This document shows positions 1 to 64,000 of a stretch of 64,000 bases of DNA, piece by piece. Where the stretch lies: the IMG/VR virus record IMGVR_UViG_3300028027_000001. One strand, given 5' to 3'. This stretch comes from a virus. The first letter of the stretch is position 1, and every line of letters begins with the position of its first letter. Made by a program: the position numbers and the translations under genes. Under the pieces are notes generated by a model. It saw nothing but the letters and a program-made list of their open reading frames with translations. It ran no database searches and was not told the DNA's origin.

Positions 1-434
1 CATTTCGTTTTGTTTTTGATACGATTAAATATGGTTTCAGTTAAATCAGGTACTATATTTGAATCATTTTTTGGTGGAGTAGATAACGCAGTGCGGATTA
101 TTTCACGAAGTTTTTCTTCGTTTGTAGCCGTTTTACGTTCATCTAGTTGTTTTGCTTTGGATATGGCATGACCATATGCTACTTTTTCTGCATCAGCACC
201 ATATTTTTTAAATAACATGTCTCGCTTGTCGGCGATCATTGATTTAAATATAGCTACTGCTTTTTTGGATACTTCGGGAGATAGACCTTCGGTTAATGAT
301 TCGTTTTTTTCAGCAGCATATAGTGCACGTAAATGTGCTTTAGCTAATTCTACAGAATCAGAAACCCCAACGGATTTTAATTTTCCGTTGGGTAATTCTT
401 TGTATACAGTTTTTCCGATTCTTTTGTAAGGCAT
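1..434 (-). CDS. hypothetical protein, runs off window edge (MPYKRIGKTVYKKLPNGK...)
   Basis: Manually translated open frame from ATG at 434 to the window start; absent from the ORF track. Confidence 0.75.
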   Translation of the reverse strand, partial: MPYKRIGKTVYKELPNGKLKSVGVSDSVELAKAHLRALYAAEKNESLTEGLSPEVSKKAVAIFKSMIADKRDMLFKKYGADAEKVAYGHAISKAKQLDERKTATNEEKLREIIRTALSTPPKNDSNIVPDLTETIFNRIKNKTK

Positions 435-435
435 A

Positions 436-609
436 TTAGTTTGCTTTGTCTTCTGCAGTAGATGTACGTTTGAAGTCAGCTGCTAATTTTTTAATTACGT
501 TTGCTACACTACGAGCTCTACTACGAGATACTTTTGTTGTTTTTGTGTGTTCTGCTTTCAAAACTTCTACAGCCGCAACTAATGCGTCTAGGATTTCTGT
601 TGTGTTCAT
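436..609 (-). CDS. histone H1-like (Hc1-family) small basic DNA-binding protein, 57 aa
   Basis: Manual translation MNTTEILDALVAAVEVLKAEHTKTTKVSRSRARSVANVIKKLAADFKRTSTAEDKAN; K..R.RAR....IKKL...FKR.S pattern resembles Bacteroidota Hc1-like proteins. Confidence 0.65.
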   Translation of the reverse strand: MNTTEILDALVAAVEVLKAEHTKTTKVSRSRARSVANVIKKLAADFKRTSTAEDKAN

Positions 610-632
610 AGATTTTATTATTTATTTGTTTA

Positions 633-1430
633 TTATTGTGCCATTGATTGATCAATAGCGAATTTAAGTGTGTTTAAGATTTGAGTAGTTAATTTCTCAT
701 TACCCATTGCTTTAGCAGCATCCAATGACGTCATTAAATGGTTAATTAATTCTTTAGCGTCACCGGTTGCACCAGCAGCAGCAGCGCTTAATTCGTCTTC
801 AGGAGCATCTATTTCTGTATCCATTTCCATATCTGGGTCTAGGTCAGCGTCGTCAACTGGGAGGTCTTCTTCTTTGTCTTTTTTAGCTTCGTATAGCTCA
901 TCTTCGTCTTCAGCATCAATGTCGAAAAAATATTCGTCAGCATCGCTACCGTCCCATTCTTCATCTTCGAATTCATCTTCGATTTTATTATTTCCACCCA
1001 ATTCAGCTAATACCATTTCGCGAATTTTAGAACGTAATATGTTTTCATTTAACCCATTACTGTGTTCAATATCTGACATATTCATTAATGTCTTGAGAAA
1101 AGTAATATCACCTCTATTATAATCGGGGTTGTTGGAAATTTGTTCCATTTCCTCTGGGCCAAATCCATATCTATATGATTCGTTGAACCCAATTGTATTG
1201 ATTAATCTTGTATATTTTTCAGCTGCTTCTCTGCCTAAAATACTGCCTATGGTTCTTGCTGCATTTTTAATATTTTTTTGTTCATCAGCATCATGGGAAT
1301 CTAATCCATATTCATTAATTCTTCCAGGGTTTTTTTCCGTGTTTTCGTTTAATTTACGGAAAATAGGGTTCATATTTTCAATAGATTTGCTCTCTACTAA
1401 AAATTTACGTAAGTCAAAGTTATCGCTCAT
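633..1430 (-). CDS. acidic putative head-internal/scaffold-like protein
   Basis: Very acidic middle region; repeated (L/I/F)-x-E sites (FLVE, KLNE, RINE, GLNE, VLAE); late-type motif upstream. Confidence 0.5.
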   Translation of the reverse strand: MSDNFDLRKFLVESKSIENMNPIFRKLNENTEKNPGRINEYGLDSHDADEQKNIKNAARTIGSILGREAAEKYTRLINTIGFNESYRYGFGPEEMEQISNNPDYNRGDITFLKTLMNMSDIEHSNGLNENILRSKIREMVLAELGGNNKIEDEFEDEEWDGSDADEYFFDIDAEDEDELYEAKKDKEEDLPVDDADLDPDMEMDTEIDAPEDELSAAAAGATGDAKELINHLMTSLDAAKAMGNEKLTTQILNTLKFAIDQSMAQ

Positions 1431-1467
1431 TGTTTATGTTTTCGGTATAAATATATGTGAGTATGTG

Positions 1468-1680
1468 TTATTTGTGGTTTTGTTTAAGTATCGCTAATGT
1501 TTGTGTAACTTGTTCACGTAACGCTTGAGCATCAAATGGTACTTCGTTTTCGTTTACATTTTCTAAATCCATCAAAATCGAATCTAATCTGCCATATATT
1601 TTTTCAGGTAAGGTTAATTCAAGTGGGGATTCGTTTAAGTATTGGTTTTTGAACCATTTATGTGCGTCAAATTCACTCAT
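1468..1680 (-). CDS. hypothetical protein
   Basis: ORF coupled to neighbours; N-terminus ends ...YLNE. Confidence 0.65.
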   Translation of the reverse strand: MSEFDAHKWFKNQYLNESPLELTLPEKIYGRLDSILMDLENVNENEVPFDAQALREQVTQTLAILKQNHK

Positions 1681-2254
1681 TAGTATTTGGTTTACGTTTT
1701 AAACTATTTAAATATTCGATTGATTCTTGCATAGATTGAGCAACACGGTCCTTGTCTATACCACCAACCCATTTCTGGATGTCACCAGCTTCGGTAATAT
1801 ATCCTTCATTACTTTCGGATAGGGCATCTTGCATATATGCTTTGTAGTCTTCGATGTATCCGTCTATTTCTTGATTATATGCTTCGGTTACATAGTCGTC
1901 CCACTTGCCTTCTAATTTGAGTTTGGTTTCAAATTCAGTACGACAGTCTAAACATGAACCGTATGACTTGTAGTAATGTGGGTCCAACTGTTTATCCATT
2001 ACTTGCTTACATGATGGACAAAATAATGGGACTGCTACTTTTTTGAATTTGTCTAGTTTGGTGATATTTTCACGGATGCCATCTCTAATAGTCCATTTTT
2101 TCCCATCTTCTACCCACACATCACCTTCAACATGGTCTTCTTGTGTTTTTGTGTAACCTACACCGTGAGTGATGCGATCACCACTTTTACCTTTTACTAA
2201 ATTACGAATACGTTGTACGTCTCGTTCATTGAATTGTTTCTTTAGTACTGACAT
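1673..2254 (-). CDS. hypothetical protein with C4 zinc finger
   Basis: CPSC...CLDC motif. Confidence 0.7.
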   Translation of the reverse strand: MSVLKKQFNERDVQRIRNLVKGKSGDRITHGVGYTKTQEDHVEGDVWVEDGKKWTIRDGIRENITKLDKFKKVAVPLFCPSCKQVMDKQLDPHYYKSYGSCLDCRTEFETKLKLEGKWDDYVTEAYNQEIDGYIEDYKAYMQDALSESNEGYITEAGDIQKWVGGIDKDRVAQSMQESIEYLNSLKRKPNTNE

Positions 2255-2793
2255 TATAACCCGAGTTGTTTAAGTTGTTGTATTGTGTCTGCGGCGCTAA
2301 TGTGGTGGATACCTACTCCACCTTTTGCTCTCCAGTCGTCGATAGTTGCTTTTCTATCATCGATAAGTATACGGTTTTTACGTGAATATTCTGCTTTAGT
2401 AGCAGCTGACTTGAAGTATAGTTTTTTAACGTTGTCCAAATTAGTAGTAACCCACAACATTTTTCCTTCTTTTGATTCTGGGTTAAATGTAGGTGCTGTT
2501 AAAATGTATGGGGTGTACTTTTTAATATAATCCCATAGTTGTTTTCCGTCAGACATCCATTCAAGTTCCGACCAGTATTTGAATTCGGATGTGTCTTTAT
2601 TCTTGATTGAATCGTTGAATGTTTTCCAAAAATCTTTCTTAACTTGTACGTCTGCGTGGTGAGTATGCTTACCTGTTAATTGGTAATAACCTTTGTCGAA
2701 GTCGACCAAAACGCCATCCAAATCTGCAAATATCACATATTTAGGGTGTTCATCCTCTTTAATTAGTTTATACAGGTCTAGTAATGTCTTCAT
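2254..2793 (-). CDS. HAD-superfamily 5'(3')-deoxyribonucleotidase-like phosphatase
   Basis: Motif I DLDGVLVDF, ILTAP, K..W, motif IV LIDDR. Confidence 0.85.
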   Translation of the reverse strand: MKTLLDLYKLIKEDEHPKYVIFADLDGVLVDFDKGYYQLTGKHTHHADVQVKKDFWKTFNDSIKNKDTSEFKYWSELEWMSDGKQLWDYIKKYTPYILTAPTFNPESKEGKMLWVTTNLDNVKKLYFKSAATKAEYSRKNRILIDDRKATIDDWRAKGGVGIHHISAADTIQQLKQLGL

Positions 2794-2797
2794 TTTA

Positions 2798-3472
2798 TTA
2801 AATTATGTTGTTTTTTTTAGATCTATTATCCGATTTATATAATGGTTGGGTATTGATATAATTGAATGCGGTGAATATATTTTTTTCTAAAGTCAAATCA
2901 AATTTAGATAGAGGAATTATATGATCTATTTCCCAAACATCTCCGTGATTTTCCCAAGTCATACCATCTAAAAATTGTTGTTCTATATATGATCTATAAT
3001 ATTCTATAGAACACCCCAAATATTGGAGGGATGAGTTGTCTCTATGTATATTTTTTTTAGTTAACATACTATTCATCCTACATCTTAAATTACTTTTTAA
3101 TTTATGATTTATATCAGTACTATATTTGATATTCTCCCAGTTTATTTTATAATCTTTGTTTCGAGAATATTGTTGTTTATACCAATCTTTAGTTTTATTA
3201 TTATTGGATATACATTCTTTGCAATAGTAATATATGCCGTTAATTGTATTTTTATTTTTTACAAAACATTCATTTGGTTTTTCAATATCACACATCAGAC
3301 ATATTCGACTGTTTTCGAATATAGTTTGTTTTTTTTCTTTAAGTGGTGAATATCTTCTTGACTTTTCAACCACACATGGTTTACAATATATATCTAAACC
3401 ATCTGATTTTGATTTATTTTTATTAAAATGGGTTAAATCTTTTTTTAGATTACATTTATAACATGTTTTCAT
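2798..3472 (-). CDS. HNH homing endonuclease with N-terminal CxxC repeats
   Basis: Two CxxC...CxxC units; WEIDHIIPL...NYINTQPL...N.SK HNH motif; own promoter upstream. Confidence 0.85.
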   Translation of the reverse strand: MKTCYKCNLKKDLTHFNKNKSKSDGLDIYCKPCVVEKSRRYSPLKEKKQTIFENSRICLMCDIEKPNECFVKNKNTINGIYYYCKECISNNNKTKDWYKQQYSRNKDYKINWENIKYSTDINHKLKSNLRCRMNSMLTKKNIHRDNSSLQYLGCSIEYYRSYIEQQFLDGMTWENHGDVWEIDHIIPLSKFDLTLEKNIFTAFNYINTQPLYKSDNRSKKNNII

Positions 3473-3513
3473 AACGGTGAATATACGTACCTAAGTTTAA
3501 TTAGGCACGTTTT

Positions 3514-4491
3514 TTATGAATTAGGTAATATGTGGTTTTTGAACTTTCTTAATAATAATCCACCTTGTTCATATGCTTCACGCTCAATTTCAAGTAACTT
3601 TTCATCTTCATGTATATTAGTTGTATTGATGGTTGGTAGGCGATCCTCTAAATTTTGCATATGATGAATATATTCATGACATATTGTAGCTAATACATCA
3701 CGGGGGGAACGGTTAAGAGAATATACGGTTATAGTCAATGTTGAAGGATTATAGTAACCAGTTTTACCAAAGAAATCACTAGCATTTTTAGTGTCGTTAT
3801 CTATTAACTCAACGCGTGGTAATGGTTGCACGTTCATCCCTTCACTAATCATATATTCGTTTAATGATTGAATATAACCTAACAATAATTGACGTGAATC
3901 AGTAGGTTGTTCTATTTCGGTTACTGTGGTTTGTGGGTTAAGTATATTTACTACTTGTTGTTTTTCTTCATCACTCAATATATCTGGGAGGTAGTGTTTA
4001 AATGCTTCATAGTTACCTGATAGTAATGCTTGGCGTGCTTTTGTTCCACTAACATCTGGGTCTCCAGAAAGGACAATGGTTTTAAAATTAGTGTATTTTT
4101 TACCTAGTGAATCAAATCGTTTAATATCGTTTTGGTCTGCTTCTGATCGCATCCCAACTACAGGGAAATAGAAATTTTGTGGATTTTCACCAATTATTTT
4201 ATGTATGTCTATAATAGGTGAATTAGCTTCTGCTATACGAATAGAAACATTTGAAGATAAATGATTTTTATATATTTCCCATATCTCCAAACTTTGATCA
4301 GCAGTTATACCGTCACGTACTTTATGTCCTATTAATACAATTACTTCGTCTATTTCTCCACGTTTTGCTACCTCATTAACTAAATAAAAATGTCCGGATG
4401 TGGGTGGTTTATATCCGCCAGGAATTAATGCTATGGATTTTCCTGGGGTTTCAAGGAATGGTTGGATTAGAGATTCAACTAATTGATTCAT
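3514..4491 (-). CDS. cytidylyltransferase-like (HxGH) nucleotidyltransferase fused to a zincin (HExxH) domain
   Basis: PGGYKPPTSGH and SGTKAR motifs; C-terminal HEYIHHMQ...EREAY. Confidence 0.75.
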   Translation of the reverse strand: MNQLVESLIQPFLETPGKSIALIPGGYKPPTSGHFYLVNEVAKRGEIDEVIVLIGHKVRDGITADQSLEIWEIYKNHLSSNVSIRIAEANSPIIDIHKIIGENPQNFYFPVVGMRSEADQNDIKRFDSLGKKYTNFKTIVLSGDPDVSGTKARQALLSGNYEAFKHYLPDILSDEEKQQVVNILNPQTTVTEIEQPTDSRQLLLGYIQSLNEYMISEGMNVQPLPRVELIDNDTKNASDFFGKTGYYNPSTLTITVYSLNRSPRDVLATICHEYIHHMQNLEDRLPTINTTNIHEDEKLLEIEREAYEQGGLLLRKFKNHILPNS

Positions 4492-5243
4492 GCTAAGAAT
4501 GTGTTTATTTTTTGTTTGGCACTGTCTAATATATCGAATTTTGGTAACGTTTTTACCATTTGCTCTATATCACGATTTAACTGTGCTTTGTTTGCGTCTG
4601 ATTTTGCTTGTTCTTCTGGTGTTTTGGGTTTACCTGTTGCTATTTGATCAAGTAAATATGGTTTTAATAATGCGCTAGAAAACGATTTATTTGCGTCTTT
4701 CGGGTCGTTATTTATTAATATAAAGTTATCGCCAAATTCGCGCGCGTATGTGTCTATATTGCGATTTACATCACGCCATGTTCTCAATACAATACCAGGC
4801 ATTAAACTACGTTCACGTTCTGAATTACGTTGGAGTGAAGTTAATGGGGAAACATAAATCATTAACATTAATGTTGTATATCCAAGTGCCTCGAGTTCCT
4901 GTTTTTTCTTCAGTACTGGGTTGGTTGAGGCTCCTGTCCCATCAATTACTAAGTCTTGCATGTTTTGAATGGTTTGGGATAGTTTATCTTGGGTAACTTT
5001 GCGGGCCTGTGATTGCATTTTGGCTGCTTGTGATAGTTGATCAGGTGTGAAGTTTTTTTGTTTCAGACCTATACCACTAGCTTTCAACATTTCCTCATAT
5101 GTGTCATCTGAATTGATCACAGTTAATGATGGTGGGATAAGTTGCTTAGATATGTATGATTTACCACTGCCTGCAGGGCCAGCTAGGAATATAGCGTGTG
5201 GTTTATTTTGTATTTCTTTAAGTAATTGTATGAGACTAATCAT
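4488..5243 (-). CDS. P-loop kinase (AAA_33/zeta-toxin-like)
   Basis: LAGPAGSGKS Walker A, INSDD, VIDGT, RNSER lid. Confidence 0.8.
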   Translation of the reverse strand: MISLIQLLKEIQNKPHAIFLAGPAGSGKSYISKQLIPPSLTVINSDDTYEEMLKASGIGLKQKNFTPDQLSQAAKMQSQARKVTQDKLSQTIQNMQDLVIDGTGASTNPVLKKKQELEALGYTTLMLMIYVSPLTSLQRNSERERSLMPGIVLRTWRDVNRNIDTYAREFGDNFILINNDPKDANKSFSSALLKPYLLDQIATGKPKTPEEQAKSDANKAQLNRDIEQMVKTLPKFDILDSAKQKINTFLA

Positions 5244-5254
5244 GACTATACATA

Positions 5255-6022
5255 TTACAATTTACGTTTAACTGTGGTTTTAAATTCGGTGAATGCTGGT
5301 TTATGTGTTGGGTTTTCGATGTCAAATATGCGTTTCACGTTTTTGAATATGTCGATATTTTCCTCAAATGTGCGAGTCGATTCAACTATTTCCCAACCTT
5401 TACCCTGCAATTTGTCCGCGTTTGGTTTACGTTTGCTGGATTTTAGCCATAATATACCACATCTATCGATTGGTTTATGGAAACATTCAGTGTAACATTG
5501 AGCATATACCGCTGTTTGTAAATCATAGGTTGTGTGTAAATGGTTGGATGTTTTTAAATCAAGTACCCAACGTTCACCATTCAATTCAATAATCAAATCG
5601 CACGTGCCTGCTACTTTCAATTCGTCTGAAAATAGGTGCACTTCGGCTTCAATTAATGTTGGATGGTGAGTTTCCCAAAAATCAACAAATCTTAATAACA
5701 TTTCCCAAACATCGGGACTACATAGTGGTTGCCCGGATGGGGAAAGAAAATGTAGCTCTTCACCATTTAAATACGCCTCAGCCATTTCGTGTACTTGCGT
5801 ACCTTCTTCTGCTGCTTTTTTAACTATATATTCCGAAGCAAACCCAACTTGTTTCAACCATTTTTCGAAATGTGGTCCTTTTGGATATGAATTTAATACA
5901 TAAGTAATACTTGGGTAATAATGTCCGTTACGGCGGTAATAACGTGAATCGGGAAGGGTGATTTGTTGAGCATCATCAGATATCTCTAAAATGCGATTAT
6001 ACGATCTTTTAATTTTACTCAT
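5255..6022 (-). CDS. PD-(D/E)XK family exonuclease
   Basis: YPSIT..L, GT.VH...E, AGTCDL, LDLKTS, Q..VYA motifs. Confidence 0.85.
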   Translation of the reverse strand: MSKIKRSYNRILEISDDAQQITLPDSRYYRRNGHYYPSITYVLNSYPKGPHFEKWLKQVGFASEYIVKKAAEEGTQVHEMAEAYLNGEELHFLSPSGQPLCSPDVWEMLLRFVDFWETHHPTLIEAEVHLFSDELKVAGTCDLIIELNGERWVLDLKTSNHLHTTYDLQTAVYAQCYTECFHKPIDRCGILWLKSSKRKPNADKLQGKGWEIVESTRTFEENIDIFKNVKRIFDIENPTHKPAFTEFKTTVKRKL

Positions 6023-6945
6023 ATGAGTTGTAGTTTATGTTCCATTAATCTATATTGAGTTAATGGTTGGGTTGTTTGTATTAATTTAGTGAATGTTTCA
6101 AAACCCAGCTCTGAAGGGTCTTTACCACTTAATTCAACTAAATATACTTCTTTGCCTATATTGAGTAGTTCTTCACAGAACTCAATTGCCTTTTTAATTG
6201 CATCTTTGTCTAATGCAATATACACTTTTTGTACACGGGATTCAACCAATTTTTTCATTAGTTGTGGTTGAATATTTTTTCCCAATAATGGAATCACGTT
6301 ACGTTTAATAGCGATAGCATCAAATGGTCCCTCACATAAAATGATAGGTAAATCCCAGTTGATAAACATTTCAAATGCTATTATATCACGCGATACCATT
6401 GGATTACGGTATTTAACATAAGGTTCATGTTCAAACGATCGTGCAGTAAAATAGTTGAGTTTACCATTACCATCATATGAAGGTATAACTACCATATTAT
6501 TATATAAACCACCTTCACAATATCCAATACCATATTTAAGTATATCTTGTGGAGTTAAACCACGTGATTTTAAATAACGATATGCATGTCTTGCTACACG
6601 TGAGTTATTGTCTATGAATGACTTATATTCTTTTGGTAATTCGAGAAATATTGTTTGAGTTTGATTAGATTCGAAATACGTTGATTTAACGTGTTTACTT
6701 AATTCACTCATATGTTCCGGTGAAACATTAATTCGCTTAAATAAACTACGCACTGTTTGACCCTTAACACCACACGCCCAACATGCCCACCTGTGTTTTC
6801 CTTCGGAGTTTTCTAGTAATTGTATTTCTAATTTAGGTTTTGGGTGATGACATAACGGGCAGTGATAGGCAATATTACCACGTGATGTACGTTTACCTTG
6901 CCCTAGTACCGAATTTACCAAATTAACTAATAACTCATTTACCAT
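6019..6945 (-). CDS. DNA primase (zinc finger plus TOPRIM)
   Basis: CPLC..H...CWAC zinc ribbon, YLKSRGL, CEGPFD, LDKDA. Confidence 0.9.
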   Translation of the reverse strand: MVNELLVNLVNSVLGQGKRTSRGNIAYHCPLCHHPKPKLEIQLLENSEGKHRWACWACGVKGQTVRSLFKRINVSPEHMSELSKHVKSTYFESNQTQTIFLELPKEYKSFIDNNSRVARHAYRYLKSRGLTPQDILKYGIGYCEGGLYNNMVVIPSYDGNGKLNYFTARSFEHEPYVKYRNPMVSRDIIAFEMFINWDLPIILCEGPFDAIAIKRNVIPLLGKNIQPQLMKKLVESRVQKVYIALDKDAIKKAIEFCEELLNIGKEVYLVELSGKDPSELGFETFTKLIQTTQPLTQYRLMEHKLQLI

Positions 6946-6972
6946 AATTGTGAATATACTAATTATGGGTGG

Positions 6973-7413
6973 TTAAGCAAAGTCTTTTGAGTAAAACTTG
7001 GCAAGAATGTTAGTGTTTAGCCATTCGCTGGATTCCAATACACCATATATAAATTGATATTTGGTTTCGTAGTATGTGAGAAGTTTTTTGTTTGGTACGA
7101 GATGAATTATTTCGCGGGTGAATTCGTCGTGTTGTTTGTTTTTGATTGCGAGTTTGATGGAGTCTGCGGAACCATAATACGTTTTCCAATCCGATTCCTT
7201 GGTTATTTGTTTGGTGGTTTTAACACGACCTCGAGTTACAGGTTGTTCGGCTAGTTCCTTTTTTCCAAGTTTTTTGTTGGTTGTATGATATAGGGATTTT
7301 TTACCTAAATAACGTTTACCTGTGGGGGTATGGGTGGTGATATAGATGAACCCAAATATATTATCTGGCATATCTTCTATTGATTGGATTGGAGTATTAT
7401 TATATAACCACAT
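6973..7413 (-). CDS. GIY-YIG family nuclease (Seg-like)
   Basis: GFIY...YLGKK, YYGS, conserved E and terminal N. Confidence 0.7.
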   Translation of the reverse strand: MWLYNNTPIQSIEDMPDNIFGFIYITTHTPTGKRYLGKKSLYHTTNKKLGKKELAEQPVTRGRVKTTKQITKESDWKTYYGSADSIKLAIKNKQHDEFTREIIHLVPNKKLLTYYETKYQFIYGVLESSEWLNTNILAKFYSKDFA

Positions 7414-7791
7414 TTATTTAATTTTAGTTACACCCTCATTGTAGTCGATTGATTTTTCGACATGATTGGGGTCAATTTTATTTAGTATTGCCGCTATAAA
7501 TATCCCAAATTTGGTTAAAGTATGTTGATTTTTATTTTTACCTAACACAGAACTTATAGTTTCATCTATATTACCAAATTGATAACCATTACCGCATATG
7601 GATAAATCGTTCATTACATATTTGAGCAAACCGTTTCCATATTGATCTTTAGCCACGGCTAAATCAAAGTTCCATTTGTTCCATTCCTTCAACCCACCAA
7701 TTTTTAATGATTTTACCGTCCCATACATATAGGCAAAAGGAGCCACTAAGACCTTAAGTATAGTGGCTATTATTAATAATATTAGTCCCAT
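7414..7791 (-). CDS. hypothetical membrane protein
   Basis: N-terminal hydrophobic helix; FGN.DETISSVLGK and D.NH...SI motifs. Confidence 0.7.
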   Translation of the reverse strand: MGLILLIIATILKVLVAPFAYMYGTVKSLKIGGLKEWNKWNFDLAVAKDQYGNGLLKYVMNDLSICGNGYQFGNIDETISSVLGKNKNQHTLTKFGIFIAAILNKIDPNHVEKSIDYNEGVTKIK

Positions 7792-7797
7792 AATATC

Positions 7798-8358
7798 TTA
7801 TGATTCTCCTGGGAGTATATATCCATTTGGTACATCCATAGGTAGTACTGATAATATATATTCGATGCTATCCATAATTCCTACTGGGGATTGGATTGGT
7901 GTTCTTGCTAAAGATAAAAACCAATTATTTGCTGCTAACCATTCAGGTTGTTTGATTTCTCCACCCACTGCTATAGTTCCTTCGGCAACAGCATCACCCT
8001 CATTATAATATTGGAATACTGGGTCGCCATTTTCATTAGTGGTTTCACTTCCTGGAATGGTTTCACCTCCAACTGCTAGTGTTCCTTGTGGGAGGGGTTC
8101 TCCAGTATTATAATATGAAGTTGGACGGTTTGGGACGATATATGATTTGTATCGACGAAGTTCGGGTACTTCTTGACCCAAAGCATTTTTGAATATTTCT
8201 ATATAGTTAACAACAATATTACTATCCATAGATAATGTACTGTCATCTGTAAAACGGAAATATGGAATAAATCCATTTTCCCCGTCATATTTGCGATACA
8301 TAACCATATTATTGTATGGTAAATATGATCCTATTTGTACTTCGTTAATTATTGGCAT
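7798..8358 (-). CDS. hypothetical (tail-fibre-associated) protein
   Basis: Directly follows the fibre gene; internal repeat GT(L/I)AVGGE x2. Confidence 0.6.
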   Translation of the reverse strand: MPIINEVQIGSYLPYNNMVMYRKYDGENGFIPYFRFTDDSTLSMDSNIVVNYIEIFKNALGQEVPELRRYKSYIVPNRPTSYYNTGEPLPQGTLAVGGETIPGSETTNENGDPVFQYYNEGDAVAEGTIAVGGEIKQPEWLAANNWFLSLARTPIQSPVGIMDSIEYILSVLPMDVPNGYILPGES

Positions 8359-8359
8359 T

Positions 8360-9832
8360 TTAATTAAAATTACTAGTTATTATCCATTGTGTTCCTGTAC
8401 TTCTTACGGTAATGCTTAATTTACCATTTAAATTATAAAAAGTAGCAGCATCTATTAATTGGGAAGATGTAGTCATTATTGTCACGGTTCCCCCAGATAC
8501 CATACTTTTTATAACATATGATTTAGTATTACCCACAGCCGTTGGGAGAGTAATATTGTAAGGACCACCCCCAGAAGCTACTATTATATCATCATTAAGT
8601 GTTATAGTATATGATGCAGTTATAGTTTTGATATTCTGGATTAATGATGTTACATTGTTCCACTTACCCCCAGAATAAAAATATAATTTACTATTGGTTG
8701 AATCTATTACTACAGGTAAGGAAAATGATTGAGAGGTGGGTGTACCTATAGGTGCTCCGGCAGTTGATGCTATGTACATAAAACCATCTGTAGAGGATAG
8801 TGGAAGTTGTGTGGGTCCCCCTTGCACTACAGAACCGTTTCCGGTGATTTGAAGTTTTCTATTTGAAGAAGTGTTACCGTTAGTGTGAAATGTTATAGAT
8901 TTGTTAGAATCAGTTCCTATAGAAAGTGCACCACCAGCAACGTAGATATACCCATCATTGGCTCCACCTATATTAAATGATGGATCATTATAGTTGGACC
9001 CATTAATACCCATATCTATATAGTAATTACTATCACTACCATTATTTGCTGTAGCTACTATATCAGTTGAAGCAAATGCACCATTACTTAAGTTTTGAGC
9101 GTTGGTTTGGGCATAATCATTTATATTGTGGTTAACAGATAAAGGGTTATTTGCTATTGCTGCTCCCGCTGGACCTATGGTTAATGATCCGCTCCTGTTA
9201 TTGCCTTTAGTATTATTAGTTTCCAACCAATTAAGATACCCAAAAGCACTAGTAGCAAATGATCCTGGGGTTTGTCCTCTAAATTGGATATCTCCTTGGG
9301 TTCCTTGTGCAGAACCATTGGAAGTGGGAGTATTAAGTGCATATGATGCTGTAACAGCATACGATGCGGATGGGGATGAGAATGATGATGTTATATTGGA
9401 TATATCGTCAAGAAATATAGGTTCATTGGGTTGAACAAATATATCTCCGGATGATGAATTTGTTGTAAGTACAGTACCTACTTTAATTGTTATAAATGGG
9501 GAAGTGGGTTTATTTTGTGTTAAAGAACCGGAAGTGGTTGAAGATACATATAAACTCCCACCAGGTGTATATGTGGTTGTATTTGTGTTTTTTAATAAAC
9601 CATATGTTATAACATATCCAAACTGTCCATTAGGTATATCATGGGCTACTAATCCTATAAATTTATTTGAATTAGTGGGGTTTGTTTTGGATTGGTCCGA
9701 TATAGATCTTACTACAGATACTTTATCGTCGTATTGTTGAGTTTCGGATATTCTTACTGCTTCTCCTCTTAATAATGGGGTGCCGGTATTGTTGGCAACA
9801 TAAATATATTGTTGTTGAAATGCGTAGCTCAT
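8360..9832 (-). CDS. tail fibre/receptor-binding-like protein
   Basis: G/S/T/N-rich beta-type sequence, SASYAVTASYA motif, fibre-like C-terminus (ITLPTAVG...YVIK); located in the tail module. Confidence 0.7.
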   Translation of the reverse strand: MSYAFQQQYIYVANNTGTPLLRGEAVRISETQQYDDKVSVVRSISDQSKTNPTNSNKFIGLVAHDIPNGQFGYVITYGLLKNTNTTTYTPGGSLYVSSTTSGSLTQNKPTSPFITIKVGTVLTTNSSSGDIFVQPNEPIFLDDISNITSSFSSPSASYAVTASYALNTPTSNGSAQGTQGDIQFRGQTPGSFATSAFGYLNWLETNNTKGNNRSGSLTIGPAGAAIANNPLSVNHNINDYAQTNAQNLSNGAFASTDIVATANNGSDSNYYIDMGINGSNYNDPSFNIGGANDGYIYVAGGALSIGTDSNKSITFHTNGNTSSNRKLQITGNGSVVQGGPTQLPLSSTDGFMYIASTAGAPIGTPTSQSFSLPVVIDSTNSKLYFYSGGKWNNVTSLIQNIKTITASYTITLNDDIIVASGGGPYNITLPTAVGNTKSYVIKSMVSGGTVTIMTTSSQLIDAATFYNLNGKLSITVRSTGTQWIITSNFN

Positions 9833-9855
9833 TAAATTTTATTTTATTATAAATA

Positions 9856-10806
9856 TTAATGCATGTCCAAATTTATAATTATGTTTGTATCCGTTATGCT
9901 AGAAACTGGTAATGGTTGGGATAGTTTAGCTACGGCTAATAGTTCTTTATTATTATTATATAAACCAACTGTGGTAATATATGGGTTAAAATATGAACCC
10001 GTGGCAAAATCTGAAACTATACCACTGTTTGAGCTACCTGAAATTATAGATGGGTTTTGGGAAAATGTAAATTCGTTTTGGCGAATAGTACATTTGTATT
10101 GGGTTTCATATAATGTGATGTGGCTTTGGAATGAGCATGTTACATTATCTGATAGGTAATCTGTTATGGTTGGTGTTGTTGGGGAACCATAACTAGTGCT
10201 ACCGTAGTTACCATTACCATATTCTCCGGATGTTGTTGGAGTATCTTTAGTTAGTATTACCATACCATGTTCATATATGATATCTCCTACTTTGTATCCA
10301 TCGTATGTAATATTTCCATTACCATCATCTTGTAATTCTCCACCGGGCCCAATTAATGAAAATGTATTAGGTTCAATATATTCCCCAAACATGTTGGATG
10401 GGATGGAAATTATTACTATTTCATCATTTATACCTTGTGGGAAATAACGTTCAGCTGGTAAAGTAGAACCCAAATAATTATAGTAACTTGGTGTATATCG
10501 CTCTCCAGTTATAGTACCATCAGTATTAAATGATGCAGTAGATAGTGGAGAACCATTAATTCCACTTAAATAATTTGAATAATATAATTCTTGTATAGAA
10601 CGATATAACAAATATTGGTCTTGTTGGTGGATATTTCCTGTTTGGTTGGAACCAGATACCCACAATGATGAAGTGATATTCTTGCCAAGATAACGATCTA
10701 TACCGGCATTATATAATGCTGCATCCCCACTGAATGTAAAGGTTTTGTTTACTTCAAATGGGGATACTACAACATCAGATGTTACGAATGGTTTAAATAC
10801 ACTCAT
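9856..10806 (-). CDS. virion structural (baseplate/tail) protein
   Basis: C-terminal YITTVGLYN..KELLAVAKLSQP domain shared with the next gene. Confidence 0.7.
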   Translation of the reverse strand: MSVFKPFVTSDVVVSPFEVNKTFTFSGDAALYNAGIDRYLGKNITSSLWVSGSNQTGNIHQQDQYLLYRSIQELYYSNYLSGINGSPLSTASFNTDGTITGERYTPSYYNYLGSTLPAERYFPQGINDEIVIISIPSNMFGEYIEPNTFSLIGPGGELQDDGNGNITYDGYKVGDIIYEHGMVILTKDTPTTSGEYGNGNYGSTSYGSPTTPTITDYLSDNVTCSFQSHITLYETQYKCTIRQNEFTFSQNPSIISGSSNSGIVSDFATGSYFNPYITTVGLYNNNKELLAVAKLSQPLPVSSITDTNIIINLDMH

Positions 10807-10813
10807 ATAAAAA

Positions 10814-11821
10814 TCAAAAATCTAACTTAACTCGAAGAAGACACTCTTTCGTGAAGTCTTTTAATAATGGTTTTGATAATTTAGCTACAGCTACTAATTC
10901 ATTTGAATCATTATACATGCCTACTGTAGTGATATATACTTGAGGATGATTGATAAAATTATTGTAGATAACTTCTCCAGTTGAACCTGAAATGAAACTT
11001 GAATTTTCTGAGTAGTTGAATTCGCTATTTCTTGCTCTAATGAATACGTAATCTGAAGTGATTGTTTCTTCGGAGTTTAATGAGAATGAAGAGCCATTCT
11101 TAATAGCATTAAATAGTAATTGGTTGTTGTTCCCTTCTGAATTTGATGAGCGGTTTGGTTGGATGGATATTCCAAACTCTTCTACTAGCGCATGTGGGTT
11201 AAGTAAAATTGTTCCTAGATCCGGAAATACCAACCCATATGAACCCTTTGAAGTAGAATAACCACCATTGTTATCCCATGATGAACCATTAGAACCAGAT
11301 ATTAATTGGTATACTCGAGTAGAGCCCAAATATGTATTTACTAGGGTTTCTTGGGAGTTGTCTGTAAATTGTCTAGTATCACTTCCATCAGTTAATTGTA
11401 AATTCAATGAACCCGGGAATAAAGATTCTTTATAGCATGCTCTTTCTATGGAAAGTGCCCAAAAATGGTCACTTGAAGTAATGTTGGTACCAACACCAAA
11501 TGTAAATTGTGCTGTTTCGTCTTCCAATATCATTGAACGATATTGACCATACATTGTTTTAGATGGGGAGTTATCTGGTACTATGTTATTAAACCATGCA
11601 CTACCACTACCAAGAGCATCACAATATGTTATGTCAAATTGCACCGAGGAGGTTGCAGGAGTATCATATACACTTAAATAGTACTCTCCAGCAGCTGATG
11701 CTTTTTGGATAGATGATGTATAGAATGATGTTAATTTTGGGTTACCATTTGACCACAATGTAGAAGTGATCGAATCGCTACTTACAACGAAATCTTCAGG
11801 GTCAAGTCTTTTAAATGCCAT
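10814..11821 (-). CDS. virion structural (baseplate/tail) protein, paralogous C-terminus
   Basis: EFNYSEN...YITTVGMYN..NELVAVAKLSKP...VKLDF. Confidence 0.7.
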   Translation of the reverse strand: MAFKRLDPEDFVVSSDSITSTLWSNGNPKLTSFYTSSIQKASAAGEYYLSVYDTPATSSVQFDITYCDALGSGSAWFNNIVPDNSPSKTMYGQYRSMILEDETAQFTFGVGTNITSSDHFWALSIERACYKESLFPGSLNLQLTDGSDTRQFTDNSQETLVNTYLGSTRVYQLISGSNGSSWDNNGGYSTSKGSYGLVFPDLGTILLNPHALVEEFGISIQPNRSSNSEGNNNQLLFNAIKNGSSFSLNSEETITSDYVFIRARNSEFNYSENSSFISGSTGEVIYNNFINHPQVYITTVGMYNDSNELVAVAKLSKPLLKDFTKECLLRVKLDF

Positions 11822-11823
11822 GT

Positions 11824-12486
11824 TTATGCTGTTTTATTAATTGTAATTGGTATAGTTACACGAGCACCACTATCTAAACCTACAACAGTTAATGTACCTG
11901 CTAATTGTGTATTTGAGCCAAATAATGTGTTAACAGTTGTTGCTCGTAAATTGATTTGAGTACCTATTACAGTTTTAGATACATTTGTACCCAATGTTAC
12001 TGTTGCAGATGAATTTACTGCATTAGCTGCATCCGTGTTGATACCAACTCCACTATATGTATTCATTAATCTCACGTCTGAAATTGTAGCTGAATAACCA
12101 CTAGTTTCGTAAATTTGATTATTGCCTAAATAGTTTAATGTCTGTGGTGTAATTGATAGAGCAGAACCTTGTTGAAGTGCTATTGAAGCATATCCTAAAT
12201 CCAGTACTGGCATTTTAGCTGTTCCACGAGGTAGTGTAGCTAATTTGTATTTCATGATTTGGGTTTCAATTGGAAATGCTTCAAGTAATGGCATGTTTTC
12301 AATTGCTTCACCATAAAATGCAGAACCTGATGGGTGTGTTGGATTATATAATGTGTAATCGATTTCGTCGTCCGCTAAAGCAAATTGAGTGATGCGGAAT
12401 GAACCATCGTTCTTCGCCATCAATTCCCTACCTTTTTTGGTAAGTATCGCATCAACAGTAACAGAGGTGTTATTTAAATAGCCCAT
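11824..12486 (-). CDS. virion structural protein
   Basis: MGYL...VDAILTKKGRE...ITQFALADDEIDY N-terminus; baseplate context. Confidence 0.7.
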   Translation of the reverse strand: MGYLNNTSVTVDAILTKKGRELMAKNDGSFRITQFALADDEIDYTLYNPTHPSGSAFYGEAIENMPLLEAFPIETQIMKYKLATLPRGTAKMPVLDLGYASIALQQGSALSITPQTLNYLGNNQIYETSGYSATISDVRLMNTYSGVGINTDAANAVNSSATVTLGTNVSKTVIGTQINLRATTVNTLFGSNTQLAGTLTVVGLDSGARVTIPITINKTA

Positions 12487-12546
12487 GTATGTTAATATAA
12501 TTTAATTGTTTGTATAAAATTCCATATAATATATGAATAAATATTA

Positions 12547-15500
12547 TTAGAGCAAACCTTTCTGTGTAAGATCGACAATAAATGCGTCAATGTCTTTATC
12601 TAATTCGGGAACTACAAATTCAGGTTTAATAATATATGGTGCTGATGAATTATTTGGTCGGAAACCTTTAATAATAATTTGACTAGCATCATCTACATAT
12701 CGGGTTAATGAGTAGTGGTTAATGTTGATGTTAGTTAAATCTACATCGGGTGCGAAATTTATTTTTAACATTGTTGGATATTCTAATCGCTCTACAGAAT
12801 CTACAATATATGCTTTTTCTTGGTCTCCTTCAAATCTAAATATGTCTCCTCTATCTACATCCCACTCAGTAAGTATGGGGTTAAAACCTGAATTTTCTAT
12901 GTCTTTCATATACCATGTTGGGGTTGTTTGGTTGGTGTCATATGCACTCACCATAAATGATTGGGAGGTAAACATGGAATATGTGAATCCTGGGGATATT
13001 TCAGTGGATTGTTGCCATATATTTGAGGGAATGTTGGTTGTTGGTTGTGCTCCGGGGAGTGGATATTGGTTTATTGCCAGGTTTGATCCTCTAATTTCTG
13101 CAATTGTGTTTCCATTTTCTAAATGGAGACCCAGGGCTATTTTATCTCCACCATACTGAGCGATTAGTTGGGGGGTTAAGGTAAAGGAAACTTCAAAATT
13201 GTAATTATCCGTGGTATTGAAATTTCCCATAGCGTATCCTCTTTGTGCTAGAATACTACCTTGAGTTAAATTAACTATTGCTATATATCCAGTTCCTATC
13301 CCGTCATTGTCAGAAAAATTTAAAGTCATATAAGCGCCGATACTTATAACAACCCCATCAATTGCGGCTTGTGGATTGATAGTATAATAATTATAGAAAA
13401 GTTCATATGGGTTGGGGTAATCAAATCCTTGAACTAGATAATTATTAATAGTGATTGGGGAGGAATGGTTGGTAGTTGTATCATAAGGGGTTCCATTTTG
13501 GAAATACTGGTTTGGGAGATAGTTGGAGTAAATACCAGTATACCCATAATTACCCACAGCTGGTTGGACAAAATTTTGTAATTCAATACTACCAGACCAC
13601 TGAGGTGGTTTAGAACCTGATTGATTATATAATATTGGTTCAATTCTAGTAGCGCCACGAATTATTTCTCTATATGATTTGTTGTTGTCTGGGCCTATTG
13701 CTGTGGTTTGGTCTCCACTTTCATTACGAGAACTGACGTATACCCGCTCCCCAGTTATAAATGTGCCTTGGGAGTTTTGGAGTGAATTGGGAGTTGAATT
13801 AGGTATACTTACAGTCCCATCAGCGTTAATTAAATATTTAATATGAGCCCAAGATGCATCCATATATTCTGGTACCCATCCGGCCATACCATCACAATAT
13901 GCTACGGATGTTTTTAAATGATCTATAGATGGTGTTTTACCAAGAGTGCCTTCATTATATGGACTGTCAGTCCATTTATTAGTGCGTTCTGAAGTATTTT
14001 TAACACCGTTATATCTTGGGTTTTTATGGCGCACGGTAGTATAATTTGAATCTTGTACCGGTGCCTTATACGCTATGCTTCCAGTAATTAAATCAAAATT
14101 TATTGGGGTTTGTGTTCCTCCGGAATAGTCTACATCTTCGAATGTAGTGCTTAATCTAGCATCATCTATATTATTTAATAATGGGTTAAATTCACTATTA
14201 GCGAATGATGAAATGTCTCCTCCAGGGAATGGGGTTGATAACGATTGTGTAGTTACCACTATGTGGTTCCCAGGTAATTCACCATTGTAAAATTCAGATT
14301 GATCAACATATATTTTGTCAACCGAACCGGATAATGTTTGTACAACTTCAGTTTTGGATTGGGATGGGTATAGGGTTTGGTTTATTACTCCACCAGTGCC
14401 TGCATTCACATCGTATATTTTGTTTTCATCGTAATTATCCCATTGTGGTTTAACACTACCCGATAATTCAATGTTAGTATGTGTTAGTTGGGGTTGGGGA
14501 TATCGATTACGTTCAAGTAAATGTTGTTTAACCACAATACCAGATGCTAAACTAGTGCGAGCAGGGACAAAATCACGAATCATTTTGAATAATGAATTGT
14601 CAAAAAATTTGATCAATCGTATAAAATCGCCTAACTTGTAGTTGCTTAAATATTTGGTAAAATATTCGTTACGAAGGGTATCTAAATCAGGATATGATTG
14701 CAATGAGGATGATCTGAATGATGGGTCACCTATGTACTCACCTATGTTAAAGTATCCTAATTGGGAAATTATATCATCGTTTAATTCGTTTTGTGGGGAA
14801 AATGCTACCTCCAAATAATTGATATTTGGTGTGTAGCTAGAACTAGCGTTGGATTGTTGCGTTAAAGACATAAATGGTGATAACGTATCACCAGATGGAA
14901 GTACGTTGTTTTCCACGCGTATTTTATCAGATATCGCGTTTTTAATACCCACCACAGGTTGGTTAAAATAGAAATATTCTGTGTTTGATACAAAATGTGG
15001 TGTTACATCAAAATAAAATTCACTATGATTAGCAAATGAATGGGTTGTTTCCCACCCACCTATAACTTTAGGATGAATAGAAGATGTTAACATATATAAT
15101 TCACCACCAACAGGGGCTCTAAATGCCAATGTTTCTGGTGATTCGTTTAATGTGTTGCCCTCTATTGAATATGGGTTCATGGTGTAATTGTCAAACGCTT
15201 CATTGCTTACCACATTTGAATAGTATCTGATTTCTTGATATGAGCCTGAAAATGGTGAATAAGTACCAGCTAATGCACCTGTACCATCATAAATCCCAAC
15301 ATCGTAATGTATAATGTCATATCCCGTAGGGTCAGCAACAGTAAATGCTGCTGGGAAATAGGATATGTCGGATAGTGTCCAATTATGGCCTGCGGTTGTT
15401 GTAGTTGATGTTGAGGAAAAACCAATAGTGTCTGAATTATTTCCACCACCCAATAATTTATTTTGGGCATGTAATGTGAAATTATCACCATCACGAGTAA

Positions 15501-17664
15501 CCATAACAGACCACCATTCACCATCGAAAAATGGTAAAGTAACATTTGCTGTAGAAGTATTGTTATATGTGTCTGGGTATAGGGTTAATGTTGCATATTG
15601 GTATTGTGGGTCTATTATTGAACCATTATATGATTCTGTAGTATATGCTGTTCCATTATATGTTAAAGTAAGGGCTGATCCTCCATCTCCATACCACACA
15701 CTTTGGGAATATGGAATGTTATTATATGGAAGGTCTTCGGTTTTAAAACGAAACATAAGTGTGGATGGAACATTGTCTTCTGAATTCCAATCACTATTTA
15801 AATCCCAAGATGAAGATATGAAGTTACTACCACTAGTTGAGAATGCATAGTTGAATTCGTTTTGCCATTGATCCCAGTCGTTTGTGTTTACTTTATCTTT
15901 ACCACCATATTCGTTTATTCTTAATATAGTATCAGGGATACCATATGAAGTAATAAGTGCGCGCAATCCGGGTAGGGTTCCTTTTGATTTAAGCAGGTAT
16001 GGCAAATTATGATAAATGCGTTTATATAGCGATTTATTCACATCATCCAACGCCATATTGTCATTTGAAGCAGATATCAATGTATCAACATATTCAAACC
16101 CAGATGAAGCAGGGAATGATTCAGTAATGTTTGGGAATGGGAATAAACTACCATGAGGGGTTAAACCTAAAAACGCAGTATATAAATCTTCATTACTGAA
16201 ATTGTTTTGATATAATTTAACACCAAAATCTCGTATAGCATCCGCTACTAGGTCTTTTGATATACCTTGCTCTAAACGGTTATCTGAATTATATTTTTGT
16301 GTTACTTCATTGTAGTATATCCAGATATTGTCATAATGCTGACCAACCATGTTTACAAATAAATCATATGGTTGATTTGCTGGGTCTTCTCTTAAGTATT
16401 CTGGTATTGAGTAATATAAATTATCGGGGTTGTTAATGTCGTATAAGGATGCTGATAGGATTTCACCACCATATAAGTTGCTATATTCGTTAGTACTACC
16501 AAACCAGGTTTCAACTTCGGTACTGTTTAGTGGAAATAATTGGTATGGTTGAGTAGATGTTGATTTAGGCCACGCGTGTGAACCTGATGTATAGTATAAG
16601 AAATATTCATATCCATCGAAATGGGTAATTATATCGTCTATTTTATTGAAATATGTTGATTTGCTACTACTTATTTCTGTTTGTGAAGATGTTGTTGTAT
16701 CTAAAATAGATATAGCATCTTTATATTGTTCAATAAGATCTATTTTAGCATAGAAATTTTCTAAACGTGTTTTAGCTGAGCTAAAATGAATAAAATTATT
16801 AAAGTCTGTATAGTCAATATTTATGTCAATTTCTTTTTCTTCAAGTAAACTGTTCAATTGATTATGTGAACTAGTGATTGGGGATGAAATTAAATCAACA
16901 TATGATAATTCTATTGTAGAATTATTTACTTGATCTTTAACATTTAAATTAAAATTAGGACCTTTAACATTTACGATATCTGTAAAGATGATTGGTTCTT
17001 CTTCAAATAATACTTTATATGCTACTGGTTCTTCAATTACGGTATTAACCCACAATTGGGAGTTTACATCATATGAATCAGGAAGAGGTTCATATAATTT
17101 GATTAGTATAGTGGGGTTATTAGGGTCTTCATTGTCTAATAATATATTATTAGCTATAGCGAACTGATTATCTCCAAAATTTAAATGAAAATCCAAAAAA
17201 TATGAACTGGATTCGCGTTCATTAATGAAGTTAGTTGTTTTTTCAACTATATCTGTTTCAGTTAATATAGTACTATCTAATCGGATTTCAGTGCGGTCAG
17301 ATGAAAGTTCAGCTATATATAATAATTCAATAGGTGAACCAATTTTTTTATTGGTAAAATTATAGTATGTGATGAATTCTCCTTGAGTAAAACCAAGAGA
17401 TGAAAGATCATTTTCTGGGGAGAATGATATTTGTGATAAAGTATTATTACCAGATGATTGACCATCGTTTAATACTGAATAGTTTTGGAAGTTATATTCA
17501 GTGTGGAGGATATTTTTATTATTATCATATATAAAAAATTCAATACTGCTTGTACTAGACAACGATGTATTTACCTCAAATGATGGGATTAAATTAGTAT
17601 CTGTTATTTGATATGATTGGGCCGTAAAATCGGTTGCATCTATTTGGATTATTTCAGAAGCCAT
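12547..17664 (-). CDS. large baseplate wedge-like structural protein (1705 aa)
   Basis: IPEYLRED, LLKSKGT..GLRALITSYG (gp7/tail protein I-like), FVPART motifs; baseplate context. Confidence 0.7.
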   Translation of the reverse strand: MASEIIQIDATDFTAQSYQITDTNLIPSFEVNTSLSSTSSIEFFIYDNNKNILHTEYNFQNYSVLNDGQSSGNNTLSQISFSPENDLSSLGFTQGEFITYYNFTNKKIGSPIELLYIAELSSDRTEIRLDSTILTETDIVEKTTNFINERESSSYFLDFHLNFGDNQFAIANNILLDNEDPNNPTILIKLYEPLPDSYDVNSQLWVNTVIEEPVAYKVLFEEEPIIFTDIVNVKGPNFNLNVKDQVNNSTIELSYVDLISSPITSSHNQLNSLLEEKEIDINIDYTDFNNFIHFSSAKTRLENFYAKIDLIEQYKDAISILDTTTSSQTEISSSKSTYFNKIDDIITHFDGYEYFLYYTSGSHAWPKSTSTQPYQLFPLNSTEVETWFGSTNEYSNLYGGEILSASLYDINNPDNLYYSIPEYLREDPANQPYDLFVNMVGQHYDNIWIYYNEVTQKYNSDNRLEQGISKDLVADAIRDFGVKLYQNNFSNEDLYTAFLGLTPHGSLFPFPNITESFPASSGFEYVDTLISASNDNMALDDVNKSLYKRIYHNLPYLLKSKGTLPGLRALITSYGIPDTILRINEYGGKDKVNTNDWDQWQNEFNYAFSTSGSNFISSSWDLNSDWNSEDNVPSTLMFRFKTEDLPYNNIPYSQSVWYGDGGSALTLTYNGTAYTTESYNGSIIDPQYQYATLTLYPDTYNNTSTANVTLPFFDGEWWSVMVTRDGDNFTLHAQNKLLGGGNNSDTIGFSSTSTTTTAGHNWTLSDISYFPAAFTVADPTGYDIIHYDVGIYDGTGALAGTYSPFSGSYQEIRYYSNVVSNEAFDNYTMNPYSIEGNTLNESPETLAFRAPVGGELYMLTSSIHPKVIGGWETTHSFANHSEFYFDVTPHFVSNTEYFYFNQPVVGIKNAISDKIRVENNVLPSGDTLSPFMSLTQQSNASSSYTPNINYLEVAFSPQNELNDDIISQLGYFNIGEYIGDPSFRSSSLQSYPDLDTLRNEYFTKYLSNYKLGDFIRLIKFFDNSLFKMIRDFVPARTSLASGIVVKQHLLERNRYPQPQLTHTNIELSGSVKPQWDNYDENKIYDVNAGTGGVINQTLYPSQSKTEVVQTLSGSVDKIYVDQSEFYNGELPGNHIVVTTQSLSTPFPGGDISSFANSEFNPLLNNIDDARLSTTFEDVDYSGGTQTPINFDLITGSIAYKAPVQDSNYTTVRHKNPRYNGVKNTSERTNKWTDSPYNEGTLGKTPSIDHLKTSVAYCDGMAGWVPEYMDASWAHIKYLINADGTVSIPNSTPNSLQNSQGTFITGERVYVSSRNESGDQTTAIGPDNNKSYREIIRGATRIEPILYNQSGSKPPQWSGSIELQNFVQPAVGNYGYTGIYSNYLPNQYFQNGTPYDTTTNHSSPITINNYLVQGFDYPNPYELFYNYYTINPQAAIDGVVISIGAYMTLNFSDNDGIGTGYIAIVNLTQGSILAQRGYAMGNFNTTDNYNFEVSFTLTPQLIAQYGGDKIALGLHLENGNTIAEIRGSNLAINQYPLPGAQPTTNIPSNIWQQSTEISPGFTYSMFTSQSFMVSAYDTNQTTPTWYMKDIENSGFNPILTEWDVDRGDIFRFEGDQEKAYIVDSVERLEYPTMLKINFAPDVDLTNININHYSLTRYVDDASQIIIKGFRPNNSSAPYIIKPEFVVPELDKDIDAFIVDLTQKGLL

Positions 17665-17675
17665 TAATAACTATA

Positions 17676-18020
17676 TTAGTTTATTTGTTGTTGTAACTCA
17701 GCTACTTGTTTTTGAGATTCAAGTAAATCTATTCTTAATTGTGCTATTTCTGCTTGTAATGCAATTATTTCATCTAAGTTTTGTTGATAATTTATATACC
17801 CACTACTAGTTTCAATTAAGTAAGTATGTGAATTATTACCATCTTCAGGAATTTCATAGAATAATTCATTATACATTTCAAAAAATTGTTCAACAGTGGG
17901 TTTGGCTTCAATTTGTTGTTGAATTGTTTTAACTCCTAACTGTTTAAATGAAGTATCAATTATTTTAGAATATTGCCCTTTATTGTAAACTTGCTTAGCA
18001 AATGTAACATTTTCACTCAT
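17676..18020 (-). CDS. hypothetical protein with C-terminal coiled coil
   Basis: Coupled ORF in the structural operon. Confidence 0.7.
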   Translation of the reverse strand: MSENVTFAKQVYNKGQYSKIIDTSFKQLGVKTIQQQIEAKPTVEQFFEMYNELFYEIPEDGNNSHTYLIETSSGYINYQQNLDEIIALQAEIAQLRIDLLESQKQVAELQQQIN

Positions 18021-19108
18021 TAGTTAACTACTTTAAAATAATAATTATCGTCAAATAATACAGTAGAACCATTAATTTCTGATTTGATTATTATTTGGTA
18101 ATAACGCTCAGGTTCAAGCCCACTCATATATACTGTAAAATAATTACCTTTTTCATCAGAACTAATTTGTGTATATGTTTCATCAAATGTACAAACGTAA
18201 TCATTGGTATCCAAGTCTTTTATAGCAAAATAGGAAGAAGTTGGTAAATAATGGATATCTGTAAAATATGAACTTGTTTGGAATGTTCTTGTTGGATATA
18301 AAGGACTTACATTTAAATAAAAACGATTAATGCTTTCTGGATAGAATGTGGTTGGGTTTTCAGCAAGGGATATTTTAATTTCGGGGGAGGAAATAATACT
18401 TGAGGCAGCAGAACCCGTTAATATGGTATGGTAATCCCTCCATCTAAATTCTAGGTGGGGAGGATATATGGTATTTGTATCTACACTATAATATTTCAAT
18501 AATGGTTCAAGGGTTGAATTGAATTCAAATGAACTAGATAATTTGGTTATAAACCCATAATTAGGGATGGAACCTGAATACCATGAATTTACAATTTTAG
18601 TAACATCTAATTCTAAATCTTTTTGGGATCTTAAACCAAAGGATTGAGTAACATAAAGGCTAGATGTTGTGAACCAATTACCACCAGCTAAAGAACTAGT
18701 ATAATCATATCCCCCTATACTACCTGAAAGACTCCAGGAAGTATTAGGGGTGGCTTTATTCCAAGAAGCACCGTCTGTCTCTGAAGGGGAATCACCAAAA
18801 TATCCAGTACCATTATCCCAATCTTGAGCAACTGGGTATATATTAAGGGATATGTTGGTTCCTATTCCTTTCGCAGTTGATATAAAATTGCGAATATGTG
18901 CTGAATATTGACTTCCGGATATAATATTATCTATAATGTCTGTAATTTCTAGATCATCATACAATGAAATATATCGTGCTACTTGAGCGTTTCCGGAAAT
19001 ATCTAGGGTATTGGAGACCTCACACATAGCATCAATCCCAGTATTGGAATCAGGAGTAATGCTATATAATGTGGTATCTTGTAATGGGAATATTTTATAT
19101 ATGGCCAT
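18020..19108 (-). CDS. virion structural protein (DNRLRE-like beta domain)
   Basis: DTTLYS..P..NTG, W..GTG, DVT.IV..W......NYG, YPP.L motifs. Confidence 0.6.
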   Translation of the reverse strand: MAIYKIFPLQDTTLYSITPDSNTGIDAMCEVSNTLDISGNAQVARYISLYDDLEITDIIDNIISGSQYSAHIRNFISTAKGIGTNISLNIYPVAQDWDNGTGYFGDSPSETDGASWNKATPNTSWSLSGSIGGYDYTSSLAGGNWFTTSSLYVTQSFGLRSQKDLELDVTKIVNSWYSGSIPNYGFITKLSSSFEFNSTLEPLLKYYSVDTNTIYPPHLEFRWRDYHTILTGSAASSIISSPEIKISLAENPTTFYPESINRFYLNVSPLYPTRTFQTSSYFTDIHYLPTSSYFAIKDLDTNDYVCTFDETYTQISSDEKGNYFTVYMSGLEPERYYQIIIKSEINGSTVLFDDNYYFKVVN

Positions 19109-19147
19109 CTATATTGTTTTATTATAAATATGGCGATATATGTTTTG

Positions 19148-20983
19148 TTAAAGGGGAGAAACGCGCCCTTTAATATCTTGTTGGGGATATTTTAATTCAA
19201 ATATGCTTGGGTCAAGGGATGGATATATTACATTATTTTGAGTTGCTCCTAATATATCATATGCATATGGTGAATAACCCAAAGAGGTACCGGCCTTATT
19301 ATCTATAGTGACAGATTTTACTGTTTGTACTCCTTTAATTTTATCTAAAATAATATATAAATCACGCAACATTATAGGTTGATTAATTTGCCATTTATCT
19401 CGATTAAAGTGGTCTTGAATAGCTGTTATACACGCTAATAATACTTCGTTATTATTTGAATTTGGAGATACTACTATTTCAAAATTTACTCCTACATTAA
19501 TTATAAATGCATCTCTAATTTCAATGTTATCCCCAATCATTCTATATTGGGATAGATAGGTACGAATATTATTTTTTAATGTTGAGGATGCGTAATCTAA
19601 TTGACCTAAAGAATTTTGAGATAAAATATATAAATTAAGTGTTTCTATGGTAGATACTTGATTATCCGTTAATTTTGGTTGTTCAATATATGCTTTAGAT
19701 ACGGCTCCAAAATCAGAAGGCATACTTAATGTTCTAATTAAGTAATCGTCTGCAGTAACTGAGCGTTGTTGAGATGCTACTAACATTAATGTATTTTGGC
19801 GGATTTCTTCAATAGTATCTCCCCCCTTCCCCCCACTGGCTGCATTGGGGTTGTTTGAAGCTAATGAGGAAAAAATATAATTAGCTGTGGTTGGGTTTAA
19901 GTTAATTTGATTGAATTTGGTATTTGTAGTGTTTACATTAATTAAAGTATTGGCTGGAGAATTGGATGAAACACCCCCTCCAGTTAAATAACGGACTGTT
20001 AGGGTTGTATTTGATGGTGAAATACCATAAGTACCAGTATATAGGAAATTTGTTGGGGAATATGCTGATGTAAGTTTTGATTTTTTTATAGGTAATCCCA
20101 TACCCACATTATTCGGGTTAGGTGAAATTTCTTCATCTATACTTGTGGGATTACCAGCACCGAATTGGATTTGGAGGTTTGAATTTGATGTAAATCTAGT
20201 AGCAAATCTTCTTTGTACCTTTTTTAAGCGAAGTAAATATGGGATATCTTTACCACTGTTAGGATCATTAATGTTAGTATTTTTAACGGGATCAATTACC
20301 ATTTCTTGACCTAAATGATCTACTTCATACCATATATTTCCATCTGAGTCAATTATATCTAATATCTTGATAAGGTTAGGGGAAGATATATTTACTGTAG
20401 CGAATTGTTGAGGTTCATTAAAGGTAAATGAGGTGGAGTTTATTGTGGCTGATATTGCTTGTCTAGATTTTTTTAATAAGTAATATTGAGGAACCCCACC
20501 GGCTGTTTGATATATAGATACTTCGGTTGGGTCTTGTGAACTAGATAGAGAAAAATCAATTTTATCTTGTATTATAAAGGAAGAATTGTTGGATGATATT
20601 GTGGTGTTTTCTCCTATAGTTAATGCATAATCATAATCAGGTACCACATTCCCTCCACCTATTGATTTTGCTGGGACTTGTTGGTAAAAATCTATAATGG
20701 TTTGGGCGGCTGTTGTTGTTTTTGGTTTATAACCAAACATATAAGCTAACTCATATATGTTGTTGGTTTGTTGTGCATATTGAGTAAAATTTTCTTGGAT
20801 CTGATTATCTAAATAAAAACTCAAAACGTCTCCAACATATGCTGCTTGTTCCATAAACATCATTCCTGGGGAAGATGGGGAAAAATCATTATAAGTGTTG
20901 GGGAAATATGTTTTAGTATATTCTATTAATCGTTGTCTGAAATCGGTAAAATCTCGATTAATATATTTGACATCTCTGTTCAT
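19148..20983 (-). CDS. baseplate wedge subunit (gp6/baseplate J-like)
   Basis: DF..FRQRL..Y...YNDFS..SPGMMF.E..AYVGDVLSFYLD; GG...DTIEEIR; RSVTADDY. Confidence 0.9.
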   Translation of the reverse strand: MNRDVKYINRDFTDFRQRLIEYTKTYFPNTYNDFSPSSPGMMFMEQAAYVGDVLSFYLDNQIQENFTQYAQQTNNIYELAYMFGYKPKTTTAAQTIIDFYQQVPAKSIGGGNVVPDYDYALTIGENTTISSNNSSFIIQDKIDFSLSSSQDPTEVSIYQTAGGVPQYYLLKKSRQAISATINSTSFTFNEPQQFATVNISSPNLIKILDIIDSDGNIWYEVDHLGQEMVIDPVKNTNINDPNSGKDIPYLLRLKKVQRRFATRFTSNSNLQIQFGAGNPTSIDEEISPNPNNVGMGLPIKKSKLTSAYSPTNFLYTGTYGISPSNTTLTVRYLTGGGVSSNSPANTLINVNTTNTKFNQINLNPTTANYIFSSLASNNPNAASGGKGGDTIEEIRQNTLMLVASQQRSVTADDYLIRTLSMPSDFGAVSKAYIEQPKLTDNQVSTIETLNLYILSQNSLGQLDYASSTLKNNIRTYLSQYRMIGDNIEIRDAFIINVGVNFEIVVSPNSNNNEVLLACITAIQDHFNRDKWQINQPIMLRDLYIILDKIKGVQTVKSVTIDNKAGTSLGYSPYAYDILGATQNNVIYPSLDPSIFELKYPQQDIKGRVSPL

Positions 20984-20994
20984 ATTAAGATAAT

Positions 20995-21402
20995 TTATTG
21001 AAAGTTTAGTTGTAACTGGTCTTGTGTATTAGTGTTAATTATAGAATATGAGAGTATTATATTAACAGTGTTCATATCAGGGTTACCAGTTACGGTTAAT
21101 TCTTCAACTTTAACACTAGGAAAAAATGTTGAGATTTTATTTGATATATCTGTTTGTAGAAATTCTAAATTATTATTAGTTATTTGTTCAAATATAAATG
21201 CTCTTAAACCCCCACCAAATAAGGGATTCATAGGACGTTCTCCGGGGTTAGTGAGTAAAAAATTGATAAGATTATTTTTTATAGCATCCTTTGTTTGGTA
21301 ATTAGAATTAAATACGGAATTCGAACTAAATGGGAGATTAACCCCCACAGCTGTACTTTCCTGTAAGTCTATCGGGTATATCTTAACCGGGTCAAAAGCC
21401 AT
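20995..21402 (-). CDS. baseplate wedge subunit gp25-like (GPW/gp25)
   Basis: IKNNLINFLLTNPGERPMNPLFG. Confidence 0.9.
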   Translation of the reverse strand: MAFDPVKIYPIDLQESTAVGVNLPFSSNSVFNSNYQTKDAIKNNLINFLLTNPGERPMNPLFGGGLRAFIFEQITNNNLEFLQTDISNKISTFFPSVKVEELTVTGNPDMNTVNIILSYSIINTNTQDQLQLNFQ

Positions 21403-21737
21403 TATTTACCGCTTAATAAATTCATAATTTGATCCATCCCTAATTCTCCATTACCTAAATTCCCATTTACAGGATCACCAACCGCTGATGGGTTGAATTG
21501 GTTAATATCTCTGCTAGTAAAACTCATAGCGGTTTCACCTAAAATATTAGCATATTTTTCTCTAGCATCAAATGTTGGTTGTGTAAATGTTGGTTTATAA
21601 TCAGGTTGTGGTGTATGTGTTTCTTGAATAGATGTTTTAGGAGTTTTGAGTGCTTCTAAAAGGATATCTTTCATTTCGTCACGAATAGCATCACGTACTG
21701 CTTCTTTAATTAATTGTTTAAGTTCTGATGTTTTCAT
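21402..21737 (-). CDS. hypothetical virion protein
   Basis: LKQLIKEAVR N-terminus; late motif upstream. Confidence 0.65.
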   Translation of the reverse strand: MKTSELKQLIKEAVRDAIRDEMKDILLEALKTPKTSIQETHTPQPDYKPTFTQPTFDAREKYANILGETAMSFTSRDINQFNPSAVGDPVNGNLGNGELGMDQIMNLLSGK

Positions 21738-21755
21738 ATGGTTATAAATATTAGA

Positions 21756-22907
21756 TTAATCTGCTTTTAAATTATTGGTTTGAATATAAAATGATAATTC
21801 ATCTATCAATATCTGGTCAATTGAGCTGAAAGACCACTCTCCTTGTAAAAGATTAACACCACTTCTATTTTTTGCAATTGCTCGTTTACGTTTTAGTGGT
21901 TTTTCAGTAATTTCAGTTTCTACAGTTAATGTAAAACCATTTATAGAAGGAGGATTTACTACGGTTTGAGTTTCAGCTTCTTTAGTTAAATCTAGTAATA
22001 TTTGATTTAATATTTCTTGAGATTGGGGTGTATTGGGGGCGCAGTGTTGAATTAGTATATCCAATAAATTCAAGTATTGCATTAATTGGGTTAACGTTTG
22101 ACGTATAGATACTAATACAATTAAGGAACCTGCACTTATGGCACTTAATTTACTAATGGTACCTTCAATTTTTTTGATTGAATCTTGAACTTGAGTTATA
22201 ACATTCATAGGAATACCCACCCCGGCTACCGCTACAGGAACAGGTAGTGCTTTTAGAGTTTTTAAAGCAATATTCATCCCCCCCAACAGACCAGTAGTTA
22301 TACCTAGTGCTTTAGTAGTAGTATCAATGGTATTAGTGGTTAAATTTATTTTTTTATATAATTTATTTTTAGTATTGAGTAGTTGATTTAATATATTACC
22401 AGTAGGACAATTAGAATTATCTACATATCTTTGAATTTCAGATTGGGATTTTGTAATTAAATTATTAACATTTGATATTCCAAATTCAGCTATCATTCCT
22501 ATAGCTATCGGAATTAATTGTGATTTTATATCTTTAACAGTATCACTTAACCGTTTTTGTGAATAATAATTAGCATCTTTTTTAGATTTCAATAATGAAT
22601 CTACTTGAGATGAATCCATTTGGGATGATGTGAGTATATCTTGAGATATATCCTGTTTTAATGGACTTAATTGTTGTACACCTAAATCTGTTTTAATCTC
22701 ACCATCTCCCTTAAATGGTTTAATTTCCTTAGTAGAATAATTAATATAGGATATAGTTATATTATTTGGGAATGAGGGAATATCAATAATAAATTTACCT
22801 TTACTATCAGTTGTTGAAGTTACGGGGATGTCACCATTAAATGAAGATAATTTTACTCCCTTTAATGGTTTATTAGTTAATGAATCTATGACTATTCCTG
22901 ATATCAT
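21756..22907 (-). CDS. virion protein with N-terminal carboxypeptidase-regulatory-like domain and helical hydrophobic region
   Basis: ISGIVIDS.T..PL.GV...TTD..GKF. Confidence 0.65.
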   Translation of the reverse strand: MISGIVIDSLTNKPLKGVKLSSFNGDIPVTSTTDSKGKFIIDIPSFPNNITISYINYSTKEIKPFKGDGEIKTDLGVQQLSPLKQDISQDILTSSQMDSSQVDSLLKSKKDANYYSQKRLSDTVKDIKSQLIPIAIGMIAEFGISNVNNLITKSQSEIQRYVDNSNCPTGNILNQLLNTKNKLYKKINLTTNTIDTTTKALGITTGLLGGMNIALKTLKALPVPVAVAGVGIPMNVITQVQDSIKKIEGTISKLSAISAGSLIVLVSIRQTLTQLMQYLNLLDILIQHCAPNTPQSQEILNQILLDLTKEAETQTVVNPPSINGFTLTVETEITEKPLKRKRAIAKNRSGVNLLQGEWSFSSIDQILIDELSFYIQTNNLKAD

Positions 22908-24079
22908 TTTAATTTGATGTATTTGGATTTTGATTTGTCTAAATTATTTATTATACCCTGAACTACAGATGAGGCATTACTTCCAATTATATTTCCAGCA
23001 GCATCAGGAACTGGGGTTCCTCCGGGGAATATTTGGGAGGTTTCTAGTAGGTTGGCTATTGATTTAACTGAAAAGCATAATTGTTCAATTAAACTTATAG
23101 TAGTATCTCCTAATAGTGCTGGTTCGGTGGCAGATGTTGGGTTTGGCCCCATTTTTATATCATTACTATGAATGTTAAATGAGGGGGAATCCGCATTAAT
23201 ACTCTCGTTAGATGATAAACCCACAGACTTAGCTGCGCTTATTAAAACACTATCAGATTTCGCGTTCAAAACCACCCGATCCGACCACAATATAACTTGA
23301 GGGAAATTGAATGATGATGGAGATATTGGGGGTATTGGATATGAAGTGAAGTCTTCATTAGCTAAACTAAATTTTATTGATTGGTTTGATGTCAAATACA
23401 ATGATGCTAAATCATTTTTAACATCTTCGGAGATAGGTATAAATCCGGATTCATTTGTTTTAGATTGTCCATTTCTGAGTATAGTTATTGGGTTTCCTGT
23501 GTTATTTCCAAATCGTAAACTTTGCCCGTGTCTCCCATATCGGATAATATCTCCAGAATTTTGGGTTAAGGGTTGAATTGGGGATTCAATAAATGTGGGG
23601 GTTGTTTCTGTTAATGGTAATGAATGATTTAATATTCCTGATTCTGTTTTTTTATAATTTTTTATATTAGTTTTAACAGAAGATATATTATTATTTATAG
23701 GTGTTTTATTATTATTTATAGCATTCCCATAAGATGAATGGGGTTGATCATATAACCACATAAACCCATTACTGTTGGGGATATATGTTTTATATAAAGT
23801 TACAAGTTCATCCTTAACAGGTATAGTAATAGTTGTGGTAGATTTTGGTGTAGCCACATATTGAGAACCTATTGTATTTTTTGATATGGAATTACATAAT
23901 ATTGTCCCCAATTGGGTAAACTTATTTCCGTTTACATCTATTATAGGTTCTGGGTTATCTGATGTTATGGTGTGGGTAACCTGGGCTATTATAGTATCAC
24001 TATATTGGGTTGTTTGGGTAGGGGATGGGTTTGAATTGGATTTAACCAATTGGGAAAATCCAAATTTGCTATAGCTCAT
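22904..24079 (-). CDS. baseplate hub/spike (gp5-like) protein
   Basis: OB-fold-like N-terminus, GD....GR.GQSLRFG, beta-helical segment (SDRVVLNAK), EPALLGD. Confidence 0.6.
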   Translation of the reverse strand: MSYSKFGFSQLVKSNSNPSPTQTTQYSDTIIAQVTHTITSDNPEPIIDVNGNKFTQLGTILCNSISKNTIGSQYVATPKSTTTITIPVKDELVTLYKTYIPNSNGFMWLYDQPHSSYGNAINNNKTPINNNISSVKTNIKNYKKTESGILNHSLPLTETTPTFIESPIQPLTQNSGDIIRYGRHGQSLRFGNNTGNPITILRNGQSKTNESGFIPISEDVKNDLASLYLTSNQSIKFSLANEDFTSYPIPPISPSSFNFPQVILWSDRVVLNAKSDSVLISAAKSVGLSSNESINADSPSFNIHSNDIKMGPNPTSATEPALLGDTTISLIEQLCFSVKSIANLLETSQIFPGGTPVPDAAGNIIGSNASSVVQGIINNLDKSKSKYIKLK

Positions 24080-24081
24080 TA

Positions 24082-24417
24082 CTATTTAGGTTGAAAATTT
24101 TTTACTTCGGCTAATAATTGCTTTTTCTCATCTTCAGTCATACCAAACCCTTCATCTTCAGTCTTACCAGTACCTACAGCACGTTGAATGATGGTAGCCA
24201 TTTTTATCAATTGCTCATCATTTTTAAGACCTAATTCCATATATTCTTTAATTAATGGGACTATTAAAGTAGCATCCCCTATATCTGAAATTAATGGTTT
24301 TAATTCACCTATTAAAGCTGATATTTGTTCTTCTTTCTTTTTTTGATTATTATATATCTCTTGAAGTATATCGGAGAATTTTTTCTTCCCAAATATATTA
24401 GTATCTAAACTTCCCAT
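24082..24417 (-). CDS. conserved hypothetical protein
   Basis: Helical ORF; late motif upstream. Confidence 0.7.
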   Translation of the reverse strand: MGSLDTNIFGKKKFSDILQEIYNNQKKKEEQISALIGELKPLISDIGDATLIVPLIKEYMELGLKNDEQLIKMATIIQRAVGTGKTEDEGFGMTEDEKKQLLAEVKNFQPK

Positions 24418-24437
24418 GTTTTATGTATAAATATGAA

Positions 24438-25313
24438 TTAATTAAATTCTATATAATCATTCTCTAAATAAAATACGTAATTCTTTTTAAAGATATCATA
24501 TAGTGAATTAGCTATTTTGGTTATACGTGGTGTTTTAGCTTCAGGAACCATCTCATGAATGTATATATAAAGTGCCTTTTTATTAAATACATCAATTTGG
24601 GATCGTTTTCTAAATAATTCCAATACAGAATCAGCAATTTCTCTATCTTGTGATTTATTAAATAATAATTCAATGTTTGAATTTAGATAATCAACATATT
24701 TTTCAGTGAAAATGAATAATTTATCATCTGGGCTATGTGGGTCTAAAGTGTATGATTGATTATGATCTTGATTCAATTCATCAATTTGAGTTTGATTTGT
24801 CTTTGAATTATATACTTTATTATTATATACAATACACCATCTTTTAACTATAGTCCCAAAATATGAATACGCTTTGGGTGGAGTAAGTTTAGAGAGTTGT
24901 TCTCTACATTCTTTAGATACTGTTAAAGTAGATAAAAATTCATTTATTTGATTTTGGGTTACCTTATCTACATTACCCACAAAGTCAATAAAATTACCAG
25001 TATATTCTTCTTGAAATATTTTAGTAATTATTCTAACTAAGCGATCCTGGATGTTTTGCTTATGGTTATAGAGATGAAGCTTCCCTAAGAGGAATACTTC
25101 AATTTCATGTTGTAGATGTTCTAAATTATCAACTTCAGTGTGATAAAACTTAAACGTATGGATTATATTTTGGGTAAGTTTAAAAAAAGGATAATGAATA
25201 TGTTTTTGATAAATTTTATCCCTTAAAAAAGAATCAGAGGTTTTATTATATAATATAATAGCATCTTCTGTTTCTTGGGTAAAATAATTTTTATCTTTGG
25301 ATTTTTTAGCCAT
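24438..25313 (-). CDS. phage sigma-factor-like transcription protein
   Basis: NYFT...E.AI..YN N-terminus and KAYSYFGTIVKR (sigma region 2-like, as in gp55-type late sigmas). Confidence 0.6.
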   Translation of the reverse strand: MAKKSKDKNYFTQETEDAIILYNKTSDSFLRDKIYQKHIHYPFFKLTQNIIHTFKFYHTEVDNLEHLQHEIEVFLLGKLHLYNHKQNIQDRLVRIITKIFQEEYTGNFIDFVGNVDKVTQNQINEFLSTLTVSKECREQLSKLTPPKAYSYFGTIVKRWCIVYNNKVYNSKTNQTQIDELNQDHNQSYTLDPHSPDDKLFIFTEKYVDYLNSNIELLFNKSQDREIADSVLELFRKRSQIDVFNKKALYIYIHEMVPEAKTPRITKIANSLYDIFKKNYVFYLENDYIEFN

Positions 25314-25317
25314 AGTA

Positions 25318-25599
25318 TTAGGATTGTTTTATATTAAATTCATTTAATATTTCTTGAATTTGTTTAATTCCATCAAATATAACTCCAGTTTCATCATCAT
25401 TAGCAAAAGCACCCATTTGATCTAATTCTTTAATTTTAATATCAGAAACTTCTATTACTCTAGATAGTTTATCTAAATAATCTAAATACCCAGATAATAT
25501 ATCTTCTGATTTTTCTTGTTTTTTTAATAGGTTCCAGGTAGTAAAACCTAAAGTTAAAGTACTAATAGAAAGTACTATAATTAATATTATATAAACCAT
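25318..25599 (-). CDS. single-pass membrane protein
   Basis: N-terminal TM helix followed by coiled coil. Confidence 0.7.
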   Translation of the reverse strand: MVYIILIIVLSISTLTLGFTTWNLLKKQEKSEDILSGYLDYLDKLSRVIEVSDIKIKELDQMGAFANDDETGVIFDGIKQIQEILNEFNIKQS

Positions 25600-25600
25600 A

Positions 25601-26383
25601 TTATAAATTATCTAATAAATTTTTTAAATTATCACTTTTAATAGACCCCAAAGCCTTATTTCGAATATTGTCTTTTTTAGTATTAGTTGGGTGGATTTTT
25701 GGGGTTGATTTAATTGTTTTACTATTTCCTTCTTTTAATTTTCCTAACCATTCTCTCTCAAATTCAATACGGGCAGCCATTAAATCAGCTTGATGAACAA
25801 TAAATGGAAGTGCTGTTCTTGGTTTTTGACCGGGGGTGAATGAAAGGAGATATTTTTTATTTCCTTCATCATATAAACCATCATGGGTTTGAATAGTAAT
25901 CATCTCATTAAATGAATACTGGATATTATGAGATTGGAGTAGAAATAACCCTCTATCAGGGACAGATGCAAATGCTAATTTTTCATTGAACATATAATCT
26001 TCACCTAATTTTTCTTTTCTCCATTGGTCTGTCTGTGGTAAGTATGATTCGTTTTCTTCATCACCTAACTTACCTAAGTCATGATTTAAAGCAGAAAATA
26101 CTAATTCCTCTACAGTATATGTAGAAGTATCAGCTCCATGTTTTTCCCATAATTTATGTTGATCTAATGCACATTCTATTACTCTAATAACATGTTCGCA
26201 ATAACCTCCAGGAAACGCATTGTGGTATTCGCGCTTATGGGCAGCCGGCATCATCATTAAACGCTCGGAAAACTTATTATAGAAATCCAATAATTTTTCT
26301 TTTCTAGGAGACTCGATATATTGTTCAATATATCCTAACAATGTTTCCCAATTTTGTAATATTTCTTCAGGTTTTAAAATCAT
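25601..26383 (-). CDS. HD-domain phosphohydrolase
   Basis: YHNAFPGGYCEH, NHDLGK, HDG, HQAD motifs. Confidence 0.85.
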   Translation of the reverse strand: MILKPEEILQNWETLLGYIEQYIESPRKEKLLDFYNKFSERLMMMPAAHKREYHNAFPGGYCEHVIRVIECALDQHKLWEKHGADTSTYTVEELVFSALNHDLGKLGDEENESYLPQTDQWRKEKLGEDYMFNEKLAFASVPDRGLFLLQSHNIQYSFNEMITIQTHDGLYDEGNKKYLLSFTPGQKPRTALPFIVHQADLMAARIEFEREWLGKLKEGNSKTIKSTPKIHPTNTKKDNIRNKALGSIKSDNLKNLLDNL

Positions 26384-26427
26384 AACTAATTATTTTTAAT
26401 TTAAGACCCAATATACGCTCACCCTAC

Positions 26428-26862
26428 TTAGATACCACGTTTTTTACAAAAATTCTTAATATTTCTTAAATGAGCACATTTTTCATATTCTTCACACATT
26501 TCATAATATGAATTACATAAATCAATACAATCAAAAAATTTTTTATGAGGGATATTAGATAAACAATATTTCCAATCTTCGTTATTTAAATCACACTGTT
26601 CAATCCAATACCAAGCCCTAGCATACATCATAAAATCGCCAGCTTCATTTATATTAGATATATCTAATGAAGCATCAGATTTTGAGAATAAATCTATAAT
26701 TTGGTCTTTAAATATAACCCCATTATTAATTAATTTTATAAACATCCTAATTTTATAATATGGGTTATTTTTAAAATCATCTATTTCATTCTCTATTTGT
26801 TTTTTGGTATTCTCGTTGTTTTCATTAAAGCCGAATAAACCAAATATATTTTCTAAATTCAT
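26428..26862 (-). CDS. hypothetical protein with C-terminal UVR-like helix (EEYEKCA.LR)
   Basis: ORF; motif shared with 57610-57909. Confidence 0.65.
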   Translation of the reverse strand: MNLENIFGLFGFNENNENTKKQIENEIDDFKNNPYYKIRMFIKLINNGVIFKDQIIDLFSKSDASLDISNINEAGDFMMYARAWYWIEQCDLNNEDWKYCLSNIPHKKFFDCIDLCNSYYEMCEEYEKCAHLRNIKNFCKKRGI

Positions 26863-26929
26863 ATAATTATGTGTTTTTTATATTTACGCGTTTAAATTGC
26901 GCATAAAAATAATTACTCTACGATAAATA

Positions 26930-27382
26930 TTATAAGTTAGATCCAACACTAATTATAGTATTAATAGCATCATCCACCCCCATTTTAAAAAATTCTCTTT
27001 TCTTTTTAATTCGGTATTCGGATAAACATTGATGAACCATATATTCTAACTTTTTTCCATCAACACACCTAAAAGCAAAATCAACATCAAATTCATCAGG
27101 AACCCCTGTTGATTTTGATAATATTAATGCTCTATCATATGGGTTAAGGGATGTGTATCCTATTTTTACAATTCCGGGCATGTATTTATTGGTTAAAACA
27201 TACACAAATTGTTCTCCATTTTGACCAGCAAATTCTCTCTTAGGTTTATTAGTATAATATGTGACTTTAGACCACCCATCTTCATCATCAATTGATGTGA
27301 AGTAATGGGGATCCATATGTGAATACCCATCTTCTTCTATGGATATAAATTTTTTTGATTGTTCTAATGTAATATATTTCAT
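26930..27382 (-). CDS. T5orf172/MUG113 family GIY-YIG-like protein
   Basis: VYVLTN..MPGIVKIGYT...R...LS.STGVP..F...E..VH..L...R....REFF. Confidence 0.85.
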   Translation of the reverse strand: MKYITLEQSKKFISIEEDGYSHMDPHYFTSIDDEDGWSKVTYYTNKPKREFAGQNGEQFVYVLTNKYMPGIVKIGYTSLNPYDRALILSKSTGVPDEFDVDFAFRCVDGKKLEYMVHQCLSEYRIKKKREFFKMGVDDAINTIISVGSNL

Positions 27383-27405
27383 AACCTTTATTTTTAATTT
27401 AATTT

Positions 27406-27642
27406 TTAAAACCTAACAGTAGCTCCACCTTTATACCACGGAAGACCTTCACGCCCACGTAAGGCTTTCTTCCATTCCTGGTGTGTCATTCTTACCCCAT
27501 TAATATAATATTCAGCTAATTTTTCATCACCCTGAGGGATCAATGCTGGACCTTCCCAATTATGTAATTTACCATCAAACATGGTAACAACTGTTCCATC
27601 TGCGGTTCTTAATGTTTTGCCTTTTTGATATGTCTTACTCAT
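27406..27642 (-). CDS. hypothetical protein (GKLH..EGPA motif)
   Basis: GKLHNWEGPALI...EYYING. Confidence 0.7.
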   Translation of the reverse strand: MSKTYQKGKTLRTADGTVVTMFDGKLHNWEGPALIPQGDEKLAEYYINGVRMTHQEWKKALRGREGLPWYKGGATVRF

Positions 27643-27731
27643 AATCTTAATTATTTATATACTTAAATATACACCCAATAAAATTAAACCCCAAATAAGA
27701 TTTAACCATTAGGATTGTTATTTTATAATAA

Positions 27732-28085
27732 TTATGGCTCAATAGTTAATGTTATTCCTCCAGTACCCATTATATTTAATTCGCCAACAGACACATTTAC
27801 AGAAGGTGTAAATTTAAATGAATTAGAACCAGAATTTAAACAGAATGATGCTTGATAGAATGAGGATGAAACACCATTAGCAATATTGGTAAAATTGGAA
27901 AAAGAACCAGATAATGATTGTTTACTATTTTGATCATATAATCCACTTGTTGTTTTGAGTGATTCTAATGTGAGATAAGCGCAGAAAGATGGATTATCGA
28001 TAAGGAATGTGTATGTGGTATTTTTTGTTAAAATTGGCGCGTAACTTCCACTACCATTTAATTGTTCTGAAGTATAATTAGTCAT
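27732..28085 (-). CDS. hypothetical protein
   Basis: S/G/T-rich ORF resembling the virion proteins. Confidence 0.6.
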   Translation of the reverse strand: MTNYTSEQLNGSGSYAPILTKNTTYTFLIDNPSFCAYLTLESLKTTSGLYDQNSKQSLSGSFSNFTNIANGVSSSFYQASFCLNSGSNSFKFTPSVNVSVGELNIMGTGGITLTIEP

Positions 28086-28489
28086 ATTTTTTAGAGAATA
28101 TTTCTTTAATTAATAATAATGGGGAAAGGGATAATACTATTATCCCCACTATTAATGCCTCTAACATGTCTTCCATACGTTGTAATAGTTTTCCCATATT
28201 CATAAATATCGAATTATATATGTTTTGTTGGATTTTTTATTTAAAGTGTCTGGGTAATATGGTTTTGGAGTAAAACCTTGTGTTTTGGGGGTGTTTTCAC
28301 AATGGTTTAAGATATGGATTACTACCATAAAATAAAATAGTGCTTTTAGTTTTTTTGTCATTTAATTGTTTTTTAAATTAATACTTTTTTACAATTAAAA
28401 TAACTATTAAAAGGAACAATATTGTTATTCTGGGATAAATATAATAAAAGGAAGAAAGAAACTTGGAGTATTATTTTTTATACTGTATA

Positions 28490-29045
28490 TTAACCATGGG
28501 TTGAAAATAAGGATATAAAGGGTTTAGAGATTAGGGAATAAGGGATGAGTAAATGGGGAGTGGGAACGTAGGATAACATGGGGGTGGAAAATATGGAGAC
28601 ATGTACCCGGTACGGAAAATATGGATAAATGGTTAGGGGTTACTGGGTATTATGTTGGGAAACAGTATATTATATCGGTATATATTTTATCGAGGTAGAG
28701 AAAATTTTTAAAAAGAAGAGATTTAAAATTTATGAATTTTCCACAGAAATGACATTTTGGGGATTTTTATTTGGGTTATGGGGGGATTTATCGTATATTT
28801 AAATTGGGGTTAAAAATGATAATAAAATGGTTGAGGAATAAAGGTTTTTGGGAATTTGGAATAATATGTTTAGGATATAGGGATATACAATGTCGATGGG
28901 TAAGGGTTGTTTGCGATTTATAAAGGCGTCTAATTCACACCCCGCACCACCATATGCGCGTATTGACGCGAACGCACGTGGGATATAATGCGATATATCA
29001 TATATATACCGTACCGCCCATAATATCCAGTACGCATATGGTACG
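28490..29045. other. G-skewed non-coding locus ending in a GC-rich inverted-repeat block; candidate origin or genome terminus
   Basis: No ORF; many GGG runs on the + strand; IR accatatgcg...cgcatatggt (about 28948-29043); sits at the late/early module boundary. Confidence 0.4.
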
Positions 29046-29056
29046 AAGTAGAGAAT

Positions 29057-29290
29057 CTATATCTCTATAGAACCCTCACTCCCAGTATTCTCAATTCCAA
29101 CAATCATATATTGCATGAAATCCCAAACACCAATCCAGTTATCCATTGCTGCCAATGTTTCAGGAGCATTTTCACCTTCCATTATGATTCGATCTTGATA
29201 GATTTCATATAACCATCTCTCACGCTCAGCTAATGCTATAATTAACTGTTCAACACTTAAATTCTTACCATTTACTACTTTCATAACCAT
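29057..29290 (-). CDS. small early hypothetical protein
   Basis: Own promoter at about 29313. Confidence 0.65.
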   Translation of the reverse strand: MVMKVVNGKNLSVEQLIIALAERERWLYEIYQDRIIMEGENAPETLAAMDNWIGVWDFMQYMIVGIENTGSEGSIEI

Positions 29291-29330
29291 ATGTTTTAAC
29301 TTATTTATACTTGAATATACGAACTGGATT

Positions 29331-29501
29331 CTATGATATTGTTACCTTATATCTATCACTCATGAATGTTTCCATCTCCTCACTTAGTGTATTGAATAAG
29401 AAAAATGATTCACTTACAGTCATATCACTAAAATCATAACCCAGGGTTTCCATTATTAATTTAACTGCTTCTAATTTCTCAATTGCGCTTAACTCTTTCA
29501 T
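29331..29501 (-). CDS. small early hypothetical protein (56 aa)
   Basis: Manual translation MKELSAIEKLEAVKLIMETLGYDF... Confidence 0.55.
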   Translation of the reverse strand: MKELSAIEKLEAVKLIMETLGYDFSDMTVSESFFLFNTLSEEMETFMSDRYKVTIS

Positions 29502-29672
29502 AACTATTAATTTAAAAATTTAAATATAAAATATTTAACTACACTTAAAAATCCTACTAACACCACTAAATAAACGATTGAACCTAACATAATATCTATT
29601 TTTAATTATGACTAAATATACGAATTGAATTTAAATGCTTTATGTCCTAACTAATATAAAAATAAAAAGAGG

Positions 29673-29897
29673 CTATATTGCCTCTTTAATATAATTTACT
29701 AATTTTTCTAAACTATTAAAAATATTTAAATCGTCCTCCTCAGTAAATACTTCAAAATCACCCTCTTCCCCAGTTATGAAAATAGAATTATTAATTACTA
29801 ACTCTGTCCCTCCATCAAAATCTCCTTCTATTTTTTGAATTTTAATTTCTACTGCCTTTCCGAAAATTGCTTCTAATTCTAATTTTAAGTCCTTCAT
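29673..29897 (-). CDS. small acidic early protein
   Basis: Promoter upstream, terminator downstream. Confidence 0.7.
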   Translation of the reverse strand: MKDLKLELEAIFGKAVEIKIQKIEGDFDGGTELVINNSIFITGEEGDFEVFTEEDDLNIFNSLEKLVNYIKEAI

Positions 29898-29974
29898 AGC
29901 TTTAATTTTAAATTATTAATATTTATCTTTTTATTATACTTAAATATACGAATTGAATTTAAATTATTTATGTC

Positions 29975-30127
29975 CTAACGTTCCGCTCTCACTAATGCAC
30001 CTTCTTCAAACCAATAGAATTGAAATCTACCATCTTTGTATAATGTAATGTTTGCATCTTCAGTTAGACAACCATCTATATTTTGGATATATTGCTTATT
30101 TTGTTCTATGAATTGATATGCGCTCAT
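29975..30127 (-). CDS. small early hypothetical protein (50 aa)
   Basis: Manual translation MSAYQFIEQNKQYIQNIDGCLTED...; its TAG is fused to the next promoter's AGGAC. Confidence 0.55.
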   Translation of the reverse strand: MSAYQFIEQNKQYIQNIDGCLTEDANITLYKDGRFQFYWFEEGALVRAER

Positions 30128-30160
30128 ATGAATTGATTTTACGTGTTTAAATTATATTGA

Positions 30161-30385
30161 TTAAAGGAGAATTTGAAGAAACTCACTACCTATTTTCACA
30201 CTGTACTCCTGGGATAATGCTTCTAATTGCTCCATATTAATGTCTACCTCAGTTTCAGTAAAATAATATTCATTAAAGTGTTTACGCTGACGAAATGAAT
30301 CTTTTAATTGAGGAATTATGTTAACTATATTTTCCATTTCCCAACCTGCAACCACACTATCATTTATTTCAATTGTTCTTTTCAT
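30161..30385 (-). CDS. small early hypothetical protein
   Basis: Promoter at about 30410. Confidence 0.7.
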   Translation of the reverse strand: MKRTIEINDSVVAGWEMENIVNIIPQLKDSFRQRKHFNEYYFTETEVDINMEQLEALSQEYSVKIGSEFLQILL

Positions 30386-30432
30386 AATATCGCTTTTTAA
30401 TTATACTGGAATATACGAAATAAAAATGGAGA

Positions 30433-30828
30433 TCATTTGACCTCCATATTTTTTAACATATCAATTAAATTAACATCGTTCATTTCAACTTTTGATTTAG
30501 CTGGACGGCCACGACGAATTTCTCCATTTACACGTTTAGCCTCTAACTCAGCTATTCTCAATTGTCGCTTTGAAGTTGGATCAACGGCTCTACCCAATTT
30601 TAATTCACCACTAGCACGTTTAGCCTCTAACTCAGCTATACGCTTTTGTCTCTCACTATCATTTGAAACCGGTCTCCCCTTTTTAATTGTAACACCTGCC
30701 TCTATTTTAGCATTTAACTCAGCTAAACGTTGTTGACGCTTTGATTCAGGGTTTGGTTTACGGCCAGTTTTGATACCTTTAAATGATTTTTTCTCAACTG
30801 CTACCTCTAATACTTCTAACTTTTTCAT
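30433..30828 (-). CDS. basic repeat protein with AT-hook-like GRP motifs (putative DNA-binding)
   Basis: Three repeats of about 28 aa, GR....S.RQ.R(L/I)AEL.AK...G, followed by RRGRPAK. Confidence 0.7.
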   Translation of the reverse strand: MKKLEVLEVAVEKKSFKGIKTGRKPNPESKRQQRLAELNAKIEAGVTIKKGRPVSNDSERQKRIAELEAKRASGELKLGRAVDPTSKRQLRIAELEAKRVNGEIRRGRPAKSKVEMNDVNLIDMLKNMEVK

Positions 30829-30902
30829 AACCTTAATTTTTAAATTTATATTTTCTTATTATGCTTAAATATACGAATTGAATCTCGATTCTATTTACCC
30901 TA

Positions 30903-31223
30903 CTACATTAAGTATTTTGCTTTATTAAAACGTTCCTTACATTCATTAATAAAACTATCTGTAATTAAACCAACACACTCTTCTTCTACCATTGATTCAA
31001 TATCAATTCCCATATCTAACATTTTCTCTTTAAATTGTTTATATGCCTTACCACCATTGATTGGCATCCCCATAAATGTAATATTAACAATATCTGAAAA
31101 CTCAACATCTACTCCTTCATTACTAACTATAATCTGATGTTCAACTGTTGCTTTGAATGATCCATCACCACAAACGATATCGTTTTGAACACTTACAAAC
31201 ATTGATTGATTTACTACTTTCAT
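30903..31223 (-). CDS. early hypothetical protein
   Basis: Promoter plus AAGGTTATG leader. Confidence 0.7.
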   Translation of the reverse strand: MKVVNQSMFVSVQNDIVCGDGSFKATVEHQIIVSNEGVDVEFSDIVNITFMGMPINGGKAYKQFKEKMLDMGIDIESMVEEECVGLITDSFINECKERFNKAKYLM

Positions 31224-31310
31224 AACCTTAATTTTAAATTATTATCTCTTTATTTATACTGGAATATACGAACTATATCTTGTATCGCTTAATCCACCGT
31301 TAAAATTAAT

Positions 31311-31505
31311 CTATTTAAACAATACTACTAATTGTTCCGCTGCTGGAGCATTTTTCAATACTAACTCTTCAAATGAATAACTTGAACTTACCTCAAACGC
31401 AATTTTAACATTGTTATCCCATAACTTGTTAAATTTATTCTTTTTCTCAATCCAGTATAAATCCTTTACTAATTGTTCTTTGCGTAATGTAGCTTCTCTT
31501 TTCAT
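31311..31505 (-). CDS. early hypothetical protein
   Basis: Promoter plus AAGGTTATG leader. Confidence 0.65.
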   Translation of the reverse strand: MKREATLRKEQLVKDLYWIEKKNKFNKLWDNNVKIAFEVSSSYSFEELVLKNAPAAEQLVVLFK

Positions 31506-31977
31506 AACCTTTAAATTTAATTTATTTAACTTATTTATGTTTGAATATACGAAATGTCTTTTAAAAATACTTGTCCTACCAATCCAGTGATTGTATATTA
31601 AATGTAAGGATCAATTATTAAATTGCTGTAACGATCTTTTGGTTGGGTAATGTCGTTATACAAGTGAACCACTGCTGCTGGGATTAATAATAATACTCCG
31701 AATGGGTTTCCAAATGCTAATAAAACGAACCCTAATGCTAATAATGAATTTTTAATCATAACCTTTATTTTAATTTAATTTATCTATTATTTAATCTTTT
31801 AAACACGTTTAATAATTTAGGATCGGATTTGATTTTATTCATCATTTCATCCATTTTGTCTCTAAGGAATTTGTTATATTCTTCCTCACTTTTGAATTTT
31901 GTTTTATCGTATTTTAACTTACTCATAATATCTATTTTTAATTATACTGGAATATACGATTTTAGATTTAATTATTT

Positions 31978-32193
31978 TTATCCAATGAAAACAAAATCTT
32001 CTTGAAAATAAGTTCCATCCATTTGCCCATTAACTAATTCAATATTGGGATAATTTTTTAACCACTCTATTTCCATCATATGATCACCTTCAATTGATAC
32101 TACTTTAGCTAATGCGGAATAATAAACTGAGTGATCTTTACTTAATTTGTTCCACTTAACAATATCTCCAACTTTAAATTTCTTTGCTTTCAT
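31978..32193 (-). CDS. early hypothetical protein (FKVGD.V, SH3/KOW-like)
   Basis: Promoter at about 32222. Confidence 0.65.
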   Translation of the reverse strand: MKAKKFKVGDIVKWNKLSKDHSVYYSALAKVVSIEGDHMMEIEWLKNYPNIELVNGQMDGTYFQEDFVFIG

Positions 32194-32410
32194 AACTTTT
32201 AATTTTTAAATTTATAACTGGAATATACGAAACGTTTTTTATATTACTTCGACCTCTATTACATTTGTATTATCTAAATACCAATTTAATTCCTCCTCTT
32301 TAATTAATTTAGTAATTAAACTGTTTCCTTCTTTGTAAATAACTTCTAACATAATATCATTTTTTAATTATGCTTGAATATACGAAATCAAGTTTGTATA
32401 TTTGTGTCCT

Positions 32411-33080
32411 GAGACCAAGAAAGCCTATATGAAACATATAAGCGAATAATTTAAAGCAGGCGATTATCATTTACACTGAATACAATGCCTTTTAATATTT
32501 GAATCTATTATTTAATTTATCAATCATTACTACTTGGTCCCTCATCTCCCTCCTCCCTGGCGTCTCCATAAGTCATAGGTTACCTTATGGCCTCCCTGTT
32601 GCGGCGATTGGTTTCGGTCGTTCGTTAATGTTTGGAGTAAATTAATTTTAATTCCCCGTTCGTCTCGTTTGACTATAATCGTGGATAGGGCCTCGGTTTA
32701 ATATTCAACTGTTCCTGCCTGTCTCCGCTACTTCCGGTATGTTTTTCAATGGGGCAATTAATTAAATTACTGGGATAGTGGAGAGAATGGATTAACCGAT
32801 TGTCGCACCTTAAGCCGTAGCATCTGTTCTGTTTAATTAATTCAAAGAAAAACGCACCTTGGTGCGATTATACATATGTGTGTTTTCCGTCTTTTATACG
32901 TCTTCATGAAAACCTTTTCACCCTCCCTTACGGGAGGGATCAAAGGGAAATTAACGGTTATGAAGCGTTGTTTCGTTATTAATCACCATAATCGGTGATA
33001 ATCATATCGTCTGCGTTGATCGGCGCTTATATTTCGCTTAAATCAACACTGTGATGTAGCCATAATTGCGATAAATGGCA
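32411..33080. ncRNA. candidate large structured ncRNA (about 670 nt)
   Basis: ORF-free, raised GC, many nested inverted repeats; directly downstream of two tRNA-like elements. Confidence 0.55.
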
Positions 33081-33086
33081 ATTCTG

Positions 33087-33210
33087 TTGTTAGGACAGGA
33101 TTCGAACCTGCTTAAATCCCCATGACAGGGACGATGGTGTGATTACACTCACTCATCTTAGGGATGTGAACCCATTCCATCTGTGTTTTACCTATTACAC
33201 CCACCTAACA
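33087..33210 (-). ncRNA. tRNA-like element A (124 nt; 39-nt expanded anticodon loop, long variable arm)
   Basis: TGTTAGG/CCTAACA acceptor, GTG/CAC D-stem with GG loop, GATGG/CCATC stem, GCAGG-TTCGAAT-CCTGT T-arm, A73. Confidence 0.75.
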
Positions 33211-33220
33211 TTTTATTTTG

Positions 33221-33321
33221 TTATTAGGACAGGATTCGAACCTGCAATCCGATGGGCACCTCTATTGGCTTTAAGTGCTCCGAACACACCACCGCAGTTA
33301 TCCAATTACGTTCACCTAACA
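33221..33321 (-). ncRNA. tRNA-like element B (101 nt; non-canonical middle)
   Basis: TGTTAGG/CCTAATA acceptor, TAATTGGATAA D-loop, GCAGG-TTCGAAT-CCTGT T-arm, A73. Confidence 0.7.
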
Positions 33322-33403
33322 TTTTATTTTTAAAGTAAAACCATTTCGTTTTACTTGCTTTTATACCTGGAATATACGAAAGTTCCGTCGGTAATTTGCG
33401 TCC

Positions 33404-33790
33404 TTATCGGAGACGTTTGAAGTATGAGTAATCATTTCTATCTCCATCTATTTCCACTTCCACCGGGTATTGGTGTTGTGGGGTATATTCTATAAATTTA
33501 CCTATTTCCCATATCTTTCCATCATCACTTACCATTATTTCCTCACCTAATTCCGGTAGTTCTATCGGGCGTTCCTGTGAGAAACCGTTGAGAGTATATT
33601 CGGTTAATGAAAGGGTAGGTTGGGATATTTGTTGGTATCTTCCATCGGAGGTGTAATATCTTGCTCCAACATTCGCATCAAATACTATTTCTATTGGGTA
33701 TATTCCTTCAGTTTCTATCTCCGTTATTTTACCCCATCCATATATTACACAATATACTTTATCTCCTACTTTAAATGTTGTTTCTTTCAT
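33404..33790 (-). CDS. early hypothetical protein
   Basis: FKVGDKVY...GWGKI...YPI...YTSDGR; promoter plus leader. Confidence 0.75.
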   Translation of the reverse strand: MKETTFKVGDKVYCVIYGWGKITEIETEGIYPIEIVFDANVGARYYTSDGRYQQISQPTLSLTEYTLNGFSQERPIELPELGEEIMVSDDGKIWEIGKFIEYTPQHQYPVEVEIDGDRNDYSYFKRLR

Positions 33791-33830
33791 AACCTTAATT
33801 TTATCATTTTAATATACTGGAATATACGAA

Positions 33831-34045
33831 TTACTCAGGTGTCCTCCAAGTAATTATTTACTTACTTTACTTACTCTCAGGTAATTACCTCAGGTACATT
33901 TTACTTACTCCTTACTTACTCTTATGTGAGAAATGCGGTGAGGGACGTGGAAAATATATATTTTTGGAAGTGGGGGGAAGGGCGGGGAGGCGCGGGAGAT
34001 GTGGGTTAGACCCCAACTCCCCTCTGCCCCCCTATGTCCTACACA
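33831..34045. repeat. iteron-like TTACTTACT/CTCAGGT repeats followed by a G-tract/C-tract palindromic block; candidate origin or terminus
   Basis: ttacttact x4 and ctcaggt x3 in 33831-33923; GGGGGGAAGGGCGGGGAGGCGCGGG then CCCCAACTCCCCTCTGCCCCCC. Confidence 0.55.
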
Positions 34046-34096
34046 GTTGGCAAATATTATACACATTCACTTACCCCCAAGTACATTTACTTTCCT

Positions 34097-34327
34097 CTAA
34101 ATATTCTCCCCAAATATATTCCCCAAATACTTAACCTCATCCCACCCCATCATCTCATCTTCAATAATCGATTTAGATAAATTCTCATGTCCGTAATTAT
34201 ATTCCCCAAATAATCTTTTCTCAAAATAATACCACTTACCATTTAACCAAACAAAACGAGATATCCCATTCACAGTCTGACCAATATCATACAAATCCCC
34301 ATTTTCAAACGTTATATTCTTTCCCAT
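34097..34327 (-). CDS. hypothetical protein (start revised to MGKNITFENG)
   Basis: Promoter motif at about 34355 lies inside the longer ORF call. Confidence 0.6.
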   Translation of the reverse strand: MGKNITFENGDLYDIGQTVNGISRFVWLNGKWYYFEKRLFGEYNYGHENLSKSIIEDEMMGWDEVKYLGNIFGENI

Positions 34328-34977
34328 CGTTATTATTGCTTTTATTATGTATTGAATATACGGATTGAATTCTGATTGTTTATTTCCCTCGTTATTCACC
34401 CTGGATTATCTCCCCATCTCTCCCATGTCCATCTTATATCCATTATGCCATTCTCCGGTTTTGATTTTGGAGCACATCCAATATCTCCAATTGTCGCTTA
34501 ATCATACGGAACTCGTTGAGTTTGGCCGTTCCCCACTCACTTATATTATCAGTACTTTCTAATATCTCTAGTGAGTTTATTTCCTCTTCTAGGTGTTTAT
34601 ATATGGTTTTATTGGTTTCCATATTAATAAAATCTTAAGTAATGTTGTTTATCCTTCTTATCTAATTCAGTATTGATTTTATCCATTTTACTAACAGTTT
34701 CAATCAATTTATCTAACTTTTTATCAATATCCTCTGCTTGTTTCTCTAACCTTTCTAATCTCTCTAGTTTATCTTTATCCATCATTTCGTTGATTTTTAT
34801 TAGCGCATTTCACTGCCTATTTTACTTAATCCATAACACCCCTCGTTGATATCCTTGGGTGCGTTTTACCACAACTTACCACCTGATTCCCAACCACTTT
34901 ACACACTATTTACACCTCATATTTCCTTTTGTAACATATACGTAGGATGGGTTGGTCACATGGGGTAATGCAATTAT

Positions 34978-35184
34978 TTATCTTCCCGGTATATTTCCTC
35001 CATCATAGAAACAACCTTGGTTCATTACAGGTTTTGGTTTGTAGTGATGAATATAAACTACTTCTGTTCTAACAGGTTGTTGTGCAGGTGTTGTATCTTT
35101 AATTGCTGCAACTGTTGCTCCTACTATTAATGCTCCTCCTAATATTAAGGACATATAATAAATGTAATCTTTCTTATCTTCCAT
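34978..35184 (-). CDS. small membrane protein
   Basis: Hydrophobic helix near the N-terminus. Confidence 0.6.
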   Translation of the reverse strand: MEDKKDYIYYMSLILGGALIVGATVAAIKDTTPAQQPVRTEVVYIHHYKPKPVMNQGCFYDGGNIPGR

Positions 35185-35434
35185 TTTGTTTAATTTTAAA
35201 TTATATCCATTTCAACAACCTCCCATCCTTCCGGGTTAACTTCAATATTATTGATGATTAATTTATCATCATTGGTCCAAGTGAAACTATGAACATCCTG
35301 ATTATCTTGTTTATTAATTGCTAAATACATAATATTGCTTTTTTAATTATACCTGAATATACGAAATCAATTTATATAATTTTTATCCTTAAATTCAAGA
35401 GTAGTTTGTGTTTTTTTTGTGGAGTTATAAGTAA

Positions 35435-35620
35435 TTACCTTAATGCTCTTAATTCACTTTCAGTCATTACTTCTATCTCTAAGGTGTGGTTAATTAGTTT
35501 TAATTTAGCCACGTCAGAAATTTTTTTAGATGACATTATTTCCACTATGTCATAAAAATCCCCATTATACCAAATTTTACCTAATGCCCGGTATGCATCT
35601 GAAAACATCATATATCCCAT
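35435..35620 (-). CDS. hypothetical protein
   Basis: ORF in early array. Confidence 0.55.
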   Translation of the reverse strand: MGYMMFSDAYRALGKIWYNGDFYDIVEIMSSKKISDVAKLKLINHTLEIEVMTESELRALR

Positions 35621-35631
35621 ATCAATTAGTT

Positions 35632-36030
35632 TTATAAATTACTGTTCCTTAATTGGTTTTGTACTGATTGTTTAATCATTTCTGTACCTTCAAATACATC
35701 GTCCAACAAATAAATGTTTGCATGGTATTTGTCAATTAAATTATCTAATTCCTTAATGAATTGTCTTAATTGTTCTGGATTATTTTCTTCGAATTCGTTC
35801 ATAACCTTGATTATTTTCCAAATTTTAGTTTCCTCTAACCTAGTATCACTCAACATCACTTTCTCCTCTAACAAATCTTTTACATCACTTTCGGGATTAT
35901 TCATAACTAATTGTCTTAACATTTGATCGTTCATTCCAACTTCATTAAGTATTAATTCCATTTGTTCCCCATTTACCTCTATTTCATCTAGCAATGCAAT
36001 AATTACCTGTATGATTTTATCTTTATCCAT
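35632..36030 (-). CDS. early hypothetical protein
   Basis: Promoter plus leader. Confidence 0.7.
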   Translation of the reverse strand: MDKDKIIQVIIALLDEIEVNGEQMELILNEVGMNDQMLRQLVMNNPESDVKDLLEEKVMLSDTRLEETKIWKIIKVMNEFEENNPEQLRQFIKELDNLIDKYHANIYLLDDVFEGTEMIKQSVQNQLRNSNL

Positions 36031-36419
36031 AACCTTTGTTTATTTATTAATTTTATGCTTGAATATACGAACGTAAGTTTGATTATTTTTGTCCTAATTT
36101 AAAAAAACTATACATTCTAAATCTTCTAATATAGTGCTTCCTATGATTACATCTACCTGAGCAGGTAAGTTTAAATACTCTTCCATAACCTTTATTTAAT
36201 TAAATTAATATTTCTTCTTTGATTGTGTAGTGATCGTCATAACCCGCACTTTTAACATCTGCTAAATATTTTTGAGAATATTCATGTAACTTTTCTAAGT
36301 CAGTACTAACAAATATTATTCTACCTTTTGAATCGAATGAGATATAAACTTTTTCCATAACCTTTATTTTTAATATGTCTGAATATACGAATTATTACTT
36401 GATTATCTTGGTCCTTTAA

Positions 36420-36749
36420 TTATAAATCTCCTTCTAATCCTCCACAATATCTAGCGTAACTATACCCTTGTGTATCTACAAAGTAATTTTTACCTTTATG
36501 TTTTAAAATCCAAAATTGTTCTCTATCAAAATAATCATCAAACAATGAAAAATTATCTATATTGATTGGGTGTTCCTCACCATCCTCATCATACTCTACT
36601 AACAATGAAGTATCTATTGTTGGTAGACTTTTTAACATATCCTTGATTCGTTGAGGAATATCTTTCAATTTATTTACTACACAATCTTCAGGTCGATTTT
36701 CTTTTCTATCAACATAAACCCAATTTCTAATTTCATCAAAATTACTCAT
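36420..36749 (-). CDS. early hypothetical protein
   Basis: YFVDTQGYSYARY motif; promoter plus leader. Confidence 0.7.
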   Translation of the reverse strand: MSNFDEIRNWVYVDRKENRPEDCVVNKLKDIPQRIKDMLKSLPTIDTSLLVEYDEDGEEHPINIDNFSLFDDYFDREQFWILKHKGKNYFVDTQGYSYARYCGGLEGDL

Positions 36750-36802
36750 AACCTTTATTTTTTAAATTTATACTGGAATATACGAATTTGTCGGTAATAA
36801 TC

Positions 36803-37078
36803 TTAGTCCTCTATTTTATAATCTCCATCAAATATCTTGTAATGTCCCATTATTACATCACATATAATATAACATAACATGTTTTTATTTTGGTCATAAC
36901 ATGGTACTCGGTAAGAACCATATTGGCCTGATGTGAAGAATCCTTGTTCAACATCAAATGTAGTTACATCAGGATATTTTAATTTGATATGACCATTAAA
37001 TAATGTTGTTAGTGATGTAGCAAATGACTTATTAATGTCATCTGATGGTTGTTGGTTTAATGTTAGGTTAGTTATCAT
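36803..37078 (-). CDS. hypothetical protein
   Basis: ORF in early array. Confidence 0.65.
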   Translation of the reverse strand: MITNLTLNQQPSDDINKSFATSLTTLFNGHIKLKYPDVTTFDVEQGFFTSGQYGSYRVPCYDQNKNMLCYIICDVIMGHYKIFDGDYKIED

Positions 37079-37082
37079 AGTC

Positions 37083-37463
37083 TTAGTCCTTATTTACAAT
37101 TTTTTTAATTTCTCGTCTCCAAGCTTTTAAGAATAACTCTTTATTAGTTATTACTATTTCGTTTGGGATAGTATTGTCACGCTCTAACGTATCTAACAAA
37201 TCATAAAATAAATTTGTGAGTTGATCTAATTGGGATGGTTCTTCAACTAAATGGTTAATAGCCATATCTGCTGGGTGCCAATATCCGTGATTGTCGATAT
37301 CAAAATTTATTTTAAATGAGTTGTCATAGTTACAATACGCTGTGATAATTCCTATTTCTCCTATTTTATCTAATATATCATCATTCCAGCCTAGCTCGGA
37401 AACAGCTGATAAGTTATCACTCCAATCAAAACCTACTACTTTACGTCCTACTAACTCTTCCAT
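37083..37463 (-). CDS. early hypothetical protein
   Basis: Promoter at about 37494. Confidence 0.7.
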   Translation of the reverse strand: MEELVGRKVVGFDWSDNLSAVSELGWNDDILDKIGEIGIITAYCNYDNSFKINFDIDNHGYWHPADMAINHLVEEPSQLDQLTNLFYDLLDTLERDNTIPNEIVITNKELFLKAWRREIKKIVNKD

Positions 37464-37530
37464 AATCTTTATTATTTATTAATTTTATACTTAAATATAC
37501 GAATTTATTCTGTAATAAACTTATCCTTTA

Positions 37531-37755
37531 TTATTCATTATCTTTTTGTTTTGAGATGCGATATCTTATATCCCCAATAAAATCAACCCCTTGATTACTA
37601 TTATCTATAGCTATTACTTCTAAATTGTTAGGTAATAATTCAGCTAATGGTTCAGTCCAATATAATTTTACTTTACCATTACCTATTCCCACTCTTCTTG
37701 CTATCGGTAATATTTCTCCTGTGCTAGGTATTTTTACTCCAAATGTAGTGCTCAT
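37531..37755 (-). CDS. early hypothetical protein (start revised to MSTTFGVKIP)
   Basis: Promoter at about 37779. Confidence 0.65.
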   Translation of the reverse strand: MSTTFGVKIPSTGEILPIARRVGIGNGKVKLYWTEPLAELLPNNLEVIAIDNSNQGVDFIGDIRYRISKQKDNE

Positions 37756-37789
37756 AATTTTCATTTTAATTATAACCAAATATACGAAT

Positions 37790-37816
37790 AAAAAATGGAG
37801 AACTATTGTCCTCCAT
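37790..37816 (-). terminator. intrinsic terminator overlapping an early promoter
   Basis: ATGGAG-gacaatagtt-CTCCAT-TTTTT on the minus strand. Confidence 0.65.
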
Positions 37817-38087
37817 CAAAAATAATTTTTGTTATTTCATAGATGCTAGGTGCACCTACATCTCCAAATTCATTATAAATTGCTTCCATAATTTATTTTT
37901 TATTACTAAATGCATTACCAATTGCTAATAACATTAAAAATACAAAAAATGTTGTCCATTTATTATCTTGTATTGCTTCGAAAAATTCTCTCATTTATTT
38001 AAGTGTTCTGTTATTTTTATTCTAAACCTCTATCCCCGTATATTAACATTAAAATTTTATAATGTAATTTTTGTAAGTATCTTCTTA

Positions 38088-38297
38088 TCATTTGTCTAAA
38101 TGTTTAATTAATTTTTTTAAAACATCCCATTCTGTGAAATGAATTGAGAATTGCTGTTTATCACTTATAGTAACATCATAACCCTCTCCATTACTCCACT
38201 CTGTTACTTCAATAAAATCATATTCTTTATGATAAGGACCCCCCAATCGTGAATTAACGGCTCGTCGTTGATTTTCCTCTATTTTTAATTTACTCAT
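38088..38297 (-). CDS. hypothetical protein
   Basis: FIEVTEWSNGEGYDV motif. Confidence 0.7.
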   Translation of the reverse strand: MSKLKIEENQRRAVNSRLGGPYHKEYDFIEVTEWSNGEGYDVTISDKQQFSIHFTEWDVLKKLIKHLDK

Positions 38298-38298
38298 A

Positions 38299-39225
38299 TT
38301 ATAATGATTTAAAGTATTCAATAACTTCTTGTTCTGATTTTAGTACTTTCATCTCAATTCCTTTATCTTGAACATATTCTAAAGCAATCTCTGCTGAATT
38401 ATGAGCTCCATTTGCCCAACAGTTAGATGAAAACATATCAATCCAAGCATATCCATCATTACTTAAACGATGTAATTTATATGTACCCTGTTGTTTAAAT
38501 ATATAAACATAATCCCGATTATATTCGATTTGTGGAGGTGGATTTTTTAATAATCGTTCTAGTACTGGGAGTTGAGAGGCTGTTGCGGCTTTAAACATTT
38601 TACTAACCATTTCGTTATCAAACGTTACTTCGTTAGAAAACGTTCCGGTATTATCTAAAACATATTTATTAATTATTTTTTTCCAATCCGCACAAGCCAT
38701 ATCATAAATTTCCTTAACTTGCTCTCTTGTTAATATTTGTTTTTCCATAATTTTTCCCCACTTCCTTGTATTATCATCATATATAAGTCCGGTTCCTTCA
38801 CCTGATATTATATTAGATGGGCTGTATTTTCTAACTTCTTCTTTAACGATTTGATAATCTCCTGCTGTATTATAATATCTAGTACCAATTGGATAATATT
38901 TACGAGCATAGGCTAATCTACCTTCATTGGTTGTCATATCGAATACTTGATATGTCGCATCAAATGGTCCTTTGTATAACTCTACACCCTCAACACCAAT
39001 TAAACACTCATTTCCTTCTTCATCACGAACAGCTAACAAATCATCATTATTAGCATGCCATTCATGATCTGTAATAGCAAATATTGTTCCTATAGTATCG
39101 GTATCAAATGAATTATTTTGTGATGTAATTGTAAATCCTAATTCTTTAAATTTTTCGTTATAAGTTTCATATGTGTAGCCTGGGTCTTTAATTTTTACTT
39201 GATCTCCTACTTTAAATTTTTCCAT
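38299..39225 (-). CDS. multi-domain early hypothetical protein
   Basis: FKVGD N-terminus, ARKYYPIGT module; promoter at about 39251. Confidence 0.75.
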   Translation of the reverse strand: MEKFKVGDQVKIKDPGYTYETYNEKFKELGFTITSQNNSFDTDTIGTIFAITDHEWHANNDDLLAVRDEEGNECLIGVEGVELYKGPFDATYQVFDMTTNEGRLAYARKYYPIGTRYYNTAGDYQIVKEEVRKYSPSNIISGEGTGLIYDDNTRKWGKIMEKQILTREQVKEIYDMACADWKKIINKYVLDNTGTFSNEVTFDNEMVSKMFKAATASQLPVLERLLKNPPPQIEYNRDYVYIFKQQGTYKLHRLSNDGYAWIDMFSSNCWANGAHNSAEIALEYVQDKGIEMKVLKSEQEVIEYFKSL

Positions 39226-39285
39226 GATATATTTTTTAAATTTATACTTGAATATACGAATGATTTATTGAAAATAAACGTCCCT

Positions 39286-39627
39286 TTATCTATAAAATTC
39301 TTCATCGTTAATTTCCTCTTCCTCATCATCATATGAATCCCAATCATCTTTGATTTCCAATACATCGTCTAAATCTTCATCTTTGTACTCAGGGAGTAAA
39401 CCCATACGTTCGATGAGACGCCATACTCGTTCCTTAGTTTTGTCAATAGGTGTTCCTTCAATTTCGGTATAACCTTCAACAGTTAAATAAGCCAATTGAG
39501 CTAATAAGTCACACGTTAAATGATCCATTTCATTTAAATCATAGTTACCTGCATCAAATTTAGATTTGATAGTTAACCATTGTGTTTCAATTGTGTTGTT
39601 TTTTAATATACTTAATACTTTTGACAT
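39286..39627 (-). CDS. early hypothetical protein with acidic tail
   Basis: Promoter plus leader. Confidence 0.7.
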   Translation of the reverse strand: MSKVLSILKNNTIETQWLTIKSKFDAGNYDLNEMDHLTCDLLAQLAYLTVEGYTEIEGTPIDKTKERVWRLIERMGLLPEYKDEDLDDVLEIKDDWDSYDDEEEEINDEEFYR

Positions 39628-39696
39628 AACCTTTATTTTTAATTTTTTATTTATACTGAAATATACGATTTTAATTTAAAATTTTATTATCCTATT

Positions 39697-39924
39697 TTAG
39701 AACATTTTTAAATCTTTTAAATCTTTGTCTTGGATTGCACTTGCATAGAAGAAAATTAGTACTGCTAATTCAATTAATACTAATGTTGCAAAAAACATAG
39801 TAACTCCTATTAATGCATCCGATTCTAAACATAATTCATTTTTATACCATTGAAATAATAATGGTGATAGAAATACTTGTAAACTAACAAATATCGAATA
39901 ACCAATTGCTCTTAACCACTTCAT
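39697..39924 (-). CDS. small two-helix membrane protein
   Basis: Two hydrophobic segments. Confidence 0.6.
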   Translation of the reverse strand: MKWLRAIGYSIFVSLQVFLSPLLFQWYKNELCLESDALIGVTMFFATLVLIELAVLIFFYASAIQDKDLKDLKMF

Positions 39925-40090
39925 ATTTTTTAATTTAAATTATACCACTTATCTAAAGCGGCTTGTTGTTGTTTACTATCTAATTCGTCAAAAAACTTAT
40001 TGAATAGTTTTAATGAAACTTCATCTAAACTCATATTATTTCTTTTTAATTATACCTGAATATACGAATTAATTTTCAATAATCTTTGTC

Positions 40091-40321
40091 CTATTCAATA
40101 GGATCATTTAATAAGTAATCATTTGCTTCGTCTTCAAATGACCAATCATAATCTGTTATTAATTCTTTATCACATAAATCAATTTGAAACTTGATTAATT
40201 GGTCTCTAACTACATCGGTAATAACCTTCTTTAAATAGCTTTCTAATAGTATACCAACCGGGTTTCCTGTTTGGCCTAGTGATTGGAGGATGTCGTTGTT
40301 AATTTCTTCTATTGTTTTCAT
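40091..40321 (-). CDS. hypothetical protein
   Basis: ORF with AGGTTATG leader. Confidence 0.65.
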   Translation of the reverse strand: MKTIEEINNDILQSLGQTGNPVGILLESYLKKVITDVVRDQLIKFQIDLCDKELITDYDWSFEDEANDYLLNDPIE

Positions 40322-40374
40322 AACCTATTTATTTTAATTTATGCTGGAGTATACTAATGGGTATTTAATTATCT

Positions 40375-40620
40375 TTATCCCCCTGTAGTATACTTTCTTA
40401 CTAATTTAAAGATTTCTGTTATATCTGTAAATTCTATTTCTTTGTCATTCTTAATTGGGAAAAAAGCAATTGTAAAACCATGATTTGCTTGGAATGTTTC
40501 AGTTACTCGCTTACCATTAATGGAATTAATGTAGACCCATGGAAAATTACCTGCTAATTTAACATCAATTCCTAATAGTTTCATTCTATCTACAAATACT
40601 GTTAATTTATCTTTTTCCAC
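40375..40620 (-). CDS. hypothetical protein (GTG start)
   Basis: AAGGTT leader before GTG; GNFPWVY..SING..V.E.F..NHGFTIAF. Confidence 0.7.
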   Translation of the reverse strand: MEKDKLTVFVDRMKLLGIDVKLAGNFPWVYINSINGKRVTETFQANHGFTIAFFPIKNDKEIEFTDITEIFKLVRKYTTGG

Positions 40621-40632
40621 AACCTTTATTTA

Positions 40633-40872
40633 TTAATGTTTAACACCCACTTGAAGAACTTTAATTACGTCCTTTCTATTTAAAATATTTTCATTTAGAC
40701 TTACAAACTCCCACTTAAACTCATCTGTAAGTATGAAATGACCTAGTAATTCGTGTTCTGCTTGGTTAATTAAAAATTCAACAACTATTTTTTGATTCAT
40801 TGCTTTTCTTTTGTTTGCTCTACGAGTGATTCGCGATTCAATAGGATGTGGTATAATTTTTCTATTAGTCAT
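40633..40872 (-). CDS. early hypothetical protein
   Basis: Promoter at about 40899. Confidence 0.6.
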   Translation of the reverse strand: MTNRKIIPHPIESRITRRANKRKAMNQKIVVEFLINQAEHELLGHFILTDEFKWEFVSLNENILNRKDVIKVLQVGVKH

Positions 40873-40942
40873 AACTTTTTTATTTATTAATATGCTTGAA
40901 TATACGAAATATCTATTAATTTTTTATGTCCTTTATTGGTCT

Positions 40943-41140
40943 TTATATATCTCTTGTTAATCGTTCACTCATTAATTTAGTAAAACAATCTAAGTATCCT
41001 GATTGGTAATCAACTTCTTTTTGTTGAGTTTCCATTTCTTTACATTGTTTAAAATAAGAAGTAATCATTTCTAAATGCTCATCACTTAATTGAATTTGGT
41101 TTACAATTGCGTTGTAAAACTGTTCTACTGCTGTTTTCAT
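40943..41140 (-). CDS. MKTAVE-family small hypothetical protein
   Basis: Paralog of 46467-46670. Confidence 0.65.
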   Translation of the reverse strand: MKTAVEQFYNAIVNQIQLSDEHLEMITSYFKQCKEMETQQKEVDYQSGYLDCFTKLMSERLTRDI

Positions 41141-41145
41141 ATCTT

Positions 41146-41349
41146 TTATTTTACAAATTTCATAGGTATGGGGCTAACTGTATAATCATAAAATTCCATC
41201 ATTTTATCATAGCACCCAGTTAATTCACAACTATTCAAATACTTAATCCACGCTTTAATATATTTTAAACGATCTTTATGGTATATAACTTTCATCCCTC
41301 CTATATCGTTAACATAATTTCGTAATGTTTGTTTTGCTCTTGGTGTCAT
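41146..41349 (-). CDS. hypothetical protein
   Basis: ORF in array. Confidence 0.6.
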   Translation of the reverse strand: MTPRAKQTLRNYVNDIGGMKVIYHKDRLKYIKAWIKYLNSCELTGCYDKMMEFYDYTVSPIPMKFVK

Positions 41350-41361
41350 AATCTTATATTA

Positions 41362-41592
41362 TTAAGGGTTATTACCTTTTTCTGTGGAAATCCAATATGC
41401 AAATGGGGATGTGATGGCATCACTTGTTTCAATTGAGAACTTCCAAGGTTGATTATCATTTCCGTTACAATCCAGAGTGGCTATATTATTTTCCAGTTCA
41501 ATAATTTTTGCTTTTAATGGACTTGAATCTCTTCCTTTAATGAAAACTGTACTACCCACCCTAACATTTTTCAATTTATCTAAATAATTCAT
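41362..41592 (-). CDS. early hypothetical protein
   Basis: Promoter plus leader. Confidence 0.65.
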   Translation of the reverse strand: MNYLDKLKNVRVGSTVFIKGRDSSPLKAKIIELENNIATLDCNGNDNQPWKFSIETSDAITSPFAYWISTEKGNNP

Positions 41593-41642
41593 AACCTTTA
41601 TTTTTAATTATAACTAAATATACGAAGAAAAAAAGTGGAGAC

Positions 41643-42449
41643 TTAGGCCTCCACAAATTCACTTGCTATAGCATATAGCTGAGCATTTATTTTAATATCT
41701 TGTTGGAAATTTTTCACTTTACGTGCCTTTCTAATTTTAGTTCCAGACATGTAACTGAAATCACCACCCAATATTTTCTCTTGTATTCTGTTGAATACAG
41801 TAAATAAATCGTTTGGTTTATCCTCTACACGGATTGGTGTTAATAACGCATCTAAATCGATGTTAAGCGCATCAATTTCATCTTCCTCGAAACGTGTCGT
41901 TAATGAGCGTTTCGCTAAGTCTCGCGCCTGATCTTCGCTTAGTTGAGTTGATTTCATTTTATTCATTGATTCAACTGTCAATGGCAGTTGCTCTACCATG
42001 AATTTGATTTTTTCTTGTAATTCCTCAAATGTGTAGTTCATATGACGAATTCGTAATTTATCAAAATCTTGAGTTGATACCACTAGGCCGTTGCTACATA
42101 TTGCTCGGAAGATACCACTCTGAAATGTAAATGAACTAGAACCATCATGGGAATTTGAGATTAGGACGGTTGGGTATACCACATCCCCATCAGCACCGTT
42201 GATAACTAAATCAGGATTTCTGAATATTAATAGGTGTTTTTGGAAACCTTTTCTTTTTCTAGCTTTGATTTCTTTACACTCTGTAACGAAAAAATTCAAT
42301 TTTTCCATATCTTCAATCACCTGTGAAGTAGGGATATGAACATATTTTTCTGACATTCCATCCACTGCACTTTGGGTGAATACTGAAGGAGCTAATGATT
42401 TCATTTCATTTTGGCTCAAAAATTTTGTGTTGTCTAAATTTAAAAACAT
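41643..42449 (-). CDS. DUF932/DUF945 family protein
   Basis: APSVF......S.KY.HIPT, F.KHLL.FR, NSHDGSSSF.FQSGIFR.ICSNG, FNRIQE..L.G. Confidence 0.85.
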   Translation of the reverse strand: MFLNLDNTKFLSQNEMKSLAPSVFTQSAVDGMSEKYVHIPTSQVIEDMEKLNFFVTECKEIKARKRKGFQKHLLIFRNPDLVINGADGDVVYPTVLISNSHDGSSSFTFQSGIFRAICSNGLVVSTQDFDKLRIRHMNYTFEELQEKIKFMVEQLPLTVESMNKMKSTQLSEDQARDLAKRSLTTRFEEDEIDALNIDLDALLTPIRVEDKPNDLFTVFNRIQEKILGGDFSYMSGTKIRKARKVKNFQQDIKINAQLYAIASEFVEA

Positions 42450-42508
42450 AACCTTAATTTTTTAATTATTTATTTTATTTATACTTAAATATACGAATTA
42501 AATTCTAA

Positions 42509-43222
42509 TTAATTTTGTCCTTTTGTTTTTTCAGCATACTCCCATCTATAACCATGGGAAGTTTTCTGTTTTCCTTTCAATGCGCTAGTGATACCCCCAT
42601 TAGTGCCTTTATAACCTAAAGCATTTTCTGCCTGAGTTATTGAATCAAAACGTTGTATTATTTCTCCTTCTAAACTTAATTGATAAACTGGTTTGTTTTT
42701 CTTTTCAAAGAATGATGGTTTATGTTTTTTACCTCTTAATAAGTGGGACCTGTTAGGATATGTTCTAGATTTTCGGGTGGCTATGGTTTTATCTATGACT
42801 TCTTGGGGGACTTTATATCCTAATCTAGCTTTTGATTGGCGTTCCCTAGTTTCAATAGATCTCTTTTTCCCTTTATTAGATTGAGATCTTCTTTTATTTT
42901 GATCCTCAGTCCATACTATTCCCTTATTACCTCCTTCTCCCCCTTCACTAATGTTAACTAACATACCATTGGGATCTACATTTTTTCTCCCAAATTGTTT
43001 GATATAATTAATCTCCATTTCACATGCTTGTGATTTAGTTAAATTTTCATGAACTAATTTTACTGTGGGATCACCATGTTTTTCCACGTATCTTTTCCAT
43101 ATTGGGTTCCTCTCCCCAAAATTATAAGGTCTAGATTTAACTGATCCTATTCCTACATAAAATACTTCTTGTGTTGTAGGGTTTAGGTGAAAATAAACAA
43201 AATATATATTATCTTTTGACAT
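42509..43222 (-). CDS. GIY-YIG homing endonuclease with NUMOD3/NUMOD1 DNA-binding repeats
   Basis: VYFH...FYVGIG, E...I..FGR...LVN.SEGGEG, KGKKRS.ETRER.S, KPVYQ.SLEG.II..FDS...A; start revised to MSKDNIY. Confidence 0.85.
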   Translation of the reverse strand: MSKDNIYFVYFHLNPTTQEVFYVGIGSVKSRPYNFGERNPIWKRYVEKHGDPTVKLVHENLTKSQACEMEINYIKQFGRKNVDPNGMLVNISEGGEGGNKGIVWTEDQNKRRSQSNKGKKRSIETRERQSKARLGYKVPQEVIDKTIATRKSRTYPNRSHLLRGKKHKPSFFEKKNKPVYQLSLEGEIIQRFDSITQAENALGYKGTNGGITSALKGKQKTSHGYRWEYAEKTKGQN

Positions 43223-43444
43223 CGTTTTTGTATGGGAATATACAAAACGATATGTTAACATCCTAGTATTCTTTCTAAAAACCTTTACTTCTTTAATTAT
43301 TTTTATTATGAATCTCTTTTAGTTAATTTAACTCTAATTACTTCTCCTTGACCGACAATGATGTTGCCTATTTTAACTGACTTATCTTTAAGATAAAATG
43401 ATGTTACCTTACCGGCTCTATTCTTAACATATATGTAAGGCATA

Positions 43445-43696
43445 TTATTCTATAGATGTTAAATACTTTAAACAATCATCGATACATTCTTCTATGGTTT
43501 CAAATCCTTCCCAACAACATTCTGCCATAATAGCATTGCCTGGGAGTTGATGGTGTTTCCATATTATTCTATTTTCCCATTCACCACCCATTCGTTTAAT
43601 GGTATTTTGGAATGATATTGAATGTCCTGATTCAAATACTTGATTAAATTTTTCTGCTAGCATGTTATTTTGTCCTTTAATTATAACGTTAACCAT
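43445..43696 (-). CDS. hypothetical protein
   Basis: ORF in array; start uncertain. Confidence 0.6.
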   Translation of the reverse strand: MVNVIIKGQNNMLAEKFNQVFESGHSISFQNTIKRMGGEWENRIIWKHHQLPGNAIMAECCWEGFETIEECIDDCLKYLTSIE

Positions 43697-44070
43697 CCTC
43701 TATCAATTAAGTATCTAACAACACATTTTAGTTCTGATATTCCTTGTTTTGATAGTGATTCTTGAGCTGATTCTATGGATTCAATATCATTCTTTAATAC
43801 TCCTATTAAAAACTTATCGTTATCCCATATATCTTCAGTCCATTCTGTTCTATCAGAGTGCCGTTTATCAGTAAATTTAATAACAAGCCCGTCATAGAAC
43901 GTTTCATCATCTCGATACATTCTCTCTACTTCAAATACACACTCATCAGTTTCAAATGTTAACCCTTCAGTGTGAACTGGGTTTAGTTCGATGCTGTCTT
44001 CGGGTTGGGTTGGTTGTAAATCTTCTCTAACATACCAAACACCATTAATTTCTACTCTGTCCATAACCAT
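43681..44070 (-). CDS. early hypothetical protein
   Basis: INGVWYVRE motif; promoter upstream. Confidence 0.7.
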   Translation of the reverse strand: MVMDRVEINGVWYVREDLQPTQPEDSIELNPVHTEGLTFETDECVFEVERMYRDDETFYDGLVIKFTDKRHSDRTEWTEDIWDNDKFLIGVLKNDIESIESAQESLSKQGISELKCVVRYLIDRGWLTL

Positions 44071-44106
44071 TTTTATTTATTTTTTAATTTAACTGAATAT
44101 ACGGCT

Positions 44107-44301
44107 TTATTTTTGAGTAACTTTGTCCCTCACTAATCTTACGTATCCTGTTTTCTTAAATCTACATTTATCAAATGTCATTTCATACCCTAAATCACAT
44201 ACCACAGTATATCCGTGTTGTGTTTCAGCTAGTACTTGGTATTGTTGGTTTTTAGTTAAATAATCTTCCATTCCATTAATGTAGTTCCCGTAAACAATCA
44301 T
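44107..44301 (-). CDS. hypothetical protein
   Basis: ORF in array. Confidence 0.6.
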   Translation of the reverse strand: MIVYGNYINGMEDYLTKNQQYQVLAETQHGYTVVCDLGYEMTFDKCRFKKTGYVRLVRDKVTQK

Positions 44302-44327
44302 AATTAATCCGTTTTATTTAATTATAA

Positions 44328-44615
44328 CTATTTCTTTATTATTTCAAAGTTATTTAATTTTAACCATTCTAGGAATTCTACTACATCCCATTCTTTAGGA
44401 TCCAATTCCCCCATCACACCATCACCAAATTGTTCAATAAACCTATTCAAATATGAATTTTCTATTTCATCACTAAAGTGAAATTGATTATTATGAGTAA
44501 ATGCTAATGCAGTTGGTTCATTTTCAATATCTTCTTGGGTGGTTTGAGGTAATTTACCTTCTTCCCTCAATATGTCTATACGAGCAAATACTCGTGCTAT
44601 GTCTTCGTTATTCAT
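44328..44615 (-). CDS. hypothetical protein
   Basis: ORF in array. Confidence 0.65.
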   Translation of the reverse strand: MNNEDIARVFARIDILREEGKLPQTTQEDIENEPTALAFTHNNQFHFSDEIENSYLNRFIEQFGDGVMGELDPKEWDVVEFLEWLKLNNFEIIKK

Positions 44616-44621
44616 AATATA

Positions 44622-45155
44622 TTATCTTTCAATTCCTAATTCTTCTAATGTTACTGGAGTGTAGTCTACATGCTCACAAGATACGCAGTGGTACCTATCG
44701 TCAGGCACTTCAGTATAAGACATTCCCGTCATCCATTCATCAACCCACTGAGTTTTCATTATCCGTTCTTCATGTATATGTCCGTGTATATTTCTAGGTA
44801 CTCTAAATTCAAGTTCACGCTCATGTACAGGACAATGTGTTAACCATAACCCTTTATATCGAATCATCCCCGATACACTATGAACATATTTTAATAGTTC
44901 GGGTATGTCTTTAGCCATATCGTGGTTACCTAATACAACGCGTTTAAGTCCGTTCATTCTGTTTAGTAATGGGTATGGTTTACTGGATTCCATAGTTACA
45001 TCACCTAAGATATAAACTGTGTCACGTTTGGATACTTTCTTATTCCATTGTGAAATAATATGTTCGTCGTGTTCTTCGGCTGTAGAGAAACCACGTTTTT
45101 TAGCCATGTTTAAGTGGCCTAGATGTAGGTCTGCTATCATAAAAACTTTACTCAT
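44622..45155 (-). CDS. calcineurin-like metallophosphoesterase
   Basis: ADLHLGH, LGD, GNHD, THCP, HGHIH. Confidence 0.9.
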   Translation of the reverse strand: MSKVFMIADLHLGHLNMAKKRGFSTAEEHDEHIISQWNKKVSKRDTVYILGDVTMESSKPYPLLNRMNGLKRVVLGNHDMAKDIPELLKYVHSVSGMIRYKGLWLTHCPVHERELEFRVPRNIHGHIHEERIMKTQWVDEWMTGMSYTEVPDDRYHCVSCEHVDYTPVTLEELGIER

Positions 45156-45193
45156 AACTTTAATTTTTATTGAATATACGAACTATATTTTAA

Positions 45194-45646
45194 TTATTTT
45201 AGTCCTTCTCTCACTTCTTTAATATGTTTACAATTCTGTTTTGATCGAATGGCACCAAAACAATTACATTTTAATCCATTCGGTGTCATTCTTACCTCAT
45301 AAAAACCACCACCACTAGATGATTCAAATTTCCAGGTTTTAGGTTTTTCGATTGGTTTAGGTTCGGTAACCGGTTTTTCTCCAATAATATCTAAATCTTT
45401 GTATCGAGTGTGAGGAACACATTCAATTCCGTATGGAATTATTACCCATTTATTCAAAGCAGCATAATGTACAACGCCTATCGCTTTGGTAGGATGTTTA
45501 GGTACCTTATATTTGAACGGTTTATGATATGCGGACTGGATATTGTCGCGTTGTGGGTATAAAATGGCTTGCTCACCTGGTTTGGTGTGTATTATTTTGT
45601 GTTCGGTTCTACCGTCTTTGTATTCGATGTGGAGTTCGTGTAACAT
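45194..45646 (-). CDS. SWIM zinc-finger protein (start revised to MLHELH)
   Basis: YEV.....CNC........CKHI; promoter and leader lie inside the longer ORF call. Confidence 0.8.
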   Translation of the reverse strand: MLHELHIEYKDGRTEHKIIHTKPGEQAILYPQRDNIQSAYHKPFKYKVPKHPTKAIGVVHYAALNKWVIIPYGIECVPHTRYKDLDIIGEKPVTEPKPIEKPKTWKFESSSGGGFYEVRMTPNGLKCNCFGAIRSKQNCKHIKEVREGLK

Positions 45647-45701
45647 AACCTTTATTTTTATAAGTGGAATATACGAAAGGATTATCGGTAATAAGCGTCC
45701 T

Positions 45702-45902
45702 TTATTGGCTGTATTTCTCACTAGCTTTTAAGGCACTTGGAAGATAATCCCAACAACCACCTGTATTAACTTCTTTACCATTAACAGACATTATGGTATA
45801 GGCCCATTCATTATAGTGATTTTGTTCATGAATAATAACAGAATCCCCTTTTGAATTTTTAGTGTGGATTTTTCTGTAAGAAACATATTTATTTTTACCC
45901 AT
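45702..45902 (-). CDS. hypothetical protein
   Basis: ORF in array. Confidence 0.55.
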   Translation of the reverse strand: MGKNKYVSYRKIHTKNSKGDSVIIHEQNHYNEWAYTIMSVNGKEVNTGGCWDYLPSALKASEKYSQ

Positions 45903-45904
45903 GA

Positions 45905-46417
45905 TTAATTTATTTTAGGATTACTAATTAAATTAGATTCTTCACCCCAAGAAGTTACCATTAAAAAACCTCCTTTAACTTTGCAAAAGACTATAGGATC
46001 AGGATCAAATTCAGCCGCGGCTCCAAACATAGTATGTGGAGCTAAAATATGGAAATGTGCTATTATTGAAGAACCATCAGATAACCACTCTCCTTCTGTT
46101 AAGTATTTTTTATCAATTTTAAAATTAAGAATGTCTTGTATATTTTTATATGGTATTGAATAAATATAATTATTAGATGTTCTAAATCTTAAATTTTGGT
46201 TTTCTACTAAAATTTCATTTATATTTTCTTCAGTTACAAATGGATTTTGAGGGAATAATAATTCATATACTCTAATTAAATCTTTAAACTCTTCTCGAAT
46301 TAAAAAATCATCAACTGTGGTTGTTTTATTAAACCCTAAATCAATAAGTTTTTTACAATCATCAATTGTTAACTCATTGGATTGTTTAATTTTTTCTAAA
46401 ACTAATTCTTTTAACAT
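45905..46417 (-). CDS. hypothetical protein
   Basis: DPIVFC.VKGGFL.VTSWG.E motif. Confidence 0.75.
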   Translation of the reverse strand: MLKELVLEKIKQSNELTIDDCKKLIDLGFNKTTTVDDFLIREEFKDLIRVYELLFPQNPFVTEENINEILVENQNLRFRTSNNYIYSIPYKNIQDILNFKIDKKYLTEGEWLSDGSSIIAHFHILAPHTMFGAAAEFDPDPIVFCKVKGGFLMVTSWGEESNLISNPKIN

Positions 46418-46466
46418 AACCTTTATTTTTTGTAAGTGAAATATATGATATTATTAGGGATAATTA

Positions 46467-46670
46467 TTAGATGCTATTATTGTATGTTTCACTGTAATAC
46501 TTATACCCTGTTTTAAATTCCTCTTCTTGTAGTTTTGCCTCTACCTTACCACATCTGTACGCGCGTACTATTTGGTGTTTTTCCATTTGAAATGCTTGAT
46601 CAACTAAATCAGATTCAATAAATCTTGTTTTATGTATTTCAGATATTAACCATTCTACTGCTGTTTTCAT
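46467..46670 (-). CDS. MKTAVE-family small hypothetical protein
   Basis: MKTAVEWL...QA..MEK.QI..AY..G...YY.ETY. Confidence 0.7.
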   Translation of the reverse strand: MKTAVEWLISEIHKTRFIESDLVDQAFQMEKHQIVRAYRCGKVEAKLQEEEFKTGYKYYSETYNNSI

Positions 46671-46724
46671 ATTTTTTTATTTGATTAAATATACGAAAGG
46701 ATTATCGGTAATAGACGTCCTTTA

Positions 46725-46994
46725 TCATTTATTTTTATATTCGTCAATATAATAAGCACAACCAAAAATTAACCCTACTAATAGTAAAATTCTATCAACC
46801 CAAGTTGCACCTACGAAAGGTAGTGGAAAGTGTGTGGGTAATTTCCCCGTTACAAAACTACCAATGATTAATAAACTATACATCAAACCATAGAATGCAT
46901 AGAATGGTGCTAGAACCATATGAAATACATTTATGTATTTAAATAATGTTTTAAAGAACATTACAATACCTAGTGAATTAAATAAATCTTTCAT
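46725..46994 (-). CDS. membrane protein (start revised to MKDLFNSLG)
   Basis: Multiple TM segments; promoter and terminator lie in the 5' extension. Confidence 0.65.
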   Translation of the reverse strand: MKDLFNSLGIVMFFKTLFKYINVFHMVLAPFYAFYGLMYSLLIIGSFVTGKLPTHFPLPFVGATWVDRILLLVGLIFGCAYYIDEYKNK

Positions 46995-47028
46995 AACTTT
47001 TAATTTTATAGGTGAAATATATGAATAA

Positions 47029-47054
47029 AAAATGGAGAACAAACGTCCTCCATT
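47029..47054 (-). terminator. intrinsic terminator overlapping an early promoter
   Basis: AATGGAG-gacgtttgtt-CTCCATT-TTTT. Confidence 0.65.
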
Positions 47055-47138
47055 AAAATCCAAGATAGTTAGCTCATTTCTATCCCACGTGTTTGTTCGG
47101 AAGTTCACTCTCCTTGATATGCATTGTGTGGTGGATTT

Positions 47139-47354
47139 TTATAATTTAAAAAATCGTTTTTTATAAAAACTGTGTGGTGATTGTACATCATCATGCCATT
47201 CATCGTATGGCCGAGCATGGAAGCCACCAAATGATAATGATTTGTAAATAACTAATACTTCATCTGTTGTTGTGTGGTTACACATTCCAACTATTTCGTA
47301 CTGGCCCCCTTTATAGTGCTGCCAAATTTCTCCTGGTTGTGGGTATTTTTTCAT
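47139..47354 (-). CDS. DUF1653 family protein
   Basis: PG..WQHYKGG.Y......HT.T.E.LVIY.SL....ARP. Confidence 0.85.
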   Translation of the reverse strand: MKKYPQPGEIWQHYKGGQYEIVGMCNHTTTDEVLVIYKSLSFGGFHARPYDEWHDDVQSPHSFYKKRFFKL

Positions 47355-47358
47355 AATT

Positions 47359-47847
47359 TTAATGGTTTACTATATTTTGTAGTGCATTGTGAATTGCATT
47401 ATATCGTGAAGCATATTCTAAATATTCTTCTTCTGGTATTTGTGTGTATTCTTTTAATTGTTTTTCAGTATATGATGAATTAACATGTCCTGATTCAAAT
47501 TCTCTGTGATTAACACCCATTATGGAATTAAAATTATATATATCACCGTTTAATGCATAAGTGCGTTCCCATCTGTCTGTATATGATTCTGGGTTAATTG
47601 ATTTGATATACATAACAGATAATTCTGTTGCACCAAACCTGCTATCATTATCATGAAATTTTAAATATACATTTGTATATCTTTTAATTACCTTATTATC
47701 TTGTTTTATAAGATTTTCTTCATATTTCTCAATATTACTACTAGCTTTTTCTAATAAATCTTTTACTGACATGTTTTTATCAATATCAGAATTTTCTAAT
47801 ATTTCAATTAATTGTCTACTTTTACGAATATTTACAACATCTTTCAT
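47359..47847 (-). CDS. hypothetical protein
   Basis: ORF in operon. Confidence 0.7.
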   Translation of the reverse strand: MKDVVNIRKSRQLIEILENSDIDKNMSVKDLLEKASSNIEKYEENLIKQDNKVIKRYTNVYLKFHDNDSRFGATELSVMYIKSINPESYTDRWERTYALNGDIYNFNSIMGVNHREFESGHVNSSYTEKQLKEYTQIPEEEYLEYASRYNAIHNALQNIVNH

Positions 47848-47859
47848 AATTTTATTTTT

Positions 47860-48054
47860 CTATAATTTTATTGATTTAATTTCTCCAGTTTTAACAAACT
47901 CCTCTAACAACTCAACAAATTTAATTGCAATTTGTTTTTTTAATGCTTTTTTCTTTTTACGAGGTAAAAATTCTAATTGTATCACCTCGGGAATAAATGG
48001 TACTAGCATTTCAGTTTCGAAATACAATTTCTTTTTAGTTACTTTTGCTTTCAT
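47860..48054 (-). CDS. small basic hypothetical protein
   Basis: LPRKKKKALKK; coupled ORF. Confidence 0.6.
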   Translation of the reverse strand: MKAKVTKKKLYFETEMLVPFIPEVIQLEFLPRKKKKALKKQIAIKFVELLEEFVKTGEIKSIKL

Positions 48055-48311
48055 GACAATTTAATTCTAGGTTCATAAGTTGATGTATTTTGGAGTGCTT
48101 GTCTATACTTAATGTATAATTCGTTTAATACTTCATGGTAAAAATTTAAACTTTCCTCAGTTTGTAATATGTCTTCAATAGCCATTTCCACTAAGAAAAT
48201 TGTATCTTCAATTTGCCTTAAACCCCAATAACCCATTAAATCATCTGGTTGTTTGTTTAATGGTGTTTCGTTAATAAGCCTATATGCTTCTGTTTTTGCG
48301 TCTAATGTCAT
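48051..48311 (-). CDS. hypothetical protein
   Basis: Coupled ORF. Confidence 0.65.
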   Translation of the reverse strand: MTLDAKTEAYRLINETPLNKQPDDLMGYWGLRQIEDTIFLVEMAIEDILQTEESLNFYHEVLNELYIKYRQALQNTSTYEPRIKLS

Positions 48312-48316
48312 AACTT

Positions 48317-48544
48317 TTATTTTTTTAAATCAATAATCCAATTTCCTATTTGGTATAATAATCGTAGCATTAAGTAAATGTAACCTATAGCTATTACTAC
48401 AAACATTCCGTTAAAAAATACGACAATAATATCTTTTCTATTTATTTCACGGATTGAATCCATCATAAAAAGCCATAGTAAACCTATAAAATAAACTATA
48501 GTACATACTCCTATTACACCCAATAATCCCATTAAAATTTCCAT
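48317..48544 (-). CDS. small membrane protein
   Basis: Two TM helices. Confidence 0.65.
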   Translation of the reverse strand: MEILMGLLGVIGVCTIVYFIGLLWLFMMDSIREINRKDIIVVFFNGMFVVIAIGYIYLMLRLLYQIGNWIIDLKK

Positions 48545-48549
48545 AACCT

Positions 48550-48882
48550 TTATTTATTGATGAAATATACGCTTTTTACTTTATTTGCTTCCATCCTTCT
48601 TTCTTGTTCTTTATGAAATTCAATTACATCATTTGCTTCTTGTTCGGTATGGAAAGGTGAAGGTGGGATGTGGTGGTGGATACTTATTGCTAATATTGTA
48701 CGTTTACTATTTATGGGTATAATATCTAGCTCCTCTACATATTGGGGATATAAGTATTTCCAATCTAACCAAGGATAAACTGAATGTTTACCGATTGTTA
48801 ATTTGGGTGTTGCTACTTGAGGGATGTATTGTTTTTCACCGTTGTTTTTCTCCTCTACTTTAATTCTGTATTCGTATCTCAT
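48550..48882 (-). CDS. hypothetical protein
   Basis: ORF with leader. Confidence 0.7.
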   Translation of the reverse strand: MRYEYRIKVEEKNNGEKQYIPQVATPKLTIGKHSVYPWLDWKYLYPQYVEELDIIPINSKRTILAISIHHHIPPSPFHTEQEANDVIEFHKEQERRMEANKVKSVYFINK

Positions 48883-48886
48883 AACC

Positions 48887-49108
48887 TTATTTTAATTTAT
48901 TTAAACAGTTTTTACATAGTATATCTTCAGAAATAATTTCTCTAGTGGGTTCTTTTAAAGGTAAATATAAAGCCCAATTCACATTTTCATATTGAATATA
49001 AGCCCAATTAAAATTTCTTGATTTAACATTGCATAGGGAGGCATTATTTGTAGTTCCTTCGAATAGATGCCACTTTTTGCTGGTAATACCTAAATTATAT
49101 TTTTTCAT
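48887..49108 (-). CDS. small putative zinc-binding protein
   Basis: WH...LC...CKNC. Confidence 0.6.
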   Translation of the reverse strand: MKKYNLGITSKKWHLFEGTTNNASLCNVKSRNFNWAYIQYENVNWALYLPLKEPTREIISEDILCKNCLNKLK

Positions 49109-49311
49109 GACTTCATATCTAATTTTAATCTGTTGATAGGCAATAAACTGATTTGTTTATATTCTCTGCTATTTGGATATGGTTGATAAGTAGCTGATGG
49201 GTGGATACAATAGGCCTCATTGTTATTGGTTGGGTTTAATCCTATAAAAATAAAAGTTAATCCACCCGCATATTTAACTCTATCACCATTCTTAAAATCT
49301 ATATTTTCCAT
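49105..49311 (-). CDS. hypothetical protein
   Basis: Coupled ORF. Confidence 0.6.
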   Translation of the reverse strand: MENIDFKNGDRVKYAGGLTFIFIGLNPTNNNEAYCIHPSATYQPYPNSREYKQISLLPINRLKLDMKS

Positions 49312-49317
49312 AACTTT

Positions 49318-49602
49318 TTATTTTATTGCATTAGATAATTGTGATTGAGCTTCTAGATAAACATCATTGAAATGTTTTTCTGTAGTTAAGCATGTTTCAA
49401 AAATATAATTTTCTACTTGGAAATTCTCCTCTATGGATATAGTTAATTGATTCCATTCGTGTTTAATGGTGATTTTGTTATGTTCTGTAATTTTAACCAA
49501 TTCATCTAGACCCATTTCATCCTGAAAATATAAATACACGGGTAAATCTAAATTTGTTTCAATTTCTTCTACTTTTCTTTTAATTACTTTTAGTTTACTC
49601 AT
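49318..49602 (-). CDS. early hypothetical protein
   Basis: Promoter plus leader. Confidence 0.7.
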   Translation of the reverse strand: MSKLKVIKRKVEEIETNLDLPVYLYFQDEMGLDELVKITEHNKITIKHEWNQLTISIEENFQVENYIFETCLTTEKHFNDVYLEAQSQLSNAIK

Positions 49603-49801
49603 AACCTTATTTTTGATTGAATATACGAAAAAATATTTGGTAAGACAAATGAAGGCGACAATTTCTTGCCGCCTTACTTACTAGGTCACCGATGCCTCCT
49701 AGCGTGATGGGTTATTTAATGTCATTTTGTCTAATTTCACTTTACGTGACATAGTCGCAGGGTCCCATTTAACTGACAAAACCCGATTCGGTATTAAGGT
49801 G

Positions 49802-49909
49802 TAGTTAGGACAGGATTCGAACCTGTGCAGGGTGTCATCCCCCGGAGCATCTAAAGTTTTGACGTACTTATTATTGAGCTCCTGCATTACCACTTTCTGC
49901 CATCTAACT
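49802..49909 (-). ncRNA. tRNA-like element C (108 nt; 29-nt anticodon loop, long variable arm)
   Basis: AGTTAGA/CCTAACT acceptor, GCA/TGC D-stem, GGAGC/GCTCC stem, GGGG/CCCT variable arm, ACAGG-TTCGAAT-CCTGT T-arm, A73. Confidence 0.75.
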
Positions 49910-50053
49910 ATTCCATAAATTGGTTCCGTAAGCATTTTTTGATATTGAAATTCTTATTACTACAAAAGGCAGTTGAATAACAATTTGCCCATCATAACAA
50001 ATACCTAAAGTTATTTGCCATTTTCTATAAATGCTTAATCTATATTCTCCCAT
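49904..50053 (-). CDS. 49-aa hypothetical protein inside the ncRNA cluster
   Basis: Manual translation MGEYRLSIYRKWQITLGICYDGQIVIQLPFVVIRISISKNAYGTNLWNS; A-rich leader. Confidence 0.5.
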   Translation of the reverse strand: MGEYRLSIYRKWQITLGICYDGQIVIQLPFVVIRISISKNAYGTNLWNS

Positions 50054-50074
50054 TATATTTATTTTAATTTTTAG

Positions 50075-50140
50075 TAGTTAGGATAGGAATTGAACCTACT
50101 GCCGATTTTTCACGAGGGCCACCATTGCCACTACCTAACT
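50075..50140 (-). ncRNA. tRNA-like element D (66 nt; no recognisable anticodon arm)
   Basis: AGTTAGG/CCTAACT acceptor, GGC/GCC D-like stem, GTAGG-TTCAATT-CCTAT T-arm, A73. Confidence 0.65.
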
Positions 50141-50259
50141 TTAAACCAAATGCTTTAGTCGCCCGGAATCCATCTGGGGCTTATTACTAGATAACTTGTA
50201 GCTTACTTACCATGGTTCATACCGTTGCTACTAGGAAACCCAACATTGCATTTTATTAG

Positions 50260-50370
50260 TGGTGAGAACAGGACTCGAACCTATATGATAGCTGCAAGCA
50301 GTCTCCACGCTGGATACATTTTAGTGCACCATAACTATCTTTTCGCGTCTACCAATTCCGCCATCTCACC
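50260..50370 (-). ncRNA. tRNA-like element E (111 nt; tRNA-Leu-type D arm, replaced middle)
   Basis: GGTGAGA/TCTCACC acceptor, TGGCGGAATTGGTAGACGCG D arm, ATAGG-TTCGAGT-CCTGT T-arm, A73. Confidence 0.75.
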
Positions 50371-50538
50371 TTAATTACAGTAGGTTGTAAGGTACTTGTT
50401 AGTTAGACTTTCTCTTACCCCTTTATTAACCTGTATCAAAAATTTTTATTTTGGACCTAACTGGTGGAAACTTGAAAAAACCACCTCACGTATAGTACAC
50501 TCACCTAAGAACTACCAAAGACTTATGCCTAACTGTCG

Positions 50539-50617
50539 TAGTCAGATTAGGACTCGAACCTAAATTAAGATGCCTATTGGACTCATACTTCTCCTATTCC
50601 AATTAGAGGATCTGACT
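50539..50617 (-). ncRNA. tRNA-like element F (79 nt; irregular anticodon arm)
   Basis: AGTCAGA/TCTGACT acceptor, CTC/GAG D-stem with GG, TTAGG-TTCGAGT-CCTAA T-arm, A73. Confidence 0.7.
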
Positions 50618-50782
50618 ATAAAAAACAGGAAGCACCTGTTCAGATCTTGGACACTAGTATACTTATCCTCCTGTTTCGCCACCCATGCCTTTGGGTCAAT
50701 CTGTTTTGTAGTTTTATGTTTTCACATCTACATGACTTTAACTACAAAAGTACGCGTAGTAATTTAATTCCCCACGCGGAAT

Positions 50783-50859
50783 GAGGTTGAGAGCCTCTGT
50801 GTTGTAATATATCAATTTAACATTCTTAATATTTATTCACTTCTCACATGAACAACACA
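50783..50859 (-). ncRNA. kissing-loop RNA motif copy 1
   Basis: TGTGTTGT/ACAACACA stem, TGAGAA loop, terminal GAGG-CTCTCAA-CCTC hairpin. Confidence 0.6.
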
Positions 50860-50946
50860 TATAACCAGTCGCTCGCTTTAGAGTCAGCCACCCACTAATG
50901 GATCGCACAGGAATCTAATTTCTCACACCTGTACTGATTATTATTT

Positions 50947-51040
50947 GAGGTTGAGAACCACTGTGTTGTGAGTAAGATTCTTACTTTTCAGTATGTTTCT
51001 CTCCTTTACCTTCTTACGCCTTTCTCAAGGGAACAACACA
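50947..51040 (-). ncRNA. kissing-loop RNA motif copy 2
   Basis: TGTGTTGT/ACAACACA stem, TTGAGAA loop, terminal GTGG-TTCTCAA-CCTC hairpin. Confidence 0.6.
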
Positions 51041-51067
51041 TTTCTTTTTATACCTAAATATACGAAT

Positions 51068-51295
51068 TTATTCTGTAATCTCCAAATTTTCTTCTTCAAT
51101 AATCTCAGCTTCTTGAACTGTTTCTACAAATAAATAATGTGTTTCATTTCGTAAAACATGATCAACAAATGGTAAATAGTCTCTCCATGCCTTAATTTTG
51201 TCGGCATCTAATTGACCGTCTTTATTAATAAAGAACGTGTGAGCAATGCGTCTTCTTACAAGATAACATCGATCATTGTGTTTGTATAGTTCCAT
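51068..51295 (-). CDS. hypothetical protein
   Basis: ORF in operon. Confidence 0.7.
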   Translation of the reverse strand: MELYKHNDRCYLVRRRIAHTFFINKDGQLDADKIKAWRDYLPFVDHVLRNETHYLFVETVQEAEIIEEENLEITE

Positions 51296-51297
51296 GT

Positions 51298-51555
51298 TTA
51301 AATCACGTTAATTTTAGTTACTTTATACTGTCTCATGTATCGATCAACAAACGACTTTCCAACACCTAAATCAATAACTTCATATTCGTTAGGAATCAGT
51401 GGTTTACGTTTTGATGAATCTAATACCTCATCTACAGTTACGTTTTGAAACGTAGATATAAATTGTCTTTTACCTTTTTTTAATACAACAACGGTTGTGA
51501 TTGGTTCTTCTGATGGGCGACCTTTACCCGATGTCTGTTGAGTGTATGGATTCAT
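51298..51555 (-). CDS. hypothetical protein
   Basis: Promoter plus leader; GKGRP motif. Confidence 0.7.
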   Translation of the reverse strand: MNPYTQQTSGKGRPSEEPITTVVVLKKGKRQFISTFQNVTVDEVLDSSKRKPLIPNEYEVIDLGVGKSFVDRYMRQYKVTKINVI

Positions 51556-51612
51556 AACCTTTATTATTTATTAATTTTATACCTGAAATATACGAATAGG
51601 ATATTTGGTTTC

Positions 51613-52659
51613 CTAGTCTTTGATAATCATCTTTTTAGAGTCGATTACTTTATTGTCAACTATTAATCGGTAATAGTAGATTCCTGCAGGTAAATGTTCT
51701 TTTTCAATTTCAATTTTGTTTTTTTCAGGGTCTAATTCATATTTTAAATTAAAATTAGCATAAGTAGAATACTTAATGTCAATGTATGATTTTGAATGTT
51801 TAGGGACAATATATTCAATTACTGTTGAGTATTTGAATGGGTTTGGGTAATTTTGACCTAGTTTAGGTACAACTGTATCCTGTTTGTCTAGTATGGATTG
51901 GTTAGGTTTTAAATAATCAACTAAAATGGATTTTGATTGAACACACCCATTTTTATCTGTTACATTTACCAAATAAGTTCCCGCTTTTATTGTTTTTAGG
52001 TTTTGTGTTTTAGCACCATTACTCCAAGAATATGAGTATGGTGGTGTACCATAATTAACACTTATTGATATTGAACCATTACTAGCTGTTTTAGTGTTCG
52101 GTTTAATAACAGTTTCATCAATTGTCATTGGTGTTAAAGTATCTATAACATAATGAAAACCAACAGTTTCCATAGTACATCCCTTAGAATCAACTACTCT
52201 AACCCTATATGCACCCGCTCCCACATTTCCAGTATTTGAAATGAATGGTTTATTGTTCCTATCAAAATAATAGAATGTATATGGAAACAACCCACCACTA
52301 ACAAAATTTTCCATATGAGATAAACCACCAGGACAAACTATTGGGGTAAATGTTGTTGTTAATCTAAGCTTAAGTGGTTGTGGAATTGAGTCAGAAACTG
52401 TTTTAACACATCCCTTGGTGTCTGTTACCTTAACCGTATATTTACCCGCCTTAGATTGCAGATTCTGCGCATTATACCCGTTAGACCACTCATATTTGTA
52501 TGGGCCTGTTCCACCATCTACTTTAGTTAGTAATATTTTCCCATCTCCACCAAAACAATTTGCTGATACTGGTTTGGCTGTTACAATCATTTTTGAACAA
52601 TCTTGAGTATAGGAAATGAAGGGGGTTAGAAAAATAGCAATTAAAGTAGATAGTTTCAT
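51613..52659 (-). CDS. secreted SprB-repeat protein with T9SS type A C-terminal sorting domain
   Basis: Sec signal peptide; three repeats C.G...G.I....GGT.PY.Y.WSNG.......AG.Y.V.VTD.KGC; C-terminal LGQNYPNPF...LPAGIYYYRL......KKMII. Confidence 0.9.
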   Translation of the reverse strand: MKLSTLIAIFLTPFISYTQDCSKMIVTAKPVSANCFGGDGKILLTKVDGGTGPYKYEWSNGYNAQNLQSKAGKYTVKVTDTKGCVKTVSDSIPQPLKLRLTTTFTPIVCPGGLSHMENFVSGGLFPYTFYYFDRNNKPFISNTGNVGAGAYRVRVVDSKGCTMETVGFHYVIDTLTPMTIDETVIKPNTKTASNGSISISVNYGTPPYSYSWSNGAKTQNLKTIKAGTYLVNVTDKNGCVQSKSILVDYLKPNQSILDKQDTVVPKLGQNYPNPFKYSTVIEYIVPKHSKSYIDIKYSTYANFNLKYELDPEKNKIEIEKEHLPAGIYYYRLIVDNKVIDSKKMIIKD

Positions 52660-52669
52660 GGGGTTTTAA

Positions 52670-52918
52670 TTATAAATATTTGTTTTGGTAGTAAGGGACA
52701 TATTTGTTTCTGACATCCAGTCCTTTTTTAATATCACAAAACTTTGAAGACTCGGTTAATACAAATGCATCCATTTCTTCATCACTAGCACATTCACATA
52801 TTATATCCAATTCACTTGGTGTAATGTTATACATTGTATACATAAGGCTGTCAATCAAATAAGTTATGCCTCCACCTCCTGGTGCTCCTTCACTTACTTC
52901 TTTTCTTAGTTTTTTCAT
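52670..52918 (-). CDS. hypothetical protein
   Basis: ORF in operon. Confidence 0.65.
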   Translation of the reverse strand: MKKLRKEVSEGAPGGGGITYLIDSLMYTMYNITPSELDIICECASDEEMDAFVLTESSKFCDIKKGLDVRNKYVPYYQNKYL

Positions 52919-52928
52919 AACTATTTAA

Positions 52929-53342
52929 TTAAAATGAATTTCTTCTATCGGTAATATCTTTTATTATTCCTAAATCAGGAAATATTACAGATACTGTTCT
53001 TCCAAACTCTTTATTTGGGGTGAATTGATATGTTATTTCTTTTATAGGACCATATAATAAATTAATTGCAGTCTTTAAGTCTTCTACTTTATCTGCTTCA
53101 TATGGGGTTAAAGCAAATTTATAGACTAAGTCTTGAACATGAGTAACTGAAAATTGGTTTTCAAATATAATTATTGCCTCTGACTCACATTCAATGTATG
53201 GTAATAGAAAACCTAAAAAATCATCATTGAATATTTCTTGTTGGTTAGGGATAATATTAATTTGAGCTCCTTTAATTACATCAAACACATACCAAGTATT
53301 TGTGTCTTTATTTTTTCTAATTGATCCTAAATACGTTCTCAT
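52929..53342 (-). CDS. hypothetical protein
   Basis: ORF in operon. Confidence 0.65.
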   Translation of the reverse strand: MRTYLGSIRKNKDTNTWYVFDVIKGAQINIIPNQQEIFNDDFLGFLLPYIECESEAIIIFENQFSVTHVQDLVYKFALTPYEADKVEDLKTAINLLYGPIKEITYQFTPNKEFGRTVSVIFPDLGIIKDITDRRNSF

Positions 53343-53343
53343 A

Positions 53344-53532
53344 TTATTTTTCAGTTATAATTAAATTTTTTATAAATGTATCGTCTTGGTCATGTAAATC
53401 CAATTCTAATCTACCTTCACCATTAGTATTCCATCTAATTATCCACCCATCGACCACAACTGAACCATCTTTTGGTTCGTTTGATACTTGGTTTGTTACT
53501 GTAAAATTAGGTAAATCACTCATATTAATCAA
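53344..53532 (-). CDS. hypothetical protein
   Basis: ORF in operon; start uncertain. Confidence 0.55.
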   Translation of the reverse strand: MINMSDLPNFTVTNQVSNEPKDGSVVVDGWIIRWNTNGEGRLELDLHDQDDTFIKNLIITEK

Positions 53533-53770
53533 GCATTATTCCATAACTAGTTAAAATCTCTCTAATCATCTCTCTGTAGCGTTCCGCTACTGAATCTTCT
53601 ACTGAGCATGCTTCTTTACCATGATTGATATGGGATTGAGCATATTTGGTAGTTTTTCTTAGTTCTTGATCTAAGTCCCACATAGCTAATTTCCACTTAT
53701 AACCATCAAGTGCTGTTCTAATATCATCTTGATCTTCTACAGCATCAAATTCTAATATAACCTTTGCCAT
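53525..53770 (-). CDS. hypothetical protein
   Basis: MAKV.LEFD...ALDG.KWK.AMW.LDQ.LR...KY; promoter upstream. Confidence 0.75.
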   Translation of the reverse strand: MAKVILEFDAVEDQDDIRTALDGYKWKLAMWDLDQELRKTTKYAQSHINHGKEACSVEDSVAERYREMIREILTSYGIMLD

Positions 53771-53806
53771 CTTATTTATTTTTTAATTATGCTTGAATAT
53801 ACGAAC

Positions 53807-54040
53807 TTATTTTTGATTTTCAAAATATAATTCAATTTCCTCATTGTGAGGTTTATTTAATTCTTCAAGTTTATCGGCGATCATCCTTAAACTAAATTCA
53901 TTCCAATAACCTTGTTGTTTCGACCAAAACACCCAAAATCCATCAACTTCAGTATAAAAGTACCCCAAATGTTGGGTATGGAAGTATACTTCGTAGCGAT
54001 ATTTGGATTCTGTGGATTGTAATTTTAGTTCTGGTTTCAT
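53807..54040 (-). CDS. hypothetical protein
   Basis: LG.F..EVDGF...G.W....LR.IADKL.ELN. Confidence 0.7.
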   Translation of the reverse strand: MKPELKLQSTESKYRYEVYFHTQHLGYFYTEVDGFWVFWSKQQGYWNEFSLRMIADKLEELNKPHNEEIELYFENQK

Positions 54041-54279
54041 TTAGTTACTGATTCTATTTTTTCAATGAGATATTTTTGTAATTCTTCAATTTCAATTTTA
54101 GTACTTGGTGTATTGAAACATTCAAATTGAACCCCATCAACTCTATCAGTCATTATTAATAAGTGATAATCATCTGATATGGGATCCTGATTAAGTTGGG
54201 ATTTTACGGAATTGATCATTTCCACATTTTCCTCAAACTCTGCTTGTTGTGGTAATCTAATTACAAATATTGGTTTCAT
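54037..54279 (-). CDS. hypothetical protein
   Basis: Coupled ORF. Confidence 0.65.
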   Translation of the reverse strand: MKPIFVIRLPQQAEFEENVEMINSVKSQLNQDPISDDYHLLIMTDRVDGVQFECFNTPSTKIEIEELQKYLIEKIESVTK

Positions 54280-54285
54280 ATTATT

Positions 54286-55332
54286 TCAATTTGATAATGG
54301 AATTTTAATGGTTGGGTGTGATTGATAATTTTCTAAAGTAAAATCACTAATAGAATATGTCGGTAAACAATCACCCACAGCCCATTTAACAATTTCACTT
54401 TCAATTTTTAAAGTTGGTAGTGGGTATGGTTCTCTATTTAATTGTTCTTTAATTGGTTCAATTTGATTTGAATAGATATGACAATCCCCCATATTAGCAA
54501 TTAGTTCATCCGGAATCATATTCACTTCTTTAGCGATTATTTCTAATAATAAGCCATAAGATGCTAGGTTGAATGGGGTGCCTAATGGAACATCTTGGCT
54601 TCGAGCATTATACATTAATGAGATTGCTCTTTTAGGAACAGTATCTCCATATATTTTAGGTTCACCTCTGTATAGGTATTTATTTGCCTCGTGTTTTGGG
54701 TCTTCAGCATTTCTAACCCAGTCTACGTTATCAATAACCCATTTCTGTCTTTCATCATCACTCAACTCTTTGGTGTAAAATTGAAAGCTATAGTGACATG
54801 GTCGTAAAATCATATTATCTAATTCACCAACATTCCAAGCTGAAACGATGATACCTCTATCGTCTGGGTTTGTTTTGAGTAGGTGGATTGCATTTGCTAT
54901 TTGGTCTATTATTTTTCCATTATATTGAATTGATCTCCAGCCGGCACCATAGATGGGACCTAGATTAAACATTGAATCATGGAAGGAATGACCCCCAGTT
55001 TTTACCTTTTGTTTAATTTCTTCAAGTGTGTATGGGGAGGAACATGAGTTTTTATATTTTTTAAACCAATCCCCGTCCCAAATAGAAATGTTATCTTTCC
55101 ATAAATGTCTAATATCTGTTGAACCATTAAGAAACCATAAAAGTTCACCAACAATACTTTTCCAGTGAAGTTTTTTCGTAGTCAATAATGGAAACCCGTC
55201 TGACATTTTATGTCTAATTTGTCTACCAAACACAGAAATTGTTCCAACTCCAGTCCTGTCTTGTTTTTTTACTCCATTATCTAAAATATCTTGAAGCAAT
55301 GCTTGGTATTGTTTATCTAAATTGTTTGCCAT
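54286..55332 (-). CDS. thyA: thymidylate synthase
   Basis: DRTGVGT, FPLLTTKK, ELLWF, LGPIYG, L.PCH, RSQD..LG.PFN..SY, GDCHIY.N. Confidence 0.97.
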   Translation of the reverse strand: MANNLDKQYQALLQDILDNGVKKQDRTGVGTISVFGRQIRHKMSDGFPLLTTKKLHWKSIVGELLWFLNGSTDIRHLWKDNISIWDGDWFKKYKNSCSSPYTLEEIKQKVKTGGHSFHDSMFNLGPIYGAGWRSIQYNGKIIDQIANAIHLLKTNPDDRGIIVSAWNVGELDNMILRPCHYSFQFYTKELSDDERQKWVIDNVDWVRNAEDPKHEANKYLYRGEPKIYGDTVPKRAISLMYNARSQDVPLGTPFNLASYGLLLEIIAKEVNMIPDELIANMGDCHIYSNQIEPIKEQLNREPYPLPTLKIESEIVKWAVGDCLPTYSISDFTLENYQSHPTIKIPLSN

Positions 55333-55362
55333 AACTTTTTTATTTGATTAAATATACGAATC

Positions 55363-55650
55363 CTATCGGCCTAGTACAATTCCTCTTTTAATATCATATT
55401 TGAATGGATCTGCCGGTCCTTTTCTAACAGCATTGTAATCTTCATGGTCACCATCCCACCAATCACCTCCATTCTCCTCACTATAAAAATCTCTACATAC
55501 TTCGATATGTTCAATTCTATCTTTAGTTACATCTCTAAATCCACTTTCATATCCTTGAACGTATACTTCTAAATTACCATCTAATGTCATTAAATGGTTG
55601 ATTAATTCGTTAATAGTCATAACCGAATAATTTATCATATGAATAATCAA
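55363..55650 (-). CDS. hypothetical protein
   Basis: MT..ELI..L...D....V.VQGYE.G; true start probably the internal Met. Confidence 0.65.
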   Translation of the reverse strand: MIIHMINYSVMTINELINHLMTLDGNLEVYVQGYESGFRDVTKDRIEHIEVCRDFYSEENGGDWWDGDHEDYNAVRKGPADPFKYDIKRGIVLGR

Positions 55651-55757
55651 TCACTTCACCCCATCTTAACCCAGTTGTTAAAAATAGGAATGCTGGGATA
55701 ACAAATGTTATTAATAATAAGCTCCACATTGTGGAGATTAATAAAAATAATAATCTT

Positions 55758-55952
55758 TTAGCTAATAGTTTCATCTTTTATTTCTTTTAAAAAAACACCA
55801 CAACCAAAGTCTTTGGTTTGGTTAATAATTCTGTGACTTAATGTCTTGTATTCTTTTTCTTTTAATAGGAACTGGAATTGTTCAAATTGAAATTCCTTTC
55901 CCTCACATACACATTCGTATGTTTTTCCTTCGAATTTAAACTGTAGTTTCAT
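55758..55952 (-). CDS. hypothetical protein
   Basis: Coupled ORF. Confidence 0.55.
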   Translation of the reverse strand: MKLQFKFEGKTYECVCEGKEFQFEQFQFLLKEKEYKTLSHRIINQTKDFGCGVFLKEIKDETIS

Positions 55953-56277
55953 CTATTTTGGTTAATGTGTAATTACTGTTTTTTGTTTTAAATACTACTT
56001 TATCAGGAGTAAATGAAATTAATTCGGTAATAGGTGTTGTTTGCCAAACATAATACTGGTTAAATGGGGACATAATCAATGATCTACCCACTGAGGGTTC
56101 TTTGTGTCTTGATTTAAATGTTGAATCATCATTCCACTCAATCCACGTAATATCAACGGATTTAACGATCATATTATCGTGTTCTCTAACAAGACACCAC
56201 TTTGGGTGATCCACCGTTATTCCAATCATACTAGCAAAGGTATCTAAGTCAAAGGATGTGTTTTCTATTTTACTCAT
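55936..56277 (-). CDS. hypothetical protein
   Basis: WQTT.ITE...FKT.NS.Y.L motif. Confidence 0.75.
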   Translation of the reverse strand: MSKIENTSFDLDTFASMIGITVDHPKWCLVREHDNMIVKSVDITWIEWNDDSTFKSRHKEPSVGRSLIMSPFNQYYVWQTTPITELISFTPDKVVFKTKNSNYTLTKIDETTV

Positions 56278-56578
56278 TTCTTATATTGTTTAATATATTC
56301 GTGTAATGATTTTAAATCAGTGCAAATTGGTAAACCGTTATCATCTGCTGTCAATCCCCATTTCCATAATTATTTTCATAGATGAACCAATTAATCCAAT
56401 CAATTCCTTCTACACTATAGTGACTTTTAAATGTTAATTGTAAAAGTTTATCTAAACCTTGCCATACCGGAAATTTTTCATTCTCTAAAAAGTCAAATCC
56501 CAAATTATACAACTCTTGGAATTGTTTAGTTGTTTGTTTATACTCTTTAATGATTTTTTTAAATTCTTTAAACTTCAT
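56274..56578 (-). pseudogene. frameshifted hypothetical gene (one base missing near the G4 run at 56356-56359)
   Basis: ORF stops at 56351 but the -1 frame continues LTADDNGLPICTDLKSLHEYIKQYKK to an ATGA overlap with the next gene. Confidence 0.6.
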
Positions 56579-56783
56579 AACTTTATATTTAATTTTTCTT
56601 CTGTTAGATCATCTAATAGTTCGTGGCAATTAAGGCATTTTGGGTCACAATTCATATCTAATACTTCTTTAATATCAAATTGATGCTGACACACGTGTTC
56701 TACTTTAAAATACTTTTTTACTCTCTTAATTACTCTTTTCATTATTTTTTTATTTATACTGGAATATACGAATGAGAATTTAA

Positions 56784-56993
56784 TTATCTCTGTCCTCTAA
56801 TTTGAGAGAGTATTTCTTCGTTGGTTTGGTAATCGTGTGATTCGATTTCTTCTCCAATTAAAGCATCAATTCTACCTAATTGGTATGCTTTCTGTTCGAG
56901 TGATGTGTTGAGGTGTTGAGGAAACACATCGTGTAAACTGTCGGTAAAACCCTTCATATACACTGCTAGTAGTTGTTCGTCGGTAATATTCAT
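56784..56993 (-). CDS. hypothetical protein
   Basis: Coupled ORF. Confidence 0.65.
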   Translation of the reverse strand: MNITDEQLLAVYMKGFTDSLHDVFPQHLNTSLEQKAYQLGRIDALIGEEIESHDYQTNEEILSQIRGQR

Positions 56994-56994
56994 T

Positions 56995-57528
56995 TTATTT
57001 ATTTTTAGTTAAAATTAAACAACCATTTTCATCAAGTTTATAACCTGAATTTGGTGCGTGTTCTTCAAAACCTCTAACTTCTGATTCTGTTAATTCAGAA
57101 CTGTATGGTAACATTTCAATCTCAACCTCTATTTCTGTTGGTTGTTGTAGCAGTAATTGTATAAATTCATCTACTGGTAATCTTGAAAGATAAATGTTTT
57201 CTGTTGACCTATCATATCCCCATACTATACCTTGTTTAAATTGCTCAAGTGTAAACAACTTATCTTTATTCAACTCCACGGCTTTGTTGAAACCTTTTAA
57301 ATAACCTATTCTAAAATAAGGGTCTTGTTTATACTTTTGACTATCCAATCTTAATGGGTCAGTATTGTTACATTCTTCTAAAGCTAATGCTCCAACATCT
57401 ATTATACCAAACATTTCATCACAGTTCTGTTTGGATAATCTTTTATAAGGAGATTCTTGGGTTGTAGCTATACAACTATCATCTTCGGCATATAACTTGT
57501 ATTCTTCACCAATTTTCTTTAATATCAT
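56995..57528 (-). CDS. early hypothetical protein
   Basis: Promoter plus leader. Confidence 0.75.
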   Translation of the reverse strand: MILKKIGEEYKLYAEDDSCIATTQESPYKRLSKQNCDEMFGIIDVGALALEECNNTDPLRLDSQKYKQDPYFRIGYLKGFNKAVELNKDKLFTLEQFKQGIVWGYDRSTENIYLSRLPVDEFIQLLLQQPTEIEVEIEMLPYSSELTESEVRGFEEHAPNSGYKLDENGCLILTKNK

Positions 57529-57585
57529 AACCTTTGTTTTAATTTATTAATATGCTTGAATATACGAAACCTATTTAAGAAAACA

Positions 57586-57605
57586 AAAGCCCCTGTTGGG
57601 GCTTT
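57586..57605 (-). terminator. intrinsic terminator
   Basis: AAAGCCCC-aaca-GGGGCTTT followed by a T-rich tract. Confidence 0.75.
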
Positions 57606-57609
57606 AAAA

Positions 57610-57909
57610 TTATTTTTTCTCTAATATAATTATTGCATCCCGTATCTGGGCGCACACCTCATACAGCTCATTTTCTTCAAATATGGAGAGATTTTGTTTT
57701 AAGGTAGATAAAAATTCTTTCCTATCCACAGTAATGTCATATATTGTTTGTTCTTGTTCAACCAACACCGACAAAGCATGTAAGTGGCGTTTACGTCCCT
57801 TTAGGTTAGATAAGATAGTAGTAACCAATGCTTCAGCAATTCGCACATCTCTCTTAGTAATCAATTCCTCGAATTCATCACTATTAAATACAATAATTTC
57901 ACTTGCCAT
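57610..57909 (-). CDS. hypothetical protein with UVR-like C-terminus (ELYEVCA.IRD)
   Basis: ORF; motif shared with 26428-26862. Confidence 0.7.
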   Translation of the reverse strand: MASEIIVFNSDEFEELITKRDVRIAEALVTTILSNLKGRKRHLHALSVLVEQEQTIYDITVDRKEFLSTLKQNLSIFEENELYEVCAQIRDAIIILEKK

Positions 57910-57910
57910 A

Positions 57911-58075
57911 TTAAAATAAATTTAAAAACCCAGGATCAATTGGTTTATCCTTGAGTTTTTGGTTACGCTCATCGTCTTTTAATAACCGAGTTGCTAACTT
58001 TTCTAAGTGTTTTTCCTTTTGTTTGTCGTAATCTTTAATTATACGTTGGTGTTTCTTAGACGGTTTCATACTCAT
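57911..58075 (-). CDS. small basic hypothetical protein (54 aa)
   Basis: Manual translation MSMKPSKKHQRIIKDYDKQKEKHLEKLATRLLKDDERNQKLKDKPIDPGFLNLF. Confidence 0.6.
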   Translation of the reverse strand: MSMKPSKKHQRIIKDYDKQKEKHLEKLATRLLKDDERNQKLKDKPIDPGFLNLF

Positions 58076-58081
58076 AAATAT

Positions 58082-58738
58082 TTACTTTTTTCTTGAAACC
58101 AAAGAATAAGGATCATCATCTACACTGTCATTCCATCCACCCAATTCCTCCAATTTAGATAAATGGTATTCGTCTAATTCAAAATGAACTAAATCAGAAT
58201 GGAATTGACCTTGTCTACCTGTTTCAATCCACTGGATGTCACTTTTAGTGAATGTATTACCAATATATAGGAAATAACAATTGTAGCATAGTAATTGAAC
58301 GTTATTTAATCCCCAATGGGTTCTATTTCCATCTATAAAATTAAGTAGTAATGGTGGTTTGTTATCAATTGTTCTACGTTGTGAAAAACCACACGCATAA
58401 CATTCCTCCTTCATATAACCAGATTCAATCATACTTGCTCTGATTTTATCTGGGTGGAAACTAGCTGCTGATACTTCTCCGTTTATTATTTTAAGTATAT
58501 GGGGTAATGTTTTTGCATTTGGGTGAGGGCTAGATAAAAATTTCTTAATACCTTTACCACATTGGTTTTTATGCACGTCAAATAATGATTGTCCTGTGGC
58601 TTCATCGGTATAAGCCTTCATGTATCTTTTAACATGTTGGTAGGAACAATTCAAGTATCTTGAAGCGGCTCTAACTGACTTTGTCTGTGACATGGCCGCT
58701 AAAATCATTTCTTTAGTTAAATGTAAAGCTCTTGGCAT
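58082..58738 (-). CDS. HTH plus degenerate HNH zinc-finger protein
   Basis: SVRAASRYLNCSY..VKRY helix-turn-helix; CYACG...LNFIDGN...NNVQLLCYNC. Confidence 0.7.
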   Translation of the reverse strand: MPRALHLTKEMILAAMSQTKSVRAASRYLNCSYQHVKRYMKAYTDEATGQSLFDVHKNQCGKGIKKFLSSPHPNAKTLPHILKIINGEVSAASFHPDKIRASMIESGYMKEECYACGFSQRRTIDNKPPLLLNFIDGNRTHWGLNNVQLLCYNCYFLYIGNTFTKSDIQWIETGRQGQFHSDLVHFELDEYHLSKLEELGGWNDSVDDDPYSLVSRKK

Positions 58739-58761
58739 ATTTTATTTTTTATTGAATATAC

Positions 58762-58787
58762 AAAAAAAGCTTGGTAAAACCAAGCTT
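58762..58787 (-). terminator. intrinsic terminator
   Basis: AAGCTTGGT-ttt-ACCAAGCTT-TTTTT. Confidence 0.75.
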
Positions 58788-59043
58788 ATTCTTCTTCTTC
58801 TGATAATTTAGGATTTACAATATCGAGATGTTTCTTACTAATCGTTTCATATTTCTCGTATTGTTCGGGTTCCATAAATACTACATCGGTCCATGTGTGG
58901 TCCTTGTTTCCAAACATGGTAGTTACACCACGTTTAGCCCCCGTAGTAGAACAATCTACACAGGTTTTAGTTCCTGGGAGGGCTTTAATGCGGAGTGGGT
59001 TTATTGGTTCTTTGCAATGGATGCAAGGTATAGATTCATTCAT
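58786..59043 (-). CDS. DksA/TraR-type C4 zinc-finger protein
   Basis: CIHCKEPINPLRIKALPGTKTCVDC. Confidence 0.85.
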   Translation of the reverse strand: MNESIPCIHCKEPINPLRIKALPGTKTCVDCSTTGAKRGVTTMFGNKDHTWTDVVFMEPEQYEKYETISKKHLDIVNPKLSEEEE

Positions 59044-59416
59044 ATTGTTTGATAAATTTGTATAATTGTTTTGGGGTTTTGATTATATGTTCGACATCGT
59101 TTTCATCTACTATACTACATTCTTCCCCATCTTCTGCTGTTCTTTCGAATACATACCATAAGATAACGGAGGATGGTATTTCTCCATATGTTTTAGCAAG
59201 TAAATTTTCAATTATCACCATATATCCCATATCGTATGCAAACAAGTTAATACCTAATTCTTCAGCTAATATGGATCTTTCACTAGCATCACATAACGCT
59301 TCAATTAAACTTAGGAAATACGCTTCATCTTGTTTTTTAGGTGATAATGTTTTTTCTTTTATTTCAACACCTTTCCCAATTAACTCAGATAGATGTTTCG
59401 TCTGTCTCTTCTCCAT
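59036..59416 (-). CDS. hypothetical protein
   Basis: Coupled ORF. Confidence 0.7.
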   Translation of the reverse strand: MEKRQTKHLSELIGKGVEIKEKTLSPKKQDEAYFLSLIEALCDASERSILAEELGINLFAYDMGYMVIIENLLAKTYGEIPSSVILWYVFERTAEDGEECSIVDENDVEHIIKTPKQLYKFIKQYE

Positions 59417-59570
59417 ATGCTTTTACGTTAAATATAGATATGAATTCATCTACTGTTAATTTTTTAATCTCAGCAAATATTTGAGCAGCTTCATAAGCAT
59501 TATTTGCTTTTACTTTGTGTATAGGCTCTGAATTTGAATCATAAGCACTAAAATAAACATAAGTTTCCAT
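59385..59570 (-). CDS. hypothetical protein
   Basis: A...FA..K.L....F..IF.V motif. Confidence 0.65.
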   Translation of the reverse strand: METYVYFSAYDSNSEPIHKVKANNAYEAAQIFAEIKKLTVDEFISIFNVKAYGEETDETSI

Positions 59571-59571
59571 T

Positions 59572-60744
59572 TTATAAGTTTATTAATGTGTGAGATAAAT
59601 CTTCTAAATGTTGGATATGGACCTTAAATATATCTGCTTCAAAATCTCCAGTAAATCCAGGACCATCTTTAATGATTTGTGGGAAGTTATGCAATATATG
59701 GATACTATCAGTAGTCAATTGTTTAGCATCAAATTCAATTACAATGTCATTTTCACTAATAGGATCATTATGGCCAATACACATTACTCTTTTAGATAAA
59801 TCGTATGTTGTATTATGCTGTTCCTGGTCAAGATAATGCGAATATAACACTTGCATTTCGTCCTCAATATAAATCCTGTCACACCACGGTTCAAACGCTT
59901 CTAACAACGCTAAATTACAGTTTTTAACAACATATGCAATGTTGTATACTGGTGGAATGATTGGGTACTGGAATTCATCATTTTTAATCCATGATTTCCA
60001 TTTGCGCAAATAGTTACGTTGTGCTCGTTTAGATACTATTTTAAAATAATCATCATCCGTTCCCACTTTATCATTCCATCTGTGCCCACGACATGTTAAA
60101 TGATAGACAAAAGCATCTCTAGATTGAATTAATTCATACCCAGCTAGTATCCAACGTTGAAATATATCTGAGTCTTCATAAGGGAATGGAGCAAATAATG
60201 GGTCATGTCCTCCTATTGCTTGGAAATCTTTTTTATAGATAATCCAAGGTGCGAACATGCCTTTTGTTGTTTGATCTTTAAATTCAATTTGTGCGTCGGC
60301 AACAAATGTTTCAAAAGCATCTATATCTAATGTGTCAAAATCCATTCCAAAATCACGAATGATTTTTTCTTTACCTTCAGGATGTAATGGTGGTTCGATT
60401 CTAGTACCACAAACAACAGTTCCAGGTTTGATATGTTTAACTAGGTTTTCAATATAATTAGGTCCTAGGATCATATCGGCATGGATAATACCTACAATTT
60501 CATTAGTAGCTAACTCAATCCCTTTATCATATAAAATAGTATGACCTACTCGTTCTTCACTCCTAATAATTCTTGTTTTATTATTAGGTAATGTTTCTAC
60601 TGTTTGCATCCATTCCCAAGTTCCATCAGTTGAACCATCATCTAATAAGATGATTTCAGCTTCTGGAGCATGTTTTAAGATAGAGGCATATGCATTTTGG
60701 ATATGCTGGAGGTTGTTGTACGATGGTAATATTAAACTAATCAT
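59572..60744 (-). CDS. GT2 family glycosyltransferase (start revised to MISLILPSYNN)
   Basis: ISLILPSYN, DDGSTDGT, HADM, GGHD..F....EDSD. Confidence 0.9.
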   Translation of the reverse strand: MISLILPSYNNLQHIQNAYASILKHAPEAEIILLDDGSTDGTWEWMQTVETLPNNKTRIIRSEERVGHTILYDKGIELATNEIVGIIHADMILGPNYIENLVKHIKPGTVVCGTRIEPPLHPEGKEKIIRDFGMDFDTLDIDAFETFVADAQIEFKDQTTKGMFAPWIIYKKDFQAIGGHDPLFAPFPYEDSDIFQRWILAGYELIQSRDAFVYHLTCRGHRWNDKVGTDDDYFKIVSKRAQRNYLRKWKSWIKNDEFQYPIIPPVYNIAYVVKNCNLALLEAFEPWCDRIYIEDEMQVLYSHYLDQEQHNTTYDLSKRVMCIGHNDPISENDIVIEFDAKQLTTDSIHILHNFPQIIKDGPGFTGDFEADIFKVHIQHLEDLSHTLINL

Positions 60745-61430
60745 ATTTTCTGTATTGTTAGTCCCCATATAACGTTAGGGGTGTTTATATCATAATATGG
60801 GTAATATTTTGGGTTATTAATTTCTGGTGAGGTTTCATCCCAATTTACATAATCTTGGGATATATAAAATTTCTCATTAGAAATATAATATCCATTCCTT
60901 TCTAATTCCTTTTTAATTAGGTTTTGTCTTCTATAATCATAGTACCTTAAAAATGGCTCACCCGTTTCTTCATAATTCATATACGGGCCTGCAGGTAATG
61001 TGATTATTAATTTTGAGTTTTTATCCTTTAATAGTTTACATGACTTATTGATTCCCGCTAAATCATGATTCCATCTACAGGTATCATCTTCTGCTAAACC
61101 ATTTGCCATACGATCTCCAGCAAACCAAAAACCAAAATGTTCAAATACTGAAATTGATATTATATAATCGTATTGGTTATTTTCATCAAATTCAATAAAA
61201 TCACCTTGGATATGTGACCATTGAGTATTTTCTCTTAACCAACATCCAGGATTTGATGGTCTGATGTCGGTTGTGGTTACATTTTTAAAACCCAATTCAT
61301 GAATTGACTCTGATACTCCTTCTACTCCTCCCTCACATTCCCCAATAATTAAAACCGATTTGGTATTATCAGTTAATTGATCAGTAAAATAAGGTACTTC
61401 TACTAATTTGGTTCCTCTTAAATTAATCAT
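60741..61430 (-). CDS. class I SAM-dependent methyltransferase-like protein (DUF268-like)
   Basis: VE.PY, SVLIIG, TTTDIR, YDYIISISVFEHFG, LIITLP.G. Confidence 0.65.
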   Translation of the reverse strand: MINLRGTKLVEVPYFTDQLTDNTKSVLIIGECEGGVEGVSESIHELGFKNVTTTDIRPSNPGCWLRENTQWSHIQGDFIEFDENNQYDYIISISVFEHFGFWFAGDRMANGLAEDDTCRWNHDLAGINKSCKLLKDKNSKLIITLPAGPYMNYEETGEPFLRYYDYRRQNLIKKELERNGYYISNEKFYISQDYVNWDETSPEINNPKYYPYYDINTPNVIWGLTIQKI

Positions 61431-61455
61431 GTGTTATTTTTTGGTTTATTATATC

Positions 61456-62265
61456 TTAATATTTTAAAGGGGCACCATAATATGGAGCATCCCAATTTGA
61501 TTGCATAACTATACCCAAATATTGTTCTGAAATTTGTTGTTCTGTTATTTCTAAATGTTTGTATTCATCATATTGTTGTCCATAGTGGAATACTTTAAAC
61601 ATCGGTTCTATGGGCCATATTTTGAAGTTATTTCTGTATAATAACCACTCCCCATACCATGTAAATTCACTCGGGCAGAATCCAATTAGATCAGCAAATG
61701 TTAAATTATTTGGCTTACAGTATTCTTCTTCTAATGTTTCCCAAACATTACAATTCCATATGGATGGGGTCGGACCAAAATCATACACTCTTCCAGGACG
61801 AGAAAATAAACTTTGGATCTTTTTTCTATCGTCTTTGAATGATATCCTACAATCAAATGGTAAATTATTAAATTTACTAGTTGCTACCCAAGTATGAAGT
61901 TCTTTTTGTTCATGCATACATGTATAAGGGGTATTTACATCAAACATAAAATCACTTATACTGAATGGTTTAATAAAATATGAATCTGAATCTATCAGTA
62001 CATAATTTTCACATATGTTTAGTTTCCAAAAACTGGATTTTACTATCTGTTGAGTTAGCCATCCTGGGCCTGAGACATTGTAAATAGTTTCATCAAATAC
62101 TAAATGGGCATTTTCAAAAATTGAAAATAAATCTTGATCTTCTCTTGGGATACTGATGTAAAAAGGTATATTATCAGTATTGTGTTGTTGGATTGAGTTA
62201 TATAATACTTTAACTCTTTCTAAGTCACCCCTATATGACTTGCAGTATAAAACTATTTTATGCAT
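61456..62265 (-). CDS. GT-A fold glycosyltransferase-like protein (DUF6492-like)
   Basis: KSY..D..R, GW..QQIVK, IDSD..FI, SEF.WYG. Confidence 0.7.
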   Translation of the reverse strand: MHKIVLYCKSYRGDLERVKVLYNSIQQHNTDNIPFYISIPREDQDLFSIFENAHLVFDETIYNVSGPGWLTQQIVKSSFWKLNICENYVLIDSDSYFIKPFSISDFMFDVNTPYTCMHEQKELHTWVATSKFNNLPFDCRISFKDDRKKIQSLFSRPGRVYDFGPTPSIWNCNVWETLEEEYCKPNNLTFADLIGFCPSEFTWYGEWLLYRNNFKIWPIEPMFKVFHYGQQYDEYKHLEITEQQISEQYLGIVMQSNWDAPYYGAPLKY

Positions 62266-63127
62266 TTTTTAATCCGTTAATCATTCCTACTTCGTTGAAT
62301 ATAGGAAAATTTCCCCACTTATCCAACCATTTTTGAATGTTCTTTTTTTCCGCTTCAACTTGCCTTGGATCACTTTTACCATCAAATAATTCTAAACGAT
62401 GTGAACCTCGAGCTCCAAAATGCCATACTAGTGAAGACCCAGTTAATAAAAACTTGAATCCCTTTTGTAACATCCTTAAAAACAAATCCATATCTTCCCA
62501 GCTAGCTGGGGCGAATATAGGATCATTCCCTCCTATTTCATCCCAATCACGCTTACGGATTAATCCCGATACACCTTCTCCTTTAGGTATTTCATAGGTT
62601 TTATTAGCCCACATAAATTCCATAGCATAATCTTCAAATTCTCTAGCATTAAAATCATGATAATACGCACCAAAAATTTCTTTATCTACGATATATGTTC
62701 CAGGCCTTGAGGAAGGATTATTAAACATATTGGGTTCCATTCTGTGAGATGACACCCACAATTTTTCATCAGGATACTTTTCCAGAGTATCTAGTAATGC
62801 TTTATCCCACCATTTACCAACGTAAAAGTCTGAGTGTAAAAACATGATATATTCGGTTTCAACGCGATCCGCACAAAAATTCATTCCACCACCTATACCA
62901 ACCGGTACTTCGTTTTTATCAATGAAATATGTTAAATTGTATTGCTTAGCATTTTGTTCTAACCACTCATCTGTCCCATCGGTACAATTTTCGGCATGGA
63001 TTATGAATGGAGCGTCTGTGAAAAAGCTGTTTTTCCTAACGGAATGAACAGCTAATTTAAGATAATCCAAATTATTATAAGTGGAAATGCAAAATGTAAG
63101 ATAATGATCTTTATTAAATACCTGCAT
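62258..63127 (-). CDS. GT2 family glycosyltransferase
   Basis: ISTYNN, CTDGT, FLHSD, IGGND..F...WEDMDL..R, WHF. Confidence 0.9.
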   Translation of the reverse strand: MQVFNKDHYLTFCISTYNNLDYLKLAVHSVRKNSFFTDAPFIIHAENCTDGTDEWLEQNAKQYNLTYFIDKNEVPVGIGGGMNFCADRVETEYIMFLHSDFYVGKWWDKALLDTLEKYPDEKLWVSSHRMEPNMFNNPSSRPGTYIVDKEIFGAYYHDFNAREFEDYAMEFMWANKTYEIPKGEGVSGLIRKRDWDEIGGNDPIFAPASWEDMDLFLRMLQKGFKFLLTGSSLVWHFGARGSHRLELFDGKSDPRQVEAEKKNIQKWLDKWGNFPIFNEVGMINGLKNA

Positions 63128-63752
63128 ATAGATTATTTTGAAGGATCTGACGTTTTAATGTTTTTGGATGGTACAAACTCCATTCTTCCTCAAATGGTAA
63201 TCGGGATAATGTTTGGTAACCTTTTACTGTTTCGTGTACTTTACCTTCCCATCTAATATTTGGGTCGCGTCTGAAAATACGAAGTTGTGGGTCAAAAGCA
63301 TTAATCCAACCTTTTTCATTCATTGTCCATCCCATTTGATTAACATATATGTCTATCTCATTTGCATCACCTGATAGAGTGTTGATTCGAGGGACCCAAT
63401 ATGCGTCAATAGATGGATTTAATTCCAAGACAGCTGGTAGAGACTTAATTAAGTTCTCGTGTGGTAATTCATCTGCGTCTAAATTACAGATAAAATCTTT
63501 ATTACACATATCAATGAGTTTATTTTTCCATGATGCGAAATCACGGTCAAAGTGGCCTTTACCCCACATAAATTCATTGTTAATTGAATGGGTACGGAGA
63601 AAATTCTCCACCTCGGGATCACCATTTGCTTCATCATATAAAATGACAATGTTATCTTGTGGTCGCTTGTGCTGAAGCAAAAAGTGCACTAAACGTTGAA
63701 TCTCAAGGAATTCATTACACACAGTAACCGAGTATGAAATTGATGGACTCAT
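63114..63752 (-). CDS. GT2 family glycosyltransferase
   Basis: VCNE, DFA..KN, LDADE, PRIN, D.Q.RI......W.GKVHE. Confidence 0.9.
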   Translation of the reverse strand: MSPSISYSVTVCNEFLEIQRLVHFLLQHKRPQDNIVILYDEANGDPEVENFLRTHSINNEFMWGKGHFDRDFASWKNKLIDMCNKDFICNLDADELPHENLIKSLPAVLELNPSIDAYWVPRINTLSGDANEIDIYVNQMGWTMNEKGWINAFDPQLRIFRRDPNIRWEGKVHETVKGYQTLSRLPFEEEWSLYHPKTLKRQILQNNLYAGI

Positions 63753-63809
63753 ATTTTTTATTTTATGTAAATATATGAAAAAAGCCTGGTTTAACCAAGC
63801 TTTCTTATT

Positions 63810-64000
63810 TTATTTAGGTAATACTCCTAGTTCCTCAAGTGCACCAATATAGTCGCGCTCTGGGAAGTATTTGATGTTTGCCATATCTGGTCTATGAGTC
63901 ATGTACTTTCCTTTTTGTCCTGGGATTGGGTGGTTTTTTTGTTCAGCTTCAGGTATTTCTACTTGTTTTACTACAGCCCATCCCCAATTATCTACAGATG
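63810..64000 (-). CDS. hypothetical protein, 5'-truncated
   Basis: Manual translation ...NWGWAVVKQVEIPEAEQKNHPIPGQKGKYMTHRPDMANIKYFPERDYIGALEELGVLPK*. Confidence 0.7.
   Translation of the reverse strand, partial: SVDNWGWAVVKQVEIPEAEQKNHPIPGQKGKYMTHRPDMANIKYFPERDYIGALEELGVLPK

What the first reader, a model, noticed from the sequence alone, without database searches (positions are those of the whole stretch)
32411..33080. Roughly 670-nt ORF-free, highly base-paired region behind the tRNA-like pair: candidate large ncRNA
Seen: GC is raised over the flanks and there are nested stems: gagaccaag/cttggtc (32411/32533), ccataag/cttatgg, gcggcgattggtt/aaccgattgtcgc (32601/32794), agtaa..aattcccc/ggggcaatt..ttact, cgcac/gtgcg, cttcat/atgaag enclosing ccctccc-ttac-gggaggg, atcacc/ggtgat, gttgat/atcaac and gccat/atggc. 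Strand is ambiguous: the upstream promoter and a GTAA (GNRA) tetraloop favour minus, while three G-U pairs in the 13-bp stem favour plus. Established: GOLLD and ROOL are large phage ncRNAs found beside tRNAs. Inference: an analogous, possibly new, large RNA.
Basis: partly seen in the sequence, partly recalled or inferred. Interest (0 to 1): 0.72.

Follow-up and report, generated by a model that had tools for sequence, protein, structure and literature searches.

The report
New folded RNA of lake phages
The gene-free stretch holds a previously uncatalogued folded non-coding RNA, kept with compensating base-pair changes in about 16 related uncultured freshwater and estuary phages, whose job is still unknown.

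Summary
It is not one uniformly conserved 670-nt RNA, though. It has four parts on the minus (gene-sense) strand:
(i) A block of four hairpins (33079..32900), shared only with close relatives.
(ii) A conserved core (32879..32628).
(iii) An insertion of about 200 nt found only in this genome.
(iv) The family's last hairpin, P7 (32443..32423).

I collected 16 distinct homologues from IMG/VR and metagenome contigs. A covariance model of 235 positions and 53 pairs hits the window at 74.5 bits (E 2e-20). On a structure-blind alignment 79% of cells pair, against 33-41% when the partners are slid. 27 pairs change on both sides. G-U pairs outnumber A-C 67 to 21, which settles the strand as minus.

Folding energy alone gives no support for the core (z about -0.4). 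Rfam 15, including GOLLD, ROOL, 6S, RNase P, tmRNA and group I models, gives no match.

The tRNA-like neighbours occur in only two sublineages. Elsewhere the RNA follows a conserved C-rich/iteron module and, in some members, a promoter-like sequence of its own.

Verdict: a new phage structured-RNA family of moderate size, function unknown, most likely an early trans-acting RNA.

The parts
33358..33380 (-). Early-class phage promoter (TTCGTATATTCC) that heads the non-coding unit.
   Evidence: One of 34 exact TCGTATATT sites, all on the minus strand, with consensus AGGAC-N20-TTCGTATATT.
33087..33321 (-). Two tRNA-like elements with enlarged anticodon-arm regions, directly upstream of the RNA.
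   Evidence: ARAGORN and the Rfam tRNA model find nothing here. The second element folds with a 7-bp acceptor stem, a D arm, a T arm GGUUCGAAUCC and a large insert. The pair is nearly identical in L001.
32900..33079 (-). Hairpin block A. H0 33079..33059, H1 33049..33013, H2 32999..32982, H3 32966..32900 (CCCUCCC-GUAA-GGGAGGG inside CUUCAU/AUGAAG).
   Evidence: MFE z = -3.8, with 0 of 200 shuffles as good. 89-90% identical in L001 and L017, with only H3 present in L033. H0 is deleted in L001. There is too little variation to test covariation.
32628..32879 (-). Conserved core of the RNA family: 5' CAUAUGUAUAA, P1 (32866..32853), P2 (32843..32832 with 32766..32756), P3 domain, P4-P5 hairpin (32726..32683) with the 17-nt loop AACAGUUGAAUAUUAAA (32713..32697), and P6 (32673..32662).
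   Evidence: Covariance model R1 hits at 74.5 bits, E 2e-20. No frame stays open across members.
32444..32661 (-). Insertion specific to this genome, between P6 and P7. It holds an AT-rich arm that can pair with the 3' strand of P2, the hairpin CCAUAAG/CUUAUGG (32590..32566) and a G-rich run (32561..32533).
   Evidence: No similarity to any of 45 loci or to the rest of the window. Relatives have a linker of about 25 nt here. MFE is no better than shuffles.
32423..32443 (-). P7, the family's last hairpin (GCUUAUAUG-UUU-CAUAUAGGC). Here it is followed by UUUCUU and was also flagged as terminator-like.
   Evidence: It aligns with AGCUUGCAA..UUGCAGGCU of the relatives. The outer G-C, C-G, U-G, U-A pairs are kept and the inner pairs are replaced in a compensating way. 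Terminator-like site.
32358..32386 (-). Next early promoter, which bounds the unit.
   Evidence: In every relative the next TCGTATATT lies 32-53 nt after the RNA model.

Best explanation
The stretch encodes, on the minus strand, one member of an uncatalogued family of phage structured non-coding RNAs.

Shown:
- A core of about 235 nt with seven helices (P1-P7) is kept by compensating changes in 16 distinct sequences from uncultured large myovirus-type phages.
- The one complete genome held (166 kb) has one copy.
- It is never coding.
- It is always in gene orientation and is always followed within about 50 nt by the next early promoter.

In this genome the RNA is enlarged. It has a 180-nt hairpin block in front and a 200-nt insertion before P7. 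It has lost the promoter-like sequence that sits before the RNA in other members.

Inferred:
- It is made early, as the distal part of the transcript that starts at 33380 and runs through the two tRNA-like elements.
- tRNA-processing nucleases at those elements would set its 5' end near 33086, and P7 plus its U-rich tail would set the 3' end near 32415. That gives about 670 nt.
- It acts in trans as a stable folded RNA. Its conserved unpaired segments (5' AUAUGUAUAA, AAUGGAAAC or CAGAAC, the 17-nt loop, and the A-rich linkers) would dock a phage or host protein during early infection.

Odds: structured RNA element 0.85; independent trans-acting RNA rather than a cis or DNA-level element about 0.55; the partner is unknown.
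For: Homologues:
- L001 (about 90% identical) and L017 (80% over 33111..32646).
- L019, L020 and L021 from IMG/VR.
- 17 metagenome contigs.

Model: R1 finds full-length matches in all of them at 110-264 bits, and in the window at 74.5 bits, E 2e-20.

Covariation on the model-fitted alignment A7:
- 87% of cells pair, against 33-41% with partners slid.
- 32 of 53 pairs change on both sides, against 22.6 +/- 2.3 in shuffles (0 of 500 as high).
- Covariation score 0.38, against 0.16 in shuffles.

Covariation on the structure-blind MAFFT alignment A3:
- 78.7% of cells pair, against 33-41% slid.
- 27 pairs change on both sides, against 8-13 slid.
- Score 0.26, against 0.04-0.11.

Other support for the structure:
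- RNAalifold on its own recovers P1, P5, P6 and P7 on the blind alignment, and also long-range P2 on A7.
- 7 of the 40 most covarying column pairs are structure pairs, where 0.12 would be expected.

Strand: 67 G-U cells against 21 A-C.

Non-coding.

Independent unit:
- Downstream genes differ between loci while the RNA is kept.
- A promoter-like TTGTCA-17-TATACT (TTCGTATACT) lies directly upstream in L025 (alignments).

P7 is present in the window.
Against: - There is no expression data.
- MFE of the core is no better than shuffles, in the window (z -0.4) and in ten relatives (mean -0.9 sense, -1.1 antisense).
- The structure was drawn by eye from the same sequences it is tested on. P3 pairs in only 49% of cells on the blind alignment, and P4 is irregular.
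- All members were found with exact motifs from the 3' domain. The invariance of the 17-nt loop is therefore partly ascertainment, and the family is small and narrow.
- Covariation cannot tell RNA from a strand-specific single-stranded DNA structure.
- The window lacks a recognisable promoter before the core, so its transcription is inferred.
Confidence: 0.7

Rival explanations
1. It is a DNA-level element. The RNA-like region would be part of a replication origin or another single-strand DNA signal, such as a priming site, or a ColE1 RNA II-like structured primer transcript tied to the adjacent conserved C-rich/iteron module.
For: - In nearly all loci with enough upstream sequence, a conserved module TCTAACCC..CCAAAAnTATATA lies 106-243 nt upstream of the RNA. 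G/C hairpins and direct repeats (AAATCGTCAA) follow it. The same module lies about 1.1 kb upstream in the window, at 34010..33950, with a gene and the tRNA-like pair inserted between it and the RNA.
- H1 and H2 of block A are inverted repeats of ATCAAC and ATCACC, which resemble those repeats.
- Covariation would also be kept in a folded single DNA strand.
Against: - The next early promoter and gene start 32-53 nt after the RNA, which leaves no room for an unwinding region.
- GC skew has the same sign on both sides.
- The many conserved G-U pairs, for example U-G in 15 of 17 sequences in P7, are weaker in DNA.
- The element is always in the direction of transcription and, in some members, directly behind a promoter-like site.
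Confidence: 0.13
2. It is a cis-acting piece of early transcription, such as a terminator or insulator, an antiterminator (put-like), or a leader that controls the gene downstream.
For: - Hairpins followed by U-rich tracts lie at 32866..32853 (P1 + UUUUUCUUU) and 32443..32423 (P7 + UUUCUU).
- The unit sits between two early promoters.
Against: - P1 is followed by U runs only in the window and L017.
- At least six different genes follow the RNA in different loci, and each has its own promoter.
- A multi-helix fold of 235 nt with long-range P2 is far more than a terminator needs.
Confidence: 0.1
3. It is mostly non-functional spacer. Decayed tRNA-array or mosaic recombination debris would be conserved only through recent common ancestry, with chance hairpins.
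For: - MFE z-scores for the core and the insertion are ordinary.
- The region is mosaic, with lineage-specific insertions and deletions.
Against: - Flanking genes have diverged beyond DNA detectability, while the core keeps 110-264 bits.
- P1, P2 and P7 each occur in five or more different sequence versions that still pair.
- Slid-partner controls collapse to 33-41% pairing.
- For the 200-nt window-specific insertion alone, this reading remains possible.
Confidence: 0.07

Closest known systems
GOLLD and ROOL RNAs (large ornate RNAs of bacteria and prophages; PMC5737381, PMC12286853)
   Same: Phage-borne structured RNA of unknown function that is not next to a partner gene. In this genome it lies next to tRNA-type genes and is probably co-transcribed with them, the reason Weinberg et al. 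suggested for the tRNA proximity of GOLLD and ROOL.
   Different: No sequence or structure match to either Rfam model. [quoted passage not shown] No pseudoknot was established here. The tRNA link is absent in most members.
[quoted passage not shown]
   Same: A small non-coding RNA of a large myovirus, placed in a tRNA-type transcription unit, so its ends are probably made by tRNA-processing enzymes. Function is unknown.
   Different: Homology could not be tested, because no T4 sequences were compared. This RNA is larger, and in most relatives it stands alone behind promoter-like sequences of its own rather than among tRNAs.
6S RNA (decoy for RNA polymerase that mimics an open promoter)
   Same: Only a lead. 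The 17-nt loop shares 8 nt (UUGAAUAU) with the template strand of this phage's early-promoter core TATATTCAA.
   Different: No Rfam 6S match. There is no long duplex with a central bubble. An 8-nt match in AT-rich sequence is within chance by my estimate (p about 0.02-0.1).
Candidate structured RNAs predicted in bulk from IMG/VR (Fremin, Bhatt and Kyrpides 2023, PMC10690425)
   Same: The same kind of object from the same data source. Five members of this family are IMG/VR contigs.
   Different: That catalogue lists 10,006 unnamed candidates, and its supplementary files are not held. I therefore could not check whether this family is already listed.

Membership tests
GOLLD RNA (Rfam) | A match to the family covariance model | tested here: not met
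   cmscan of all 4227 Rfam 15 families found nothing at the gathering threshold over the window, and nothing for GOLLD at E <= 10 over 32200-33500.
ROOL RNA (Rfam) | [quoted passage not shown] | tested here: not met
   No cmscan match. The conserved core here is 235 nt with 7 helices.
6S RNA, RNase P RNA, tmRNA, group I/II introns, known ribozymes (Rfam) | A match to the family covariance model | tested here: not met
   The only hit is an 11-nt, 5.8-bit piece of the tmRNA 3' end at the T arm of the tRNA-like element (E 8.8). All other hits are chance-level.
tRNA | A cloverleaf recognised by ARAGORN or the Rfam tRNA model | tested here: not met
   No tRNA is called in 32411-33321. The two upstream elements are only tRNA-like.
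T4-type small stable RNAs of tRNA clusters (RNAC/RNAD) | Non-coding RNA co-transcribed with phage tRNA genes | tested here: inconclusive
   The position behind two tRNA-like elements under one early promoter fits. There is no transcript data, and 10 of 15 family members checked show no T-arm motif in the upstream sequence held (up to 2.5 kb; under 900 nt in six of them).
T4-type small stable RNAs of tRNA clusters (RNAC/RNAD) | Sequence or structure homology to T4 RNAC or RNAD | not tested
New family defined here (model R1) | A full-length match to the 235-position, 53-pair model | tested here: met
   Window 32879..32628, minus strand, 74.5 bits, E 2e-20, model positions 1-235. P7 is displaced by an insertion and was found by alignment at 32443..32423.

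The most novel reading that the evidence does not exclude
The RNA and the conserved C-rich/iteron module in front of it form one functional unit of early infection. One version is a structured primer or regulator RNA of a replication origin in a large lytic phage, which would be ColE1 RNA II-like logic in a myovirus. The other is a polymerase decoy whose 17-nt loop imitates the single-stranded early-promoter core and shuts off the early promoter class.
Probability: 0.15. Interest if true: 0.75.

Novelty: new member of a known kind. Interest (0 to 1): 0.5.

Why it matters
Large phages carry many orphan folded RNAs and almost none has a known job. This family is a workable case for four reasons.
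- It is of moderate size.
- It has seven helices, five of them recovered independently by RNAalifold, and the strand is settled.
- The one complete genome held carries a single copy.
- It comes in natural variants, with or without its own promoter, fused to tRNA-like elements, and with or without a 200-nt insertion. These variants show which parts can be dispensed with.

It also shows that the link between large phage RNAs and tRNAs can be a by-product of sharing a transcription unit, and need not point to shared function.

Tried and rejected
- Coding under another genetic code: rejected, because stops are mostly TAA in all frames, and no frame stays open across members.
- Known RNA families: none.
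- DNA similarity to 50,697 deposited phage genomes: none.
- Flanking-protein route: 16 loci carry a homologue of the 128-aa neighbour, but only L001 holds the RNA.
- Nearest cultured relatives by baseplate wedge protein, Flavobacterium phage immuto (45% identity) and Microcystis phage Mel-JY01: neither has the RNA.
- One genome for each of 185,579 bacterial and archaeal species: no exact match to the loop motif.
- A second IMG/VR pattern that leaves the loop free: it found the same five contigs, so no loop variants turned up.
- Antisense targets of the 17-nt loop within the window: none beyond chance.
- Thermodynamic support for the core: absent.
- Supplementary tables of the IMG/VR structured-RNA catalogue: not held.
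- K-turn reading of the P5 internal loop: rejected by inspection.
- The G/C hairpin upstream of the RNA as a sense-strand terminator: rejected, because its T run lies on the opposite strand in L022 and L025.

Full report
**Setting.** All long ORFs of the window lie on the minus strand. Baseplate and head-decoration genes mark a large myovirus-type phage. Its nearest cultured relative by baseplate wedge protein is Flavobacterium phage immuto, at 45% identity. The half of the window that holds the finding is a run of small genes. Each gene is preceded by the same promoter: 34 exact TCGTATATT sites, all on the minus strand, with consensus AGGAC-N20-TTCGTATATT. One such promoter at 33380 is followed by two tRNA-like elements and then by the stretch in question. 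The next promoter is at 32386.

**The observation.**
- The stretch has no ORF above 48 aa.
- Stops, mostly TAA, fill all six frames, so no recoding rescues a frame.
- GC is raised relative to the downstream flank.
- All the listed stems exist.
- The excess of pairing over dinucleotide shuffles is modest for the whole stretch: z = -2.1 on minus and -1.8 on plus.
- By part, the 5' hairpin block is clearly unusual (z = -3.8, 0 of 200 shuffles as good). The middle and the 3' part are not (z = -0.4 and 0.05).

**Known families.** Rfam 15 gives nothing at the gathering threshold. At E <= 10 it gives only chance-level hits in 32200-33500. GOLLD, ROOL, 6S, RNase P, tmRNA, group I and the ribozyme families are therefore excluded at this sensitivity. 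There is no DNA similarity to 50,697 deposited phage genomes.

**Homologues.**
- The 128-aa neighbour gene led to 16 IMG/VR loci. Only one of them, L001, also holds the region, at about 90% identity.
- Exact-motif scans then gave L017, which is 80% identical over 33111..32646.
- They also gave three more distant IMG/VR contigs that share only the 3' core.
- A metagenome scan gave 17 further contigs. In all there are 16 distinct sequences.
- These searches used an exact 21-nt motif from the main loop, so the invariance of that loop is partly ascertainment. A second pattern that leaves the loop free found the same five IMG/VR contigs.
- One genome for each of 185,579 prokaryote species held no exact match to the loop motif.
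- Neither immuto nor Microcystis phage Mel-JY01 has a match. A complete 166-kb genome with terminal repeats has one copy at 66 kb, so the element is not at a genome end.

**Structure.** I derived seven helices from the eleven most alignable sequences and built covariance model R1, with 235 positions and 53 pairs.
- The model matches every family member full-length at 110-264 bits. It matches the window at 32879..32628 on the minus strand at 74.5 bits, E 2e-20. There is no second copy in the window and no match in the 15 loci that share only the neighbour protein.
- On the model-fitted alignment, 87% of cells pair, against 33-41% when the 3' partners are slid by 1-3 columns. 32 of 53 pairs change on both sides, against 22.6 +/- 2.3 in shuffles (0 of 500 as high).
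- That alignment leans towards the model, so I mapped the same pairs onto the structure-blind MAFFT alignment. There 78.7% of cells pair, against 33-41% slid. 27 pairs change on both sides, against 8-13 slid. The covariation score is 0.26, against 0.04-0.11.
- RNAalifold alone recovers P1, P5, P6 and P7 on the blind alignment, and also the long-range P2 on the fitted one.
- In an APC-corrected G-test over 11,902 column pairs, 7 of the top 40 are structure pairs, where 0.12 would be expected.
- P1, P2 and P7 each exist in five or more different sequence versions that still pair.
- P3 is the weakest helix, pairing in 49% of cells on the blind alignment. Its apical part differs between two subfamilies.
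- P4 is irregular, with internal mismatches.
- MFE z-scores of the core are ordinary in the window and in ten relatives. The case therefore rests on covariation, not on stability.

**Strand.** In the conserved pairs, G-U plus U-G make 67 cells and A-C plus C-A make 21. One U-G in P7 is kept in 15 of 17 sequences. The folded strand is therefore the minus strand, the same as all the genes. That stem has no counterpart in any relative, because one arm lies in the variable top of P3 and the other in a window-specific insertion.

**Anatomy in this window (minus strand).**
- Hairpin block H0-H3 lies at 33079..32900. It is shared with L001 and L017, and H3 alone with L033. It varies too little to test.
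- The core runs from 32879 to P6 at 32662 (model match to 32628).
- An insertion of about 200 nt follows, at 32661..32444. It has no similarity to anything collected.
- P7 lies at 32443..32423. The model had skipped it, but it aligns with the relatives' P7: the outer G-C, C-G, U-G, U-A pairs are kept and the inner pairs are swapped. Here a U-rich tail follows it.
About 235 nt are family-wide, 180 nt are clade-specific and 200 nt are private to this genome.
- The insertion's first arm can pair with the 3' strand of P2. It competes with the conserved P2, and I cannot say which forms.

**Context across the family.**
- The next early promoter follows the RNA after 32-53 nt everywhere except in the window, where the model match ends before the insertion and the distance is 242 nt. 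The genes behind that promoter differ between loci. This argues against a leader for one particular gene.
- In L025 and L037 the RNA is directly preceded by TTCGTATACT, close to the early-promoter core TTCGTATATT. L029 has the weaker TTCGTATCTT. The scan tool reads the L025 site as TTGTCA-17-TATACT, 10 of 12.
- Other members have a weaker version, and the tool calls none in L022.
- The window, L001, L017 and L030/L033 lack it. They carry tRNA-like elements upstream instead.
- I therefore infer read-through from the promoter at 33380, with 5' end formation by tRNA-processing enzymes.
- A conserved module TCTAACCC..CCAAAAnTATATA lies 106-243 nt upstream of the RNA in most loci, followed by G/C hairpins and direct repeats. 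It lies about 1.1 kb upstream in the window and L001, where a gene and the tRNA-like pair sit between it and the RNA. This keeps an origin-linked or regulatory reading alive.

**Mechanism.** The best-supported reading is an independent, early, trans-acting folded RNA whose conserved unpaired segments bind a protein. My odds are 0.85 that it is a conserved structured RNA element and about 0.55 that it acts in trans.
- The rivals are a DNA-level or origin-linked element (0.13), a cis-acting transcription element (0.10) and non-functional spacer (0.07, plausible only for the private insertion).
- One weak lead: the loop shares 8 nt with the template strand of the early-promoter core. By my estimate this is within chance, and the loop has no extended antisense target in the window.

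**Comparison with known systems.** It works like the orphan phage RNAs GOLLD and ROOL (PMC5737381, PMC12286853) and like T4 RNAC and RNAD from the T4 tRNA region (PMC3014915). It is not a member of any Rfam family. It may already be among the 10,006 unnamed candidates predicted from IMG/VR (PMC10690425), and I could not check this. Earlier follow-ups of this scan described other new RNAs beside phage tRNA genes, but none resembles this one by sequence.

**Verdict.** This is a real new family of moderate size and narrow spread, with unknown function. Interest 0.5.

Noticed in passing
window 33950-34010 (minus strand); also 106-243 nt upstream of the RNA in L019, L021, L022, L023, L025, L026, L029, L032, L037 and L038: A conserved non-coding module, GTCTAACCC, a C-rich run, then TTCCAAAAnTATATACAAAA. 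G/C-rich hairpins and direct repeats (AAATCGTCAA in L019; TAAGTAAG-type in the window) follow it. It travels with the RNA across the family and may be an origin or a regulatory region.
   Followed up: partly
window, 34 sites from 29322 to 57567 (minus strand): The early promoter class has the consensus AGGAC-N20-TTCGTATATT-caag-TATAAt. A second TATAAT-like box sits about 4 nt after TATATT. Which box is the -10 element is unclear.
   Followed up: partly
window 33404-33790 (minus strand): The 128-aa protein just upstream has a sub-threshold match to the CarD/TRCF RNA-polymerase-interacting domain (PF02559, E 0.006, 17.1 bits against a cutoff of 23). Homologues occur in 16 IMG/VR loci. It may be an early polymerase-binding protein.
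   Followed up: no
window 49802-49909 (minus strand): The Rfam tRNA model matches at 33.8 bits, with a 29-nt insertion in the anticodon loop and a long variable region. ARAGORN calls no tRNA anywhere in the window.
   Followed up: no
L025 3630-3653 and L022 779-805 (opposite strand to the RNA): The G/C hairpin upstream of the RNA is followed by a T run on the opposite strand, which makes it terminator-like for antisense transcription. No such T run exists in the window's H3.
   Followed up: no
window 32697-32713 compared with the promoter cores: The 17-nt loop AACAGUUGAAUAUUAAA contains UUGAAUAU, which is identical to the template strand of early promoters of the TATATTCAA type. By my estimate this is within chance.
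   Followed up: partly
window 32636-32661 compared with 32832-32843: The start of the window-specific insertion (GGAAUUAAAAUUAAUUUACU) resembles the 5' strand of P2 (GAAUUAAUUAAA), and both can pair with 32756-32772. This could be a duplication that creates two exclusive folds.
   Followed up: no

Follow-up and report, generated by a model that had tools for sequence, protein, structure and literature searches.

Positions 49652-51066 on the minus strand of the window (the whole stretch of 64,000 nucleotides that was analysed, part of a 170.7-kb contig) contain a nearly gene-free cassette of about 1.4 kb, in an uncultured phage of Bacteroidota type. We consider it probable that this is an accessory cassette of the phage tRNA-region type, running from promoter to terminator and yielding small stable RNAs, and that its tRNA-like elements, here called shells, are matured by the tRNA pathway. 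From 5' to 3' it comprises the 'kissing-loop' (KL) RNA KL1, the closed unit U1, a second such RNA, KL2, a hairpin module, U2, shell F, the orphan unit U3, shell E, U4, shell D, one gene for a 49-aa protein, shell C and U5. Nearly every element that an earlier note had listed for this region was present at its position, jointly far beyond chance.

The motif TTCGTATATT-tagg-TATAAAAA at 51045-51066 (minus strand) is promoter-like for this phage and predicts a transcription start a few nucleotides 5' of KL1. Its first part, TTCGTATATT (51057-51066), occurs 32 times in the window, always on the minus strand, against 0.49 copies expected, and the promoter that had been proposed near 51057 is one of these copies. 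The extended consensus was AGGAC-N~18-TTCGTATATT-N4-TATAAAT. No copy of the motif was found within the cluster and the next one is at 49620-49629, so that the motif brackets the cluster. At the 3' end of the cassette a terminator scan returned a terminator-like hairpin (49652-49675, minus strand), as the earlier note had it, and in the cassette-less relatives L162-L165 this hairpin comes directly after the upstream gene. The scan also returned a second terminator-like hairpin at 50623-50641, followed by six U and located just 5' of F; the U run is missing in relatives. Read on the sequence, the spacing between unit and shell is 2-7 nt for U3, U4 and U5, which agrees with the close abutment of units and tRNA-like elements claimed before. 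Together, these data lend support to a one-promoter, non-coding cassette of conserved structured RNAs. Its transcription as a single unit is presumed, although most transcripts could stop before F at the hairpin 50623-50641 with its six U, which counts against the one-unit reading.

Shell F (50539-50617, minus strand, as are all the elements described here; 79 nt) has a 7-bp acceptor stem, a D arm with GG, the T loop GGTTCGAGTCC and a loop of about 11 nt in the anticodon region. Shell E (50260-50370, 111 nt) has the full Leu-type D arm GGCGGAAUUGGUAGACGC, of which C, D and F carry variants, and about 58 nt in the position of the anticodon and variable arms, with 53 nt counted for the anticodon arm. 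Shell D (50075-50140, 66 nt) has a collapsed anticodon arm and the T loop GGTTCAATTCC, and shell C (49802-49909, 108 nt) resembles a class-II tRNA in its long variable arm, and its anticodon stem of 5 bp carries a loop of 29 nt. The earlier description of these elements as anticodon-less tRNA shells was thus confirmed, since the acceptor, D and T arms are kept and a usable anticodon arm (5-bp stem, 7-nt loop) is missing in F, E, D and C. The same phage has two more shells, A and B, which lie 10 nt apart with nothing between them. All six passed a pattern search for acceptor, D and T arms (7-bp acceptor, GG, TTCRANY) and retain U8, A14, the D-loop GG and TTCRANY; the T-loop motif GGTTCRANTCC has six occurrences in the window where 0.09 would be expected. 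Also preserved are the features by which RNase P and RNase Z recognise a substrate, namely an acceptor stem of 7 bp that stacks on a T stem of 5 bp, plus the D/T elbow. The 3' trailers consist of the discriminator, a C and then A-rich sequence (C-A-A or C-U-A), like those of the canonical tRNAs of related phages. With the Rfam tRNA model RF00005, the only family reported at the shells (two lower-scoring matches of the same clan were hidden), E scored 36.2, C 33.8 and D 26.3 bits against a gathering threshold of 29 bits, and F had no match at E<=10. ARAGORN called no tRNA in the 64-kb window and none of the shells, so the tie of the cassette to tRNA arrays rests on other phages. Introns were considered as the inserts and rejected by inspection: the inserts fall well below the size of group I introns and their removal restores no anticodon arm.

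Among the 175 loci compared, 63 contained shells (95 unique copies), and 43 of these 63 had real tRNAs too. The shell scaffold is nearly invariant, even between phages that share only 44-60% identity in thymidylate synthase, and the inserts group into conserved subfamilies in which compensatory changes are seen, as between L109/L115 and L114. Because inserts are conserved in shells elsewhere, the shells seem to be products in addition to cut marks. A distance of 61-200 nt to the next tRNA-like gene was commoner for shells (34 of 75) than for canonical tRNAs (46 of 240). No homologs of shell F were found among the loci compared, and the shell that was compared with cultured phages matched only the generic Leu-type D arm. 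A DNA pattern of the T arm and acceptor of E was absent from IMG/VR and recovered only unrelated tRNAs and two other shells from the metagenome set.

KL1 (50944-51040) belongs to an RNA family that we found in 41 phage contigs of IMG/VR and that has no Rfam counterpart. It is built of an 8-bp closing stem (UGUGUUGU/ACAACACA), an inner hairpin with the loop UUGAGAA, a variable core of 45 nt and a 3' hairpin with the loop UUCUCAA; the second KL RNA, KL2 (50780-50859), has a variant inner hairpin stem, UUCA/UGAA. In the family alignment 94% of the cells are paired, against 41-51% in slid controls, and pair 13-23 alternates between C-G and A-U. The putative pairing between the two loops showed no covariation in this alignment, because both loops are invariant, and a covariance model search gave no further divergent members apart from L169/L170. 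The core of KL1 is the same in L137 and is replaced in L160, and the L160 core reappears in L118. KL RNAs sit within tRNA arrays, and in 8 of 39 cases a tRNA or a shell lies at most 3 nt downstream. Comparison of KL1 with cultured phages by blastn yielded chance matches only. Two matches of the KL pattern in prokaryote genomes were dismissed as chance, because they fell in coding sequence and lacked the 5' half of the motif. The KL and shell scaffold sequences were printed in no paper found in a literature search.

U1 (50862-50940) is a closed structured unit, 100% identical in L160, with homologs in L117, L169 and L170 that always have a KL RNA next downstream; one pair of its closing stem is U-A, U.G or C-G among the homologs. 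The hairpin module 3' of KL2 (50707-50779) recurs in L160 (100% identity over 66 nt), L133 (89%) and L143 (72%), and in part in L168, and its stem CGCGUGG/CUACGCG shows compensatory changes relative to L133. U2 (50618-50706) is closed by the stem CAGAUUG/CAAUCUG and contains a conserved hairpin, then a variable core and the terminator-like hairpin 50623-50641 with its six U; in L160, L166, L168, L133, L125 and L128 the scaffold is kept and the core exchanged, and U2 recurs in L143 too. U4 (50148-50253), the closed unit between E and D, is 95% identical in L160 and 88% in L166/L167, and in L166 its closing stem AAAUGC/GCAUUU is changed to AAAUAC/GUAUUU, a G-C to A-U replacement. U5 (49679-49801) starts right after a shell, and three of its five long-range stem pairs are compensatory. 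In L171/L172, a sequence that was read as tRNA-Leu comes after U5. U3 (50377-50536) starts with AGUUAGG, carries a D-arm-like UAAG/CUUA stem and ends with GUCUAACUA, so U3 may be what is left of a shell that has decayed and has no T arm; no homolog was found in any of the loci compared.

Of the units listed before, U1, U2, U4, U5 and the hairpin module recur in other phages; U3 is an orphan, with a folding z-score of +0.9. The scores of U1 (-2.68), U4 (+1.15) and U5 (+0.64) indicate that most units are no more stably folded than shuffled sequence and that only U1 stands out, so the z-scores are unable to carry the case. Rfam covariance models run over the KL RNAs and U1-U5 (49300-51400) gave chance-level matches only (E 4.6-8.3); no unit could be assigned to a family, in keeping with their earlier description as unknown RNAs. 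Across related phages, U5 follows a shell in five of five loci (the window, L166/L167, L109 and L171/L172) and U4 follows one in three of three; U3 and F have no homologs.

The 49-aa ORF (49904-50053) turned out to be a real gene, with homologs at 77-83% amino acid identity; the protein matched no Pfam or PHROG family. Its homolog is flanked by shells in L174, and in L173 it lies in another context with no array. The TAG stop codon falls within the 5' acceptor strand of shell C, so that an RNase P cut at the 5' end of C would strip the stop codon from the ORF, which counts against processing at this shell.

The cassette is accessory, being present or absent among close relatives: the segment 51085-49675 is wholly missing in L162-L165, where the flanks are kept. 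In L160, the nearest relative, and in L161, F and U3 are both missing. The modules of L160 differ widely in conservation, with 100% identity for U1 and the hairpin module, 98% for E (insert included), 95% for U4 and 22-51% for the KL and U2 cores, the flanking genes being 92% identical. E is replaced in L166 by a different 73-nt shell, and D, the 49-aa gene and C together by one shell; in L166-L168 a small ORF comes directly after the promoter and before the RNAs. U1, U2, U4, U5 and the hairpin module, which recur elsewhere, are conserved equally to or above the flanking genes. Other searches for relatives were negative. The DNA pattern of U4 was absent from IMG/VR, the Hoc-like/SprB protein used as bait found no relatives, and thymidylate synthase as bait gave 80 loci (<=60% identity) with no syntenic cluster. 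In loci with homologs of the downstream 94-aa gene (63-66% amino acid identity) the genes were tightly packed and there was no cluster, and blastn of the whole region against cultured phages gave no match.

Because the acceptor/T-stem stack and the D/T elbow are kept, the shells are most likely matured by the host tRNA pathway. RNase P would generate the 5' terminus, and the 3' terminus would be formed by RNase Z (BN) or exonucleases together with the CCA-adding enzyme. The layout of the cassette, its conservation, its insertions and deletions as a block and its resemblance to annotated T4/T5 RNAs are seen directly in the sequences; these enzymes and the stability of the RNAs we infer. F, E, D and C are non-decoding tRNA mimics of the design of T5 RNA1/RNA2 and T4 species 1 RNA, and the matured shells would accumulate as RNAs themselves, each with its variable insert. 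Their maturation would necessarily cut the transcript and free U3, U4, the 49-aa mRNA and U5 as separate pieces. The constant ends of shells, KL RNAs and U2 would act as recombination joints, through which modules and cores are exchanged between phages.

Cutting at the shells by RNase P and 3' nucleases is plausible as a component of the model, and the earlier reading of the shells as cut marks stands in part: what RNase P and RNase Z recognise is kept, U4 and U5 follow shells, and T4 and T5 provide a precedent, but the 5' third of the cassette is without shells, a terminator-like hairpin divides the operon and the shells are not bare marks. Punctuation of the whole operon, as the earlier note had envisaged, could not be upheld. 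The stretch from KL1 through U2, about 430 nt, is without any tRNA-like element, so that punctuation cannot part KL1, U1, KL2, the hairpins and U2; these modules would either form one composite RNA ending at the U2 hairpin or be cut by other RNases.

In its strictest form the cut-mark idea holds that the shells do nothing except free the units between them and are then degraded. It would fit a conservation limited to the recognition features of RNase P and RNase Z, with an anticodon region that varies freely, as well as the constant position of U4 and U5 after a shell and the shell spacing of 61-200 nt, which suits interleaved units. We nevertheless judge it unlikely, since five modules (51040-50618) have no shell between them, A and B are only 10 nt apart with nothing between them, E plus its insert is 98% conserved and the insert subfamilies (L109/L115 versus L114) keep compensatory changes. 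Moreover, real tRNAs could already do the cutting in many loci, and the T5 analogues are annotated as stable RNAs. A different view takes the processing merely as the production route of variable RNAs, in an RNA 'display' system where at least three unrelated frames (shell, KL and U2) hold cores traded between phages and the RNAs act on host factors in conflicts between phage and host or between phages, where they would serve as guides or, in the manner of decoys or sponges, bind tRNA-directed defence enzymes. Mimics of the acceptor end and elbow could, for example, soak up tRNA-directed defence toxins, and LeuRS could charge the shells, which is conceivable because LeuRS needs no anticodon. 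The combination of constant ends with a replaced core in three unrelated scaffolds, the cores at 22-51% identity where the flanks are at about 92%, the same cores in otherwise different phages (that of KL1 in L137, that of L160 in L118) and the accessory character of the cassette all speak for this possibility. We hold it to be unlikely, however: it has no known target, antisense complementarity of inserts and cores to the window's own transcripts was no higher than in shuffled sequence, no partner protein gene was found among the 25 larger ORFs, and recombination at shared ends alone can replace cores, with no selection for diversity.

It is very unlikely that the cassette is a decaying tRNA array, with shells that are tRNA pseudogenes and units that are meaningless spacers. 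In its favour are the lack of any shell able to decode, the resemblance of U3 to a broken shell, the weak folding z-scores and the dispensability of the cassette in L162-L165. Against it, the modules match or exceed the neighbouring genes in conservation, U4, U5 and the hairpin module carry compensatory changes, the bases of tertiary contacts are kept in all six shells, and the scaffold stays nearly invariant where thymidylate synthases are 44-60% identical. A role of the structures as cis-regulatory leaders or trailers for the 49-aa gene or its neighbours is hardly credible. Such a role might be suggested by the location of the 49-aa gene inside the array and by the small ORF right after the promoter in L166-L168, but the same modules are found in many phages that lack these genes, a structured stretch of about 1.2 kb is disproportionate to a 150-nt gene, and the homolog of the 49-aa ORF in L173 does without an array.

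Stable RNAs have for decades been on record from the tRNA regions of both T4 and T5, with no function assigned to them, and the transcripts of the T4 tRNA cluster are processed into mature form by RNase P, RNase BN/Z and the CCA-adding enzyme. In T4, rnaC and rnaD (species 1 and 2 RNAs) are small stable RNAs at the cluster's end, with gaps of 1-6 nt to tRNA-Arg and between the two, and rnaC resembles the shells in its T arm CCGGGUUCGAAUCCCGG, which is followed by an acceptor-like strand. T4 has only two such RNAs, however, with other sequences and no known family of exchangeable inserts. The T5 record AY543070.1 lists tRNA-like RNA1, RNA2 and RNA3, plus RNAI, RNAIII, RNAIV, RNA2H and RNAX, and gives RNA1 and RNA2 the annotation 'tRNA-like stable RNA with unknown functions'. 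T5 shares with the cassette same-strand arrays in which insert-bearing tRNA-like RNAs, stable RNAs and micro-ORFs abut at 0-4 nt. Like E, the best match among the shells, RNA1 combines a Leu-type D arm, here CGGAAUUGGUAGACG, with a T arm and an acceptor stem; its insert spans about 75 nt, and the T arm of RNA2, GCAGGUUCGAAUCCUGU, almost equals that of the shells. In contrast, the T5 array consists mostly of real tRNAs, of which the cassette has none; no sequence homology was found between T5 and the units or KL RNAs; the host of T5 is E. coli and here it is likely a member of the Bacteroidota; and the core swapping between relatives seen here is not annotated in the T5 record.

Judged by its sequence, the cassette is a variation of the known 'stable RNA' cluster design of T4 and T5. 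It extends this design, stripped of real tRNAs, to uncultured aquatic phages and contributes no fewer than five additional conserved RNA modules, among them the KL family (41 viral contigs, not in Rfam). Exchange between close relatives goes module by module, and the natural variants with and without the cassette (the window versus L162-L165) offer a handle on the role of the RNAs. If variable RNAs acting on host factors were indeed its products, the 'stable RNAs' of tRNA arrays would represent an RNA-based counter-defence arsenal.

Outside phages, the shell-flanked 49-aa mRNA resembles the tRNA punctuation and t-elements of mitochondria; there, tRNAs or, as t-elements of plant mitochondria, tRNA-like acceptor/T-arm structures set the ends of neighbouring RNAs via RNase P and RNase Z. 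Both systems are organellar and t-elements are not thought to be products; in the cassette a third of the operon is without such a mark. In MALAT1/mascRNA and in the TMERs of gammaherpesvirus 68, a non-decoding tRNA-like element allows cellular RNase P/Z to free a linked RNA; these systems differ in being eukaryotic, with one tRNA-like element per transcript or Pol III unit. YrlA-type Y RNAs are, like the shells, non-decoding RNAs with a tRNA-like domain that has D and T arms, and they end in a Ro-binding stem, not in an acceptor stem. No Rfam match to YrlA (RF02553) was obtained, and Pfam or PHROG scans indicated no TROVE/Ro60 protein among the 25 larger ORFs. In engineered tRNA scaffolds, which are made in the laboratory, the RNA to be expressed takes the place of the anticodon arm and owes its processing and stability to the tRNA frame. 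The shells would be an evolving family and, if matured by the tRNA pathway, a natural version of it. Fremin et al. 2023 (PMC10690425) describe thousands of candidate phage RNAs, with tRNA-like ones among them.

The cassette (49652-51066, minus strand) starts with TTCGTATATT at 51066-51057, a 10-mer that the window contains 32 times, on the minus strand in every case, where 0.49 copies would be expected; this bears out the promoter that the earlier note had placed there. The extended promoter-like motif, AGGAC-N~18-TTCGTATATT-N4-TATAAAT, was mostly found 14-45 nt upstream of a start codon. No other copy of the 10-mer lies inside the cassette; the following copy, at 49629-49620, belongs to the downstream gene. 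The terminal hairpin claimed at the 3' end of the cassette was recovered as a 10-bp, terminator-like stem (49675-49652, minus strand), and a second terminator-like hairpin followed by six U (50641-50623, minus strand) is located within unit U2, before the tRNA-like element F. The 32 motif sites span 29.3-57.6 kb, none being found in the structural-gene half of the window (1-29 kb); the motif looks phage-specific, and the start codons downstream of it often have AAGGTT just 5'.

The window contains six copies of the T-loop motif GGTTCRANTCC (0.09 expected), four in the cassette and two at 33.1-33.2 kb. When matches had to combine a T arm, a 7-bp acceptor stem stacked directly on it and a D arm with GG, a pattern search recovered all four tRNA-like elements proposed, at the places given for them: F (50539-50617), E (50260-50370), D (50075-50140) and C (49802-49909). 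These shells lack a usable anticodon arm. ARAGORN called no tRNA in the window, and in place of the anticodon arm E has 53 nt, C a 29-nt loop and D a stub. The Rfam tRNA model scored E, C and D at 36.2, 33.8 and 26.3 bits, respectively, and missed F. Two further shells, B (33221-33321, minus strand) and A (33087-33210, minus strand, 10 nt from B), make up another small cluster, for which a separate promoter copy lies at 33371-33380; they match the pattern only when the D-arm test is dropped, and each combines a long variable arm with a large loop on a 5-bp anticodon-like stem. U8, A14, GG and the T-loop consensus are kept in all six shells. Shell A is nearly identical in the IMG/VR contig L020. 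Directly downstream of it, about 650 nt (32440-33086, minus strand) with GC-richer patches contain no ORF and gave no match in an Rfam search; against L020, 32869-33086 falls inside an 82% block and 32646-32727 aligns at 82%, the remainder being unalignable. This stretch may encode a large non-coding RNA.

The T arm and acceptor common to A, B and C were present in 25 IMG/VR contigs, where most copies are not called tRNA. Altogether, 95 unique shells were found in 63 of the 175 loci compared, and 43 of these 63 also bear ARAGORN-called tRNAs. The dominant scaffold, AGUCAGG or AGUUAGG, then UGGCGGAAUUGGUAGACGC, an insert, and UACAGGUUCGAAUCCUGUCCUGACUA-C, is unlike the canonical tRNA-Leu that these phages carry, and its discriminator base is A in 66 of 83 cases. 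The inserts (16-140 nt) are unrelated overall, with some conserved subfamilies showing compensatory changes. Shells carry a C after the discriminator and then an A-rich trailer, as do the canonical tRNAs of these phages, which suggests that the 3' ends of both are matured in the same way.

The "kissing-loop" RNAs KL1 (50944-51040) and KL2 (50780-50859) follow one design, GUGUUGUUCCCUUGAGAAAGGAA, a variable core of 30-100 nt and ACAACACAGAGGNUCUCAACCUCAA. The 3' signature alone was found in 41 IMG/VR contigs, nearly all having the 5' half as well; none was found in cultured phages or in Rfam. Searching 185,579 prokaryote genomes gave only two matches to the pattern, both inside coding sequence and attributable to chance. 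Over 32 sequences the fold left 94% of cells paired, against 41-51% in a slid-partner control, and covariation was seen at a single pair of the inner hairpin (C-G to A-U). The kissing contact between the loops is still a prediction, because its core UGAGA/UCUCA is invariant. These RNAs lie inside tRNA or shell arrays, with a tRNA or shell within 3 nt downstream in 8 of 39 cases, a count made with detectors that miss some. They are often paired or in tandem inside arrays with up to 26 canonical tRNA genes (L111, 4384-4598; L117, 12288-12551; L115; L003), and recurrent modules flank them, e.g. GGAGCGAGACGGGUACUCC before and ACUAUUAGUGAACUUCGGUACCCAUACCGCUGACGA after.

Homologs of U1 (50862-50940) occur in L117, L169, L170 and the nearest relative, L160, always with a kissing-loop RNA next downstream, and one pair of its closing stem is U-A, U.G or C-G among them. 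The hairpin module (50707-50779) and U2 (50618-50706) are both also in L133, L143 and L160, U2 additionally in L125, L128, L166 and L168, and the hairpin module in part in L168. In U4 (50148-50253; homologs in L160 and L166/L167) the closing stem switches from G-C to A-U, and in U5 (49679-49801; L166/L167, L109 and L171/L172) the long-range stem reads AUGGG/CCCAU, GUGGG/CCCAC or GAGAG/CUCUC, making three of five pairs compensatory. Identity to L160 is 92% in the flanking genes, 100% in U1 and the hairpin module, 98% in shell E and 95% in U4; in KL1, KL2 and U2 the scaffolds are retained and the cores exchanged (22-51%). The intervening units are thus structurally conserved, and the non-tRNA modules other than U3 (50377-50536) are real, conserved RNAs. 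No U3 homolog was found in the loci compared; its folding z-score is +0.9, and it is missing together with F from L160/L161. It may be a decayed shell, judging from its ends (AGUUAGG... and ...GUCUAACUA) and a D-arm-like stem.

Relatives retrieved through homologs of the upstream 75-aa gene were of three kinds. L160/L161 have the order KL1'-U1-KL2'-hairpins-U2'-E-U4. In L166-L168 the promoter is followed by a different small ORF, other RNAs, a single kissing-loop RNA and U2', and then by a 73-nt shell, U4, another shell of about 140 nt, U5 and the hairpin. In L162-L165 the whole 1.4-kb cassette is missing: the 49674 hairpin and the promoter after it come immediately after the 75-aa gene, and these close relatives are natural cassette-minus variants (ENA ERZ19570169 and ERZ19571493; Logan ERR11527207 and ERR11494171). 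No cluster occupies the corresponding place in more distant relatives, found via the downstream 94-aa gene. The cassette is accessory and modular. Module breakpoints fall at shell 5' ends, in T arms or in shared acceptor strands; the constant ends thus act as recombination joints.

The earlier note had read the shells as marks for RNase P and 3' nucleases that release the intervening units. Bacterial RNase P requires, on model substrates, the acceptor/T-stem stack and the elbow, the anticodon arm being dispensable, and the parts kept by the shells are those that it reads. Cleavage at the four shells would set free U3, U4, the mRNA of the 49-aa gene ORF49 (49904-50053) and U5. U4 and U5 are consistently placed right after shells, and the spacing is typically 61-200 nt (34 of 75 shells versus 46 of 240 canonical tRNAs, measured to the next tRNA-like gene), both of which fit a punctuated layout. 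However, about 430 nt from KL1 to U2 contain no shell, so that other cuts or one composite RNA must be assumed there. The U2 hairpin with its six U may stop some transcripts before F; the U run is missing in relatives.

Of the ORFs between the two copies of the promoter, only ORF49 is credible, and its last sense codon and TAG stop overlap the first six acceptor-stem bases of shell C (49904-49909), so that excision of C or RNase P cleavage would yield a non-stop mRNA; in its L174 homolog the stop lies 9 nt upstream of the shell. That the scaffold is near-invariant, that some insert subfamilies are conserved and that A and B stand in tandem with nothing between them argues for the shells being products themselves. 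A pure cut-mark role is improbable; the earlier observation was confirmed and its interpretation partly supported. Within the window, the variable segments were no more complementary to transcripts of the phage than shuffled versions were, and the 25 larger ORFs yielded no gene for RNA repair, Ro60 or CCA addition. In a GC-richer phage, the region upstream of the ORF49 homolog (L173, 3540-3800) contains unusual G-run/C-run repeats, along with CCTCGTATATAGGCAT-like motifs in several copies.

Plant mitochondrial t-elements, mascRNA and gammaherpesvirus tRNA-miRNA genes operate by the principle proposed in that note, in systems unrelated to the cassette. Phage T5 (AY543070.1) is annotated with RNA1 and RNA2 ('tRNA-like stable RNA with unknown functions'), RNA3 ('putative tRNA-like RNA') and the further stable RNAs RNAI, RNAIII, RNAIV, RNA2H and RNAX, all of which abut tRNAs at 0-4 nt with micro-ORFs interspersed. 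In T5 RNA1 a Leu-type D arm (CGGAAUUGGUAGACG) is combined with a T arm and an acceptor stem, its insert measuring about 75 nt, and the RNA2 T arm nearly equals that of the shells. In T4, rnaC and rnaD adjoin tRNA-Arg, and rnaC ends in a T arm and then an acceptor-like strand. Given these likenesses, the kind is a known one: stable RNAs, tRNA-like or otherwise, within a phage tRNA operon. New are a version without any real tRNA in the 64-kb window, the set of additional conserved modules, including the kissing-loop family, the micro-gene with shells on both sides in two lineages (the window and L174), and the exchange of modules and cores visible between close relatives. The biology is widespread and has precedents 40 years old; its key step would be RNA processing.

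The window belongs to a 170.7-kb metagenomic contig (ENA ERZ27245887 k141_1480767), parts of which are 100% identical to two Logan contigs (SRR8439010). Every long ORF is on the minus strand and the GC content is about 31%. The phage is an uncultured myophage, and its host is probably a member of the Bacteroidota: a baseplate protein shares 45% identity with that of Flavobacterium phage immuto, and the product of 51613-52659, just upstream of the cassette, contains SprB repeats and faintly resembles a type IX secretion tail domain. A near-perfect long hairpin at 33961-34046 is G/C-rich (about 65% GC against 30% in the genome), its Rfam matches being spurious and microRNA-like only. Homing-endonuclease-like genes are located at 42509-43261 and 26930-27382, with an I-HmuI/NUMOD-like and a T5orf172 domain.

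Follow-up and report, generated by a model that had tools for sequence, protein, structure and literature searches.

Why does a Bacteroidota-type phage carry six small genes that keep the upper body of a tRNA, mostly of leucine type, but have unrelated sequence where the codon-reading arm should be? This question is raised by a stretch of 64,000 nucleotides (IMG/VR record IMGVR_UViG_3300028027_000001), hereafter called the window, in which a sequence-only reading had described six minus-strand elements of 66–124 nt with an intact top half and an expanded, replaced or deleted anticodon arm. They had been interpreted as non-decoding tRNA scaffolds, acting as decoys for anticodon nucleases or synthetases, as chargeable non-ribosomal carriers or as processing tags.

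Six tRNA-shaped elements on the minus strand

In order to test this description, we first examined the six elements directly in the sequence. The observation was confirmed: all six are present with the positions, strand and lengths given (Table 1). Each has a 7-position acceptor stem, GG in the D loop, a 5-bp T stem and A at position 73 followed by C, and none encodes CCA. The previously described details of C (a 29-nt loop), D (no anticodon arm) and E (a Leu-type D arm followed by a long unrelated stem) hold as well.

Table 1. Elements A–F and the terminator-like hairpins bordering the C–F cluster, with scores of the covariance model R1 (see text).
Feature	Coordinates	Strand	Length (nt)	Acceptor stem	D arm	Middle	T arm	3' end	R1 bits (E value)	Remarks
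A	33221–33321	-	101	TGTTAGG/CCTAATA (G2.U71)	loop with AATTGG, no paired D stem	about 49 nt	GCAGG-TTCGAAT-CCTGT	A73 then CA	34.8 (3e-7)	
B	33087–33210	-	124	TGTTAGG/CCTAACA	stem GTGT/ACAC	5-bp stem GATGG/CCATC closing a 39-nt loop; long variable-arm hairpin	same as A	A73 then CA	40.8 (7e-9)	
C	49802–49909	-	108	AGTTAGA/CCTAACT (inner A7.C66 mismatch)	3-bp stem	5-bp stem GGAGC/GCTCC closing a 29-nt loop; variable arm	ACAGG-TTCGAAT-CCTGT	A73 then CA	47.8	
D	50075–50140	-	66	AGTTAGG/CCTAACT	short, GGC-AATGGTG-GCC	17-nt linker, no anticodon arm	GTAGG-TTCAATT-CCTAT	A73 then CT	15.7 (about 0.05)	minimal form
E	50260–50370	-	111	GGTGAGA/TCTCACC	GGCGGAATTGGTAGACGC, identical to the family consensus	60-nt insert closed by GATAGTT/AGCTATC	ATAGG-TTCGAGT-CCTGT	A73 then CT	72.1 (2e-17)	
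F	50539–50617	-	79	AGTCAGA/TCTGACT	loop AATTGG	about 27 nt, no credible anticodon loop	TTAGG-TTCGAGT-CCTAA	A73 then CG	25.9 (8e-5)	
Hairpin upstream of F	50623–50641	-								terminator-like, 7-bp stem followed by a T run; directly upstream of F, upstream edge of the F-E-D-C non-coding cluster
Hairpin downstream of C	49652–49675	-								terminator-like, 10-bp stem, 5 G-C pairs, T-rich tail; about 125 nt downstream of C, likely end of the cluster's transcript

Next, we asked whether the elements could be decoding tRNAs. ARAGORN in default mode found no tRNA in the whole window, and a 5-bp anticodon stem closing a 7-nt loop with U33 and a purine at position 37 was not found in the elements. At a lowered threshold, F was called tRNA-Gly(tcc), but with a stem of two Watson-Crick pairs, two G.U pairs and one mismatch, and with G instead of U at position 33. 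Against the Rfam tRNA model (RF00005, gathering score 29 bits), C reached 33.8 and E 36.2 bits, but only by skipping insertions of 29 and 53 nt, respectively, whereas D stayed below the cut-off with 26.3 bits and A, B and F were not reported at E ≤ 10, so that the gathering score does not decide the matter for the set. The unconstrained fold of B gives a cloverleaf with an expanded loop.

It could be assumed that at least some of the elements are true tRNA genes interrupted by short introns, as B and C keep a 5-bp anticodon-type stem and a variable arm, and ARAGORN in intron mode called C tRNA-Leu(tag) with a 22-nt intron and, at a lowered threshold, also B and E. However, this mode proved uninformative, since it called a tRNA in 89 of 98 real members of the family described below and in 91 of 98 versions with shuffled inserts, with anticodons scattered over all amino acids. 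The proposed intron in C sits at 32/33 and not at 37/38, Rfam searches found no intron family, the inserts of 16–74 nt are far too short for group I introns, the only tRNA introns known in bacteria and phages, and D and F have nothing to splice. We therefore consider spliced tRNAs very unlikely.

Other RNAs with a tRNA-like part were compared one by one. tmRNA likewise joins a tRNA-like top half to pseudoknots and does not decode through an anticodon, but it has G3.U70 alanine identity, no D stem, a tag reading frame and a length of about 260–400 nt, none of which is present here; position 3-70 is U-A in A–D and F and also in E, the tmRNA mode of ARAGORN found no gene and there was no RF00023 hit in the window. 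The tRNA mimic of YrlA and bacterial Y RNAs is placed at the distal end of a Ro-binding stem formed by the 5' and 3' ends, whereas here these ends form the acceptor stem itself, and the best RF02553 score was 13.9 bits against a gathering score of 69.

A phage RNA family with a constant frame and a variable middle

To test whether the six elements belong to a wider group, we built a covariance model (R1) from 48 elements of other phage contigs. With filters off, its six best hits in the window were exactly A–F, although D is marginal, and the next hit scored 12.2 bits. The exact D-arm and T-arm pattern with a 41–71-nt gap occurred in at least 120 IMG/VR contigs, and the 120 unique inserts fell into 103 unrelated clusters. 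A non-tRNA insert in place of the anticodon and variable arms is present in A, B, C and E (about 49–74 nt), whereas F and D are short or minimal forms.

The frame of this family is clearly constrained. Of 100 elements chosen only by their D and T arms, 88 have 7/7 acceptor pairs, across 36 stem variants; U8 is present in 100%, A73 in 82% (11% have G73) and C after A73 in 92%. Six of the seven acceptor pairs show double-sided changes, with 98.9% of cells paired. The position-48 equivalent is U in 84 of 87 unrelated inserts (97%), although the search left this position free. U8 and A73 followed by C are found in all six window elements, but the base before the T stem is U in A, E and F and A, C and A in B, C and D, respectively, which leaves agreement with the family at this position unsettled. 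The same applies to the consensus Leu-type D arm (GGCGGAAUUGGUAGACGC), which is identical in E and recognisably related in C, while B, D and F have other D arms and A has none that pairs; the window thus gives no clear answer here.

The inserts were analyzed as a population. They fold better than dinucleotide shuffles (mean z −0.70, p 8e-10) and have stronger, pseudoknot-like crossing helices (z +0.84, p 4e-9), with 28% in the top 5% of their own shuffles. Compensatory changes occur in insert helices and pseudoknots, and one insert type keeps an invariant 8-nt loop on at least four different acceptor stems in 17 contigs while its own stem changes. TTTT is depleted in the inserts (1 observed against 8.6 expected), which fits read-through transcription. 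The window's own inserts are not individually convincing: whole-element fold z-scores range only from −0.06 to −1.49, and the inserts of C and E have no hit in IMG/VR, so they have no covariation support of their own.

Ordinary tRNAs at the orthologous loci of close relatives, without preferential conservation of the acceptor and T arms, had been named beforehand as the outcome that would speak for random decay. This is not what we found. A and B are kept in a related contig (L020), A with one change in the T loop and B with two, one of which turns G.U into A-U in the variable-arm hairpin. D occurs in contigs of four metagenome runs, and its two changes both preserve pairs (G.U to G-C in the T stem, G-C to G.U in the D stem). 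In contigs 97.7% identical across 49895–50289, the middles of C and E are replaced while the flanks and D are kept; the stretch 49827–49894 of C and the sequence beyond 50289 in E are unlike those of the window. Two further contigs, L010 and L011, share one element but have unrelated inserts in the neighbouring one. The absence of a canonical tRNA from the window, the broken D stem of A, the acceptor mismatch of C and the marginal score of D could be taken as signs of functionless tRNA pseudogenes. Acceptor pairing maintained through many double-sided changes, the pair-preserving changes in B and D, the same architecture in at least 120 phage contigs and the annotation of T5 RNA1 (see below) as a stable RNA make decay a very unlikely explanation.

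Relation to the stable RNAs of T5 and T4

The closest known RNAs are T5 RNA1 and RNA2 (NC_005859, misc_RNA T5s03 30501–30644 and T5s06 32959–33083), annotated as “tRNA-like stable RNA with unknown functions” and located in the tRNA, small-RNA and micro-ORF region of a lytic phage. RNA1 has a Leu-type D arm (CCGGAATTGGTAGACGG), a T arm and an insert of about 85 nt, and scores 38.9 bits with R1, above T5's own tRNA-Leu. RNA2 has a T arm identical to that of A and B and a paired acceptor, but was not reported by R1 at E ≤ 0.01. The acceptor stems and inserts of both are unrelated in sequence to those of the window, and their stability is taken from the annotation and was not tested here. Of the T4 stable RNAs, encoded at the end of the tRNA cluster, rnaC (species 1, 139 nt) scores 25.8 bits: its 3' 92 nt form an acceptor-like stem and a canonical T arm (CCGGG-TTCGAAT-CCCGG) with a non-tRNA middle, but it carries a 5' extension of about 45 nt outside the tRNA-like part and has no Leu-type D arm, so that the resemblance is weaker than for T5 RNA1. 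T4 rnaD (species 2) was not matched by R1. The window elements share the architecture of a tRNA-like acceptor and T arm with a non-tRNA middle, although no canonical tRNA lies next to them; whether they accumulate as discrete RNAs was not measured, as no RNA run containing this DNA was listed for 49000–51600, which says nothing either way, and RNA ends and CCA addition were likewise not examined.

The acceptor stem, U8, 3-bp D stem with an AAUUGGUAGA loop, U48, T arm and A73 of the frame are those of class II tRNA-Leu. Some contigs, such as L011, carry a canonical tRNA-Leu(UAA) on the same acceptor and T arm as their anticodon-less copies, and R1 also hits the tRNA-Leu of T4 and T5. What distinguishes the elements is the lack of a 7-nt anticodon loop with U33.

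Stable tRNA-like RNAs of T4 and T5 have been known since the 1970s–80s without an assigned function. Our results show that they are not oddities of two coliphages but members of a very large family with a constant, covarying tRNA-Leu frame and an exchangeable, structured middle, which also includes an unannotated 156-nt member in the tractable Caulobacter phage Cr30 (81134–81289). A literature search, which did not extend to the T4 genome review (PMC150520), found no description of this family; a 2026 preprint on three bacterial tRNA-mimic families (skipping-rope, DUF2693-FD, salivarius-1) concerns other RNAs, and the SPP1 genome paper does not mention a tRNA-like RNA.

Possible roles of frame and insert

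Taken together, the earlier interpretation is partly supported: the elements are non-decoding tRNA-shaped RNAs kept by selection and not decayed tRNAs, but none of our data separated the four proposed roles. A decoy for anticodon nucleases gets no support, as the inserts hold anticodon-arm-like hairpins no more often than shuffled inserts do. The main feature had also been missed, since the middle is not just expanded, replaced or deleted but is a swappable, often pseudoknotted module that evolves under its own structural constraint.

Our preferred reading, to which we assign a probability of roughly 0.55, is that the elements are genes for RNAs built on a tRNA “chassis”, mostly of leucine-tRNA type, in which a cargo module takes the place of the anticodon arm. 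The parts kept by the frame (acceptor stem, U8/D-loop/U48 core, T arm and A73) are those read by RNase P, the 3'-end trimming enzymes and the CCA-adding enzyme. In this view, each RNA would be cut out of a longer transcript, capped with CCA and folded into a nuclease-resistant L shape, as in the engineered tRNA scaffold for recombinant RNA, in which the tRNA top half gives processing and stability and the cargo replaces the anticodon stem-loop, a laboratory construct and not a natural family, similar in how it works and not in descent. The cargo would be the working part, exchanged between phages by recombination at the constant halves, and would most likely bind host or rival-phage factors in a fast-evolving conflict. 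Whereas the frame with its conservation and covariation, the structured and swappable inserts and the family membership follow directly from our analysis, transcription, processing, stability and any function of the cargo are inferences. If correct, phages use the tRNA-processing machinery of the cell to manufacture many different small RNAs, which would be a new layer of phage-host conflict and a natural version of a tool of RNA engineers. A more far-reaching version, which we consider unlikely, is a modular RNA “display” system, in which dozens to hundreds of pseudoknotted aptamer or decoy cargos are shuffled into one universal tRNA-Leu frame that recruits the host's tRNA-maturation enzymes, forming a fast-evolving arsenal against host defences or rival phages as the RNA counterpart of anti-defence protein islands. 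This would also explain the T4 and T5 stable RNAs.

Several features do not fit easily with a cargo. D has almost none, yet it is the copy of its cluster best kept across the four metagenome runs, suggesting that the frame alone can be useful, and the strict conservation of Leu-type identity features (A73, U8, A14/A15 region, U48) goes beyond what processing alone would seem to need. Alternatively, the frame itself could be the effector, with RNAs that are chargeable by LeuRS or at least bind tRNA-handling proteins, acting as sponges or non-ribosomal aminoacyl carriers, while the insert only has to abolish decoding and keep a compact fold. Leucine identity for E. coli LeuRS is defined by A73 and the tertiary core and not by the anticodon, and a compact-fold requirement alone could also give some covariation in the inserts. 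However, six copies with different middles in one genome are hard to explain if the middle is filler, and the invariant loop of one insert type, the members with G73 and the window's own copies, which mostly depart from the consensus Leu D arm, also speak against this possibility, which we regard as rather unlikely.

The surroundings of the elements were examined as well. C–F form a 1-kb ORF-poor block in which the elements alternate with 119–168-nt spacers and a 49-codon ORF, and the spacers and the ORF are 97.7% conserved in relatives. T5 shows the same layout of tRNA-like RNAs, other stable RNAs and micro-ORFs. This would be compatible with processing punctuation, in which the tRNA-like folds are RNase P and 3'-end cleavage sites that cut a polycistronic early transcript into micro-ORF mRNAs and other small RNAs, as tRNAs do in mitochondria, and the excised elements are by-products; the minimal form D would be enough for this role. 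Nevertheless, we consider it improbable, because an acceptor/T minihelix would suffice for cleavage although the D arm and U48 core are kept, and structured, covarying inserts conserved within types are not expected of by-products. Furthermore, A and B are back to back, 9 nt apart, with nothing between them to release, and the stop codon of the 49-codon ORF lies inside C, so that cleavage at the 5' end of C would remove it.

Finally, we searched for hints at what any cargo does, and none was obtained. Among 98 unrelated inserts, no shared motif was found beyond weak 3'-end preferences, with SD-like GGAG only mildly enriched (z 2.4), and an Rfam search of 20 loci holding 71 long elements returned only tRNA and one tmRNA. 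Antisense or duplicate matches of the six inserts elsewhere in the window reached at most 13 nt, which is chance level. The commonest neighbouring ORF cluster is present in only 17 of about 140 loci, the top clusters being unnamed, a metallophosphatase, a sigma-like protein or DUF932, and the neighbours in the window include no tRNA-handling enzyme. A blastn search of the 2.5-kb region against cultured phages gave no match, single elements matched only through the D arm or T arm to tRNA-Leu genes and unannotated sites, and the nearest cultured relative by baseplate protein, Flavobacterium phage vB_FspM_immuto, has no R1 hit. A and F both contain a CCAATAG segment complementary to their own D loop, which was considered as an alternative fold but may be a coincidence.

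Genomic context and detection of the six elements

The 64,000-nucleotide stretch has a G + C content of about 31%, and all of its long ORFs lie on the minus strand. A baseplate wedge protein is 45% identical to that of Flavobacterium phage vB_FspM_immuto, and other genes include a Hoc-like/SprB-repeat protein with a type IX secretion sorting domain, a thymidylate synthase and a homing endonuclease. This is a large myovirus, probably of a Bacteroidota host. An ORF with SprB repeats and a type IX secretion C-terminal sorting domain lies just upstream of the RNA cluster, which points to a gliding Bacteroidota host.

The sequence-only reading had described six tRNA-like elements (A-F) in this DNA, and this observation is confirmed: all six were found at the places and with the lengths it had assigned to them. 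Each has a 7-position acceptor stem, a D loop with GG, a 5-bp T stem with a TTCGAAT, TTCAATT or TTCGAGT loop, and A73 followed by C, with no encoded CCA. In its default mode, ARAGORN finds no tRNA in the 64 kb. The Rfam tRNA model reaches its threshold only for C and E, and only by skipping 29 and 53 nt in the anticodon region, whereas D scores below threshold and A, B and F are not reported. B and C fold as class II cloverleaves whose anticodon loop is 39 and 29 nt long, respectively. E has the textbook Leu-type D arm followed by a 60-nt insert, D (66 nt) has no anticodon arm at all, and F has about 27 nt with no credible anticodon loop. The middles of A and F both contain CCAATAG, complementary to the AATTGG of their own D loop, which is either a possible alternative pairing or a coincidence.

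In order to assess membership of the six elements, we built a covariance model (R1) from 48 elements of other contigs, which holds acceptor, D and T helices only and from which the window was excluded. With filters off, R1 returned exactly the six elements as its top hits in the window, with scores of 72.1, 47.8, 40.8, 34.8, 25.9 and 15.7 bits, while the next hit scores 12.2 bits; D is marginal. The 168-nt spacer between F and E was not hit by R1 and has no T arm, but it begins with AGTTAGG and ends with TCTAACT-AAC, so that its ends could pair like an acceptor stem. It may be a decayed or different small RNA, and contigs of the metagenome run X4 contain it at about 85% identity.

Coordinates of the features discussed in the text
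Feature	Sequence	Coordinates	Strand
Element A	Window	33221-33321	-
Element F	Window	50539-50617	-
Spacer between F and E	Window	50371-50538	-
49-codon ORF between D and C	Window	49904-50053	-
ORF with SprB repeats and type IX secretion sorting domain	Window	51613-52659	-
Region compared with metagenome contigs	Window	49500-50900	
Stretch 97.7% identical in one relative	Window	49895-50289	
Region compared with L020 for the recurrent intergenic sequence	Window	28000-48000	
Recurrent intergenic sequence, example sites (near)	Window	36746-36787, 39234-39260, 53775-53805	
tRNA with anticodon UUA	L022	5263-5343	+
tRNA with anticodon UUA	L171	4827-4920	+
Family member, Caulobacter phage Cr30	L174 (= Cr30 81134-81289)	1495-1650	+
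Family member, isolate genome	L170	6332-6430	+
Family member, isolate genome	L172	6449-6550	-
tmRNA gene on a phage contig	L115	2481-2885	-

A large family with a constant frame and a variable middle

Next, we investigated how widespread this architecture is. Searching IMG/VR for the 21-nt T-arm/acceptor of A-C gave 25 contigs, and in nearly all of them the same 3' half is preceded by a Leu-type 5' half and a 25-110-nt middle that differs from contig to contig; ARAGORN saw a tRNA in only 4 of the 25. Requiring only the consensus D arm and T arm with a 41-71-nt gap yielded at least 120 contigs. Among 149 such elements, there were 120 unique inserts in 103 unrelated clusters. Many of these contigs hold the elements inside ordinary tRNA arrays. 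On the same AGTCAGG-type or Leu-type frame, ARAGORN calls a tRNA with anticodon UUA (which reads the UAA stop) at the loci L022 and L171, and this may be a leucine-frame ochre suppressor sitting next to anticodon-less copies. The same exact pattern occurs in only 6 of 185,579 species genomes, four of them Bacteroidota, and this frame subtype is therefore essentially phage-borne. Members of the family occur in the genomes of two isolates, Chryseobacterium sp. Alg-005 and Sphingobacterium sp. UT-1RO-CII-1 (loci L170 and L172), which were not examined for prophages at these sites. A full-length tmRNA gene (75.9 bits) lies about 400 nt from a tRNA-frame RNA on the phage contig L115.

The frame is under selection. 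In 100 unique elements chosen without reference to their acceptor stem, 88 pair at all seven positions, across 36 stem variants; U8 is invariant, A73 is present in 82%, and the next base is C in 92%. In the alignment analyzed (A2), six of the seven acceptor pairs show double-sided changes, and 98.9% of cells are paired, compared to about 35% when the partner is slid. The base just before the T stem, which is the equivalent of position 48 and the partner of A15 in the tRNA core, is U in 84 of 87 unrelated inserts, although the search left it free. The whole tertiary core of a tRNA is therefore kept, not just a minihelix. With regard to these elements as dead pseudogenes, we consider this explanation unlikely.

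The middle is neither junk nor an intron. As a population, 98 unrelated inserts fold better than dinucleotide shuffles (mean z -0.70, p 8e-10) and have stronger crossing, pseudoknot-type helix pairs (mean z +0.84, p 4e-9), with 28% lying in the top 5% of their own shuffles. Small insert families show compensatory changes in hairpins and H-type pseudoknots. One cargo type, found in 17 contigs on at least four different acceptor stems, keeps an invariant 8-nt loop while two stem pairs change on both sides, and all of its cells are paired. TTTT, GATC and CTAG are depleted in the inserts. Anticodon-arm-like hairpins are no commoner than in shuffled inserts (9 of 98 against 9.3 of 98). The intron mode of ARAGORN, which the sequence-only reading had put forward as a check, “finds” a tRNA in 89 of 98 real and 91 of 98 shuffled versions, with anticodons for every amino acid. 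Its call of C as tRNA-Leu(tag) with a 22-nt intron therefore carries no weight, and spliced tRNAs are, in our view, an improbable explanation.

Exchange of the middles at orthologous sites

Orthologous loci in close relatives had been proposed in advance as the comparison that could reveal random decay. While no RNA run containing this DNA was found, DNA contigs from four lake or subsurface metagenome runs could be aligned to the region of the C-F cluster. One relative is 97.7% identical over a stretch covering the first 15 nt of C, a 49-codon ORF, D, a spacer and the last 30 nt of E. In that relative, the middle of C is skipped or replaced, and the sequence beyond E's T arm is unlike the window. 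The 49-codon ORF ends with its TAG stop 6 nt inside element C, so that RNase P-type cleavage at C's 5' end would remove the stop codon. D is kept in all four runs, and its two changes turn G.U into G-C in the T stem and G-C into G.U in the D stem. Many other contigs join C's T arm to E's D arm with 25-40 unrelated letters between them; these are further family members in those lakes.

In IMG/VR, the loci L010 and L011 share an identical element but carry unrelated inserts on the same frame next to it. A and B are kept almost unchanged in the related locus L020, and one of B's two changes is pair-improving; however, the flanks there are equally conserved, so that comparison says little. The inserts of C and E were not found in IMG/VR. 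The comparison with L020 also showed that a short sequence of about 40-60 nt recurs at many intergenic sites of the window's early region and in L020, and it looks like a repeated promoter or regulatory box.

Possible roles and relation to described phage RNAs

The design matches a tRNA frame that carries cargo. The constant parts are those read by RNase P, the 3'-trimming enzymes and the CCA-adding enzyme, and they give the compact L shape, while the variable part sits where a laboratory “tRNA scaffold” carries its passenger. In contrast to the selection on the frame and the structured, exchanged middles, which we derive from the sequence comparisons, this assignment of enzymes and shape rests on established knowledge and was not put to a test in this study. 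Three features point to the cargo as the working part and to an arms-race role, namely several copies with different middles in one genome, structural constraint within cargo types, and rapid exchange between relatives. We assign this reading a probability of roughly 0.55.

The main alternative, which we regard as possible but considerably less likely, is that the frame itself matters, as a LeuRS-chargeable or enzyme-binding RNA. It draws on the strict Leu-type features and on D, which has no cargo yet is the most conserved copy. A punctuation role in cutting up a polycistronic transcript fits the layout between two terminator-like hairpins but does not explain the conserved core or the structured inserts, and we consider it doubtful. 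The interpretation given by the sequence-only reading is supported in part: the elements are non-decoding, selected tRNA-shaped RNAs, as it had inferred, but the specific roles it suggested (decoys for anticodon nucleases or synthetases, chargeable non-ribosomal carriers, or processing tags) were not tested, and the anticodon-nuclease decoy is not favoured. Our searches for hints to a function revealed no shared motif among the inserts, no Rfam family in the cargo, no antisense target within the window, no recurrent neighbouring protein and no tRNA-handling enzyme nearby.

Comparing our results to annotated phage RNAs, T5 RNA1 and RNA2 are listed in the T5 record as “tRNA-like stable RNA with unknown functions”. 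RNA1 has a Leu-type D arm, a T arm and an insert of about 85 nt, and it scores 38.9 bits with R1, above T5's own tRNA-Leu, whereas RNA2 has the same T arm as A and B. The 3' 92 nt of T4 rnaC have an acceptor-like stem and a T arm and score 25.8 bits. RNAs of this kind are therefore known, but only as isolated, unexplained RNAs, and our literature search found no paper describing the family or its swappable middles. The family is of real interest to RNA and phage biologists, although its function is still to be assigned. An unannotated 156-nt member, at 40 bits, lies in Caulobacter phage Cr30, a cultured phage of a model bacterium, and here the CCA end is encoded.
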